A DNA stretch of 63,783 bases, the filler included, from Reclinomonas americana ATCC 50394 (Eukaryota), in NCBI GenBank assembly GCA_048213135.1. It is 29 parts of 29 records of this genome, joined end to end, with 100 filler letters (N's around TTAATTAATTAA, not from the genome) between each part and the next. Parts side by side here need not be neighbours in the genome. Positions count along the whole stretch, not along the records: positions 10,823 to 13,368 come from AFZH01024848.1; 28 more parts are not named here. The stretch is one strand, 5' to 3'. Below are positions 1 through 63,783 of the stretch, one piece after another. Position numbers and translations under genes: made by a program. The stretch's first letter is position 1. Each line of letters begins with the position of its first letter. The notes beneath the pieces are model-generated. The model saw only the letters and a program-made list of their open reading frames with translations. It was not told where the DNA came from and ran no database searches.

Positions 1-1106
1 CAGGGGGTGCTCACATACCCATATGAACATTGTTCGCTCTCACCCAGACGCCACAGATGATTGGGTTGGACTTGCAGGCCGCCACAAGCACACTTCCGCC
101 CACAGAGCCAAGGGCATTTTCACGAAGCGACAACTGTCTCGCACATGCAAGTTAGTGCACAGTCGAAACGAGACACGAAAACCAACATGCATCTCTGTGT
201 CGGGTTCCGCGCACCTCACGGAGTGTGCGATTTGTGCCGAGCATGCACCCGAGTGCGTATGCACCACAATCCCGAATGTCGCAATCGTCGAGAAGCAGTG
301 TGGTTACGGTTCTATTTGTTGTCATGGCGCGCGCGAGAGTCACCGTGCCCCTATCGGAAAGAGGCGTCCCGGAAAAGTTGAGCATGGTGAAAAAATTGAG
401 ACACACCAACACCGTAGAGACCAAGTGCGGCTGTCATCATAGCGCAATCACAGAGTAAGCGAACGCGGCGAGAGGCACAACAGTGAGGACAAGAGTGCTG
501 CTGCTGCGTGCACGCAACGGCAGCCGGCGCGTATCCGTACAGAATCGGCGTCATGTGATGCAAGGCGCAGCCGGTTTTGAGAGGCGCAAAGAACGATGTA
601 GCGCCACGTATGTAGTCTGTCACATACATGCGTCTCAGAAAGACGCAGGAGACAGACACACAGCCGCGCACTGCCTCGTTCACACACCCGTATACTTGGC
701 AACTGTCGGATGCAAGCCTGACTCGCACGGGCCAAAGGACTCTTTCTCACCGCGAAGAATCGGCAAGAAAACATTTCTGCAACACACGGGTGGTCAGTTT
801 GCACATCCGGAATCTCATTTCTCTCTCTTTGCATTCTCACACGCAACTCAGCAACGTGCGCCCACTCCTGACTGATGGTCCACAAGTCGCATACGGCCAC
901 GTAGGGATCGAGGTATTGAAGCACGATCTCCAACACCTCTACCGGTAGCCGTGACCGGCCGCTCTCCTCATTGTAGATTCCAACCTTGTACAGGTTCTGC
1001 GTACCCGCTTCGACCACCGCACTGACAAGCGTGCCGGGTGGCGGCGGTGTCGCCATGCCCATTTCACGCGTCAAAGTCACTGCGACAGAGCGGGGTGGAG
1101 ACGCCA
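1..1106 (-). CDS. F-box + RNI-like LRR protein, partial, spliced
   Basis: F-box-like LPVEVLEIVLQYLDPYVAVCDLWTISQEW (ORF 448..1080). RNI/NLRC3-type LRR LARAMTTNRTVTTLLLDDCDIRDCGAYALGCMLGTNRTLRE (ORF 152..424). Confidence 0.7.
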
Positions 1107-1206
1107 NNNNNNNNNNNNNNNNNNNNNNNNNNNNNNNNNNNNNNNNNNNNTTAATTAATTAANNNNNNNNNNNNNNNNNNNNNNNNNNNNNNNNNNNNNN
1201 NNNNNN
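1107..1206. other. Artificial contig linker N44-TTAATTAATTAA-N44 (first of 28)
   Basis: The same 100-nt spacer with stops in all six frames recurs 28 times. Contigs: 1-1106, 1207-2663, 2764-5318, 5419-6966, 7067-8072, 8173-10722, 10823-13368, 13469-14918, 15019-16115, 16216-18762, 18863-21405, 21506-24043, 24144-26681, 26782-29314, 29415-31948, 32049-34580, 34681-37208, 37309-39836, 39937-42456, 42557-45075, 45176-47691, 47792-50304, 50405-52912, 53013-55515, 55616-56806, 56907-58217, 58318-59961, 60062-62557, 62658-63783. Confidence 0.99.
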
Positions 1207-2663
1207 GCGCTAGCAGTCGCCTTGTCCCATACTGCAAAGAACAAACGACGCGATTGAGTCAACGAGCGCCCTCAGGGGGAAACCCCGGCAGACAAAACGC
1301 ACATTCATTAGATGAGAGATCCAACACCTTGACGTGCGTGAACAGTTCTGGCGCCTGTGGCAGTCTCAGGTAGCGCACGCAGTTGATGTTGGCCAAGCAC
1401 ATGTCGATGATTGCTCTGCAGCAGGCAAACCCCATCGTGAGTCACACACACACACACATATGCAACATCGAATGGTCACGCTTACGCAACACTTCTCCGA
1501 GCCAAGCATAGTAGCGAGACACTTGCCACGTGCCACCTGGGCCATCTGGATCCGTGCCGGCATACGCAACGATACCGCCAAAGGCCACCACCAATTCAAG
1601 AGCAACGGCTGGCACCAGACACGCCCACGCTGCACTCCTGTCGAACGCAGCAGGCGGCACACTCGGTATGTTGCCTACTCCCACGCCTTGTGCATCTTCG
1701 GCACTCGACTCGTATTTGCGTCGCTCAATCACAAATCCATCTTTGGTCACCAAAAACTATGAGGAACAACAGACAGCATTACGAAAAATGTACAGCACAC
1801 ACGCACGCACCGCCGTCAGCTTCAGCAGTTACGATTCTGTCAACCGACGCCTGTGCTTCTTTCTCGAGAATAGCACGCGATTCAGGCCAGTCGTCGTCAA
1901 ATGCCACAGACACACTCACAGGGTGCACGCGAGAGCGCACGGCCGCAATCAGCGCTCTCACCACGGGAGCGGACAGAAACATGCCTGCAGAAGAATATGA
2001 GACATCAAGGGTGCGGCAGCAACAACAACGGGTACAGCACCCCACCATCAAGGAGCAACTTGCGCACGCGGTTGTCGGGCTCCGCCAAGTGATTCACAAT
2101 CGTACACAACGAGTCGAACTCAATGTCCGTATCTGCACAAAAAAGGTAAGCGTCAGCAATGGCACAGCGCACGGACGGGAGTCACACAATAACCTCCAAG
2201 GTCCAATTCCTCCAGCGCAGGCAATTCCATCAAATCGGAAATGGCGCACACCAACAGGCGAAGTTCCGACGGCGAAATGGCACAGAATTTGCAGTCTCTT
2301 AGAGACACGGATCGAACACACTTGGTGCGGTCCATGGAGTCCACAATGTGCTTCAGAGACGTCGCTGAGATGTCACACTCTGCACGTGGATGCAACATAA
2401 GAACTCTGACGACTGCGGCGGCAACATGTCTTCAACACACCCAGCAGGCCAACAGTTTCGAATCGCTGTCCAGCCAACAAGTCCTTGAGCTTTCTTGGGG
2501 CATCGCTCGACAGATTGGCAAGAGTCGTCTTGCACATTTCCAATGTTGTACAGGTCTTCGGCAATCGACAGAAATGCAGATACTCGAGCACACGGGAGAC
2601 ATCGCCAGGAGACATGTCGACACCTGCAATGCCGAGTGAGCAACTACAGACAGCAAGCAGCTG
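1207..2663 (-). CDS. Spliced gene fragment with LRR-like segment
   Basis: LKHIVDSMDRTKCVRSVSLRDC...LMELPALEELDLG (ORF 2153..2398). Exon structure not fully resolved. Confidence 0.4.
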
Positions 2664-2763
2664 NNNNNNNNNNNNNNNNNNNNNNNNNNNNNNNNNNNNN
2701 NNNNNNNTTAATTAATTAANNNNNNNNNNNNNNNNNNNNNNNNNNNNNNNNNNNNNNNNNNNN

Positions 2764-5318
2764 GGTAACACTGCCTGGACTGCCGTCGGCACGAGGCGAT
2801 GGCCGACTGTGATCGCGGAGACAACTCGTTACGAATACTCACGCATGCAAGAGACACGAGTGCGGCACGCACATGTGAGATGCTGCTGCGCCTCTTCCAC
2901 GTCCTCCCTTTATCAGGCGAGGATTCGGTCGCTGTCCAAAGTGCGACACTGGCGCCTCCATGTTGGACGAGGGCGATGCTGCGGGATGGAGGGAGAGTGA
3001 GCACGCAGTGAATTGTGAATTGAAAGAAGGATCTACGTGCGCAACGTGGAGGCAGGGCAACCGCATGCCGCAGTCGACGACCAGGAGCAGCTGGCTGCCG
3101 GCTGGTTCCGACGGCCACTGGCACGTCAAATACGATAGGATGCTCTGCGGTCGTGAGATGGGTGAGAAAGGGAGAACAATGAACGGTGAATGGAACGAGA
3201 GAACAGCTGACCTGATGCATCGCCAGCGAATGCGCTTGACAGCCTCTCGCTCGCGCCATCCGGTGGTGAACTAGCCCTCACGTACCTGCACCAACAAAGC
3301 AATGTGAGAAGAAAAATAGCGCATGAACAAGTAGAAGTGGCGCACATCTCAGGCATCGCGTCCACGTCCACAACGCCGACTGGCAGCAACCGCTTCAACA
3401 GGGAGAAGACAAGAGAGGGAGAAGACAAGAGAGTGAGGAGAGCTTACGATCCATCGACAACGTACAAAAAACAACAAACCACAGCACGACGAGTCAACAC
3501 TGGCGACGAAAGCTCCTGCTGCTCCTGCTCCCGTTCCTGCTTCTGCTGTGACGAAGGAGACGGTTTGCGACGCAGTGGCGGCGACATGCCGCGCTTTGCA
3601 AGTGCACGAAATGCCACAGGCGCGCCACTGTCTTCTGCCTCCCCGTCGCCGTCATACTCATCCAGCTGCATCTCACGACGCTCGTTAGAGTCGTCGTCGT
3701 CGAGCTCAACAACGTCATCCCCGCCGTAGAGCTCCAGCATTCGCTGCTGCACCTCTTCATCGTCATCACCCTCGTCGCCCGTTGTCGCACACCCATCAGC
3801 ATCGTGACTGTCTCGTGTGCTCAAATCGTCCGCCAACTCAATCAGCGCCTCAAAGTCATCGTCGGGATCCGACAGCGGCAGTGCCACCATCACCTCCGCA
3901 GAAGTCCATCGTGAACCATACGCGCCAGTCACCGACGCGGTGCCGGCCGCGCGAATGGAAGTCGCCGGCGCCGAATTAGAGTCATTGTCTGCAAGTACCT
4001 CGGACAGCGTGCGCGACTTTGGTCTCTTCATCGGTCGAGCCTCCAGGGCCGAGTCCAGCGATGAGAGAGACGACTGCGAGAACACTGCGGCGGTGCGAAG
4101 GAGATCCACACTGTGGCACACAGGAGGGTGAGTGGGATTGGAAGGAGGAGAAGCACAGCAACAGCACAACAATAGACGCACGCTCGCCGTCGTCGCCGTC
4201 GAACCGCATGCCCGCGAGGCTGCGCGGACAGTGTGCCAGCTTGTGCTCTACTATCTTGCCTCCTTTCGTCCTCTTCCTCTTCCCCCTGCCCCTCCTCCTC
4301 CTCCTCTTCGTCCACACCACGACCGAGGTCGTCGACAGATGCCACTGCTGGTCCATCGGGCGACGTGAATAGTCGCTTGCGAGGACGAGGAGGATCAAGC
4401 ACCTCCCGCTGCTGACTCTCGTCCCTCTCGCCAGCAGCAGCAGCAGCCACAGAAGAGAGCGATTCGTCCAACAGAGTCTGCCCGACGCAGGCGCTGTTGG
4501 ACTCGTCGGAACTGCTCTCACTACCCGACATTGGCAGCTCCATTGTCCGCACCGGCACCACGTCTGCGCCTGTCCATGCTGGTGGCGGCGGCGGTACTGG
4601 TGGTGGTGGTGGCATCGGTGGCCCACTCGCATGACTTGGGGCGACAACAACGTCAGACGGAGGTCGACGCGGCGTAGAAAAGTCGTCGTCACACGAGTGG
4701 CCAGCGAACAGCAATGGTGGCTGCCAGGTGAGAAAGCCAACAGCTGGTGCAGCTGGCGGTATTTGTGGTGGTGGTGGCGCCTTGAATGCCGGTGCGGGAG
4801 CCGCGGGAGGCGGAGAAGGAGGTGGCGACGACTGCGACGGGGGAACGGTGGACAAGAGAGCGAGGGGTGAATCCGGTGACGACAGCGGTGCTACGGGAGG
4901 TGGAGTCTTGGGGCTCTTGTGTTTGCGCGCTTTCAGCATGGTTCGCATGTAGTAGGCCCTTTGTGAAGGGAACAAATATGAGGGGCGAAATGAGAATGAG
5001 AAGAGACATCATCACTACCGGCGCACCTGTCTCGCACATCGGCAATCTCCCGATCCAGCCTCGCTTTCTCCGCCAGCAAATCCTGCAACGCCATGAGGCT
5101 GCTTATGTCGAGCGTGGTGGCTGCTGCCTCCACGTCGCTGGCGTCGTCCACCTCATCAATCTCCTCTGGCGCTTCCACCTCCGCCTTCTCCACCTCCTCC
5201 GCCTCCTCCTTTTCCTCCTTTTGATGCCGCGTGGCGGAGGAAGAGAGTCGACGACGCTGCAACAAACGAGGTCGCCGCCGCAGTCGCTGTCGACTGTCTA
5301 CATCGTCATTTTCGGCTT
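2764..5318 (-). CDS. Spliced low-complexity acidic/proline-rich protein with a short coiled coil, partial; copy A
   Basis: Exons join into one frame (LQDLLAEKARLDREIADVRDR, then a poly-Pro region, then VDLLRTAAVFSQ...). Near-identical inverted copy at 24144-26681. Confidence 0.6.
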
Positions 5319-5418
5319 NNNNNNNNNNNNNNNNNNNNNNNNNNNNNNNNNNNNNNNNNNNNTTAATTAATTAANNNNNNNNNNNNNNNNNNNNNNNNNN
5401 NNNNNNNNNNNNNNNNNN

Positions 5419-6966
5419 GGAGCAATGCACGAAAACACGCAACACGTATGGCGAGAGAGGAGGAGGAGAGGGAGAGAGTGAGACAGAAGAGAAGAAAGGG
5501 AACGGAAGGGAGGCGAAGAGAAAGGGAGAGAGGAAGGGAGCTCGAGGTAGAATTGTGTAATCAAGCGGAGCAATGGCGAGTCAATGCACACAGATACACA
5601 CAGTCATTCTCTCGGCAAGAGAGGAGGAGGAGAAGAGGAAGGGATAGGAAGGGAGGCGAAGGTAGGAAAAGATGCATTGCGTGTGGGCGGAAGAACTGTA
5701 CCATTACGAGGGGGCAGTGGCGAATCCAAGCACGAAGACACGCAACACGCACGGCGAGAGAGGCGTCGAGATATATAGAGAAAGAATGAGACAGCAAGGG
5801 AGGTAGGGAGTGAGAAAGGGAGAGAGGAGGAGAGAGAGAGGAAGGGAGGAAGGGACGAAGAAGTGTGCAGTCACGCGGAGCAATGGCGAGTTGATGCACG
5901 GAGATACACACAGACGTGCTCTCAACAAGAGAGAAGGAGGAGAGGAAGAGAGTGAGAGAGGAAGGAAGGAAGGGAGAGGAAAGGAGGAAGGGTAAGGAAG
6001 AAAGACGATGGAAGGTGAAGAGGGAGAGCAATGGCGAGTCGATGCACGGAGATACACACAGCTGTGCTCACAGCAAGAGAGGAGGACGAGGAGAGGAAGG
6101 GAGGCGAAGAGGGATACGTGTGGGCGGAAGAATTGCTCAATCACGCGGAGCAGTGGCGAGTCAATGCACGAAGACACGATGGCGAGAGAGGAGGAGGAGG
6201 AGAGGGAGAGAGTGAAAGAGAAGAGAAGAAAGGGAGAGGAAGGGAGGCGAATAGGGAGAGGAAAGGAGGAAGGGAGGAAGGGAGGTAGAATTGTGCAGTC
6301 AAGAGGAGCACTGGCGAGTTGATGCACGTAGATACACACAGTCATGCTCTCAGCAAGAGGAGGAAGAGGAGAGGAAGGGAGAGGAAGGGAGGCGAAGGTA
6401 GGTGAAGATGCATTGCGTGTGGGCGGAAGAATTGTACCATTACGAAGGGCAGTGGCGAATCCAAGCACGAAGACACGCAACACGCACGGCGAGAGAGGCG
6501 ACGAGATATATAGAGACAGAATGAGACAGCAAGGGAGGTGGGGAGTGGAGAAAGGGAGAGCGGAAGAAAGAGAGGAAGAGAGATGAAGGGAGGAAGGGAG
6601 AGGAAGGGAGGAAGGGAGAGGAATAGGGAGAAAGGAAGGAAGAAGTGTGCAATCACGCGGAGCACTGACGAGTCAATGCACGTAGATACACACAGTCATT
6701 CTCTCAGCAAGAGAGGAGGAGGAGAGGAAGAGAGTGAGAGAGGAAGGAAGGAAGGGAGAGGAAAGGAGGAAGGGAGAGGAAGAAAAACGATGGGAGGTGA
6801 AGAGAGAGAGTGCAATCACGCGGAGCAATGGCGAGTTGATGCACGTAGATACACACAGCCGTGCTCTCAGCAAGAGAGGAGGACGAGGAGAGGAAGGGAG
6901 GCGAAGAGGGATACGTGTGGGCGGAAGAATTGCTCAATGACGCGGAGCAGTGGCGAGTCAATGTAC
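5419..6966. repeat. Satellite with conserved ~50-nt core and purine-rich spacers; 5-monomer higher-order repeat
   Basis: 11 cores like TGTGCAATCACGCGGAGCAATGGCGAGTCAATGCACG near 5419, 5551, 5700, 5861, 6025, 6131, 6289, 6430, 6643, 6810 and 6928. Variant order is A-B-C-D-E-A-B-C-D-E-A. Confidence 0.9.
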
Positions 6967-8462
6967 NNNNNNNNNNNNNNNNNNNNNNNNNNNNNNNNNN
7001 NNNNNNNNNNTTAATTAATTAANNNNNNNNNNNNNNNNNNNNNNNNNNNNNNNNNNNNNNNNNNNNTCCTGGTGGGTGTGGGTGCGTGGCGGGTGGGAGA
7101 CAGCCGGTTGCTGTTGACGCAGGAATAGGGGGCGGGAATTGGGTGAGGAAAAGAACTCTGCAAGAAATGGAATTGGAGAAAGGGGAAGAAAGGAAACACG
7201 AACGGGCGGTGAGCGGTGGAAATCGAAGCAATCCGGCATGGCACCGAATGAAATGCAGCCGAGAAATCCGGCAGGAGGATGGGTGGAAGGTGTGAGTGAG
7301 ATGAACTGCACGATGGAGTCGATGGAGAGAGTGGAGAAGATGCACGGCATGCGAAACATTCACGCACAGACGCATGCAGCAAGCAACGGTGCGGATTCAG
7401 CTGAAATGATGGCCATCGATGGAATAACAGGGCGGGAATGAGGTCAGATTTGGAAACAAAGGATGGGATCACATGGGCGGAGAGGGGGGGAAGGATTCTG
7501 CCGGAGGGAATGCGGAATTCAGATGCCGGTGAGGAACTGCAATGGATTGACTGATGCAATTCCGATGGAAGATTGAGAAAATTGTGGAGGGCGGAGGAGA
7601 GGTGGAGCAGGTCATTTGAAGGAAAGGAAGAGTACTACCGTGGGGAATCAAGAATTGAGATACTGGTGGGGAGATACGAGGAGAGACTTTTGATTGGTCA
7701 ATTCCGAATTCAAATGAATCGCAGAGTGAGGGTGAAAGGAGAGGTCAAATCGATCAGTGATTGATGGAGGAGTGGGGATGGAGAGGTGCGAGAGTGTACT
7801 CTTGGAGTGGAATGAGGAAAATAAGAAAGGCACGGGTGAGAATTGGGGAGGGGAGATGGAAGGGCGAGAATCGGGGGAAGGAGATGGAAGGGCGAGAATT
7901 GGGGAAAGGAGATGGGGAGAGAATAGAATGTGGAAACACATTCTTGAAGTGAAGAAAGAATTTGGGCAATGCAAGAGGGGAATGGTGAAATCGATGCAAT
8001 GAAGGAAGTAGCTTCAATGTAGAAGGCACAAGGACGGGGTATTTTGAATGCAAGAGAAAGGGATGGGGAGAGNNNNNNNNNNNNNNNNNNNNNNNNNNNN
8101 NNNNNNNNNNNNNNNNTTAATTAATTAANNNNNNNNNNNNNNNNNNNNNNNNNNNNNNNNNNNNNNNNNNNNGGCGCGCTTCACGCGAGCTGTGCATGCA
8201 ATGTGCAGCACACTCACCAGCCACGATGCGCGGCACATCACTGTGAACGTCACGTGGCGATTCGCTCTCACTCTGATCGGGAGAATTCGGGAGACTCAGG
8301 AACCGCGGCGGCGCCAGCGCGACCGGTGACGATAGCTGAAGCTGCGACAATGCAACAAGCCTGCTGTCCGGAACGGGCTTCTACAAACAGACACACACAC
8401 GTGCAAAAACAAGTCAGCAAGCTACACCTCGCATGCACATCAAGAACAAACAGGCTACAGCG

Positions 8463-10722
8463 TTAACACACCAGTTCGGGGGCGCAGTCTGCTGCCGCTG
8501 CCACCTTTGCCGCGGTCTCCGCATCAACCTCCACCTTCTCTCCCTCCTGCTGCGGTTTCTTGTCCTTGTTGCGTCGGCGACCTCGTAGCACTGCCCACCA
8601 ACACAGCATTCCGCACAGAAGTGTCGACGTCACAACAACAATGATCCACCATCGACACTCGATCCAGATGGTGCAGTCGGGAAGAACGCCCGACAACGCA
8701 GGAATGGTAACAGGTGCCTCAACAACAACCTGGCTGGTCACCGTCACTCGTCCGCTCTGTCCAATCAGCACTTGCGAGGTGTTGTCCAGATCATAGACCA
8801 GAACACGGAATGCATTCGGCAAGCCTGCAGCTAGGCACCCCAACATTCAGCATTCGTGCAAATTCATGACATGCACTTCGCGATTTTCAAACACACGTGC
8901 ACACACACACATACACACCTTCGACGTTGGAGGCACGTGACGCAGACGCCTCAGTTGCTTCTGAAACAACAAGAAAATCAATCACCAAACAGCAGACATG
9001 AAAACCAAGAACACGTCAGTCCGGGATCACAAACCAGAAGCGAGACTGGACAATGGAAGTGCCAGCGTGTTCGTTGAGTTCAACCCACACGAGCAGCTCA
9101 CTTGCTCCCAGTGAATAACCAGCGAGCTTTGCTTGATGTCCTTCACCGACACGGTCGAACTGCCAGAGGCACCAGTACTCAACAGCGCCCCGTCAAAATT
9201 GACAGCCACATCGGACGGAACCACGACAACCGTCGCGCGCGTCATGGCTGCAGCATGGCACAAAAAGCATGCGTCAGAAACTGTGGTCCACGAGGTGAAA
9301 CCCCCAGTGCCATGGAGTTCACTCCACTTACCGACGCGGTTGCACGAAAACTCCACTGGAATACTGAGTGTCGTCGCAGGGACTGTTGTTCCTCCGGCGG
9401 GAGGCAGCCGCACACCAATCTCTGCACTCCGCACAGTGATAGGCGCGGTTCCACGAAGAGTCCTATCCGGTAGCGCAGTAACGATGACTTCGTGCCCACT
9501 GTCGTCGGCCGACACATCATCCGGCACACGGAACGTCAGCCGATTCACCGTGATGCCATCGCACACACTGGGGTACAGAGCTGCACCAACTGTGGTCAGT
9601 GACATCGCTTATTCATTTTGTCCTTCTGGCGACATACCTGATATCATAAACTCGACAAACGGCGGGGACCGACCAACCAGCTTCACATCAACTTGAGTCA
9701 CTGACGTTGGCGTGCATAGAAAATTCACATCCTCCGTATCCAGTCGCACCCACGTCCACAACGAACTCCACACGCTAATATAAGGCTCTGTGCATTGAAT
9801 CACAGACATGCGTCAGCAACAACCAGAGACATCATACATCGAATCGAGAAGTAAACTGCAACCACGCAACGAGTGACTATCGCGAACGATGCCTGCGCAG
9901 AGGCGCCATGTGGATCTGTGGTGATGGCGACACCCATGTAAGTACATCTACAAATTCACCGACACCACAAACACGGGGCGAGCAAACCGGTGACCAAGAT
10001 CGTCACCCACAGCCCAGTTCGACCCTCTTGCTGTCGACGTAAGCAAAGTTGCGGTGGCGATACGGCTGTGTTGAGAACGAAATCCGTATCGCCTTCGCCA
10101 GGGACAATCGACCACGTCAGTGACTCGAACGAGTCCGTAATATCCACTGCAAAGAGAACTCCGACAGGCGCGCTCACGGTATTCGTCGGCGCTTTGTAAA
10201 CGTGTGTGCTCAGCGTTGGCGGCTCCGGTGGCGTATTGGCTGCGAGAAATCATGCCGACGGCGAGAATGAGCTTCTTTTGCAATAGACAGACGGCAAGCA
10301 AATCAGCCTCACAAAGTCAACGAACCCGCTCGCAGCAGAAACACCGGCGACACTGCACTGAGACCACCGATATCCGTGGCAGTCAGTTGCACTTCCAGTG
10401 TCATCTTGATGACATCGCTCTGCGAAAACTGGAGTACGTTGCCGGCAACCACTTCAAGCACAGCGGCATCAGCACCGCCAGTGACGGAAAACACAACCGT
10501 ATCCCAGACATTGAGATCTGTGGCTGACACAACACCAACAACCTGCGAGAGCACACAGTAATAAGATCACATTGATCGGGCATGCATGCACAAGCCTAGG
10601 AAATCCGGCAATAACCTGTCCAATGGCAGAAGGCGGAGTATAGAAGGTTCCCGACAGCGAGAAGCAGTCGACACCGACCCGATAGCAAGGCGGAATGTTA
10701 TCTGCAGAACTCCCATCGGTGA
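8463..10722 (-). CDS. Type I membrane protein with cadherin-like repeats, 5'-truncated, spliced
   Basis: Cadherin-like strands VVGVVSATDLNVWDTVVFSVTGG...LEVQLTATDIGGLS and APVGVLFAVDITDSFESLTWSIVPG. TM helix WWIIVVVTSTLLCGMLCWWAVL followed by RGRRRNKDKK. Stop at 8463. Confidence 0.65.
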
Positions 10723-10868
10723 NNNNNNNNNNNNNNNNNNNNNNNNNNNNNNNNNNNNNNNNNNNNTTAATTAATTAANNNNNNNNNNNNNNNNNNNNNN
10801 NNNNNNNNNNNNNNNNNNNNNNTGTTGTCTCCTCCAACTACCTCTCCTCCTCGTCAACCGAACTGTGT

Positions 10869-10917
<49 letters not shown>

Positions 10918-10927
10918 ACACATGTAG

Positions 10928-13330
10928 GCGTGTTCCGGTGAGCGACACTGTGCGCTGTGTGCTGTGTGTGTGTGTACATTCGTCATGTTGATTGTTCGCT
11001 GCAGCAATGCCAAGGCCGGTGCTGAGTTGGTGACCAAGCCGAAGGATGTGTACGCCGATCTCCCGATCGATGTGCTCACGCTGGCCGACGTTGCGTCTCG
11101 CTCCTCATGAGCAGGTTTGAGTGTGTGTGTGAGGAGAGAGAGATCTGAAACAGAGAATGCACACAGTGCTTCCGCTGCGGCCTGGGACTCAACCGTACTG
11201 GCAAGGCTCTCGGGTGTGTTTCCGCGATGTGACGCAGTGTGTGTGCGTGTGTGAGGTTGTGGGCGCTCACACACTCTGTGCAGTCATCGCCAGGAGGGTC
11301 CGTACCAGTGGATGACGTACGAGGAGGCCGATCGCCACATTGCGCAGTACGCTGCTGGTGCGTGCGTTCCCATGCGAGAATGGTCGATGGAGAGAAGCTC
11401 ATTGTGTGCGTGCAGGTCTGACCCACCTGGGACTGCAGCCGCGTGCTCCGATTGGCTTCTACGCCAAGGCAAGTCATCGACCAGGTGAATGAATATGCAT
11501 TATCGTGCGACTGATGGTCTTTCGTCGTTTGCAGACTCGCTTCGAGTGGCAGTTGGTGGAGCATGGTGAGCAAACGGGAGGAAAGGGAGGGAGTCAAGGG
11601 TAAGTTTCTCACTCGTTTCACAGCGTGCTACCGTCGCAACATGGTCACTGTGTCGCTGTACGACACGCTCGGCCCGAATGCCGTGGAGTTGCGTCGTGTT
11701 TGCGAATCATCTGTTTTCCCTTTCGTCTGTGATCTAACGGACGTCCTTCGCCCCATGCAGGTACATTCTCGAGCACTCGTTTCGTCGGCTTGTCGCTCGT
11801 GTTCTTGTCTTGACGTTTTCCGTTCCTCACACACCTCCTGTGCGTGCACGACAGTGAGTGCCAGGCTGTGTTGTGCGCTCCCGAGTGCCTCGCCAAGGTT
11901 TTCCATCCGTTCTCGAGCGTCTCTCAAACGTGGCGCATGCTCACCCTCCCTTGATGCAGCTCCTGTCCACCCTGCACCAAGTGCCCCTCGTGCGCCACAT
12001 CATCGTCATCGACAATCAGGTGACGGAGAATGACAAGGCCGCTGTCGCCGCCGCCGGTCGCAACATCCTCACGCTGGAGGAGCTCGGCCGACTGGTGTGT
12101 GGTGTTTACCGCGCGCATGCGGGCGGGACTGATGAGTTTCTGATCTCGTTGTTGCGACAGGGTGCGGAGCATCCGTCGGAGGATGTGCTCCCGTCGCCGC
12201 AGGAGCTGGCCATTCTCATGTACACCAGCGGCACCACTGGCGTGCCGAAGGTGAGCATTGCAAGAGTGTGTTCGTTTGTGTGTTATCGTGCTCACTGATC
12301 GACGCAGGGTGTCATGATTCACCACAACCACATGGTGGCTGCGATTGCTGGTTGGTGCTGCGTGTGTGAAAAAGACCGGGATTCGTGTCGGGCTGCTGAC
12401 GCTGATGCTGTGTGCAGGTGCTGCCAGCAACATGCGTCGCCTGAAGACGTGTGATTGCATCCTGGCGTTCCTCCCGCTTGCTCACGTGCGTAACCAATCA
12501 ACCTCTTGCTCTCCTTGTATTATCTGTGCTCACATTTGTATCATTCGTGTGCATTCTTGCGAACCAGATCTTCGAGGTGCGTCTGCGCTCCCCCGAATTC
12601 ACTGGCTTCCATTGTCACCGACTCTTATAATCTCGCTTCATTTTGCACACAGCGCGTGATTGAGAACTTCTTCCTCATGTGCGGCAGCTCCATTGGCTAC
12701 TACAGTGGGGTGCGTAGAACAGCAGCAGCAGTGGCCGGCCTGAACCTCGGCGATGCTAACTTGCTTTGCTTTCCCCGCAGGACCCGCGCAAGATCAAGGA
12801 CGACTTGGGTGCGTGCTGTTCAATGTGTCACTCACCCGTGTGCCTTTGCTCACTCGTCGCGTCATCGTGCAGGTGCCCTCCGCCCGACGATCCTCGCCGG
12901 TGTGCCGCGCATCTACGAGCGTCTCCACGACGGTGTCATGGCGGTGCGTTCCGTGCAGTGATCATCTCCCATTCTTTAATTGCCATGCTCATCTCTCCCT
13001 TTTGTGCTGCTACAGAACGTGGCCAAGGTACGCTTCTGTACGATCGTCACAGCGCTCTTCCGCGTTCTCACCCCTCGTGTGTAGCTCCCGGCCCGCAAGC
13101 AGCGCCTTTTCCAGAATGCCCTCGCCAAGAAGATGTCGGGCCGCAACACGTGCTGCATGGACTGCCTGGTTTCGTGCTTTTGTCGGCGCACTTGATGTTG
13201 TGTCGCTGGCTCACCCTCTCTATGTGTCGCAGATTTTCCGCAAGACGAAGAACACCCTCGGCGGTCGCCTGCACACCATGATCTCTGGTGGTGGTCCTCT
13301 GCGCCCGGAGATCCAGCAATTCCTCCGCGC
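10928..13330 (+). CDS. Long-chain fatty acyl-CoA synthetase (ACSL/LACS family), partial, 20 exons visible
   Basis: Hand splicing gives GPYQWMTYEE, GFYAKTRFEW, VSLYDTLGPNAVEYILEHSE, AMP-binding LAILMYTSGTTGVPKGVM, FLPLAHIFER, LRPTILAGVPRIYER and LGGRLHTMISGGGPL. Confidence 0.97.
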
Positions 13331-13468
13331 GTGCGTTTTTTTCCTTTCATGATATTCATGCTGATGCTNNNNNNNNNNNNNNNNNNNNNNNNNNNNNNNN
13401 NNNNNNNNNNNNTTAATTAATTAANNNNNNNNNNNNNNNNNNNNNNNNNNNNNNNNNNNNNNNNNNNN

Positions 13469-13549
<81 letters not shown>
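13469..13549. repeat. (CA)n microsatellite at contig end
   Basis: Seen directly. Confidence 0.99.
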
Positions 13550-13566
<17 letters not shown>

Positions 13567-13900
13567 TGAGCGCCGGAAGAATAGAGAAAGAGCAGGACGG
13601 GGAATGAGGGATAGAGGAATGGAGAAGAAGAGGAGAAAGGGAGAGAAGAGGAGAGAGGAATGGAGAGGAAGAGGGGAGGGAAAGGGAGAGACTGCGAGCT
13701 AATGAGAACGAGAGTAGAAACCAAGTTGAGCTCAAATTCACATGCTGCACAATGCGCGCGAAAAATGTTGTGCGGTGGCCCTCAGCAACGGCTGTATCTC
13801 GCGCGCAAGAAACAAAAGAAATGGAAGAGTGGACGAGAGGGTAGAGAGAGGAGAGAGGAGAGAGGGAGGTGAGAGGGATACACACACAAACGCAACTGAC

Positions 13901-13990
13901 AGGCACCGCCGCCACCACGACAGACATGGCCACCACGGCCAGCAACACCAGTGCGACAAGCAAACTGCGCGTTGTCTTGTTGTTGTTCAT
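13901..13990 (-). CDS. First exon of a probable secreted protein (signal peptide)
   Basis: MNNNKTTRSLLVALVLLAVVAMSVVVAAVP followed by a GT donor and a pyrimidine-rich intron. Confidence 0.55.
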
Positions 13991-14788
13991 TGTTGCCTGC
14001 TCCTTTGGTCAGACGGAAGCACTGTGGTGTACATGTGACACAGAAGGGCATGTGAGACACAAAACAAACGCGCGCGCGCGCGCGCAAAAGTGGTGACATG
14101 GAGAGAACAAAACAAAATTGTGCCCCCTCTCAGCATCTTCCTCAGCTCTCATGGTGTGTGCACGCGTGCTGTGTGTTGTGTGCTGCGCTGCACGTGTGTC
14201 ATCTCATGATCGTGATATCGAAAACGCGCAACAGCAGCGCCTTGGCCAGTGCGGCGCCGGCGCCGGCGGACAAGGATCCTCACCTTGAGACACACAGAAA
14301 ATGTGGATACTTCTTACACCGGTATCGTCGCTGTGATGAACCACAGATGGGCGGGGGTGCAAGTGCTCCACGACGCGTGAGAACAAAGCGAATTGCAAAC
14401 TTTTCTTTCCCTTTCCTTTTTCGTCTGTCTAGTCCGACACGAGCACGCGCACCACCCGAATGGTCAAAATGTTGCGACAGGCCACCACACACAACGCGAC
14501 GGAGAGTGGGTCTCTTCGTGCATGTCGGCTGCGAGTTGTCGCGCATACTGAACCCGCAGCATACATAATTTGATTGATTTCTGCTTCATAAGGCCTACCG
14601 TCAAGTGAGTGATCAGTTGCGAGCGAGGTCGATGTAGCTGTGCGTGCGGCTCAGGTGATGACCGCCGGTTGTTCTCACCGGAACTTGCTGTGGTTGTTCG
14701 CGAGTATCATCCCAACCAGAATCAATATGAAAAGCAAGATTCGGCGCAGCTGCAAAAGACCGCACGTTGTTGTTTGTCGTTTCGTTGC

Positions 14789-14918
<130 letters not shown>

Positions 14919-15018
14919 NNNNNNNNNNNNNNNNNNNNNNNNNNNNNNNNNNNNNNNNNNNNTTAATTAATTAANNNNNNNNNNNNNNNNNNNNNNNNNN
15001 NNNNNNNNNNNNNNNNNN

Positions 15019-16115
15019 GCTGCTGGAGGCCACAGACAGCCAGCTGCGACTGGACTCACGAGCCGTCCACGTCACACCAGAGTCAGTGGAGGTGTAAATC
15101 CGATCGCTGATCGCAACTGCAACCAGCTTTGTACCGTCACTGCTAGAGGCCACTGCCAGCCAGCTGCGATTGGACTCACGAGCCGTCCAGTTCTCGCCCG
15201 AGTCAGTGGAGGTGTAGATCTGACCTGAGTTCACCACAGCTACCAGCTTGGTGCCGTCACTGCTGGAGGCCACTCCAGTCCAGTTGCGAGTGGAATCATG
15301 GGTCGTCCACGTCACACCAGAGTTAGTGGAGGTGTAGATCGGATCGCTGCTCGAAACAACCACCAGCTTCGTGCCGTCGCTGCTGGAGGCCACCGATCTC
15401 CACGGGCGACTAGATTCACGAGACGTCCATGTCGCGCCAGAGTCAGCTGAGGTGTAGATGAAACCGGGGCTTGACACAGCCACCAGCTTGGTACCATCAC
15501 TGCTGGAGGCCGCGGCCGACCAGGCTCCTGAACCGATGTTCTGACTTGTCCACGTCGCGCCAGAATCGGCGGATGTGTAGACAGAAGTACCGAACAGCGC
15601 CACCAACTTGGTGCCGTCGCTGTTGGAGGCCACTCCTCTCCACTTGCCACTGGTGTTAAGAGTGGCGGTGTTGGTGCAGCCGGGGATTGAGCAGTCGGAA
15701 CCTGTTTGATAAGAATGTTAGCACAACAATTAACTACGACCGAGAACAATTGCACCATCACCACTCACCGCTCCACGGATTCGTGCAGGTGCACGAACCA
15801 TTGGTGTTGCACGTTCCGTGACCGGAGCACGTTATACTGGGGCTGCAGTTGCAGCTGGCGTTGGTGTAGTCGCCCGTGCACTGGCACGTACCGTCACTCT
15901 TGCACGTTCCGTGACCGGAGCACGTCGTCGCCGCCATGCAGTTCACATTGCACGAGGCACCGGAAAAGTTGGTGTTGCACTGACACGTTCCGTCACTCTT
16001 GCACGTTCCGTTGCCGGTGCACGTCGTCGCCGCCACACAGTTGACACTGCACGACGCACCGTAATAGTTGGTGGCACACTGGCACTGGCCGTCGCTCGTG
16101 CACGTTCCGTTACCC
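15019..16115 (-). CDS. Extracellular protein fragment: tenascin-type EGF repeats followed by BNR/Asp-box beta-propeller repeats
   Basis: Four CSGHGTCxxDGTCQC...C EGF units. Intron 15768-15702 (GTGAGT..CAG). Then about five 40-aa repeats ASSSDGTKLVAV...IYTSTDSGVTW containing the Asp-box SxDxGxTW. Confidence 0.9.
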
Positions 16116-16215
16116 NNNNNNNNNNNNNNNNNNNNNNNNNNNNNNNNNNNNNNNNNNNNTTAATTAATTAANNNNNNNNNNNNNNNNNNNNNNNNNNNNN
16201 NNNNNNNNNNNNNNN

Positions 16216-18140
16216 GAATGCACAGAGTGGGAAGCAACGACCAGATGCGCACCACCAGGTTGTGCAGGTTCTTGGCGGCCACCACACGCCCGCGTCCCGC
16301 CGAAGCCGCCGACGCCTTGTCCAACTCCTCCGACTGCGGCAACAACTCGTCGCGGAAGAACTGCAACTGTGGAGGTGCCTGTTCCGCCGCCATGCGAATC
16401 ACATCCAAGAGCCAGTCGCGCGATGCGCTGCAACCACACACCACCCATGTGAGACTCAGATCTGGAATGCTGCTGCAGAGTGACACTGGCGCAATGGCAG
16501 CAGACACACCTCCCCGACTCCAGCAGACTGATGGGCAGTACGCGCACAAGGCGACCGGATCCCAGGCTGACTGCAGCACTGACAAAGGCCGCTTCCAGCT
16601 GCGAGCGGAAGCGGAATCCCGAAATGTTCCACATGCTGTCCATCACACCCAGCAACGGCGGCGCAAACACCTCGGCGTTGGAGGTCAGCGACTGGAAAAA
16701 GGTGCGAGCCACATCGAGGATCGATCCGAGATTGAACGCGTACTGCTGACTGGTGAGCAGATTGTTCAGCGAGTCGGCGATCTCCAGCACCGCGTTGTCG
16801 CCGTTTTCGACGCACTCGGGGTCGAGGCATGTCGAAATCATGCGCTGCGTGGACGTATCGAATGCGTCAATCAGGGAGGGGGAGGGGGAGGGGGGGAGAA
16901 AGAAAAGAGTACGTAAGTTACCTGAAGCGATTCGGTCACAGCCGACACTGTGGCCGGGTGGCTGCACACAAACTTGGTGGCCACCAGTGCAACGACGCCT
17001 CCGACTCGTTCCAGCGAGGCAGCGCGATCCAGCGAGTGGTACAGCGAGTACGCCAGACCGATGAGTTTCACAAAGCGCATGGTGAGATCCTCGTCCTGCA
17101 CACGCGGCTCCAGCTTCGGCAGCGCCTGAATCAGCTGGCTCGTGGCCTCGGGCTCCATCGGTACCATGGCCGGCGTGCCAGGTTCGGAACCGGCGGGCGG
17201 CGAGAAGAGGGCACACAACACGTCGAGCGTGTGACTCGTGAGGTGTGCATTGGCCAGCGCCGGGAACTTGACCAGCTCCTGGCACAGATGCAGACAAGCC
17301 TGCAGTCGCCACGAGTGAGTTTCATCGGTGGGATGGAGGGAGGGAGGAAGGTGGGAGGACGGCACCTTGTGATGCATAAAGGGGAGGGTCGATTCCAGCG
17401 TGGCCATCATGTGCATGGCTCGTGTGGCCTCGGCGCTGGTGGTGTCGCGGAACACCGAAATGGCCAGCTGCGCCACCGCCCGCGCAATCTTGCGACGGAT
17501 CGAGTCCTTTTGCACGCCGGAAACCGGATTCATCATCTCGCCCAGCGCCTGCTGCGCCTCATGTCGCACCTTCGGCCGTGCATCCACCGTAAACTGCAGC
17601 AACTGCCCAAACAGGTCCTTGGTCGCCGCCTCCTTCCACACCACCTTTGGCTGCGCCGACAGCACGCGGAAGAGCGCCGTCAGTGCCGCACGCACCGCCG
17701 CCGGCGATTCGGCATTGTGTCGCCGAACAGCACCGCTGAGCGCATCAATGGTCGGCGAGAAGCGCGACACCAGTGTGGCCCGCGGAGTGTGCGGCACCAG
17801 CATGCCCAGCACCGTCAGTGCGGCTGCCGAGGTCTCCGCCTGCGTCGCATGCTGCACGGCAGTGACCAGTGCACCAAAGTAGGCCGATGCCGTCGGCGGT
17901 GTGCCCGACTGCTCAATGACCTCGGTGGTGGCTGTTTGACGGCGGCGGCGACACGCGAGTGTGAAGAAGAGGGCGGTCGGTGTGAGTGTGTGGTGAGTGA
18001 TGATGTGAATGTGCACGAGAGCGAGACTGACCCGCCACAATCGCCTGCACTTGCTGGCTGGTGCGATGCCGTGTTACAATGTCCTCCAGAACCGCCTCCA
18101 GTGTCACTGGTGACACCTCCTCCTCGAACGCCTCCTCCAT
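16216..18140 (-). CDS. RRP12: RRP12-like ribosome biogenesis HEAT-repeat protein, 3'-truncated, spliced
   Basis: EVIEQSGTPPTASAYFGALVTAV, LLQFTVDARPKVRHEAQQAL, and SRDWLLDVIR...QLQFFRDELLP...RIWSLLPTLC (NUC173-like region). ATG at 18140. Confidence 0.85.
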
Positions 18141-18200
18141 TCGCAGCAGACAAGGCAAGGGTGGATCGATGTTGGTTGATCGATGATCGGATCATTTACC

Positions 18201-18737
18201 ATGGTGAAGAAGCGCCCAGCGAAGGACTTTGAGGTGCGTCTCCGTCTCTGTGTGCCTCTCTCTCTATGTGTGTGTGACGCTCACCACTGTCGGTCACAGA
18301 AACCCAAGACCAAGATCGGCAAAAAGGTGATCACTGAAGATGAGCGCATTCTGCAGTCGTTGCGCATCAAGAGTTGCGTTGTGTGCACACACACACACAC
18401 ACACACTGCATCAGTGAGCAATCAGCTCATTCATCCCTCTCTCCCACACACAGACTTTCATGTGCCGATGCCAGTGGAGCACTCGGACGCGGAACCACTG
18501 ACGCATCGACGGCATTCCATTCGTGATCTCATGTCGCTGACCTCGCACCATGCGGCCTCGGCGAGGCGCGATGCGGTGCAGGAGTTTCGCGAGCTGTTTG
18601 TGTCGCACCCGGGGTTTTGCGAGTCGCACACGGCGGCGGCGGTGCAGTGTGTGGCGCCGCTGTTGGCCGACTCGGATGCACCGGTGCGCAAGGCTGCCAG
18701 TGCGTTCTTTCTGCATCTGATGACGGGCGTGTCGACG
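18201..18737 (+). CDS. IPI1: IPI1/TEX10 (Rix1 complex) N-terminal region, 3'-truncated, spliced
   Basis: MVKKRPAKDFEKPKTKIGKK...PLTHRRHSIRDLMSLTSHHAASARRDAVQEFRELFVSHP...LLADSDAPVRKAA matches the Ipi1/TEX10 N-terminal pattern. Start context ACCATGG. Confidence 0.85.
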
Positions 18738-18862
18738 GTGAGGGAGGTGGCGAAGGGGAGAANNNNNNNNNNNNNNNNNNNNNNNNNNNNNNNNNNNNNN
18801 NNNNNNTTAATTAATTAANNNNNNNNNNNNNNNNNNNNNNNNNNNNNNNNNNNNNNNNNNNN

Positions 18863-20780
18863 TTCCTCTCCTCCCCCTCTCAGGTTGAGAGCACGGCTGT
18901 GTGTATCTCCGTGCATCAACTCGCCATTGCTCCGCTTGATTGCACTCTCTCTCTCTCTCTCTCTTCCTCTCCCTTCCTCCATTCCTCTCTCCCGACTCTC
19001 TCACACACACTCTCTCTCTCTTCCTCTCCTCTCCCTCCTCTTGCTGAGAGCACGGCTGTGTGTATCTCCGTGCATTGACTCGCCACTACTCCGCTTGCTT
19101 GCACAATTTTCCGACACGAATCACGCTCTCTCCCTTTCCCGTACCTTCCTCTCCTCCTCCTCACCTCCTTGCGTGTCTTCGTGCATTGACTCGCCACTGC
19201 TCCGCTTGATTACACAATTCTTCCGACACGAATCACGCTCTCCCCCTTTCCCGTACCTTCCTCTCCTCCTCCTCTCTCGCCATACGTGTTGCGTGTCTTC
19301 GTACATTGACTCGCCACTGCTCCGCGTGATTGAGCAATTCTTCCGCCCACACGCATCCCTCTTCGCCTCCCTTCCTCTCCTCGTCCTCCTCTCTTGCTGA
19401 GAGCACGGCTGTGTGTATCTACGTGCATCAACTCGCCATTGATCCGCTTGATTGCACTCTCTCCCTCTTCACCTCCCATCGTCTTTCTTCCTCTCCCTTC
19501 CTCCTTTCCTCTCCCTTCTTTCCTTCCTTTCTCACTCTCTTCCTCTCCTCCTCCTCTCTCGCCGAGAGCACGTCTGTGTGTATCTCCGTGCATCAACTCG
19601 CCATTGCTCCGCGTGATTGCACACTTCTTCCTCCCTTCCTCCCTTTCTCCCTATTCCTCTCCTTTCCTCTCTCTTCCTCCCTTCCTCTCTCCCTTTCACC
19701 ACTCCCTACCTCCCTTGGTGTCTCATTCTTTCTCTATGTATCTCGTCGCCTCTCTCGCCGTGCGTGTTGCGTGTCATCGTGCTTGGATTCGCCACTGCCC
19801 CCTCGTAATGGTACAGTTCTTCCGCCCACACGCAATGCATTTTCACCTACCTTTGCCTCCCTTCCTCTCCTCTTCCTCTCCTCTTCCTCCTCTTGCCGAG
19901 AGAATGACTGTGTGTATCTACGTGCATGAACTCGCCAGTGCTCCGCTTGATTGCACAATTCTACCTCCCTTCCTTTCTCTTCGCCTCCCTTCCTCTCCCT
20001 TTCTTCTCCTCTGTCTCCCTCTCCTCCTCCTCTCTCGCCATACGTGTTGTGTGTTTTCGTGCACTGCTCCGTGTGATTGAGCAATTCTTCCGCCCACACG
20101 CATCCCTCTTCGCCTCCCTTCCTCTCCTCGTCCACCTCTCTTGCTGAGAGCACGCACGGCTGTGTATGTGTCTGCGTCCGTGGGATCGCCTGATGTATAC
20201 CATTCCGTCCACTCGCATTGCTGTGCATGTCCTGTTTCATTCCCCTCTTTCGCTTTCACTCATTCTCGCCGCTTCTCTTGCTAAACGTGCATTGACTCGC
20301 CATTGCTCCGCATGATTGCACAATTCTACCTCCCACTCTCTCCCTATTCACCTCCCTCCCTCTCTCTCAACTCTCTTCTCCCTGCCTCTCTTTTTCTTCT
20401 CTCCTCCTCCTCTCTCCCCGTACGTGTTGCGTGTCTTCGAATTCGTGCATTGACTCGCCATTGCTCCGCTTGGTTACACAATTCTTCCTCCTCTTCACCT
20501 CTCCCTATTCACCTCCCTTTCTCTCTCTCTCTCAACTCTCTTCTCCCTCTTCTCCTCCTCCTATCTTGGTGAGAGCACGGCTGTGTGTCTGTGTGCATGT
20601 ATTCGCCAGTGCTCCGCTTGATTGCACAATTCTTCCGACACGAATCACCCTCTCTCTACCTCTTCCCCTTCCTTCCTCCCTTCCTCTCTCTTTGCCCTCT
20701 TCGCCTCCCTTCCCTTTATCCTCACTCTGTTGCGTGTCTTCGTGCATGGATTCGCCAGTGCACCGCCTGCTCATGCAGTT
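18863..20780. repeat. Same satellite family as 5419-6966, opposite orientation
   Basis: 13 cores GTGCAT(T/C)(G/A)ACTCGCCA(T/C)TGCTCCGC(T/G)TGATTGCAC with pyrimidine-rich spacers. Followed by low-complexity C/T sequence to 21405. Confidence 0.9.
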
Positions 20781-21530
20781 ATTCAGCCGCCCCGCCTGCA
20801 TTGCACACTCTCTCGCTCTCTCTTTGCATCTTTTCTCCCTCTATTCCTTCTCCATGCAAATCTTCACCGTATGTGTGCGTGTGTGGCGGTGATTATTCGC
20901 CGTTTGCTGATCACGCTCCTTCCATTCCCTTTCTCGACTTTATCTCTCTCACGCCACCTTTTTTCTCTCTCTCTTCTACCTGTCTCCCTTGCTCTCCTAC
21001 CGCGCGCCTCTCTCCTTTCCTCCATCGTTGCATATCACCGCCATTCATATTCCTGCCTTCTTTCTCTGTCTATATATCGTTTCGGCTTTCTTCCTCTTCC
21101 TCGCGCGCTCCTTTCCCACTGCATCCTCTCCTTCTATGCCTCTTTCTCTTTTTCTTCCTCTTCCCACTCCCGCTCTCTTTTTTCTTCCCTGCTCCTTTCC
21201 ATCTGCTCCTTCTTCGCCTCTTTCTCTTCTTCTTCCTCTTCCCACTCCCGCTCTCTTTTTTCTTCTCCACTCCTTTCCCTCTGCTCCTTCTTCGCCTCTT
21301 CTTCTTCCCCACTCCTGTCCTTCTTCATCCCTCCCTCATCCCTCTCCCCTTCTTGCACGTTGTGCATCGTCCGTCACCTTCCTCTTTCTCTACTCTCTGC
21401 CTCTTNNNNNNNNNNNNNNNNNNNNNNNNNNNNNNNNNNNNNNNNNNNNTTAATTAATTAANNNNNNNNNNNNNNNNNNNNNNNNNNNNNNNNNNNNNNN
21501 NNNNNAGAGAGAGAGAGAGAGAGAGAGATA

Positions 21531-24043
21531 ATGGCGAAGGAGGAGAAGGCCAACTTGTGCCTCTTCGTTGTGTGTGTGCGCAGCCGACATGCTGGAATCG
21601 TCGGCGGCGTTCTCGGCCACCGATGTGGATGTGATTGTGCTGCCCGACTTGGAGGCAGATGCGGGTGGCGCACGGACTCCGTCACTGAGTCTCGTGGCGA
21701 TCGACGACGACGACGACGACGACGAGTACGCCAACAATGCGGAGAATGATACAGATCGCGACTTTGAAGATGAAGAGGAGGACGACGAAGAAGAGGACGA
21801 TGGCGACAAGGTGACGACAGCGCGGACCACTGTGCACAATGTAGACTTCCCGATGTCCCGCAGATTTTCTCTCTCGTCACATGCATGAATGATGATGATA
21901 ACGGCTAAGAACTTTTTGGGTTTTGCGTGGAAGTGCGACATGCTCACGGTGGAAGGAGGTTACTGTGTCACGCACCGCACACATCGCCGATCACACACAC
22001 ACATGCACACTCACGCGCGATCACACACAGGCGATCCGCGTCCTCAAGTGCCGCTCAGTCGTCTACGTGAGATCGCTCGCGATCGTCTCGCCAAGTTCTC
22101 CTCGCAGCCGGAGAACGGTGCCGTCAGTGCTCACTTGCGCGGTGTATACGCCTCTGTGCTTGTTGGTGCGTCTCACACACACAGCGAGAGAGAGGAAAGA
22201 GGTGGACAACTGATCTCGTGGTTGTGTGCACACACTCACAGAGGAGTCGCGACAAGACGCGCGTGCGACTGCCTCTGCGGTTGTGCGACGCGCACGGGAG
22301 ACTGCACAGCGACAGCAGGCGACGACCACCGCTGCAGCCGCGGTGGCGACCATGTCGACCTCGCCGCTCTTTGTGAGGTCCACTGAGGCGTTGGAGAAGC
22401 ATCGTTTGCACAGCGAGCAGGTGCCGAGCGAAGCACCGCAGGCACAACCGTTGTTTACGCAGACTGCGCGACAGCTGCGCTTGAGTAATTCGATCGACAT
22501 GCGCGCGTCGGTGCATGCGGTTGGTGGGCCGACAGATGCGTCGGCGATGGCCAGCAGTGCACTGCCGTCGTCGCGATCACACGTCACTGGTGCGAATGTG
22601 CTGCCGGTTGGGCGACCGGTGCTGAGTGTCAACGATCCGAACGAGCATGTGGCGCCGCCGTTGCCGAGTCGGGCGGAGCAGGAGGCGCTAATGGCCGGAG
22701 AGGGACGCAATGGCAGTGCTGCGTCCTCGCGTCGCTCGTCATCTGGTTCCGTGCAGCGTGCAGCTTCCTCTAGCCGCAAGTCCGCCACCGCCGGCTCGTC
22801 CAAACCAGCTCCGCCGCAACGACGGCCACTCTCCAGCTACAATCAGCAGTCGCCACTACGACCGACCGCCGAGCCAAAGGTACCTTCCTCCTCCCCTCTT
22901 TCCCTCCAACTTCTGCCGTGTCCCTTGTTCACCCAGAGTGTGTGTTTGGTGACGAACAAACAGAGCCCGCAAGAGAGTGCTGCCGTGTTCCGCATTGTTA
23001 CGCCACCAAAAGGAGTGCGCTTCAGTAGCGCTCGCGACATGGACGACGCCACACGTGTGACGGATGAGCAGAACGGGAGGGCGGTGATTTCGGCTCCGCG
23101 ATCACGACCTCTGTCGGCATCTCGTCGATCGCCGAGCAGAGGAAACGGTAGCAATGGTCGCGGAGGAGGTGGTGGTGATGGAAAGAGGCAACCAGCACAT
23201 GCATCTGCGGCGCCCCCTTCGTCGTCCACATCGCCTGGCCGTCGGTCGCCCAGTTCGATTCGGCAGTTCTACAAGCCGCCAGATGAAATGGTAGCACGTG
23301 CACGTGCTGCCGAGGAAGCTCGGATTGAGGCCGCGCGTGCGTTGGCTGCAGCGGAGGCTGAAGCAGCTGAAGCATCTGCTGCGGCGACGGCGGCCTCCCG
23401 TGGTTCAGATCGCTCTCGACGCTCCGTCGACAAGGGCTCGTACAGTAACCGCATGACACGTAGCTTGAATTCGGCCATGCTGCGTGACAATGTGAAGGGC
23501 AAGCCACGGCAACCGGCGCTGGTGAGCGCCGACAACGAGGCGTTCCCGTATGAGGTGAGTCGCGGGTGGCATGTCTTGCATGCAAGCGTACCGCTCACTG
23601 CTTGTGTGCAGGCGGTCAACGCACACAACGGCGAGCAGCACTTTCAAACCCGCCAGTCGCCGCCAATGCGACAACGAAGTCGGAGTCCGGCACGAGAGGT
23701 TTGTGCGCCTGTTCGGGTCGTCTGTTTTTTACTTTCACAAGCCTTCCTTACACTGCACTCGACAGAGGTCGGCAAAGCGGAGTACCACACCGCCGCGCAC
23801 CTCGCCAGCAGCCACCAAAGTTGTCTCTAAACGCGCAGGAACCACCGGTGTCGTCGAGCGCACGCTGTTTGGTGAGCGAGGCAGCCGACTTGTTGCGCGC
23901 GTGCGTGTATAACAATGTGATGTAACTCATGTGCGGCAAATGCAGACGAGCAAATGCTACGTCGCGAATTGCAGAAACTCGATCGTCAGCTGGCGTCGAC
24001 CAGGAGCAAGTGGCAGGAAGTGCAAACGGTTTGCCACAGTGGG
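21531..24043 (+). CDS. Hypothetical spliced protein, largely disordered (acidic and Ser/Arg/Pro-rich) with coiled-coil segments
   Basis: Long ORF 22226..23830 interrupted by recognisable short introns. No family motif recognised. Confidence 0.5.
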
Positions 24044-24143
24044 NNNNNNNNNNNNNNNNNNNNNNNNNNNNNNNNNNNNNNNNNNNNTTAATTAATTAAN
24101 NNNNNNNNNNNNNNNNNNNNNNNNNNNNNNNNNNNNNNNNNNN

Positions 24144-26681
24144 TAGCCGAAGAGGACGATGTAGACAGTCGACAGCGACTGCGGCGGCGACCTCGTTTGT
24201 TGCAGCGTCGTCGACTCTCTTCCTCCGCCACGCGGCATCAAAAGGAGGAAAAGGAAGAGGAGGTGGAGGTGGAGGAGGCGGAGGTGGAAGCGCCAGAGGA
24301 GATTGATGAGGTGGACGACGCCAGCGACGTGGAGGCAGCAGCCACCACGCTCGACATTAGCAGCCTCATGGCGTTGCAGGATTTGCTGGCGGAGAAAGCG
24401 CGACTGGATCGGGAGATTGCCGATGTGCGAGACAGGTGCGCCGGCAGTGATGATGTCTCTTCTCATTCTCATCTTGCCCCTCATATTTGTTCCCTTTACA
24501 AAGGGCCTACTACATGCGAACCATGCTGAAAGCGCGCAAACACAAGAGCCCCAAGACACCACCTCCCGTAGCACCGCTGTCGTCACCGGATTCACCCCTC
24601 GCTCTCTTGTCCACCGTTCCCCCGTCGCAGTCGTCGCCACCTCCTTCTCCACCTCCCGCGGCTCCCGCACCGGCAATCAAGGCGCCACCACCAGCACCAG
24701 CACCGCCAGCAGTTCCACTCGGCTTCCTCACCTGGCAGCCACCATTGCTGTTCGCTGGCCACTCATGTGACGACGACTTTTCTACGCCGCGTCGACCTCC
24801 GTCTGACGTTGTTGTCGCCCCAAGTCATGCGAGTGAGCCGCCGATGCCACCACCACCAGCGCCGCCGCCGCCACCAGCATGGACAGGCGCGGACGTGGTG
24901 CCGGTGCGGACAATGGAGCTGCCAATGTCGGGTAGTGAGAGCAGTTCCGACGAGTCCAACAGCGCCTGCGTCGGGCAGACTCTGTTGGACGAATCGCTCT
25001 CTTCCTTGGCTGCTGCTGCTGGCGAGAGGGACGAGAGTCAGCAGCGGGAGGTGCTTGATCCTCCGCGTCCTCGCAAGCGACTATTCACGTCGCCCGATGG
25101 ACCAGCGGTGGCATCTGTCGACGACCTCGGTCGTGGTGTGGACGAGGAGGAGGAGGAGGAGGAGGGGCAGGGGGAAGAGGAAGAGGACGAAAGGAGGCAA
25201 GATAGTAGAGCACAAGCTGGCACACTCTCCGCGCAGCCTCGCGGACATGCGGTTCGACGGCGACGACGGCGAGCGTGCGTCTATTGTTGTGCTGTTGCTG
25301 TGCTTCTCCTCCTTCCATCCCACTCACCCTCCTGTGTGCCACAGAGTGGATCTCCTTCGCACCGCCGCAGTGTTCTCGCAGTCGTCTCTCTCATCGCTGG
25401 ACTCGGCCCTGGAGGCTCGACCGATGAAGAGACCAAAGTCGCGCACGCTGTCCGAGGTACTTGCAGACAATGACTCTAATTCGGCGCCGGCGACTGCCAT
25501 TCCCGCGGCCGGCTTCGCGTCGGTGACTGGCGCGTATGGTTCACGATGGACTGCTGCGGAGGTGATGGTGGCACTGCCGCTGTCGGATCCCGACGATGAC
25601 TTTGAGGCGCTGATTGAGTTGGCGGACGATTTGAGCACACGAGACAGTCACGATGCTGATTGGTGTGCGACAACGGGCGACGAGGGTGATGAAGATGAAG
25701 AGGTGCAGCAGCGAATGCTGGAGCTCTACGGCGGGGACGACGTTGTTGAGCTCGGCGACGACGACTCTGACGAGCGTCGTGAGATGCAGCTGGATGAGTA
25801 TGACGGCGACGGGGAAGCAGAAGACAGTGGCGCGCCTGCGGCATTTCGGGCACTTGCAAAGCGCGGCATGTCGCCGCCGCTGCGTCGCAAAGCATCTCCT
25901 TCGTCACAGCAGAAGCAGGAACGGGAGCAGGAGCAGCAGGAGCTTTCGTCGCCAGTGTTGACTCGTCGTGCTGTGGTTTGTTGTTTTTTGTACGTTGTCG
26001 ATGGATTGTTTGGTCTCCTCACTCTCTTGTCTTCTCCTTCTTTTGAAGCGGTTGTTGCCAGCCGGCGTTGTGGACGTGGACGCGATGCCTGAGATGTGCG
26101 CCACTTCGATTCTTCCTTTCCGGTCACGTGAGTTTTCTTACATTGATTTGTCGGCGCAGGTACGTTAGAGCTAGTTCACCGCCGGATGGCGCGAGCGAGA
26201 GGCTGTCGAGCGCATTCACTGGCGATGCATCAGGTCAGCTGTTCTCTGCTCCATTCACCGTTCATTGTTCTCCCTTTGTCACCCATCTCACGACCGCAGA
26301 GCATCCTATCGTATTTGACGTGCCAGTGGCCGTCGGAGCCAGCCGACAGCCAGCTGCTTCTGGTCGTCGACTGCGGAATGCGGTTGCCCTGCCTCCACGT
26401 TGCGCAGGCAGTTCTATCTTTCAATTCACAATTCACTGCGTGCTCACTCTCCCTCCACGTCGCAGCATCGCCCTCGTCCAACATGGAGGCGCCAGTGTCG
26501 CACTTTGGACAGCGACCGAATCCTCGCCTGATAAAGGGCGGCCGTGGAAGAGGCGCAGCAGCATCTCACATGTGCGTGCCGCACTCGTGACCCTTTGCAT
26601 GCATGAGTATTCGTAACGAGTTGTCTCCACGATCACAGTCGGCCATCGCCTCGTGCCGACGGCAGTCCGGGCAGTATTACG
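24144..26681 (+). CDS. Copy B of the low-complexity spliced gene at 2764-5318
   Basis: Collinear over the whole contig with nearly the same ends. Exons are near-identical and introns more diverged. Confidence 0.6.
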
Positions 26682-26786
26682 NNNNNNNNNNNNNNNNNNN
26701 NNNNNNNNNNNNNNNNNNNNNNNNNTTAATTAATTAANNNNNNNNNNNNNNNNNNNNNNNNNNNNNNNNNNNNNNNNNNNNCTGAC

Positions 26787-28010
26787 GTGCCAGCGCTGTT
26801 CGCGACGGTCACGGAGTGGCTGATGAAGCACCGATCCTCTCTTCCACGGTGGGTGAATCGCGCGATGGAGTCGGTCGCCCGCAATCCGGACGGCATCCTC
26901 GGCCGCATCGCCTCGAAGTTGCTCGGAGGGGGTGCCGTCGTGGCGCCGACGACGGTGCCCGACACGGCGATCCGCCTCTACATCGCCCCCACGAACTACT
27001 CAGGCCAGGCTTTCGCCTGGGCGCGGGCCGCAGAAGCGGCCGACGATCGCATCGGGGCTCGGAACGTCGCCGTCGAACTGCCGGGCGGCTTCCTCTTCCC
27101 CGCGGACACCACCGTGCCGATCGCGACCGTGAACTCGTCCTTGAGCTGGGCCGAGGGGGAATGGGCGTCGGCGACGCGTTTCACCCACGTCCTGATCGAG
27201 GCGGAGCGCTCGCTGTTCGGGCGGCTCTTCGAGCGGGATCTCCCGCGTGAGATCGCCGCCCTGCAGGACGCGGGGATCTCGGTCGCCTATCTGTGCCACG
27301 GGACCGACATCCGCGACCCCCGCGGACATGCCGACCGCACGCCGTGGTCGCCGTACCCGGAAGACCCGCGGACGGCCGTGCTCCACGCCGATGCGGTCCG
27401 CAATCTCGAGCTCCTGCGCGCCGTGCCGCTGCCGACCTTCGTCTCCACCCCGGATCTCCTCGACGACGTCCCCTGGGCCACGTGGTGCCCGGTGGCGATC
27501 GATGTGCAGCGTTTCGCCTCGACCCGTCGTCCTTTCAGCGGCGCCACCCCCCTCGTGATCCATGCCTCGAGTTCCGCAGTGCAGAAGGGCAGCCATCTCA
27601 TCGAGCCTGCGTTGGCTCCGCTGCGCGACGCCGGGCGGCTCGACTATCAGCTCGTGACGGGCGCGACGGCATCCGACATGCCGGGGATCTACGAGTCGGC
27701 CGACATCGTGCTGGACCAGTTCCGCCTGGGGTCCTACGGCGTCGCCGCGTGCGAGGCGATGGCCGCCGGTCGCGTCGTCATCGGGCACGTGCTGCCGAGC
27801 GTGCGAGAACGCGTGCGAGACCTCACGGGCATGGATCTGCCGATCGTCGAAGCGACACCCGACACGCTCCGAGAGGTGCTGACGCGGATCCTCGACGATC
27901 CCGAATCGGCGGCCCTGGCGGCCCAAGCGGGGCCTGTCTTCGTGGCGGCCGTGCACTCCGGCTCAGCGAGTGCGCGCGCGCTCATCTCCGAGTGGATCGA
28001 CGCCGACTGA
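26787..28010 (+). CDS. Bacterial GT-B glycosyltransferase (GT4-like), probably 5'-truncated
   Basis: 407-aa intronless high-GC ORF with QKGS...ADIVLDQFRLGSYGVAACEAMAAGRVVI. Confidence 0.85.
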   Translation: MPALFATVTEWLMKHRSSLPRWVNRAMESVARNPDGILGRIASKLLGGGAVVAPTTVPDTAIRLYIAPTNYSGQAFAWARAAEAADDRIGARNVAVELPGGFLFPADTTVPIATVNSSLSWAEGEWASATRFTHVLIEAERSLFGRLFERDLPREIAALQDAGISVAYLCHGTDIRDPRGHADRTPWSPYPEDPRTAVLHADAVRNLELLRAVPLPTFVSTPDLLDDVPWATWCPVAIDVQRFASTRRPFSGATPLVIHASSSAVQKGSHLIEPALAPLRDAGRLDYQLVTGATASDMPGIYESADIVLDQFRLGSYGVAACEAMAAGRVVIGHVLPSVRERVRDLTGMDLPIVEATPDTLREVLTRILDDPESAALAAQAGPVFVAAVHSGSASARALISEWIDAD

Positions 28011-29156
28011 CGCCTCGTCCGTGGTCGTCGCGATCCTGGCCTGGTCGCGGCGATCCTTCCACCGCCGCATCCGCTTCTCCACCGGACGCTCGACGAAGCT
28101 GTGCAGTGCCCACGCCGCGACGATGTCCACGGCGAGCAGTGCGAAGAACCAGAGGATATTCGTCCACGACGGCTCCTGGAAGCCGAAGATCCGCAAGGCG
28201 ATGTAGATGAACGTCGCATGCACGAGATAGAAGGCGAACGACCACTCGCCGAGCTTGACCTGGATTCGCGATTCGAAGAACGACCGCTTGCCGGCGAGGG
28301 ATCGCGAAGCGAGTGACACGATCGCGAGCGCGCAGGCCACGGTGAAGAGCTCGTTCGTGAAGGTCGGCATGTACTGCAGGATCGGCACCCCGAGCAGGTA
28401 TCTCTGCGAGAGGAGCGACGCACCGATGACGACGACCATGGAGCCGACCCCGATGACGGGATGGATGCGGGGACGCCAGCCCGATCGCATCGCCCATGCG
28501 AGCGCCATGCCGAGCACGAACTCCGGAAGGTGCTGCACCGGAAGCGGGACGAGGACGAGGACGGACTCCGGCCAGAGGATGACCGAGAGACGGTAGACGA
28601 ACGCGTAGAGCACCACGCCGCCGGCGAAGAACAGCGCGCCGCGGCGGAGCGTCGGGACGAGCACCCGAGAGACCCACGGATGCAGCGCGTAGAAGAAGGC
28701 CTCGCAGGTGAGCGTCCACGCCGCCGGGTTGCCCGAGAACAGGATGAGCGGCGCGAGCCACCAGCCCTGCAGCAGGATGACCGAGAGCGAGAGGATGCCG
28801 GCGTCGAAGGGCTTGAGGAAGCTGCCCTCCGGGACCGTGCCGAGCGTGTAGAACACGGGGATCGCCAGCAGCAGCGCCACGATGTGCGACGGCCAGATGC
28901 GCGCGAACCGCCGCCAGTAGAACGTCGACGTCGAGACCCGGGGGCGCGCAGACCACGTGAGCACGAAGCCCGACAGCACGAAGAAGAACGTCACACCGTA
29001 GTAGCCCTGTGCGAACAGCTTCGTGATCGGACCGGGAAGAGGGGCGAAGACGAGGATGTGGTAGAAGAACACCACGAACGCCGCCCACCACCGAAGACCG
29101 GTGAGCGCGTCGAGTCGCGCGGTGGGCTGTGCGAGGGTCGTTGAGGCGTGCAGCAG
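27963..29156 (-). CDS. Bacterial acyltransferase family 3 (OafA/YrhL-like O-acyltransferase); probable CTG start
   Basis: RLDALTGLRWWAAFVVFFYH, GVTFFFVLSGFVL, FYWRRFARIWP, WTLTCEAFFY, LGEWSFAFYLVH, FVERP. The conserved N-terminus extends upstream of the tracked GTG at 29075. Confidence 0.92.
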   Translation of the reverse strand: MLHASTTLAQPTARLDALTGLRWWAAFVVFFYHILVFAPLPGPITKLFAQGYYGVTFFFVLSGFVLTWSARPRVSTSTFYWRRFARIWPSHIVALLLAIPVFYTLGTVPEGSFLKPFDAGILSLSVILLQGWWLAPLILFSGNPAAWTLTCEAFFYALHPWVSRVLVPTLRRGALFFAGGVVLYAFVYRLSVILWPESVLVLVPLPVQHLPEFVLGMALAWAMRSGWRPRIHPVIGVGSMVVVIGASLLSQRYLLGVPILQYMPTFTNELFTVACALAIVSLASRSLAGKRSFFESRIQVKLGEWSFAFYLVHATFIYIALRIFGFQEPSWTNILWFFALLAVDIVAAWALHSFVERPVEKRMRRWKDRRDQARIATTTDEASVGVDPLGDERARTR

Positions 29157-29195
29157 CTGATTCCTGTCCTGATGTCGTCGCGGAAGTCCCCGGTG

Positions 29196-29201
29196 AGTCT
29201 A
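29196..29201 (-). promoter_or_regulatory. Putative actinobacterial -10 box TAGACT for the acyltransferase
   Basis: TANNNT consensus about 40 nt upstream of the proposed start. Confidence 0.45.
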
Positions 29202-29247
29202 CCAATGGCTCGCCGGACACCGGTTGGTCGCCATCAGGCTCGCCCCG

Positions 29248-29253
29248 TAGGAT
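29248..29253 (+). promoter_or_regulatory. Putative -10 box TAGGAT, leaderless transcript
   Basis: TANNNT 7 nt before GTG 29261 with no Shine-Dalgarno, a common arrangement in Actinobacteria. Confidence 0.5.
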
Positions 29254-29260
29254 CGTTTCG

Positions 29261-29314
29261 GTGAGCGGATACGACGTCGACGTGGTCATTGCGGTGCATT
29301 CGGCGGAGCGACCG
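29261..29314 (+). CDS. Glycosyltransferase family 2, N-terminal fragment
   Basis: MSGYDVDVVIAVHSAERP resembles the first strand of GT2 (VSVVIPxYN). Confidence 0.65.
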
Positions 29315-29414
29315 NNNNNNNNNNNNNNNNNNNNNNNNNNNNNNNNNNNNNNNNNNNNTTAATTAATTAANNNNNNNNNNNNNNNNNNNNNNNNNNNNNN
29401 NNNNNNNNNNNNNN

Positions 29415-29473
29415 GGACAAAAGGCTCAAACTCGCGGATTTTCTCGACGTCGCTCTGCGCTGATGTGCACAGG

Positions 29474-29523
<50 letters not shown>

Positions 29524-31948
29524 TCCCTTCCGTGGTGCTGATGCTCTCACACATGCACACAGAGCCACCGCATTCAGCTCGAGACATGGGCCGCACGATG
29601 TCTGCGGCAGCGACAGGCCGACGACGCACTGGCTCGTGAGATTGCTGATGCCCCGATGGAGCTGCGTTTCTCATCCGCAGACACCAACGACGATGATGAG
29701 ATGCCAGTTGATGGCGTCCTCGAGCGCGTTGCGCCGAAGAACGATCCGGTGATGATCGACGGTGGCGGCAGTCTCCGTGAGTCCGCCGCTGCAGCCCCCA
29801 TGGACGATGATGATGACGAGGACGAAGAAGAGGATGTGGAGAGTGTTTGTGCAAGCGACGGTGTGTTGCTGCGGTTTCTGCTTCGTGACATCCCTGTTGG
29901 TTCATTCTCACGTTGTGGGTGATGCAGACTATGTGTGCGTCGAGGAAGAGGCTGAGCCGAGCTCGGACGAGGACGAGGACGAGGACTATGATTATGAGGC
30001 GTACGCCGCTGATGAGAGTGAGCGAGAGCTTCAGCGCGACCTCAAGCGGGCTGCTGCCGAGCTGGAGGCGTTCACTGACGAGGAGCATCAGCGCGTTGTG
30101 AACATGATTGAGGAATTCACTGCCAAGCAGATGGTACGTGCGCATGTGATCGTCATCATGCTAATGTTACTACTGGTGATGCGAGTGCCTGAGTATGCCT
30201 GTGTGCACAGAAAGTCATCCCGCCCGACAACCCGTTCGCGCCTGCCAAATCACTCGAACACGCCCTTCTCATGCAATTCATCGAGCTGGTGAAACTCAGT
30301 CACAGCCAACAAGAGCTGCTTTATGCGCTTCTCACGTATCCCCGAGCCAACTTCAACAAGGACACCACCCCGAAGACATCCGACTGGCGGTGCAAGTTGA
30401 GCACATTTGGGCTTGCGGCGTCGGAGTATGTGGAGAGCGTCACGCACTTCAACGAGCAACCAGGCCACTACATGCGGCTGGAGAAGGCCATTGCTCGTCA
30501 GCTGGCACTGCCTGGTACACTGGCTAGCCTCACACCTCGTCACTTGCATGCTACTGGCAAGGTATTTTGTGTTTCGACGCGCCCAGCGTGTGTGTCTCCC
30601 TGACCAACGACCCCCGGCACCTCCGCAGACACCCGGCAGTGTTGTTCGTCGCGGGCCCATGACAGGGGCGCGAGTGAAGACGAAGGAGCTGCATGCTCTT
30701 GTCACGTATGCGACCCTCGGGAACGGCGAGCGCGTCGCTCTCTGGAAGAACTCTTTTGTGTGCGCTGCTGTTAACGGCGCGGACGTGATTGCCAAGGTGC
30801 TGAATTCGTGGGATGTCGTTGAGTTGTTGATCATCATCCACTGTCGTTTGTGCTGGCATGCATCTCGTGTTACCAACGTGTACTCGTGCGCATGTGGCAG
30901 GTGGGGCCCAACGGAGTCAACAGAACCGTGGTGCAATTGTGGTTGTTTGACAGCCACCCGTATCCCTCAGTTGCACCAATTCATGTTTGATTGTTGTCCC
31001 CTGCGGTAGCGCTGACAAACAGTGCTTTGCACGGCAGAATAATGTTCGTGTTTGGGGTGAACCAGCAGCAGATGTGGCTCAGCGCTTTGCTTGCCTCTTG
31101 GTGTGGCCGAGACATCCGTCAACGGCGGCTGTTGTGGAAGTCACACTCAATCCCGGGACGGTGCTCGGACGAGTTTCCAGTCCAGTGTTCCGATGGAACG
31201 ATGTGGACGTGCTTTCCGCCGATCGTCCACGCAGCGTCCCATTGCTGTGTGTCATTCCAACAAATGTTGTTGCCGGCGGCAAGATGGCCTTTGTGCAATG
31301 CACCGACGATCAGATTCGCGGCACTGAGAGTGGTGTCGCGCTGACGGTAGGTCGTTGCTCTCAGCTGCTTATTTCGCAGTTTGTTTGACTAAGAGAGAGA
31401 GGCTCTCTTGATTGCAGTATGATAACACGATGGAGGTCAGGGCAACAGAGGCCGGCGCGGACGAAGTGGTGGTTGTATTTGTAAAGACAGACTATGATGA
31501 TTTCAAGGGTGAGCGATGTGGACTTTGTTTGTTGCCAGCAGCATGCGTGCACTGACTGTATTCGTTGTCACGCTGATGCAGAGTCACTGAGCACACGCGC
31601 GCAGCGACCAACAGGTGCATTGCACCTGGCGATTGTCAATCGGCCGGCCGATGAGCTGCGCTCTGGAAAATCCCGCTACTTCCCGTGCGTTGGTCTCACG
31701 CCACCAGGTGCGCTTATGCGGGTAGTGATGCGCCGTGTTTACGCTCGAGGCGCTTACGCTCGAGAATGGTCTCGCAGAGACGAGCAACATGTCAGCATAC
31801 AAACAGCTCACCATTTCGATGAACCGGCTTTGAAATGGCTTTGTGGCGGAGATCAATGGCCAGAAGTTGTGGGTGGTCGCCGACCTGCTGTTTCACTCAG
31901 CCGACGGCCCTGAGGCACAGGAGGCTGCTGCGGTTATTCGCCAGCTAC
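29415..31948 (+). mobile_element. Intron-containing DDE transposase (CMC/EnSpm-Plavaka-like), partial, with premature TGA
   Basis: Splicing introns 31509-31581 and 31708-31777 gives VVVFVKTDYDDFKESLSTRAQRPTGALHLAIVNRP...CVGLTPPE...ISMNRL*NGFVAEINGQKLWVVADLLFHSADGPEAQEAAAV. This contains the first (YDDF) and second (ADxP) catalytic-Asp motifs. Acidic N-terminal region. In-frame TGA at 31831-31833. Confidence 0.7.
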
Positions 31949-32049
31949 NNNNNNNNNNNNNNNNNNNNNNNNNNNNNNNNNNNNNNNNNNNNTTAATTAA
32001 TTAANNNNNNNNNNNNNNNNNNNNNNNNNNNNNNNNNNNNNNNNNNNNA

Positions 32050-34580
32050 ATGCCGGCGGCGTTGCCTGCTGTCAACGGCGTGCCCTCTTCCTCCTCCTCA
32101 TCTTCCTGCTCTCTGATGCGTAAGAGCTCCACGCGTCAGCTCATGGTTCGTACATGTCGTCACCGGCTCTCTCCTCTTTGTGACTCTCTCTCACACATGG
32201 CAACAATGTCTGTTTCTGCTATCGATGGCGTGCGCAGGCAATGAGTGGAGGGCACGAAGCACACCAGGCGGGTCTGTGGAGCGTGTTGCCGGAAGAGCTG
32301 TGGACGATTGTGTTGTCGCACTTCAGCGCGGGTGATTTGTATCGACAGCAGACCACGTGCAAGACTTGGTGAGATGGACGATGTGTGCGTTCTCGTGTGA
32401 GACCATGAGAGCTCATCTATGCGTTGCTCGTGCGCTCTAGGTATCGCCTGCTGGTGAAGTCGGTGACGGGGTTCAGTGCAAAGAGCGCCGCTGAGATCTC
32501 TGCGGCTCTCCAGTCATTGCGGTGTTTGCGCAGCTTGCACAGTTGCGATTGCGCTCTCTCGCTCTCTGCCTTGTGTATGTGTGTGCGCGGGTGTTTCTGA
32601 CACGCAGGGTGCGACCTCGCAGTTGGAGTTCCGTATGGGGAGGCAGTGGATGATTTGTGCGCGGCTCTGTCGAGTGGGCGATCGGGGCTCCGCGACTTGT
32701 CATTTACGGCGCCGTGGTGGCCTCGTTGCGTGTACAGAGAGTGTTGTGAAGCAGCCTTAGTCAGCGTCCTCATTGCCTCTCTCTCTCTCTTTAGAATACA
32801 TGGAGCGAGATCCAGTTTCGTCGCACAAGATGACGCACATGAAGCAGCTGTGTGAGGCCGTCGGCAGCAATCCCAAGTCGTTGCTGCGCTCCCTGACGAT
32901 CTCTGGTAAGCGCGCATAGGGTGGGGAAGTGTTGATCTACTGGTTGTTGCTGACTCGTTCCGCCACAGTGCCACTTGGGTCGGACTCTGCGTGCGACGTT
33001 TTGGGCTCGTTGTTGGCTTCCAACACCTCGCTTATGACTGTTGATATCTCTTCTTCGTCCACCGCATTCCCGGTGCGTCTGGCGCCCCTCGTACGGTCGC
33101 TGGTGAAGAATTCCACGTTGCGGCACCTGCGGTTATGCGGATATTCTCTCGATGCTGAGGCGACTGCTGCCATGGCGACGTACCTGGCGACCACGACGTC
33201 ACTGGAGACGCTGGATTTGTCGCACTCGCTGTCTGGCGAAGTGGCGGGCGGCGGTCTCACTGCACTTCTTCCGGGCCTTGCGGCAAATCGATCGTTGCGA
33301 GTCTTCCGCGCGTGCCGCGCCGATATGCGAAGCCGTGCCGCAGTTGATGCGGTCCTTGGTCCGCACTCCATGTTGCATACTCTTGACTTGGAAGGTGAGC
33401 GCGTTTGTGCTTGGTGATCTTGTGCATCACCCCTCTCTCAATGCCCTGTATAGAGAGTCTTCTCTCCACCGAGTTTGCTGTTGCTCTCGGGCGGGATCTC
33501 CGTGTCAACCACACTCTGCATCGGCTGTTGCTCGACAAAACACACAACGGAATTCCTTCGTCTCGCGGGTCGTGGCCTTTTGATGTTGGCATCTCGTCCA
33601 TTACCGCAGCCCTTGTCGAGAATACAACCGTGCGAGAAGTGTCGCTGCTTAGTTGCGCAGCCAGTCGCTCTGCCAGCCAACATTTATGTTGTCGAAAACA
33701 CATGCTGATGCGCGTGGTGCACAGGTACCCCATTCACTTCATCTGTACTCGCGGAGGTGGCTCAGCATGTGTGCCGTTCAACGAGTCTTCGTACTCTGCG
33801 GATTTCGACTTGCTACCGCAACAGATTCGAAACGGCGTGGGTTGACTTTGCGCAACAGCTGGCCGCAGGATCACGCCTTTCGGAGCTGTCGTTTGAGTTC
33901 CAGTCACTGAAGTCCGTGGCGGCTGCTCCAGTTTCAGACGCCCCTGTTGCTCTGTCGCTGCTCAACCATATTGGCCAACTGAGGACGTTGACCAACCTTG
34001 ACTTGTCTGGTTTGTTGTTTTCCTCCTCTTACATCGGCGTGATGTTCTCTGGTGCTCACTGGCGGGTAATGCAGAGACGGCGCTTACCGGGCAGTTGGCC
34101 ACTCACCTGCAGTCCCTTGTGACGCAATGTGGCTCCTTGGAGTCACTCCGCCTCGCGAGAAATACTTTCACGGACGCGGATGCGCTCGCTGTCGCTGATG
34201 TGCTGTCCTTGGAGTCCTCATCGCTTCGCACCCTCGATCTGGAAGGCGTGCAGTTCTCGTCGATGGATGCACTCGGCGCAGTGCTCGATGCGGCAGAGCG
34301 TGCCCCGCATCTGCGAAATCTGATCCTTCGCCACGTTTTCGTGTCACAGTCGTTGGGTGACACCACACGTTTTCGTTGCTTTTCGTATGAGTTTGTTTGA
34401 TTCTGATGGTTTTTCCGGAGCAGATCACCGTTGGTGCGACTTCCTGGCCCACGCCGAGCAGCGCTTCCCGCTCGGCCTGTGTTCTTCTGGGACCTGGTGG
34501 CAGACCGGCTCGGGTTGCTGTTGAGTCGAGGTGTCTCATTACGTCGCGTTGATCTTCGTGGCATCCGGATATCCGCCCCG
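32050..34580 (+). CDS. F-box + RNI-like LRR protein, spliced, 3'-truncated
   Basis: LWSVLPEELWTIVLSHFSAGDLYRQQTTCKTW (F-box). Repeated LxxNxxLxxLxL (LVKNSTLRHLRL, LATTTSLETLDL, LAANRSLRVF, LRVNHTLHRLLL). Confidence 0.85.
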
Positions 34581-34737
34581 NNNNNNNNNNNNNNNNNNNN
34601 NNNNNNNNNNNNNNNNNNNNNNNNTTAATTAATTAANNNNNNNNNNNNNNNNNNNNNNNNNNNNNNNNNNNNNNNNNNNNTTTCATCTCGCTGTTGTTGT
34701 CTTTGTGTGTGTGTTGTGTTTCTACGAGAGGATAGGC

Positions 34738-35939
34738 ATGCCGCTGCAAAAGGTGTACATGACACATGAGGTGTTCCTCACGGGCGTGCTGCACGCGCTG
34801 ACCACCGAGAAGGAGGAAGTGATGGGATTGTGCCTCGGGTCCATTGATCATGTTGCGTACGCGTGCTCTCTCTCTTCCACACACACACACACGCACCACA
34901 CGCACTGTGTAGACACCTTGACTCCACTGCTCTGCGCTGTGTGCGTGCGCTGTTGTCCGAGGAGTCGGGCATTTCGCGCACTCACTCACCTCCTTCTCCT
35001 CGTACACAGGAGACTAGTGTGTGCCGCGTGTGGGGCATCTGCCATCTGGAGCGCTCCGACCGACGCACCGATCGTGTGGAAGTGAGCCCGGAGCAGCTGT
35101 CACTGGCCGCAGTGGAGGCAGAAGTTGCGCGTGAAGATAGAGAGACACTGGAATCATCACAGTCACTCATTTTTCTTCACAACAGCGCGTGACAGCGGCC
35201 ACTGGGCGTCCCACCTCTGTGGTGGGCTGGTACCACTCGCACCCGCACATGACATGCCGCCCGTCGCACGTGGATTTGCGGTACCAGGCCGACATGCAAA
35301 TGCTCGACTCGGGCTTCATTGGCCTCATCTTCTCCGTCTTCAACGACGACCAGCACGGCAAGAGCCGCATTCAGGTGCATGCGTGGCAGTCGGTGGAGGA
35401 TCTGCAGCCGGCGGCGTCGAGTCATCGCGGCGGATCGTCGTCCATGGCCGGCATGTATGGCATGGGAATGACCGAGGCGGAGCTGCTGGAGTTTACGGCC
35501 ATGGAGGCGCAGGCGTCGTCGGATGGGTGGCGTGAGCATGAGGTGCCGATTGAGTTCTTTGACGACGAGCCCGGCATGTGCGATCTGTACAAGCGTCTCG
35601 TCACGCTCATGCGTATCTTTTACACCGAGGAGAAGAAGGTGTATCAGACGCAGGTCAATGTGGCACTGCCGGGCACGCCCGCCACCCCTCCCGTCACCGG
35701 ACCACAAAAGAGGTACGCTTTCTCTCTCTTCCTCGTTGCGTGTGTGGATCTCTGAATACTCTGCGCGCAGTGCATACACGCGGTTGCATCACGCCGCCGT
35801 CTTCCAAAAGTCGGCCTCCAAGCTGCTCGAGTGCCTGTACGCGCCACTCAAGCGCGCCCTCACCAACCTGCTGCTGGAGAACCAGAGGAAACTCACTCAT
35901 CTCGATCAGGCGCTGGCCGCTGCTGCAGATGACAAGTGA
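34738..35939 (+). CDS. BRCC3: BRCC36 JAMM/MPN+ K63 deubiquitinase
   Basis: HALTTEKEEVMGLCLG, DRVEVSPEQLS...EAE|R, VVGWYHSHPHMTCRPSHVDLRYQ (intact HxH-x7-S-x2-D), GFIGLIFSVF. TGA at 35937-35939. Confidence 0.95.
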
Positions 35940-35944
35940 ATAAA
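35939..35944 (+). promoter_or_regulatory. Possible AATAAA polyadenylation signal overlapping the BRCC36 stop
   Basis: TGAATAAAA seen directly. Function is inferred. Confidence 0.35.
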
Positions 35945-36402
35945 ACCGCTACAACTACCAAGTACAGCTGTGTGGTATTCTCTCTCCCCACTCAACAGGG
36001 TGAAATGGGTGATCTTGCGTTACTCAATCCACCAAAACAACAACAGCAACAACGTTACTAAGCTTCCTTCCTCCTTTCACTCTCTCTTCCCATCCCAAGC
36101 GAATGCACAGCAACAACAACAACAAGTACAGCTATTCTTCCGTTCGGTTGTTCAATAGGCGCCTCCCTCACTTGTCTCCACTCTAGATCTATTGCTGGTG
36201 ACTCTCGCCCACCCCAAAGTGATAATCTTCGCGTCTCGGCGATCAAGTGGGGGGTTTGGCTTTGATGAAAAGCCATTGTAGAAAAAAAGTTGAAGAAGAG
36301 AGGCGAGCGGCCGGGCGAGGCAAGCTCAATGCCCGCCCGTGTCCACCGCACTCCATCATCGAGTGCGTCACACACCAAACACACACACACAGAGGTGTGT
36401 GT

Positions 36403-36877
36403 TTAGTAGGGCTGCGACTGCGACGACTGGCCACCCTCGGCGCCCTTGCCCTTCTTCTTGGGCAGCAGCGAGCCGTGAATGTGCGGAATGACGCCACCCT
36501 GGGCAATCGTGACGTTCTTCAGCAGCTTGTTGAGCTCCTCGTCGTTGCGGACGGCCAACTGAATGTGGCGCGGCACAATGCGCGACTTCTTGTTGTCGCG
36601 AGCGGCGTTGCCGGCGAGCTCGAGAATCTCAGCCGCCAGGTACTCCAGCACGGCGGCCAGGTACACAGGGGCGCCAGCGCCAATGCGCTCAGCGTAGTTG
36701 CCCGACTTGAGGAAACGAGCCAGACGACCCACAGGGAACTGCAGGCCGGCGCGGGCGGAGCGCGAGATCGCCTTGTTCTTGCTCTTTGCAGACTTGTCCT
36801 TGCCTGTGACAACACAACGAGTAAGCATGTGTGTCTGTGTGTGTCACGACGATGACGATGGATCACTCACCAGACAT
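36403..36877 (-). CDS. H2A: Histone H2A, H2A.X-like (C-terminal SQPY), one intron
   Basis: Exon 1 ATGTCTG (36877-36871), intron 36870-36804. MSGKDK...[14 protein letters not shown]...[32 protein letters not shown]...QSSQSQPY*. Confidence 0.98.
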
Positions 36878-37308
36878 GGTGTAGTTTGTTCTCTCTCACG
36901 AGTTGTGCGAAAAAAGTGTGAGAGTGCATTGTCGATGAAAGTGATGAGGGGTTTCCTCGGGTGTGCCTCTGGTCGACTGAATGTTGGATGCCGCCGAGAC
37001 CACTCCCTCTTGGCTCGGAATGTCGGCTGATGTGGCGGAATTCCGAAATGGACGTCTGAAACACCACATTTACGTTTTCCGCGCACACTCGGACCGCAAA
37101 GAGAACAATCCACCCACACACTCACCCCACTCAAACAGGTGAGTTGCGCGAGCCGCTGCTGCTGCAGCGTGCACAGGCCTCTCTGTATGTGTGCGCAACT
37201 CCGATAGANNNNNNNNNNNNNNNNNNNNNNNNNNNNNNNNNNNNNNNNNNNNTTAATTAATTAANNNNNNNNNNNNNNNNNNNNNNNNNNNNNNNNNNNN
37301 NNNNNNNN

Positions 37309-39806
37309 GAAATAAACACTCGCCATTGACTCTGTCTCTCCACTTCACCTTGCTGCGCCACACTCAACGCCGGCCGCTCCAGTGACAACATGTGCCGCAG
37401 CGCCAACTCGGCCGTCCGGGCCTCGTTGAACAGATCCACTGCCACACCATTCCCTGGATCAGCACTTCAAATCACACACACTCACACATCAACCCCTCCT
37501 GCACGCAACATGCATCATCTCGAAACACCAGCAACTCGTGTCCGAGATGGCGCGTTAGGTGCACACCGTCGGGACTCCACGCCCATGTCGTGTGCATCAA
37601 CACATTCCCCACCACTCTCCGCGTCGGTGCCACCAGGCGGCACACGGGCACACCCTGCGTCACGTCCCACACCAACGGTTCCTCCCTCTGCAACAATGTC
37701 AGCACTAGAAACCCTTTCTAACTCCCTTCCCCGCCGCTCGCACGCAACAAAAGTGGTCACGAGCAAGTACGCTCCGTCACTCGGTCGAAAGAGGACCGAC
37801 GCCACCGAGGTGGCGTCGTACTGCAAACTCTGCAGCACCTCGCCAGTGATCGCATGCACCACCAGCACCGAGCCAGTGCGCGCGACCGAGGCAAAGATGG
37901 GCTCGGTCGGGTGCCAGCTGAAGCGATGCTTGTACATGTCCTCGTTTGACACTCTCATGTCGGCCAGTCGCGTGCCCGTCGGCACCCACCGGTACGCACT
38001 CCCATCGTCGGCAGTCTCACACTGGTACGTGACAATCACGTCGTTGCGCTCCACCATGGCCAACAGCCGGTTGTTGGGGTGCACGTAGCACATGAGGCAG
38101 GCGGCTCGGTGGGCCTGCGTCGTCTCTGGCACACTCTCGCCACTGCTCAGCGACATCTCCACCGTCTCGTCTGTGCCGATCACCAGCAACCGCGTGGGAT
38201 CCCCGCTCGGCGACGGTGCGCACACCACAAACACTTTCGACTGCAACGCCTGCATCATGCGCATGCCGCTCGGATGCAACGTCCCCACCAGCCCTGCGTG
38301 CTCGGGAGTGAGGCGCGACAGGCTGCGAAGAAGAAGGAGGAATGCGAGGAGCACGCAACGTCGTTCTTTCGGTACCCCTTGGCTTGTGATGTTCACGAGG
38401 GCCAGAGCGCAGCTCTGATTCTCCGCGCCCGTGGTGAAAAACGGGTGCGCCCGTCCGGCGAGGATCCCCAGGAGACGGTGGGTGGGTGCGTGCCATTGGA
38501 AGTAGTCGGCCTGAGGAGAGGTCGGGAGGGAGAGGAGGACGGGGGAGGGAGAGGGAGGACAAGGGGGAAGGAGGAGATGTGAGATAGGTGATGGCACAGG
38601 AGACAGAACGGCATGATTATGTCGGCCCAGGGACGTGGAAAAAGAGATATAGAAGAACGAGATGCATGATGAAGGAGAGCACGAGACAACATCCAGCACT
38701 GAGATGACAATTCCAAGAAAGAAGGCCCTCTGCAGCAAGGATCCAAAGTACACCCCTTTTCCTCCCCATCTCCTGCCATTCTCATCCCCTTCTCCTCACC
38801 GCCACCGGCACCACCGCCACCCTCTTCATCTCCGCCTCCCCTCTCGCATTCACCGCCATCATCTCCCACACCAGAACCTCCGACTCGCCCATATGCCTCT
38901 CAGAAAAGAAGAAGAAGAAGAAGAAGAAGAAGAAGAAGAAGAAGAAGAAGAAGAAGAAGAAGACGGAGGAGGAGGAGGAGAGAGAATAATAAGAAGAAGA
39001 ACAAGAACCAGGAGCAAGAAGAGAAGGAGAAGTATGAACAACGAGAGCACGAGATAGCTCCAAGGAACAAAGGCCCTCTGTATCAACGATTCAAAGAAGT
39101 CCCCTTTTCCTCCTCTTCCCATCCCCTTATCATCCCATTTTCCTCCCCTTTTTCCTCACCGCCATCGGCACCACCGCCACCCTCCTTATCTCCGCCGCCT
39201 CCCCTCTCGCATTCACCGCCACCAAATCCCACACCAGAACCTCCGACTCGCCCATATGCCTCTCAGAAAAGAAGAAGAAGAAGAAGAAGGAGAAGAAGAA
39301 GAAGAAGAAGACGGAGGAGGAGGAGGAGAGAGAATAATAAGAAGAAGAACAAGAACCAGGAGCAAGAAGAGAAGGAGAAGTATGAACAACGAGAGCACGA
39401 GACAACTCCAAGAAAAGGGGGCCCTCTGTAACAATCCCCTTTTCCTCCTCTTCTCATCCCCATATCCTGCCATTCCCATCCCCTTCTCCTCCTAAGCACT
39501 CACCGCCATCGGCACCACCGCCACCCTCTTCAGCTCCGCCTCTCCTCGCCCATTCACCGCCACCATATCCCACACCAGAACCTCCGACTCGCCCATATCC
39601 CTCTCACTAAAGTGCCGCGGTCGTCCTCGCGTCGCCCGCACCGTGCACAGCAGCCATCCTCGGTGCACCGACAAGAGAGATCGCGCGTTGCTGGCAAATT
39701 CGCGCGAGTGTAGGAAGAATGGCGTGGAGGCGTCGCTGGGGAAGGAGTGGAGGTGGTGTAGGAGAGAGAAGGCGGGAGAAGGTGCGTCGTCGTCTCCACT
39801 GCTCAT
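37309..39806 (-). CDS. Divergent WD40-like beta-propeller protein, spliced, 3'-truncated
   Basis: CYVHPNNRLLAMV, FSWHPTEPIFASV, VLFRPSDGAYLLV, WAWSPDGVHL, EPLVWDV. Confidence 0.65.
38670..39610. repeat. Tandem triplication (~360 nt) of an exon end, donor site and intron, with (GAA)n tracts
   Basis: Three copies encoding SER[D/H]MGESEVLVW...RVAVVP[M/V]A, each followed by GTGAG on the minus strand (about 39503, 39159, 38799). Confidence 0.9.
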
Positions 39807-39984
39807 GGTGACAAAGTAAAGAGGAGGAGTTGTGTTNNNNNNNNNNNNNNNNNNNNNNNNNNNNNNNNNNNNNNNNNNNNTTAATTAATTAANNNNNNNN
39901 NNNNNNNNNNNNNNNNNNNNNNNNNNNNNNNNNNNNGGTGAGCTAATTAGTTTGGACTTCACTGATAGTCTGTTCCTCGCGCAG

Positions 39985-41733
39985 GTTCTCCCAACTTTGT
40001 GGCCTTCGTCATCAGCTTCTTCTTCGAGAGCTTGCTGTCGATTCTTCTTCGCGTATTCTTCGAGCCGTATATGGAAAAGGTGGAGAATTCAGTGCCGTAC
40101 TGGTGGCGACTCATCAAGAACTGGGTACTGCTTCATGTTTTGCGAGCGAATCCAGCGTTGCTGCCTGATCCGGACGAAGTGCGACCTCGGGAAAGGCTGA
40201 ATGCAATCAACGGCATTGTTGGCAGCGTGCAGGGCATGTCAGTTGAGAACGCGTCGTACGCATTTGGACCGTTTTTGGCCGTATGGATCTTCATTTTCCG
40301 TCACGAAACGAATATCAGCACCAACTACGGCATTCGAGACCAGGATTTCATCTACTACATCGCGTTCTCTCTGATTGGCGTGGTGGGACTGGTGTTTATC
40401 AACATGTTCATCAACAATGTCATGGAACTGTTTCACGGCTACAAGTTGTTGGACTACGTGACATTCTGCCATGATCAGTATCGCAGGAGACGTGTGCGGT
40501 GGAAGGTGAGTTTGATTCCACATCAGATATGCGCAAATTGTGTCCTCTCATGTATTTGTTGTTTGTGTAGGGGTATGACGGCCAACTGGATCCGGTGGTG
40601 GAGGACGAACTGCAAATGGCGGATCAGATGTGTTGGACGTCGCAGTACCATTTCATGATCACGCTGATGTCGGCGGGCGTCATCTTTGTCACGTTTTCCG
40701 TGCAGATGATTTATCAGCACAACTACAATCCGTTTGCTGACGTTGCCTGCGTTCCGCTGGTGCTCCTCACCATCGCCGCGTGCTGGGTTAGCAAGCTGAT
40801 TTGTGTCCTTCTTGGTGACTTGCTGCGCATCTGGGTACCTCAGCATCACTCTGATGAGGTGGCCGCTGCTTTGTTCGGTGCGCCGCCAGTTGCAGAGGAG
40901 CGTCGGCGTCGGCAGGTACGTGTGCTCAATAGATCGCGAGATTCGGTGCTCTACTCGTGCGTGACGCAGCTTCCATTCTGCAGGAGTTGTACGATGAACT
41001 TTTCGCTGGAAAGGAGGCCGCGATTCTGGAAGGAGCACGGCATTCGCGCGTTCAGCGCGTCACGAAAGATGCAGTTGTGCCCTACACTCCAAGAATTCGC
41101 AGTGCTGGGTTCAGGCAGAAATTCCTGGCTGCAAACGAAGACTGGCTGCGGCAAAAGGCGCACGACTCCAGTGGTGAGGCGCTTTTCATTTCTTACGTGC
41201 ATATTGGATGGTCGAGCGAGTGACACCCAATTGTTTGTCGAGTGTAGGCTTTGCGGATGCTGCCGTCGTTGCCGACGCGCTGCGGAGTGACAAGCTGGAT
41301 GATGAGGAACGCGCGGCTGCTGTTGCTGCTGCGCGGAGACTCGCTGCTGCACTTGCAAGCTCTCCATTCTTCACTGCCGATGTTCGGTACAATACACCGG
41401 TGCGGTTCCCGACCGTCGCGAATCTGCGAAGCATGGTGCGTGGACTACCCATATTTGTGTGCCTGCTTGTGACTTTTCGCCTCACCACTGTTACAGGTTG
41501 CTCGAGAGCCGGAAATGCCCCGACCGGGCGTTCCGGGAAGACCGCGAAACCACATCGAATCTGCAGCGACCGACGGGGCGAGTATATCTGGCACGGATAC
41601 GTCTGCAACAGATGACGACGACGACGACGATGCATCACAGGTCCCAATGCAAGTGTCAGATGCGACTCGCCGAGTAGCGCATGTGTGGCTTGCGCGTGCT
41701 CGCCGCTCGCTCGAGAAAACTGCACAGTTGTAA
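39985..41733 (+). CDS. Uncharacterised multi-pass membrane protein, C-terminal half, spliced
   Basis: Several TM helices. NYGIRDQDFIYYIAF, ELFHGYKLLDY, RWKG, DQMCWTSQYHF, NYNPFAD, FRQKFLAANEDWL, WLARARR. Recalled (unverified) as a protist-wide family of unknown function. Confidence 0.7.
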
Positions 41734-41754
41734 ATCAGCAGCCACGATTGTTGT

Positions 41755-42456
41755 TTACTCCCACTGTCGTTCAAGCATGGCTCTTGCCATTTCCAACCAG
41801 AAGAGAGACAACTGCATGGTGGCCTCGCTAACCACCGGAGCCGGCGGCGCATGGTCACGACCATTATCCGTGCTCGAACCATCCGATTCGTCGTCAGAGA
41901 AATCGAGACCAAGACGCTCCGCGACGGCATTTTCCTGCGCGGCGAGACCGGACACGCGTGAATAAATCACTGCAGATGAAAATAAACGACGGATGCTCAA
42001 GAAACTAACCAGCATGCGCAAACGACGGACAACGTCAGCCAGAATACTCGTCGGCACGACCGGTGGTACCACGTCGAGAGGGCGCACTGACGGGAATGGC
42101 ATCGCCGCGAATTCATCAAAGCGTTGCAGGTGCCAGTCATTGTCGCCATCGTCTGTCGACGCAGCCGCAACATCAGGTGGCAACTTCGCCACGAGACCTT
42201 GTCGATACGCTGATCGCGCAAGCTGCTCCGCCAACCACTCACTGGCCCCCACAGACGAATCAGCAAACAAGAAAAGGCATGCGCACATGTACCACAAACA
42301 AACGCACCGATTCCGTTGAACAAAATCAATGCGCACTGTATCCAAACCAATCCTAGGCGACAGACCCGACACATCTGGGAGGGCACGAACAGAAGATCGG
42401 AACGTGGTCGGCAACGGTGATGCGACTGGGCTCTCGTCGCCAGAAATCTGCGCAAA
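41755..42456 (-). CDS. Hypothetical spliced protein, C-terminal fragment
   Basis: ORF 41755..42414 with intron-like inserts. Ends LFWLEMARAMLERQWE*. Confidence 0.5.
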   Translation of the reverse strand, partial: FAQISGDESPVASPLPTTFRSSVRALPDVSGLSPRIGLDTVRIDFVQRNRCVCLWYMCACLFLFADSSVGASEWLAEQLARSAYRQGLVAKLPPDVAAASTDDGDNDWHLQRFDEFAAMPFPSVRPLDVVPPVVPTSILADVVRRLRMLVSFLSIRRLFSSAVIYSRVSGLAAQENAVAERLGLDFSDDESDGSSTDNGRDHAPPAPVVSEATMQLSLFWLEMARAMLERQWE

Positions 42457-42556
42457 NNNNNNNNNNNNNNNNNNNNNNNNNNNNNNNNNNNNNNNNNNNN
42501 TTAATTAATTAANNNNNNNNNNNNNNNNNNNNNNNNNNNNNNNNNNNNNNNNNNNN

Positions 42557-44910
42557 TGAGATGCCATCATTGTGGCCACACAGCTGCTGACTGTACTGTC
42601 GCGCTTGCAGCTGTGCGAGGCACAGAGCATGAATGCTCAGGAGGTGGTCGACCTGATGCAGGCGCTCACCAACGTGTTTAACCTCAATCCGTCGGCAGTG
42701 GAATTGCCGGCTGTCACACAGCGACTGGGAGCGATTGTCGGCTTGCTCACTCGCACGTTTCGTTCGCGTCAAGAGTTAATCGTCAAGACTGTAACTCACC
42801 GCCTTTCGTCGCAACAGCGACAACCACATGCTGCCGAAGTACGTGGTGCAGGCACTCGATCAGTGTGGCAAGGGTGCCACTGCCGTTCGAGCGTTTGCGC
42901 AGGACACGGCGCTGTTGACTGTGTTCCTGCAGGTTCGCCATGCGTAGTGTGATTTGCGCCGCGGTGCTTCCTTTCTTCCTCACACGCATGCGCTTGTTTT
43001 GCCACAGGCCTTGCCGAGATGGCAGGACTACTTGGAGCAGTTGCTGTCGACGCTGACGAGCATCACGTACAAGGCGCCGGAGACCGTGTCCATTATTCAT
43101 GTGCGCATTAGTGCAGTGGGGGTTCTACACTTGGTGGTCATCGCTTACTGCTCCTGCTACTGCAGAACACGGGCGGCACTGCCATTCTCATTGATATCCT
43201 GCGAGGCACTCGACCGCAAAGTGTAAAGACCAAGGCGGCTCAGATTTTGAAAAAGATGGCTGCCGACCCCAGGTATTTGCGTCTCGCGTGGGGCTTGCTG
43301 TGCGTCCTCCACACCTAACCCTCTTGCCGTTCAGTGTGGGCGCGTCGGTCAATGCGGCCTTGCAGCAATCGGGAGTGTGGCAGCAGTACTCGGATGTTCC
43401 TGTCGCCTCGGTGGTCAGCGTGTCGGGCACTGGGTCCAGCAGCAGTGGCTTCGGAACCATGGCTGCGTCGTCAGCAGCGGCAGCGGCGGCGCCGGCGCCA
43501 GACACGCGTCGACACACTGTCGGCGCGGGCCTCGGACCAGTGCCTGTGGTCGGTGCTGGCGGTTTTGGGTGAGTCATGTTGTGATGATCTCTTTCTTCTC
43601 CTCTTTTCAAGTTACTGAAATCGTGGACCGACAGCTCGACGGGGGCGACCGGTGCCAGTGGGTTTGGTGGCAGCTCGAATCTGCCGCCTCTGCCTTCCAG
43701 TGGTGGACTTCCACCCATGGGAGGTGGTCTTCCGCCAATGGCAGGTGCCGGCGGCTTGCCACCGATGCAATTCTCACCGCAACAACCGCCAGCCGCACCG
43801 CCTGTTGCGTCTCGCACACTTTGTTTGTGTGTCCATTTGTGAGAATTTGCTGACAAGCGTATATCGATGCAGCGGCCTGCATCAATGGCCTATGCTGCGC
43901 CTCTGCCAGCCTTCAATACAACGCCTGCGCCGCCACCCATGTCGTCCATGATGCCCCCAATGCAGCCTCCGCAGCTTCCTCCACCGCAGCAGCAGCAACA
44001 GCCGGCGTTTGTGTTGCCTGGACTCGCACCACCCACTGGCATTCCGTCCATGACGGGTGGCGGTATGATGATGGGCAGCGCGGCACCACCACCACCGCCA
44101 CCGCCGATGATGTCTGCAATGGCGGGTCAGCCGCAGCCGGTGCGCGTGCTCCCCGTGGCACCAGCTCCTGCTGCCGCCGCCCCTGCCCCGGTCTTTGGTG
44201 CGCCACCTGGCCAACCGCAGCCTGTGCGACTGCCGATGCCACCACCGCCGCCGAGTGCGGCAGCGGCAGCGCCACCGGCGCCTCCACCACGCTCGAGCAT
44301 GTCACTGCCTCCGGTTCCCTCGCCACAGGCCGGAGCACCACCACCACCACCACCACCGCCTCCGCCACCACCGCCACCACCACCAGGGTTTGTTGATCGA
44401 CCGACATGCACTGGAAGAGAGAAAAGCTGACTCGTTACTTGTCTTGAAAATGCAGCGGTGCACCACCACCACCCCCACCACCGCCACCACCCCCACCTGG
44501 AGGCGCACCAATGCCCCCACCACCAGGCGGTGCCGGTCGCGGAGCGCTCTTGGCCTCCATTCGTGGCGGAGCGAAGCTCAAGAAAGTCGCGGTTTGTAAT
44601 GCATTAGGAGGACATGAAGAGAGTCCCACCATTGCTCACTGCTTCCCGTCTATGCACAGCCACCACCCGAGCGACCACCCCCCGGACGGGTACGCACCTA
44701 ATCATCTGCCCCCACCCGTATGACCCGTATCCTGCCTGACCAATAACTCGTACACAGGGAGGAAGCGGCAGTGGTGCCAGCAGCGCAGCAGGCGGATCAG
44801 CAGGAGGAGGAGGAGGAGGACGCGGACCTCCAGCAGGCGGCGGCGGCGGCGGCATGATGGGCGAAATGGCCGCCGCACTGGCAGCTCGTCGCAACAAAAC
44901 CGGCCAATGA
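42557..44910 (+). CDS. Helical (RME-8/DNAJC13 C-terminus-like) domain + polyproline + WH2 + VASP-like F-actin motif; 5'-truncated
   Basis: Spliced SVKTKAAQILKKMAADPSVGASVNAALQQSGVWQQYSD, long poly-Pro, GRGALLASIRGGAKLKKVA (WH2, 44535-44591), GGGGMMGEMAAALAARRNK. TGA at 44908-44910. Confidence 0.75.
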
Positions 44911-45175
44911 TGTCGATGAAAGGGAAATGAAATTTCATGGCATTGCGTGCGTTGTTTTGCGTTTCAATCAACTTGCAAAAGAGAAGTAAAGCAAATGAGC
45001 ACATTCAAGGGGGCCTTGCAACCTGTCAAACCGCGCAATGGTGTGTAAAGAGAGAGTGAACGAGAGAGCGCAGAGNNNNNNNNNNNNNNNNNNNNNNNNN
45101 NNNNNNNNNNNNNNNNNNNTTAATTAATTAANNNNNNNNNNNNNNNNNNNNNNNNNNNNNNNNNNNNNNNNNNNN

Positions 45176-47691
45176 GCAATTGGGTGAGCGGAGCAGTGTG
45201 TGGATGAGAGAGAGCACGCAGAGGACGCACCAAACGACTCGCTGATCTTCTTGTTTGGTGCGCGAATCTCCAGCCGCGTCAGATCCGACGACAGGAACAC
45301 GTGCCTTGCCGCGCATGGTACTGGATGGCCGTGCAACTGTAGGGAGGCGCGATGATTCTCAGTCAGTGTGCGGAGGTGACAGAGCGCAGCGGACGAAGCG
45401 AGCAACGTACCATGCACGTCTGGGTCGATTTCGGGTTGGGCTTGAACACCTGGCAACCGCGCAGCATGAACAGGACCACGCCCTGCACTTGCTCGAGTTC
45501 GTCACCCTCCAACATTGGCGACTGACGAAGAGAAAGAGAAAGAATACATGAGTAATCGAGAGTGTACAAGTAACTCGAGCCACGCTGATGCAACCAACCT
45601 GCGGGCCAAACAAACGCAGTCCCTCGGGCGGCAACAGCTGATGCAAGTGGCCGTTCGCTTCACTCGACACACCGGTGACCTGAGTCTGTGTCGGCAGACC
45701 TACACACAAGAGATGAGCGCAAATGGCGAGAGAGAGAAAGAGAAGAATGTCGAGTGCTGGCATACCTTCGCTATCGGAGCTGTCGTACCCGTCGCCGAGA
45801 TTGTCAAACATCAGCGCGTCGTCGCTCGGCAGCGTCATTCTCGACGGGAGCGACGCATGTCCGTGACCGTTGGACGGCGCTGGCCCCCGCGACGACGATA
45901 ATGAGGATGAACCCTCACCACGGGCGCTGAGATGCGTGGGTGCCGTCGACGACATGGCTCTCGGGGTGGAGTACGCGCTGGCCGACTTGACTGGCGGTTG
46001 CATAGGTGCTGCTGCGGCCATGGACGACGGCGCCGCGGAGCGCAGTGGTGTACGCGCCGCACGCGATCTTGAGGCAGACTGAGAGCGTGTGGCCGAGGTG
46101 GAACGACCGTTGCCACGCGCCGAAGGCACCTCCGGCTCAATGTCGAGCACACGGCGATCGCGACCCGGACTCGCCGTCGGTGACATGTGGTGCAAGAAGG
46201 GCGAGGCTCGTCCCTGCGTCACACACGTCAGACCCACTCATCCATCCCTCCCTCCCTCACACTGTCAGACAAGACACTCACCCTCTTGCGACTGCTGTCG
46301 CGGTACATGGCGTCGGGCAGCTGATCGCCATTCAAAATGCCGCACACCAACTGATTCTCCACAAACGGATCGGCGTTGTACTCTGGCGGCAACTCCTCCG
46401 GCGTAAAGCCCTCATCCAGACACTGCGAAGCACACACAGGAGACCGATCAGGAAAAAAAACTCTTGACAACGCGGGGCAAAACACGGACTGCACGCACCT
46501 CGGCTCGTTGCTGATGGAACTCGGCTCGCATCTTTTCAAAATTGCGGTGCGCTCGAGCGGCCATCGCACGCAGCTTCTTGTCGCGGGCGACCGAGTCACG
46601 CTGCAACGCATCGTCGTGCTCCACCGCCACACGCTGCGACTCGTCGCGCAGACGCACACATTCGGCAGCACACTGACGCAAACTGCAGTCGCAGACAACC
46701 AACACCGTGAGCACACCACAACACCAACGGAGCCAGAGGGATTCGATTGAACACGCAACATCTTCGTGGCATTCCTCAGCTTGCCCTCCCGCACGCCCAG
46801 CTCCTGGTCAATGTCGGCAACACTGGCGGTCAACTCCTGCTTTAATCTGGAAATCTCCCTCCGTGTCTCGTCGCTGTTGGAACACTGGTCAGCGACAACA
46901 GCTTCCTTCTCACTTGTGAGAGAGACACACGGCACGCAACATTTGACTTTGCGCCTGCTGCGTCAGGAGTGAACACGTGCTCAATTCCGCTTGCCGGTCG
47001 GCCACCACCGACTGCAGCCACGTCAGGTGCTCGTCGGCCTTGGCCAATGCCTCCTTTGATCTCGCCAGCTTCTCACGATGCTCCTGCAACTCCTTTCGCA
47101 GCACGCGGATGCGCTCGTGCGCCGCTGCCGTCTCCTCCTCCATCTTGCGCAACTCGTCCTTCAGCTGGGCCACCTGCGCCTCGCCCTTCGACAGCTCCTC
47201 GGTGCGTCCGTCCTTGGCACTGTCTTGAGCCGCAATCACATCCTGAATCGCCATGTTGAGCTCCGAATGCAGCAGTCGCAGTTGCTCCTCCGCCCGTCTC
47301 CGATCCGAGATGGCGTCCTCGTATTGTTGCACGACCTCACAAAACGCTGCAATGCGCTGCTGCGTCTCTTGTCGGACGTGAACCTGTTACCATAAACCAC
47401 ACAAGGAGGGGTGAGCGAATGCACAACAAATCAGGTATCACCCCCTCCCCCGCGAGTTGTTGCCGCACCTCAATGTCCTTTAGCTGGTCCTCCATCATCT
47501 TGAAAGCCAGTTCGGAACCATACGTGTGCTCCATATCACGGAACTCTCCCTGTGCGACAACGAGACGGCCGTGAACATCCTTGCAGACGCATGCACAGAG
47601 GCGCAGAGGGTGCACGAAACCTGCTTTGATCGCGCAATCTCCTCCAGCCTAAACTGCAACTGTTGTCGCAGACTGATCTCCAGTTGCTGTC
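45176..47691 (-). CDS. Coiled-coil protein with possible C-terminal PH-like domain, partial, spliced
   Basis: Long heptad regions (ORF 46910..47332), then FMLRGCQVFK...RHVFLSSDLTRLEI. Confidence 0.55.
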
Positions 47692-47791
47692 NNNNNNNNN
47701 NNNNNNNNNNNNNNNNNNNNNNNNNNNNNNNNNNNTTAATTAATTAANNNNNNNNNNNNNNNNNNNNNNNNNNNNNNNNNNNNNNNNNNNN

Positions 47792-47937
<146 letters not shown>

Positions 47938-47989
47938 TCGCGTCAGCAAGGAAGTCGTCAATCATCAACGACAGCATGGGCACACACCT

Positions 47990-50304
47990 TTTGAAAGCTT
48001 CGAATTCGTCAACGACACAGTTGCGTCGCCGGACATGCAGAGGTGCGCGCCTGATTGTGACACATCAGTTAATCATTGATGATGGCACAGAAAATGCAGA
48101 GGAGGACACACACCTCCAAGTGTCGACGTTGCCTGCGTTGATGTGAGCTGCAAAAACGAGGCGATGCCTTCGCCATTGACGGCCACCGATCCACCGCAAC
48201 CATAGACCATGGAGCTCGCTATCACGTCGCTCACCGACGACAGTGTGGCAGTGTCTTGGACTGCTACTGCGCCGCCGATGCCCTGTGTGGCAAGCAGAGT
48301 GTGAGAGACTCTCGACCGGAGGACATCGATTCATTCCCTTCGTGAACGCAACGTTACTGGCGATAGAGCTCACAATTGTGTTGTTGAAGGTGTTGGCGCC
48401 CGAGGATTCACGAAGCATCCACGTGCCGCCTACGCAGAATGCTCATTGGCACAGGTGGCAAAGAAACGCAAACAAAAAGACAGCTGTACAAATCACACCA
48501 ACCTGACAGTGCAGCATTGCAAGTGTAATAGTGACTGCTGTTGCTCGTCAGCTGCGCGGTTCCCACAATATAAAAGGCTCCTGTGTTATCGCACAAAACG
48601 AGCTGCGATCAGAATGTGGCTAGGACAACGCAAACAAAGCACGTTGAATTTGACTGCACACCGCCGTGGGCCGTATATGCCATGCAATTAATGAACTGCG
48701 AATTGATGACTTCAACTACGGAGACGTCTTCGGCTGCCACCGCTCCACCGTACGCTGCTTGGCTGTGGCGGAAAATGTAACGCAAAGTGTTTGGTATGGT
48801 GGCAGGAGCCGCACATACACACACACATTGAGAGAGAGAGCGAGAGAGAGAGAGAGTTTACCTCTGGAAAAAGTAGGCCCTGATGACACACGATTAGCAA
48901 AGTGGCAAGACGTGTCGAGACAAGGTATCTCGGCGCGCAACTGATTCAGCGAGAGCTTGGAGTTGGAGGACAGCGCGAAAGATCCACCGTGCAAGGCCGT
49001 ATTCGTCACCATTCTGTCGAGAATGGAAGTCCACGAGGCTTCCACAGCCAACATGGCCGCACCACTACATACACATTAGTGAGCGGAAAAAACAACAGCT
49101 GGTCAGCTCGACATTACGCAACGCCGTGTTGGCAGAATTGCTGGTAAAGTTGCACGAGGTGCTGACAACGATGGTTGGCGTGTCAATGTAGACCGCACCG
49201 CCTTCTTTGATGGCTCTGTTGTTCACAAAGTTGACCTGGGCAACCCGCAGTGTCAAGCACGATATAAAGAATGACAATACAGGGCGAGCGCTGCGCAACT
49301 CGCACAAAATCGATGGCACCCCTGACAACCAGGGCTCTGCGGCAGGCGAGGAGGTTACAACCGACTACTGAGAAGGAAAGCGCACGTGCGTATGCAGTCA
49401 TCAGCTCACCCTCCATTAGTCGCCTCGTTGAACATGAATGTCGAATCGCCGACTCCAACCTGAATCATGTCGCCTTTCATCCCCACAGCGCCGCCAGCAT
49501 CAGCTGTGCAATTGAAGAACTGGCCGATAATGGCACCACTGCCATTCTCGACCATGATGCAACCACCTGCATGTGCGTGAGCGAGCGAACAAGAAATGTA
49601 GCTGGATAAAGTATCTATTTTGACTGACCATTCGTAGCAATCGGGCTGACATAGCCGGGAGGTACAACGACATTGACAGAGTTGAGGAAAAACTGCATCA
49701 ATTGCACCGGCGATGAGTGCGCACAGCAGCGCAACGGAGACAGATCACGACAAAGCTTACAGACCGATACGTCTTGGAAAATGAAATCGCGCACGCTGGC
49801 GTAAACGCCACCGCCGCCAACCTATTCATGGGAAAGCAGGTCAGCAACAGTCTCATGAATTTGGGCGTGTGGGAGCCAATCTACGCAACACTGTACGTGG
49901 CGCTGGAACGGCTACGCACATCGGCAATACCGGCAGGAAGGTTTACCGAGAACTGGTGCTGGTTCACCGTCAAGTAGCGAGCGAACAATCGCATGGTGGT
50001 GGAGACAAACATGGCAGCTGCACACATAGCGAATTGGCATGAACGAAGGATCCCACAAGCGCATCAAGCAGGCACTGTTTTCCAACAGACCTCCGCCACC
50101 GAGAATGACATTGGACGGCACCGAGTTGCCAGCGCTGCACAAATCGAACGAGATGAGCGCAAGCGACGTGTGCAGAGCATCAACACGTCCGCACACAACT
50201 CTGGCGTGCAGATGACATTCACGTCAACGACGTTGCTGGCAAACAAGCCGCCGAGACTGAACAGAGAATCGGTGAGGGTGTCGACGTTGAGATACACAAA
50301 GAGG
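47990..50304 (-). CDS. POMP-repeat (GGA[IV]/FxxN) right-handed beta-helix surface protein, partial, many introns
   Basis: FVNNRAIKEGGAVYID...CNFTSNSA, TNTALHGGSF, HSQAAYGGAVAA. Confidence 0.7.
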
Positions 50305-50568
50305 NNNNNNNNNNNNNNNNNNNNNNNNNNNNNNNNNNNNNNNNNNNNTTAATTAATTAANNNNNNNNNNNNNNNNNNNNNNNNNNNNNNNNNNNNNNNN
50401 NNNNTTCTCTTCTTTCTTCTCCTCTCCTCTCCTTTCCTCACCTCACCTCACCTCCCTCTCCCTCTTCCCTCTTCCCTCTTCCCTCTTCCCTCTTCCCTCT
50501 TTCCTCTCCTCTCCTCTCCTCTCTTCTCTCCTCCCTTCTCCTTTCCCCACCCCCTTATCCCTTCTAAC

Positions 50569-52300
50569 CATTGTCGCCGGCCGCGCACCCCTGTGTGCTG
50601 CCTCAAAGGCAAACAACACCTGGTACATGTCGTGCAAGAGTCGCGGCATGTCCACCTTGGCGAAATCCAACAGCAGTGTGGTTGGCTCCAGCAGTTCGTC
50701 CGCCAGCGGTCGCTGTATGTGCACGCACGATAAGGCGACCTCGCATGAAGGGAAATGCTATTCCTTGTGAGATACAGACGCAACATGAGACACCTGCAGC
50801 GGCTGTCGCACTTGCACAAAATGACCGCCGCCCGTGTACGGCGCAAAGCCGCGCGTGTCACCAATCCAAAAACTGTACGGATCACGCACGTGGACCGTGA
50901 ATGTGCCACTGTTCAGCTCCTCCATGCCCTCGACCAGCGTGAAGCGGACGACGGAGCCGTCGCCGAGTCCGTGTCGCTGATCGGGCGACACGGTGACGAG
51001 ACCACGCTCACTCTGTTCGACCCCAATCACCATGCCCTGCGCCAGCTCCTCGCCCGTCGGATCCGACGACACCCACGACTCGCCGACATCGACAAAGCAC
51101 AGCGCCGACAGGCCACGCATCGCCGCCCACACCAGCGGCACCGAGTGCGCGCGGCAAATCGTGTTCCACGCCACCAGCTCCTCCAGGGCTGTCGCAGAGT
51201 GAATGAGGCGGGAAGGGGGAGAATGAGGAAGAGAGGGAGACTCACACTTGTGTTCGGTGACGACCACGGCGGAGAAGGTGGCGAGCATGTGCTCCTCCAG
51301 TGCGCCTCGCAGCAAAGTGACACGGGCAGTGGGGTTGAGCTCCTCGATGGCGCGCAGTGAGGCCTCCCCGCGACTCACTCCGGTGGTGACGTGGGTTTCG
51401 CGGAGGAAGAACTAAAGGGGGGAGAGGGGGAGAAGGAGGGAAAGGAGGGGAAAGGAGGAGGGAGGAGAGGCGAAAGGGAGAAGGGAGGAGACGAGGCGAA
51501 GAGATGAACATGCAGAGAAGGAGGAAGAGGACGTGAGAAGAGGGAAAGAAGAAGGAGAACAAAGCACGCACAGGAATGAGAACGAAGATCAAAACGAAGA
51601 AAAAGAACATGGATGAATAGGAGCAAGACAAAGAACAAGGAGGATTAGGAATACGGGAACGGGGAGAACGAGAAGGTGTAGAGGAAGAACAACAGCAAGA
51701 AGGAGAAGAAGAAGAAAAAGCAGAAAGAACACACAGTACACCAAAGGGGAAGAGGAGGGGATGATAGAAGTGGAGAGGCAGCAGATGAGCGAGAAAAGGC
51801 GAAGTTGACGAAGAAGAACAAGGAGACAATCAAGAAGGAGAGAGACAGAGGAGGGAGAGGCGAAGTGAGTCACAGTTGACACTCTGCAGCTGAAAACCCA
51901 AACAAACCTGCGTGTTCAGATCCGCCATGCAACACGGCCGATGATCAATGTCGGCAATGGTCAGACTGGAGATGCCTGACAACACCAGGTTCTTGGCTGT
52001 TCGCCACAGGAACACAACAAGAGTGTGAGAAGGAGGAGGAGGAGGAAGAAGAAGGCGAAGGACAGGGTAGAAGAAGCAGAAACGGAGATAACTGCGAAGA
52101 ATGTGGGGTGGGGAGGGGAGGAGGATGAGGAAGAAGAAAAAGCAAAGAATGAAAGGAAGAATGAGAAAGGATGCATAGAAACGTGAGAAGAATGCAGGGG
52201 AAGAGGATAAAGATAAGGGGAGGACGAGGACGTAGAGACGAAGAAGAGAAGGAGAAGAAGAGGGCTGACGCAGAGTACTGAGAACACGCACATTAGAGAT

Positions 52301-52345
<45 letters not shown>

Positions 52346-52903
52346 ACTGATAATTGCACACCAGTGAGTGCAAGCCACACCTCCCCTCCCTTCTCCTCCT
52401 CCTCCCGTGTCTCTCTCTTCTTCCTCCGTTCTCCGCAAACACCCTTCGTCCACAATGCCAAAAATACATACCGATCTCTGTGCATGCATTCCTCCCCTCT
52501 CACCTGTCACTTCTCCTCTCTCTCCTCTCCGCATATCCTCCTTTCTCCTCTCTTCCTCTTCTCCCCTCTTCTCCTTCCTTCACGCCAATGCACAATCAAT
52601 CTCTGCATTCACGCCATTTCTTGATCTCTCCTCCTCTCTCCTCTCCTCTCCTCCCCTCTCCTCTCTACTCTCTGATCCCCTCTCCTCTCTCTCCCTCCCT
52701 TCCCCTCTCCCCTTCTCCCTCTCCCTCTCCCTCTCCGTCTCCCTCTTGTCCTCCCCTTCCCTTCCCTCTCCTTTCTCCTCACCAATCTCTGCCGCCACCC
52801 CATCACACCCAACAAGCAACACCCGCGCGCCACTAAGTCGCCGCATAGCCTCATCTCCAATCGCCAAAACCTGCCGATCATAGCGCGCAAGATCGTACGA
52901 CAT
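50569..52903 (-). CDS. UBA1: Ubiquitin-activating enzyme E1 (UBA1-like), N-terminal part
   Basis: ARYDRQVLAIGDEAMRRL...VLLVGCDGVAAEI|AKNLVLSGISSLTIAD...DLNTQ|FFLRE...ELNP, RHGLGDGSVVRFTLVEGMEELN, DPYSFWIGDT, QVRQP...DFAK. Introns 52782-51997, 51907-51412, 51245-51189, 50784-50713. Confidence 0.92.
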
Positions 52904-53434
52904 GGGAAAGACNNNNNNNNNNNNNNNNNNNNNNNNNNNNNNNNNNNNNNNNNNNNTTAATTAATTAANNNNNNNNNNNNNNNNNNNNNNNNNNNNNNNN
53001 NNNNNNNNNNNNCTCTCTTCTGTCTCTTCTGTACTGCACCTGCGCGCCTTGTACTTTGTTGTGTGTTTCCCCCTTTTTATGTATGTCTGTCTGTCTGTCG
53101 GTGTGGTGTGCGTGTGTGAGCCGTGATGCTTGCACACCGACTCACTCCCCCTCCTGCGTGTTTGCCTGTGTCCATACATGTTGCAGTGGTGTGGTCGGCG
53201 ACTGCCCGACGAGCCTGCTCCTCCTTCCCGAGTGTTTGTGTGATGATGGAATGTCCGAGAGAACGAAAAGAAAGAAAGGAGAAGAAGCGAGGGCTGTGCT
53301 CGTATGTGGCGGTCAAGCTGTGACCTACCCTTACCTCCCCCCTGCAAGGCGCCACAAAATGAAGCGTGTGTTCGTATCATGCATGCATCATCACTCCACG
53401 ATCATTCTTTTTCCTCTTATTATTTTTCGTTGTC

Positions 53435-55515
53435 TCAGAGCGCCAAGGAGCTGCTCTGTGGCCGACCGCTGCTCTGCGGCTTGCTGGCCGATGTCGGCGT
53501 GAGCAGAACCGTGGCGCTGTTGCGCCGCCCATTCGCACCGGACACGGCTGTTTTGGACCAATAAGGCGTGTTCGAATTCGCGATGCTCTCTCTCCGCGGC
53601 ACCGCCGGCGGGCGTGCCACCGCACGTCGGATGATCAGTGCCAGCACTGCCGCCACTGCAGCACCCAGCACGACCAGCATCAGGCTCACCGGTGCAAAAC
53701 CTACGGAGGAAAAACAGGTCAGCGGTTGGTTTTCCAATCTTGAATATCGGAGATCGAATGTCGTGTGTACCTTGGCTGCTGCTGGCGACCTCTGTCTTGG
53801 TGTCAGTGTGGCCAGTGGCGACACGGACACTGTTGATCGTCGTCGTCGTCGTCGCCGGCAGCACCAGGCGGTACGTGCCAGCCGCCGACAATGACGCCTG
53901 CAGTGTGCCAGTGGTGCTGTCGAACGAGAGCGTGTTCGGATCCACTTCTACCTCGCTCGTCACCGAGTTGCCGTCGCTGTCCACGTCGGTGGTGACATGC
54001 ACCAAGCTCGCATCAGCAGGCTGCATCGTCGGAGGGCGACAGTGTCAGCGAAGGCGGGTCGGAGAAGAGAAGAGTTGTCATGAGGAACACTCACGATTGG
54101 CGAAACCGCGGCAGTGACTGTCACCGATCCCAACCAGCGGGCGTTGGCTGGCGTGGTGAACACCTCAAACGTGCCAACGCTCACACCGGCGCCACTGTCG
54201 ATAATCCGGATGCCGGCGTGAGTGGGCTCACCAATGGGACTGCAGACGAGAAATTTAAACGACATTAGTCGGCTATAGCGGAGGAGAAACGAGCCACGGT
54301 TCGACAACAAACGCCACCTGTACTGCAATGCTCCACCGGCCACTGTGACCGAGAGAGCGGCCTGGGTGATCGAGTCGGCGTCGAGGGAGATGATCATCGG
54401 GACGGTGCTGACTGGCAGATCGAACGCTCCCGACAGCACACGATTGTCACCAATCGCCACGGCGGCCACACCACTCGGCATCGCCACATCGACGAGTAGC
54501 GGCTCGCTCGGCAAGCTCACCAGCATGGCGGTGCGGAAAGTGGAGATCGTGGTCACCTTCCAGCGCATGCGAGTGTTGGCTCCCATGACTCGCTGCAAAT
54601 CCGCAGTGGGAATGGCAAACTGGAAAAAGTCGCCCATGTCCATCGTATGGTCCGCCGGCCAGTCGGCGTATCGGACGCTGCGTAAGCGGTGGAGAGTGAG
54701 ACATTGGCATCACAGTTGCAGTCGAGGAGAGCGAGTGGCCACTCTTACCCGTTGCTGTCGGTGGCTCGCACCACGAACTGCATCGGCGGCTCGTCTGCCG
54801 TGCGCAGCTGTCGCTGCTCGTGCTTCCACGACACCATGGTGATGGAGGAGCCGCTCTCGTCACGCACGGTGTGCGCAGTGACGCCATAAGCCGGGTCCGG
54901 TCGTGCGTCGCCCTGTGTCACCACCACGGCCTCGGTCGACCACGGTCCCCAGCCCGGCTCGTCAGTGTAGGTCGCACGCACGCGAACGGTGTATGGGGTT
55001 CCTGCGAATGTGCAAAACTAGAAGTGAGACGCCGTCTACCAGCGCTTTCTCTTTCTATATGTGTGCATGCCAGCACGTACCAGCCAGCAATGGTGTCAGC
55101 ACACGCTCCAGCGGTCGTGCCTGCACGCGGTTGTTCGCCGTGTACCAGGTGGCGCCACCGGCACGTCGATACTGCACCTCGTAGTCCATCGACACGGCGG
55201 GATCGGCATCTTGCGGTGGATTCCACTCGACGCGCACCAATCGCGAGGAGACCAGGATGCTTCGCATTTGCATCGGCGCCGACGGCACTGTGTGTGGCAC
55301 AAGTCAGCAATCGATGCGTGTTCAAATCGCTCGGTATTCCTCCCGAACCTGCGGAGCGCGTGGTGACGGAGCGAGTGCTGCTGATGCCTCCGCCAGTCAC
55401 GGCCTCGGCGGAGTCGCTCTCGTGTACCCCACGCCACGCGTGCACGCGAATGTCGGTGCAGGTGGTGTGTGGCTGCAGTCCACCGACATGATAGCTGAAC
55501 TCGCGAGAGTTAACG
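53435..55515 (-). CDS. Type I membrane protein with fibronectin type III domain, 5'-truncated, spliced
   Basis: VPSAP...VRVEWNPPQD...YEVQYRR...YTVRVRA...GWGPWS (FN3). TM LMLVVLGAAVAAVLALII followed by RR. Confidence 0.8.
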
Positions 55516-55669
55516 NNNNNNNNNNNNNNNNNNNNNNNNNNNNNNNNNNNNNNNNNNNNTTAATTAATTAANNNNNNNNNNNNNNNNNNNNNNNNNNNNN
55601 NNNNNNNNNNNNNNNCGACGACGATGCGACGGTCGAGATCGCTGAACTCGCGGCCGATGTGAATACTGC

Positions 55670-56572
55670 TCATCGTGTCAGCGGCGGGTACACCCGGTGC
55701 AGGAACGTGCGCACGGTCTCGGTCCACGCCTCTGCCTCCTCGATCTGCGGGGAGTGACCCGACTTCTCGAACACGACCATCTCGGAGTCCGGGATGAGGT
55801 CGGCGATCACCTGGCTACACGATACTGGCGTGATCCAGTCGGTCCGGCCCACGGTGATGAGTGTCGGCACCGCGATCTCGGGAAGACGCGGCTTCAGGTC
55901 GTAGTTCGGGAGGTTCACCGAGAATGCGTAGTTGTGGGCGCGGTACCGGTACGGCGTCGCCTGGACCTTCCGCTCGACGGCATCCGGGTCGTACACGAAG
56001 TCGTACAGGGGCAGGATCTCGCGCCAGCAGTCCTTCAGGTCCTCATCGTCGCGGACCTGGCCGACATCGATGCGATCGAACTTCTCCATGTCGATCGTCA
56101 CGCGGTCGGAGGCCAGGGCGTTCTCGCGGGCGAGGTGCGCGTTGGAGTTGTCGGCCGACGTGTCCCGCAGCACGATCGCCGCGACGCGGTCCGGGTAGCG
56201 CAGTGCGTACTCCATCGTCATGAATCCGCCGTACGATCCGCCGGCCATGACGATCTTCTCGGCTCCGATCCACTCGCGCAGACCGTCGATGTCGGCGGCC
56301 CACTGCTCGTGGCTGTACGTTCCCTCCCCCTCGCTCTGCCCGCTCCCCCTGGCATCGAAGACCACGACGCGGTACTCGTCGGCGAGACGGCCGAAGCTCG
56401 CACGCGGCTCCGCCCTCGACCCCAGTCCGGGGGCACCGTGATGCGTGATGATGACCGGAGCGCCCTCAGGACCGAGCACCTCGACCGCCAGATGGTTGCC
56501 GTTGATCTCGACCCATTCGTAGGCGCTCGTCGCGGCGGCGAACTCCGGGGAAACCGGCGGGGTGGATGTCAT
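55670..56572 (-). CDS. Alpha/beta hydrolase, proline iminopeptidase-like (bacterial)
   Basis: HGAPG, FDARGSGQS, nucleophile elbow GGSYGG, FEKSGHSP. Confidence 0.9.
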   Translation of the reverse strand: MTSTPPVSPEFAAATSAYEWVEINGNHLAVEVLGPEGAPVIITHHGAPGLGSRAEPRASFGRLADEYRVVVFDARGSGQSEGEGTYSHEQWAADIDGLREWIGAEKIVMAGGSYGGFMTMEYALRYPDRVAAIVLRDTSADNSNAHLARENALASDRVTIDMEKFDRIDVGQVRDDEDLKDCWREILPLYDFVYDPDAVERKVQATPYRYRAHNYAFSVNLPNYDLKPRLPEIAVPTLITVGRTDWITPVSCSQVIADLIPDSEMVVFEKSGHSPQIEEAEAWTETVRTFLHRVYPPLTR

Positions 56573-56600
56573 GTCGTCCTCTTTCTCGAGATCGGATGCG

Positions 56601-57641
56601 TCAGAGCGCGATGGTGCAGTCGTCGAGACCGCGGGGGAAGGTCGTGAGCGCCTCAGCGCCGTCGTCTGTCACGAGCATGCTGTCGCTGATGCGGTAGCCC
56701 GCATGGCCCGGCACGTAGATGCCGGGTTCGTTCGACACGACCATGCCCGCCTCGAGCGCGGTGGCGTCGCCGTCCTCCAGCCACGGCGCCTCATGCATGC
56801 CGAGGCNNNNNNNNNNNNNNNNNNNNNNNNNNNNNNNNNNNNNNNNNNNNTTAATTAATTAANNNNNNNNNNNNNNNNNNNNNNNNNNNNNNNNNNNNNN
56901 NNNNNNCATGAAGGTGTCTCCCGCTTTCAGCCGGTTGACGGAGGGCAGACCGTGGGGGAAAGCAGAGTTCGCCCCGGAGTAGACCAGCCCGCCCGCGAGC
57001 AGCGAGGCGACGACCACGTTGCGGTGCTCCGCGTACATCAGGGCGGTGCCCGTCGACGTCACGTGACGCTCGAGCTCGGCCTCGGTGGGCAGGTCGCCGC
57101 CGGCGGCGACCGCGTCGGAGACGAGCTGCACGCCCGCGTCCAGCATCCGATCGGTGATGCGCGCCGCCTCGCGGTGCAGGGCGACCTCCTCGGGGAACTT
57201 CACGTAGCGGGCTCGGGTGAGAAGGTCGGACCCGAGGAGCTCCGCACCGCTCATCGCGGCCCGCGCGGCCGCGAGGCGCTCGTAGGGCATGGTCGAGGCG
57301 AAGCCGACTCGGCCCCGGGGCGCCACCGCGTTCGCGAGCACCTCGAACGGCGAGACGACTCCGGGGAACTCGAAGAACGCGACGAGTTCCGCACGTGCCG
57401 ACTGCGACTGCGCGTACTCCCGCTCGAGCTCCGGCAGGAGCATCACGACCCGTCCGCCGGCCTCGATCCAGATCGCCACCGGCCGCTCCGACGGGTGGTG
57501 GAAGAACCCGGTGAGATAGGCGATGTCCTCCGGGTGGTCGGTCAGGAAGGCGTCGAAGCCCTCCTCCGCCATACGATCGCGCACACGGGCCTGCACCCGG
57601 TCGAAGAACGCAGGGTCGAGACGCTGGTCGAACACGGTCAT
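56601..57641 (-). CDS. Xaa-Pro peptidase (M24 family), split by the assembly gap 56807-56906
   Basis: N part: creatinase-N domain, RYVKFPEE, SGANSAFPHG. C part: LGMHEAPW...SNEPGIY...GYRISDSMLVT. Confidence 0.9.
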
Positions 57642-57650
57642 GTCGGCCTC

Positions 57651-58217
57651 CTAACGGGCGAGATGGCGCGGGTTGCGCGCGTCGTTGTAGGCGATCGACA
57701 GGAGCGTCGCCGAGAGCACGAGGACCAGGATCGCGATGGACGGGAAGAGCGTCAGCCACCACGCGCTCACCATCGCACCCGCCTGTTGCGCCTCGTAGAG
57801 GATGCGCCCCCACGACCACGTGGTCGGATCCCCCAGACCGAGGAAGGCGAGGCCCGCGGCGGAGAGCACTGCGCGAGACGCCGTCACCACGACCGACACG
57901 ACCACCACCGGGGTGACCGCAGGGAGGACGTGCCGCGAGATGATCCACAGCGGCGATGTCGTCATGAGCCGCGACGCGTCGACGTACGGCAGGCCGACCA
58001 CCGTGAGCGCCTGGGAGCGCACGAGGCGCGTGACCTCTGGCCAGGAGAACGCCGCGACGACGAAGATGATCGTCGAGGTGCTGGGACCCACGAGCGCGGC
58101 GATCAGGATCATGAGCGGCAGCACGGGCAGCGAGAGCGTCATGTCGACGATCACGCTGATGATGCTGTCGAGCTTGCGGAAGTAGGCGCCGATCACCGCG
58201 ATGATCGTGCCGAACAC
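57651..58217 (-). CDS. Oligopeptide ABC transporter permease (OppC/DppC type), 5'-truncated
   Basis: RLVRSQAL...YVDASR...RHVLP, LAFLGLG...SWGRIL, WWLTLFP. Confidence 0.92.
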   Translation of the reverse strand: MFGTIIAVIGAYFRKLDSIISVIVDMTLSLPVLPLMILIAALVGPSTSTIIFVVAAFSWPEVTRLVRSQALTVVGLPYVDASRLMTTSPLWIISRHVLPAVTPVVVVSVVVTASRAVLSAAGLAFLGLGDPTTWSWGRILYEAQQAGAMVSAWWLTLFPSIAILVLVLSATLLSIAYNDARNPRHLAR

Positions 58218-58317
58218 NNNNNNNNNNNNNNNNNNNNNNNNNNNNNNNNNNNNNNNNNNNNTTAATTAATTAANNNNNNNNNNNNNNNNNNNNNNNNNNN
58301 NNNNNNNNNNNNNNNNN

Positions 58318-58508
58318 CCAGACGGCTCTACCTCGCCGCGGTCGGTGAGGGGTCCTGGGACAGCGAGGCCGTGCATCTGCCCGACCAGGACGCGGCGTTC
58401 GAGTATCTGCGCACCGAGCTCCGTGACGGAGACCGCGTGCTCGTGAAGTCATCCAATTCCGTGGGCCTCCGGCATCTCGGCGATCGTCTGGGAGAATTGT
58501 TCTCGTGA
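58318..58508 (+). CDS. murF: MurF C-terminal fragment
   Basis: ELRDGDRVLVKSSNSVGL. Stop overlaps the mraY start (GTGA), in dcw order. Confidence 0.9.
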
Positions 58509-59611
58509 GGTCTCTCATCATGGCGGCGGCGATCTCGCTCGCCTTCACCCTGTTCCTGACTCCCGTGTTCCTCCGGCTCTTCCGGAAGTGGGGGTGGGGG
58601 CAGGTCATCCGCACCCCGGAAGAGGTCGAGAACCCGAGCCACGAGGCGAAGCGCGGCACTCCGACGATGGGCGGGGTCATCTTCATCGCCGGTTCGATCG
58701 TCGGCTACTTCACCGGTGTCTTCGTCAGCGGCGAGGTGCCGGCGCTCTCCGCGCTCCTGGTGATCTGGCTGATGGTCGGCTTCGGCGTCGTCGGCTTCAT
58801 CGACGACTACATGAAGGTGCGCAGTCAGCGCAGCCTCGGCCTGTCCGGATGGCGCAAGATCATCGGCCAGCTGCTGGTCATCATCCCCTTCGGCATCGTG
58901 GCGCTGAACTTCCCGAACAAGTTCGGGCAGACCCCTGCCAGCGGGGCGATCTCGCTGTTCCGCGACTTCACGTGGCTGGATCTGTTCGCGTTCGGGGTCA
59001 TCCTCGGCTGGATCCTGTACCTCGCCTGGATCTCGATCATCGGCGTCGCAACCTCGAACAGTGTGAACCTGACGGACGGCCTCGACGGTCTGGCAGCAGG
59101 AGCAGGCGTGATCGTGGTCGGCGCCTACAGCCTGATCGCGTTCTGGCAGTTCAAGCAGCCCTGCATCGGCGGGGATCCCGACGCCCTCGGCGGGTGCTAC
59201 GAGGTGCGCGATCCGTTCAACCTCGCGATCATCTCCGCGTCGTTCGCGGCGGGCCTCATCGGCTTCCTGTGGTGGAACGCCCCCAAGGCCAAGGTCTTCA
59301 TGGGCGACGTCGGATCGATGGCGATCGGTGGCGTGATCACCGCGATGGCGATACTGACCCGCACGGAACTGCTGCTCCTCGTGATCGCCGGCGTGTTCGT
59401 CCTCGCCTCCGGTTCGGTGATCCTGCAGCGCACCTACTTCAAGATCACTCGCGGCAAGCGGCTGTTCCTGATGAGTCCGTTCCATCACCACCTCGAGATG
59501 CGCGGTTGGTCGGAGATCACGATCGTCGTGCGCATGTGGATCATCGCGGGTCTGCTCGCGGTGTCGGCCGTCGGCCTGTTCTACGTGGAATGGCTCACGC
59601 GTGTCGGCTGA
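58505..59611 (+). CDS. mraY: Phospho-N-acetylmuramoyl-pentapeptide transferase
   Basis: KRGTPTMGG, GFIDDY, NSVNLTDGLDGL, VFMGDVGS, MSPFHHHLE. Confidence 0.99.
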   Translation: MRSLIMAAAISLAFTLFLTPVFLRLFRKWGWGQVIRTPEEVENPSHEAKRGTPTMGGVIFIAGSIVGYFTGVFVSGEVPALSALLVIWLMVGFGVVGFIDDYMKVRSQRSLGLSGWRKIIGQLLVIIPFGIVALNFPNKFGQTPASGAISLFRDFTWLDLFAFGVILGWILYLAWISIIGVATSNSVNLTDGLDGLAAGAGVIVVGAYSLIAFWQFKQPCIGGDPDALGGCYEVRDPFNLAIISASFAAGLIGFLWWNAPKAKVFMGDVGSMAIGGVITAMAILTRTELLLLVIAGVFVLASGSVILQRTYFKITRGKRLFLMSPFHHHLEMRGWSEITIVVRMWIIAGLLAVSAVGLFYVEWLTRVG

Positions 59612-59961
59612 CCGGCTGAGCGCCCTCACGAGCTGGAACGCCGAATGGGCCGGGCTCCGCGCGGCGGTGCTCGGCCTGTCCATGACGGGATTCTCGGTGG
59701 CGGACACGCTCGCCGAGCTCGGTGCCGAGGTCCTCGTCCTCAGCGAGTCCGCCGAGGAGGAGTACGAGCGGCTGCTCCCCGTGATCGGCGCGGGACTCGA
59801 ACTGGGTTCTCTCGCCGAGGTCCCCGCCGCCCTCGTGGAGTTCCGTCCCGATGTCGTGATCGCCTCGCCGGGGTTCGCGCCGTCGCACCCGGTGATCCGG
59901 TGGGCGCAGGATGCCGGCATCGCGATCTGGGGTGACATCGAACTCGCCTGGCGTGTGCGCG
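59601..59961 (+). CDS. murD: MurD N-terminal fragment
   Basis: Follows mraY. AVLGLSMTG, VIASPGFAP, IWGDIELAWR. Confidence 0.93.
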
Positions 59962-60061
59962 NNNNNNNNNNNNNNNNNNNNNNNNNNNNNNNNNNNNNNN
60001 NNNNNTTAATTAATTAANNNNNNNNNNNNNNNNNNNNNNNNNNNNNNNNNNNNNNNNNNNN

Positions 60062-62557
60062 TGCCACGTTGGCTCTGGGACGATACGACGTATCGGAGGT
60101 GGACGGTCTCTCGCACGGCGTGGACGATTCGTTTGGCTTGCTTCGCGCGTTGGTCTCCAGCGGCAATGTGCTGCACGTGGGCTACAAGGGCGACTACACG
60201 GGCGGTGTTCATTTGGCCGACAGCGCGCTGGTGGTCGACGGGCACAAATCGGTGGGCATCGGCACCATGACGCCCGAATCGAGGTTACACGTCGACGGCT
60301 CCGTTCGTGTGCCAAAGGGATTGCCGACGACATCGGCCTCCAACAGCGCCGGTTATGGATTCATTGGCGATGGGTGGACGGGCATGTTTGCCAGTTGCGT
60401 CACCGTTTCTCTGTCTCTTCGCCGATCAGGACGCCGACTAACACGCGTTGTGCAGCTGATTCGACGGACCACACATTGACACAGCTATTTCTGACGGCCG
60501 GCGGCGTGCAACGGCTGGCTCTTCTCAATGATGCATCGCGACCGGTGGTGGTTCTCGGCGACGTGGACATTACCGGTAGCGCAATTCATCTGGCCACCTC
60601 GCCGGACCTGTCGCCAAATGGCGACAACACCGTGATGTCGATCGACAACACCGGGGCCGTGGTCATTAATCCGTTGCGTTGCTTTCGTGTTCAATGCTCC
60701 CTCTATCCACTGACACGTGCGCCGACTGCAGCTCCGACTCGTTCGACGGCGGCATCCGTTTCGGCACCGATCGCATTGTTGTGCCCGGCGGTACCTCGCG
60801 ATTTGTCGGCATTGGAGAGGTCAATCCGGCCGCCTCGCTGCACGTCAGTGGCGGCACACGCACCACCAAGGGCAAGCCTATAAGTAACGTGAGCGATTTC
60901 GGCTACGCCTTCGATGCCGACGGCGACACGGGTCTCTTTGCCGTCGGAGGTGTGTGTCTCTCTCCCATTGTATGTGCCATGTATCTTTCCTGGTCGTTTC
61001 GCATTGACGATTCCACGCAGGCGGCACAAGTAGCGGAAGCGAGCTCCATCTCATGGTCGACGGCTTCTCTCGTCTCGTGATCCCCAGCGACCCCAATCTG
61101 CCCATGTCGATTGCCGGCGATACGCAGCTGATCGGGTCTACTGTCCGTCTCGGCTCCAACATGCTGGTGGCCATGGAGGAACGCTCCGACACGCGCCTGA
61201 GTGTGAATCCACGTAACGAGTTTGTCGGTGGCACGGTGTTTGGCGCCGATCAGGCGTTCTTGGACGGCCCCACTGGCCACTTTGGCGTCGGCAATCTTGG
61301 TTTGGTGGCACTCGGCACGATCCAGTCGGCGGGCGGTGTGCGCGTGGCCAAGGGCCTGGCCACCACCGACACAGATGATGTGGGTCTCAGCTTTGGCGCC
61401 GATGGCGACACGGGCTTTTATGCCGTTGGCGGTGTGTGATCGAGTAGCGGTGCTCTGTTTGCGCGCACTTTCACAATACATACTGACCTACTATGTCATG
61501 TGCACAGGGACGACGTCGAGCGGCAGCACGTTGCATCTGCGCGTCGACGGCAGCTCACGCATTACCATTCCGCCATTGTCCACCTCGCCAGTGACCGTGA
61601 TTGGTGACGCGTTGATTACCAACACCAAAGTGTTCCTTGGCTCTGCCGCTCAGTTGGCGCTCGAGGATGTGGCGGGCGTGCAGCACACGCTTGTGGTGAA
61701 CAGTGGTGACTCGTTTGCCGGTGGTGTGATCCTCGGCAATCAGCGCGTCTCCGTCATACCATCCGGCGGTCTCACACGCGTGGGCGTCGGGCGGTCCGTC
61801 TCCGCAGCCCCCGCTGGTACCCTGCAATCTGAAGGTGGCATTCGTGCGAGCAAGGGCCTTCCACTCATGGACACTGACGACGTTGGCTACACGTTTGCAA
61901 GCGACGGCGAGACCGGCATGTTTGCCGTCGGAGGTGTGCGAGTGAGAAGGCCTTGTTGTTGTTCGTGCATTCTGCTGTGGCGACTCATCACAATCCGCAG
62001 GCGACAACTTTAGCTCCTCGTCGTTGCAGTTCGCCGTGGACGCGAACGTGCGTCTCAGTATTCCTCCACTGACAACTTCACCTCTTCGCCTGTTTGGTGA
62101 TGTGGCCATCACCGGCAGCACCATCACGCTGGGGCCATTGGACTCGGACGCTGTGACCTACTCGACCGTCAGTAACCGCCTTATTTTCAACCCGAACCTG
62201 GACTTCTCCGGTGGCTTCCAATTTGGCGACGTCATGATCCTGGAGACCGCCTTGAGTGACGGTTTCCTGGGAGTCGGTCGCGGACTGGCTCTCACCCCGG
62301 CGGCCACCATCCACTCTGCTGGTGGCGTGCGCGTGCGCAAGGGCGCTCCGACCTCGAACGAGGCCAATCTGGGTTACGCGTTCGACCTCGATGGAGACAC
62401 GGGCTTTTTCGCCGAAGGAGGTGCGTGCTAATGCACAATCCAATCTCCCACTGTGTGCCTGCCGCATGTAACCTCTTGAAAAATAGGGACGAGTTCGGAC
62501 GGCAGCGATTTGGTTCTCCGCATCGACAACCAGGTCCGTCTCCGCATCCCTCCCATC
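60062..62557 (+). CDS. Spliced repeat protein with five ~140-aa phage-tail-fibre-like units, both ends truncated
   Basis: Introns 60394-60455, 60673-60731, 60950-61020, 61432-61507, 61934-62000 and 62421-62486 give one open frame. Each unit carries [VF]G[IV]G...[LI][HQ]xxGG[VI]RxxKGxP....[VL]GYxFxxDG[DE]TG[LMF]FAxG. Confidence 0.85.
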
Positions 62558-62657
62558 NNNNNNNNNNNNNNNNNNNNNNNNNNNNNNNNNNNNNNNNNNN
62601 NTTAATTAATTAANNNNNNNNNNNNNNNNNNNNNNNNNNNNNNNNNNNNNNNNNNNN

Positions 62658-63783
62658 TGCGATTGGAATCACGAGGCGTCCACGTCACACCAGAGTCAGT
62701 GGAGATGTACAGTTGATCGTTGTTCGCCACAGCCGCCAGCTTCGTGCCGTCACTGCTGGAGGCCACTGCAGTCCAGCGGCGAGTGGAATCATGAGGCGTC
62801 CATGTCACACCCGAGTCAGTGGAGGTGTAGATCTGATCAGAGCTTGCTACAGCCACCAACTTGGCTCCGTCACTGCTGGAGGCCACTGCAGTCCAGCGGC
62901 GATTGGAATCACGAGCCGTCCATGTCACGCCAGAGTCCATGGAGGTGTAGATCTGATCAATGCTTGCTACAGCCACCAAATTGGTGCCGTCACTGCTGGA
63001 GGCCACTGCAGTCCAGTTGCGACCGGAATCACGAGCCGTCCATGTCACACCCGAGTCAGTGGAGGTGTAGATCTGATCAGAGCTTGCTACAGCCACCAAC
63101 TTGGCTCCGTCACTGCTGGAGGCCACTGCGGTCCAGTTGCGAGCGGAATCACGAGCTGTCCATGTCACACCAGAGTCAGTGGAGGTGTAGATCCAATCGC
63201 CTCGCGCTACGGCCACCAACCTAGTGCCACCGTTGCTGGAGGCCACTGATCGCCAACTGCGCGTCGATTCACGAGCAATCCATGTCACGCCCGAGTCAGT
63301 GGAGGTGTACAACTGACCCTCTCGCACAGCTGCAACAAGCTTGGTGCCGTCACTGCTGGAGGCCACTGCCTGCCAGGCACTCGTCCCATGTAGCCCTTCG
63401 GAAATCACCCCAGTCCACGTCACGCCAGAGTCAGTGGAGGTATACATCTGCCCGAGGCGAACCCCAGCCACCAACTTGGTGCCGTCACTGTTGGAGGTCA
63501 CTGATAGCCAGTCACGAGTGGAGTCACGAGACGTCCATGTCACCCCCGAATCAGTGGAAGTGTAAATCTGATCACTAATCGCCACAGCCACCAGCTTGCT
63601 GCCGTCACCGCTGGAGGTGACTGAATTCCAATCACGATTGGAGTCACGAGCTGTCCAGTTTGCACCGGAGTCGGTCGAAGTGTAAATCTTATCTCCAACT
63701 GCTGCAGCCATCAATTTGGTGCCGTCACTGCTGGAGGCCACTGATTGCCAACCGCGATTGGTCTCTCGAGCTGTCCATGTTTC
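62658..63783 (-). CDS. BNR/Asp-box repeat protein fragment (about nine 40-aa repeats, 120-nt period)
   Basis: WTARDSxRxWxAVASSSDGTKLVAVAxxDQIYTSTDSGVT repeated. Same repeat family as 15019-15640. Confidence 0.9.

Follow-up and report, generated by a model that had tools for sequence, protein, structure and literature searches.

The stretch of DNA analysed here (63,783 bases, referred to below as the window) raises the question whether GTTGCG(T/C) and GTTTCGT, in which the bases that usually follow the first GT of an intron appear one position later, are genuine splice donors and, if so, in which register they would pair with U1. The explanation favoured in this study, with a probability of roughly 0.5 for the explanation as a whole, is that they are genuine donors which are handled by the same spliceosome as G|GTGCGT introns, with the U1 register shifted by one base. 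Donor status, abundance, the one-base displacement and the missing G at position -1 were shown in silico, and a pairing register and a role of U1 were proposed on that basis.

The window contained 56 runs of 44 N, paired around the 12-mer TTAATTAATTAA. These N44-TTAATTAATTAA-N44 linkers, which carry stop codons in all six frames, split the window into 29 small contigs of 1.0-2.6 kb that were roughly ordered by size. Since the window consists of joined small contigs, adjoining genes are not genomic neighbours. Four contigs (26782-29314, 55616-56806, 56907-58217, and 58318-59961; G+C 66-69%) were bacterial and coded for MraY, MurD, an ABC permease, an M24 peptidase, an alpha/beta hydrolase, an acyltransferase, and a GT1 glycosyltransferase. 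Satellite-like repeats made up a further three of the 29 contigs. The eukaryotic part comprised 22 contigs (~49 kb) and was rich in short introns. Two of its contigs, 2764-5318 (minus strand) and 24144-26681 (plus strand), were 97% identical over their full length and may represent alleles or a recent duplicate. All donor statistics reported below were derived from our own computational gene models of these ~49 kb on 22 contigs, in which homology fixes only a handful of donor junctions.

Motif counts and donor usage in predicted introns

The sequence-only reading that preceded this analysis had listed 12 positions of GTTGCG(T/C) or GTTTCGT, and the motif it gave was present at all 12. On both strands together, GTTGCGY occurred 52 times in the window, as compared to an expected 28.26 ± 5.38 occurrences in 100 dinucleotide-preserving shuffles, none of which reached 52. 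As a word, GTTTCGT showed no overall enrichment (7 observed, 6.79 expected), and four of its seven occurrences were predicted donors (11779, 13169, 42757, and, on the minus strand, 47620). Relative to the gene models, 35 of the 52 GTTGCGY sites were in sense and 8 in antisense orientation; the remaining sites were located on satellite-like contigs (7) and bacterial contigs (2). For GTTGCGT alone, the ratio of sense to antisense sites was 23:3, and among GT heptamers only the microsatellite sequence GTGTGTG was more strand-skewed.

Gene structures were predicted with a parser for which long ORFs and nine GTG introns served as seeds. Its scores combined codon log-odds, intron composition, an acceptor profile, and a length penalty, and the donor was considered only as GT or GC. 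In parser version v2 (strictly blind), positions +3 to +10 were excluded from every score. Version v3 (self-trained) used a donor profile learnt from the blind set, which inflates its p-values, and its results are therefore used descriptively only. A first parse, in which introns of up to 350 nt were allowed, merged micro-exons and invented donors. These errors were cured by limiting or penalizing intron length, which indicated that the parser is parameter-dependent. Once intron length was limited, the parser reproduced a gene model for ACSL that had been made by hand, and on the contig that carries this gene it discriminated clearly between strands (222 vs 6 bits).

Among the 180 introns predicted by v1, GTTGCG was the most frequent donor hexamer (18), followed by GTGTGT (11) and GTGCGT (9), and position +3 was occupied by T in 66 introns and by G in 65. 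In the blind v2 prediction, GTTGCG accounted for 13 of 191 predicted donors, as compared to 29 of the 3528 remaining GT sites inside gene spans (odds ratio 8.8, p = 8e-8), and GTTGCGT was the commonest donor heptamer. The 146 introns predicted by v3 included 59 with a T at +3 (57 of which started with GTT) and 25 with a GTTGCGY donor, and only 6 started with GTTTGT. The 12 listed sites were recovered in 9 cases by v1, in 7 by v2 and in 11 by v3, which missed the site at 11090. Predictions by all three versions bore out the earlier claim that GTTGCG(T/C) and GTTTCGT constitute a large donor class. On these computational grounds, and for the small sample involved, it is highly probable that short GT-AG introns do start at GTTGCG(T/C) and, more rarely, at GTTTCGT.

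GTT donors in individual genes

The gene model for ACSL, on the plus strand of contig 10823-13368, was curated by hand. It comprised 19 complete introns of 52-82 nt within positions 10938-13232 (~2.3 kb), one of them a GC-AG intron, as well as one 9-nt exon and one 18-nt exon. Its translation was a stop-free sequence of 374 amino acids that aligned to residues 65-389 of the homologue P0005. Spliced alignments of proteins to the genome were made with an aligner written for the analysis, in which all GT and GC donors were weighted alike. Five of the 19 donors started with GTT (11090, 11688, 11779, 11898, and 13169) and the other 14 were ordinary, which is close to the 4 of 20 counted originally. 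Introns 11688..11760 (GTTGCGT, 73 nt, phase 2, AVE|YIL) and 11779..11854 (GTTTCGT, 76 nt, located after the 18-nt exon) were predicted in the length-limited parse as well as by v1, v2, and v3. Intron 11898..11959 (GTTTTCC, 62 nt), which was not among the listed sites, was predicted in the length-limited parse and by v1 and v2. Intron 13169..13232 (GTTTCGT, 64 nt, phase 0, MDCL|IFRK) was predicted in all parses and, in addition, by spliced alignment of P0002. At all four junctions the alignment with P0005 was gap-free, and the junction at 13169 was also free of gaps in the alignment with P0002. Intron 11090..11166 (GTTGCGT, 77 nt, phase 0) was predicted in the length-limited parse and by v1. 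It is required for the stop-free 374-residue model, and an in-frame TGA is located 18 nt downstream of its donor. This site lies beyond the P0005 alignment and is therefore not fixed by a homologue; an N-terminal motif was tentatively read here.

Two GTTGCGY introns were predicted in BRCC36, also on the plus strand. Intron 34852..35009 (GTTGCGT, 158 nt), another addition to the list, was predicted by v1, v2, and v3, and the JAB profile positions of its flanking exons fitted. Intron 35124..35185 (GTTGCGC, 62 nt, phase 0, EAE|R) was predicted by v1 and v3. The exon that ends at 35123 extended to residue 105 of 6r8f_A, and the second residue of the next exon, which starts at 35186, aligned with residue 107. 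In 5cw3_A, the same two exons abutted at residues 79|80. Because the exons abut in both structures, the GTTGCGC donor at 35124 is fixed to the base.

In UBA1, on the minus strand, v3 predicted intron 50713..50784 (GTTGCGT at 50784, 72 nt, phase 0, VSH|RPL), and the choice of v1 was GTGTCTC at 50793, 9 nt upstream. As P0001 was too distant, this donor was placed via Pfam profile positions. The match to the E1_FCCH profile (70/70 positions) stopped 7 residues short of the exon end at 50785. In the next exon, residue 2 corresponded to position 9 of E1_4HB, and exactly 8 residues remain to cover the 8 preceding profile positions (1-8). Judged from the predicted protein, this spacing agrees with a GTTGCGT donor at 50784 but not with use of the GT located 9 nt upstream. 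A search of a protein collection with the UBA1 exon, among candidates that shared exact words with the query and were longer than it, yielded one distant match (33% identity). A scan of metagenomes for relatives with the same exon yielded 596 pattern stretches, none of which was confirmed.

Four further GTTGCGT introns on the plus strand were each predicted by v1, v2, and v3. Intron 18373..18453 (81 nt, phase 1) lies in a gene that had been named IPI1; Pfam gave no confirmation of this name and yielded only weak HEAT-like matches. Intron 43804..43872 (69 nt, phase 0) interrupts a Pro-rich gene, in which the Pro-rich frame resumes after splicing and read-through leads to a TGA. Intron 60394..60455 (62 nt) is located at a repeat boundary of a repeat protein. 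For intron 60673..60731 (59 nt, phase 2), the junction VINP|SDSFDGG matched SVNPRNEFVGG, which is unbroken in a later repeat, and the donor at 60673 is thus fixed by repeats within the protein itself.

On the minus strand, contig 47792-50304 contained five GTTGCGY donors (49889, 49299, 49122, 48941, and 48352), all of which were predicted by v1, v2, and v3; the donor at 49889 reads GTTGCGT and belongs to intron 49822..49889. The same three versions predicted introns 46683..46759 (GTTGCGT) and 13792..13896 (GTTGCGT, 105 nt). Introns 37688..37748 (GTTGCGT donor), 38294-38359, and 1416..1490 (GTTGCGT, 75 nt) were predicted by v1 and v3. In the two near-identical contigs, a candidate intron at 26399..26465 (plus strand, 67 nt) with donor GTTGCGCA was predicted by v3 only, and its second copy, with the same donor, was predicted by v3 at 2979..3045 on the minus strand. 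The observation that this candidate donor is kept in both copies just before they diverge was confirmed in that the two donors were identical and differences between the contigs clustered directly behind them, with 6 of the 12 following bases differing.

Apart from the donor, introns of the two classes were alike. Median lengths were 68.5 nt for GTTGCG introns and 68 nt for ordinary introns. In the v3 introns, both classes had a Y-R-CAG acceptor with similar profiles, and a branch-like YTVAY motif was present in 23 of 24 GTTGCG introns and in 49 of 69 GTR introns, at a median distance from the 3' end of 19 and 18 nt, respectively. The features of U2-type GT-AG introns were observed, with GT and AG ends, a restored reading frame (in ACSL, BRCC36, and UBA1), and a branch-like motif together with a pyrimidine-rich tract. 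An origin from an introner or other repeat family was rejected, as local alignments of intron bodies gave mean scores of 6.69 for pairs of GTTGCG introns, 6.53 for pairs across the two classes, and 6.50 for pairs of other introns. No strongly similar pair of GTTGCG introns was found in these alignments, in which the maximum score was 16.5. U12-type introns, whose donor consensus is RTATCCTT, were likewise rejected, as the donors read GTTGCGY or GTTTCGT.

Displacement of the donor motif and pairing with U1

GTT donors had been expected to be enriched for G at +6 and T at +7, and this enrichment was found among the predicted introns of the blind set, in which this combination occurred in 16 of 44 GTT donors vs 7 of 95 GTR donors (p = 5e-5). 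G+5/T+6 was found in 7 of 44 GTT donors vs 26 of 95 GTR donors. In the v3 set, the bases at +3 to +8 of the class with T at +3 (TGCGTG) equalled those at +2 to +7 of the class with a purine at that position. The consensus of the ordinary class was AG|GTGCGTG and that of the GTT class GT-TGCGTG, one base later. The GTT class was mixed, with GTTTGT, GTTCGT, and GTTGGT donors retaining G+5/T+6.

A G at -1 was absent from all GTTGCG donors of the blind set (0/13) and was likewise absent in two other counts (0/18 and 0/24). In the blind set it was present in 16 of 31 other GTT donors and in 51 of 95 GTR donors (p = 0.0013 and 1.4e-4 for the respective comparisons with GTTGCG). Since GTTG is seldom preceded by G in general (51 of 354 occurrences), the lack of this base at all 35 GTTGCGY sites in sense orientation represents only a modest drop from background. 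A shift by one base also predicts an A-rich position -1 in the GTTGCGY class. In the v3 set this was not observed: A was found at -1 in 7 of 25 GTTGCGY donors, vs 38 of 72 ordinary donors with A at -2, and in the GTT class the preference for A stayed at -2 (21/57).

In the proposed mechanism, ordinary short GT-AG introns (~60-80 nt) with a GTTGCG(T/C) donor would be removed by the spliceosome that also removes G|GTGCGT introns. U1 would pair with G-U-U-G-C-G-U in the way in which it pairs with G|G-U-G-C-G-U, shifted by one base, with the G at +1 of the intron in the slot of the exonic G at -1 and the U at +2 as a single mismatch. Since just one GU is at hand, the cut would fall there, which with respect to the paired block is one base farther upstream than usual. 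A shift of this kind, which puts G+1 in the slot of position -1, would make a G at -1 superfluous.

More tentatively, two pairing registers may exist side by side and be routine in this lineage, with H|GUUGCGY in approximately 1/6 to 1/8 of all introns and a U at +3 in up to 40% of donors. Both could be served by a single tolerant U1, in which, as in Mastigamoeba, the C of GCG probably finds a G to pair with, or by an additional U1 whose 5' arm is longer by one base.

In the first alternative, GUUGCGY would be recognized by the complementary 5' arm of an altered or additional U1, or by some other dedicated factor, as a result of co-evolution of snRNA and donor. Nearly all shifted GTT donors carried GCG (GTTGAGT and GTTGTGT were each seen once, in v1); position +4 of GTR donors was C in 30, A in 23, and T in 17 of 72 cases (v3). 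The GTTGCG class is thus far more stereotyped than the ordinary class, and this could point to a dedicated complementary RNA. Consistent with a variant U1, GTTGCGY accounted for 25 of the 59 v3 donors with a T at +3, and C was dominant at +5 (35 of 57 GTT donors in v3). A precedent for such co-evolution is provided by Entamoeba (GUUUGU/ACAAAC) and Mastigamoeba (GUGCGC/ACGUAC), as described in the available text of bioRxiv 10.1101/2022.06.08.495308. However, individual genes contained donors of both classes (in ACSL, 5 and 14 of the 19 introns), the two classes were alike in all other intron features, and a variant U1 that pairs in the normal register would also favour the G at -1 that is absent. 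With Rfam at gathering scores, no gene for U1, U6, or another snRNA was found in the window, and six weak matches at E ≤ 1 were all to non-snRNA families. On balance, a dedicated U1 or factor is considered unlikely.

Somewhat less likely still is a bulged register, in which U1 pairs normally at -1, +1, and +2, one U (+2 or +3) is looped out, and +4 to +7 are paired again. Such a bulge would likewise move G and T to +6 and +7 and would preserve the pair between G+1 and C8, and for human 5' splice sites a register with a bulge at +3 (or +2) has been described (PMC4856993). However, a bulged U keeps the end of the exon paired with U1, so that the usual G at -1 would be expected, in contrast to its complete absence from GTTGCG donors and its presence in about half of the GTR and other GTT donors. 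It is because of this absence that the shifted register is preferred over the bulge. The sequence-only reading had proposed a bulged register as a major donor class or, as other options, variant U1/U6 snRNAs or a dedicated factor; the abundance of the class and the G and T at +6 and +7 were upheld, and a shift took the place of the bulge as the preferred register on account of the missing G at -1.

Finally, it is very improbable that the motif represents no splicing class at all and results from chance, misplaced junctions, or a homopolymer error that turned GTGCGT into GTTGCGT: although all gene models are computational, some donors were misplaced by the parser (50793; the merged micro-exons), and GTTTCGT lacked overall enrichment, this reading conflicts with the enrichment over shuffles, the 35:8 strand skew, the choice of these donors without scoring of the motif, and the residue-exact junctions in ACSL, BRCC36, and UBA1, and a sequencing error in particular was rejected because both 97%-identical contigs agree on the same GTT donors, long ORFs are intact, and the G at -1, which insertion of a T into GTGCGT would have kept, is missing.

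Comparison with known systems

Shifted and bulged registers are used by a small minority of human donors. Both the shifted register, which is traced to Roca and Krainer (2009), and the bulge +3 (or +2) register, which is traced to Roca et al. (2012), are described for human 5' splice sites in the available text of PMC4856993, according to which U1 binding may also take place a certain distance away from the position later fixed by U6. With the mammalian shifted-register sites covered there, the donors proposed here would share a GU at +1/+2 and a displacement of the remaining consensus, and of all pairs with U1, by one base (PMC4856993). They differ in that GTTGCGY is the commonest donor heptamer in the present set (25 of 146 donors in v3, and 13 of 191 in the blind set for GTTGCG), and in that they are predicted from sequence. 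With the bulge +3 (or +2) register, they share an extra U after the GU and a consensus that resumes one base later (PMC4856993); that register predicts a retained G at -1, which GTTGCG donors lack.

No description of GTTGCGT or GUUGCG donors turned up in literature searches. As far as these searches go, there appears to be no earlier account of genes in which a shifted donor, as the commonest heptamer, occurs together with ordinary donors. If the proposed coexistence of two registers is correct, a non-canonical register would for the first time be seen to form a principal donor class. An organism whose commonest donor heptamer is shifted would offer a natural system for studying how binding of U1 is uncoupled from the subsequent selection of the cleavage site (U6, U5, Prp8), as well as the co-evolution of donors and snRNAs, which has so far been approachable mainly via Entamoeba and Mastigamoeba. 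In practical terms, gene prediction tools that learnt donors only from the GTR class would place a large share of introns wrongly, both here and in related organisms.

According to the available text of bioRxiv 10.1101/2022.06.08.495308, Entamoeba has near-universal GUUUGU donors and a U1 arm that reads ACAAAC, and Mastigamoeba has GUGCGC donors and a U1 arm that reads ACGUAC. A U as a normal donor base at +3 is shared with Entamoeba, and a GC-rich, GUGCGY-type consensus with an intron-rich relative, Mastigamoeba. Entamoeba, however, keeps G+5/U+6 and thereby the normal register in a single near-universal motif, whereas two registers would coexist in the same genes in the organism studied here. 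GTGCGT-type donors are also described for Mamiellophyceae (PMC2483917, PMC3879977), whose AG|GTGCGT(G) consensus equals that of the ordinary class in the present study. The available text of these two papers mentions no GTT class, and Mamiellophyceae are intron-poor algae, in contrast to the 19 introns found here within the ~2.3 kb of ACSL.

Composition of the window

The window is a pseudomolecule in which 29 small contigs, ordered roughly by size, are joined by N44-TTAATTAATTAA-N44 linkers (for example at 1107-1206, 10723-10822, and 13369-13468). Gene adjacency in the window is therefore uninformative on genome order. Four intron-free contigs with a G+C content of 66-69% (26782-29314, 55616-56806, 56907-58217, and 58318-59961) carried bacterial genes, encoding MraY adjoining MurD, an ABC permease, an M24 peptidase, an alpha/beta hydrolase, an acyltransferase_3 protein, and a GT1 glycosyltransferase. 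These contigs, which by eye only looked actinobacterial, are most likely contaminants of the assembly.

Contigs 2764-5318 (minus strand) and 24144-26681 (plus strand) were 97% identical across approximately 2.5 kb. The few indels between them measured 14 nt and 3 nt, and differences were concentrated in predicted introns. The pair probably consists of two haplotypes, or else of copies from a duplication that happened very recently. Gene fragments on the minus strand encoded a BNR/Sortilin-Vps10-like repeat protein (15019-15717), an RRP12-like HEAT protein (16874-18073), and a histone H2A whose C-terminal end read SQSQPY (36406-36843).

GTTGCGY sites beyond the donors

Among the 52 matches to GTTGCGY in the window, seven were located in satellite-like contigs (5419-8072 and 18863-21405) and were not donors. 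These contigs carried a repeated unit containing GTGCGTGTTGCGTGTCTT and showed long open frames in several frames. In the eukaryotic contigs, none of the 50 GTTGCGY sites, non-donor sites included, was preceded by G, against a background frequency of approximately 14% for G preceding GTTG. This absence is accounted for only partly by the proposed shifted register, in which U1 pairing would be moved by one base and the intron G+1 would occupy the slot of the exon -1 G.

Introns of the ACSL gene and of a repeat protein

The intron density of the ACSL gene (10938-13232, plus strand) was extreme, with 19 introns of 52-82 nt each in approximately 2.3 kb, whereas genes elsewhere in the window had exons of more than 1 kb. 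Its exons included one of 18 nt (11761-11778) and one of 9 nt (12568-12576; ATCTTCGAG, encoding IFE). A GC-AG intron (11469-11534, donor AAG|GCAAGT) was required for joining IGFYAK to TRFEWQLVEH.

On the plus strand at 60062-62557, a protein without any Pfam match was composed of repeat units of approximately 140 amino acids, each ending in GYxFxxDGDTGxFAxG. Each unit boundary carried an intron; four of these introns had a GTGTGT or GTGCGT donor, while the first was positioned one codon earlier and had the donor GTTGCGT.
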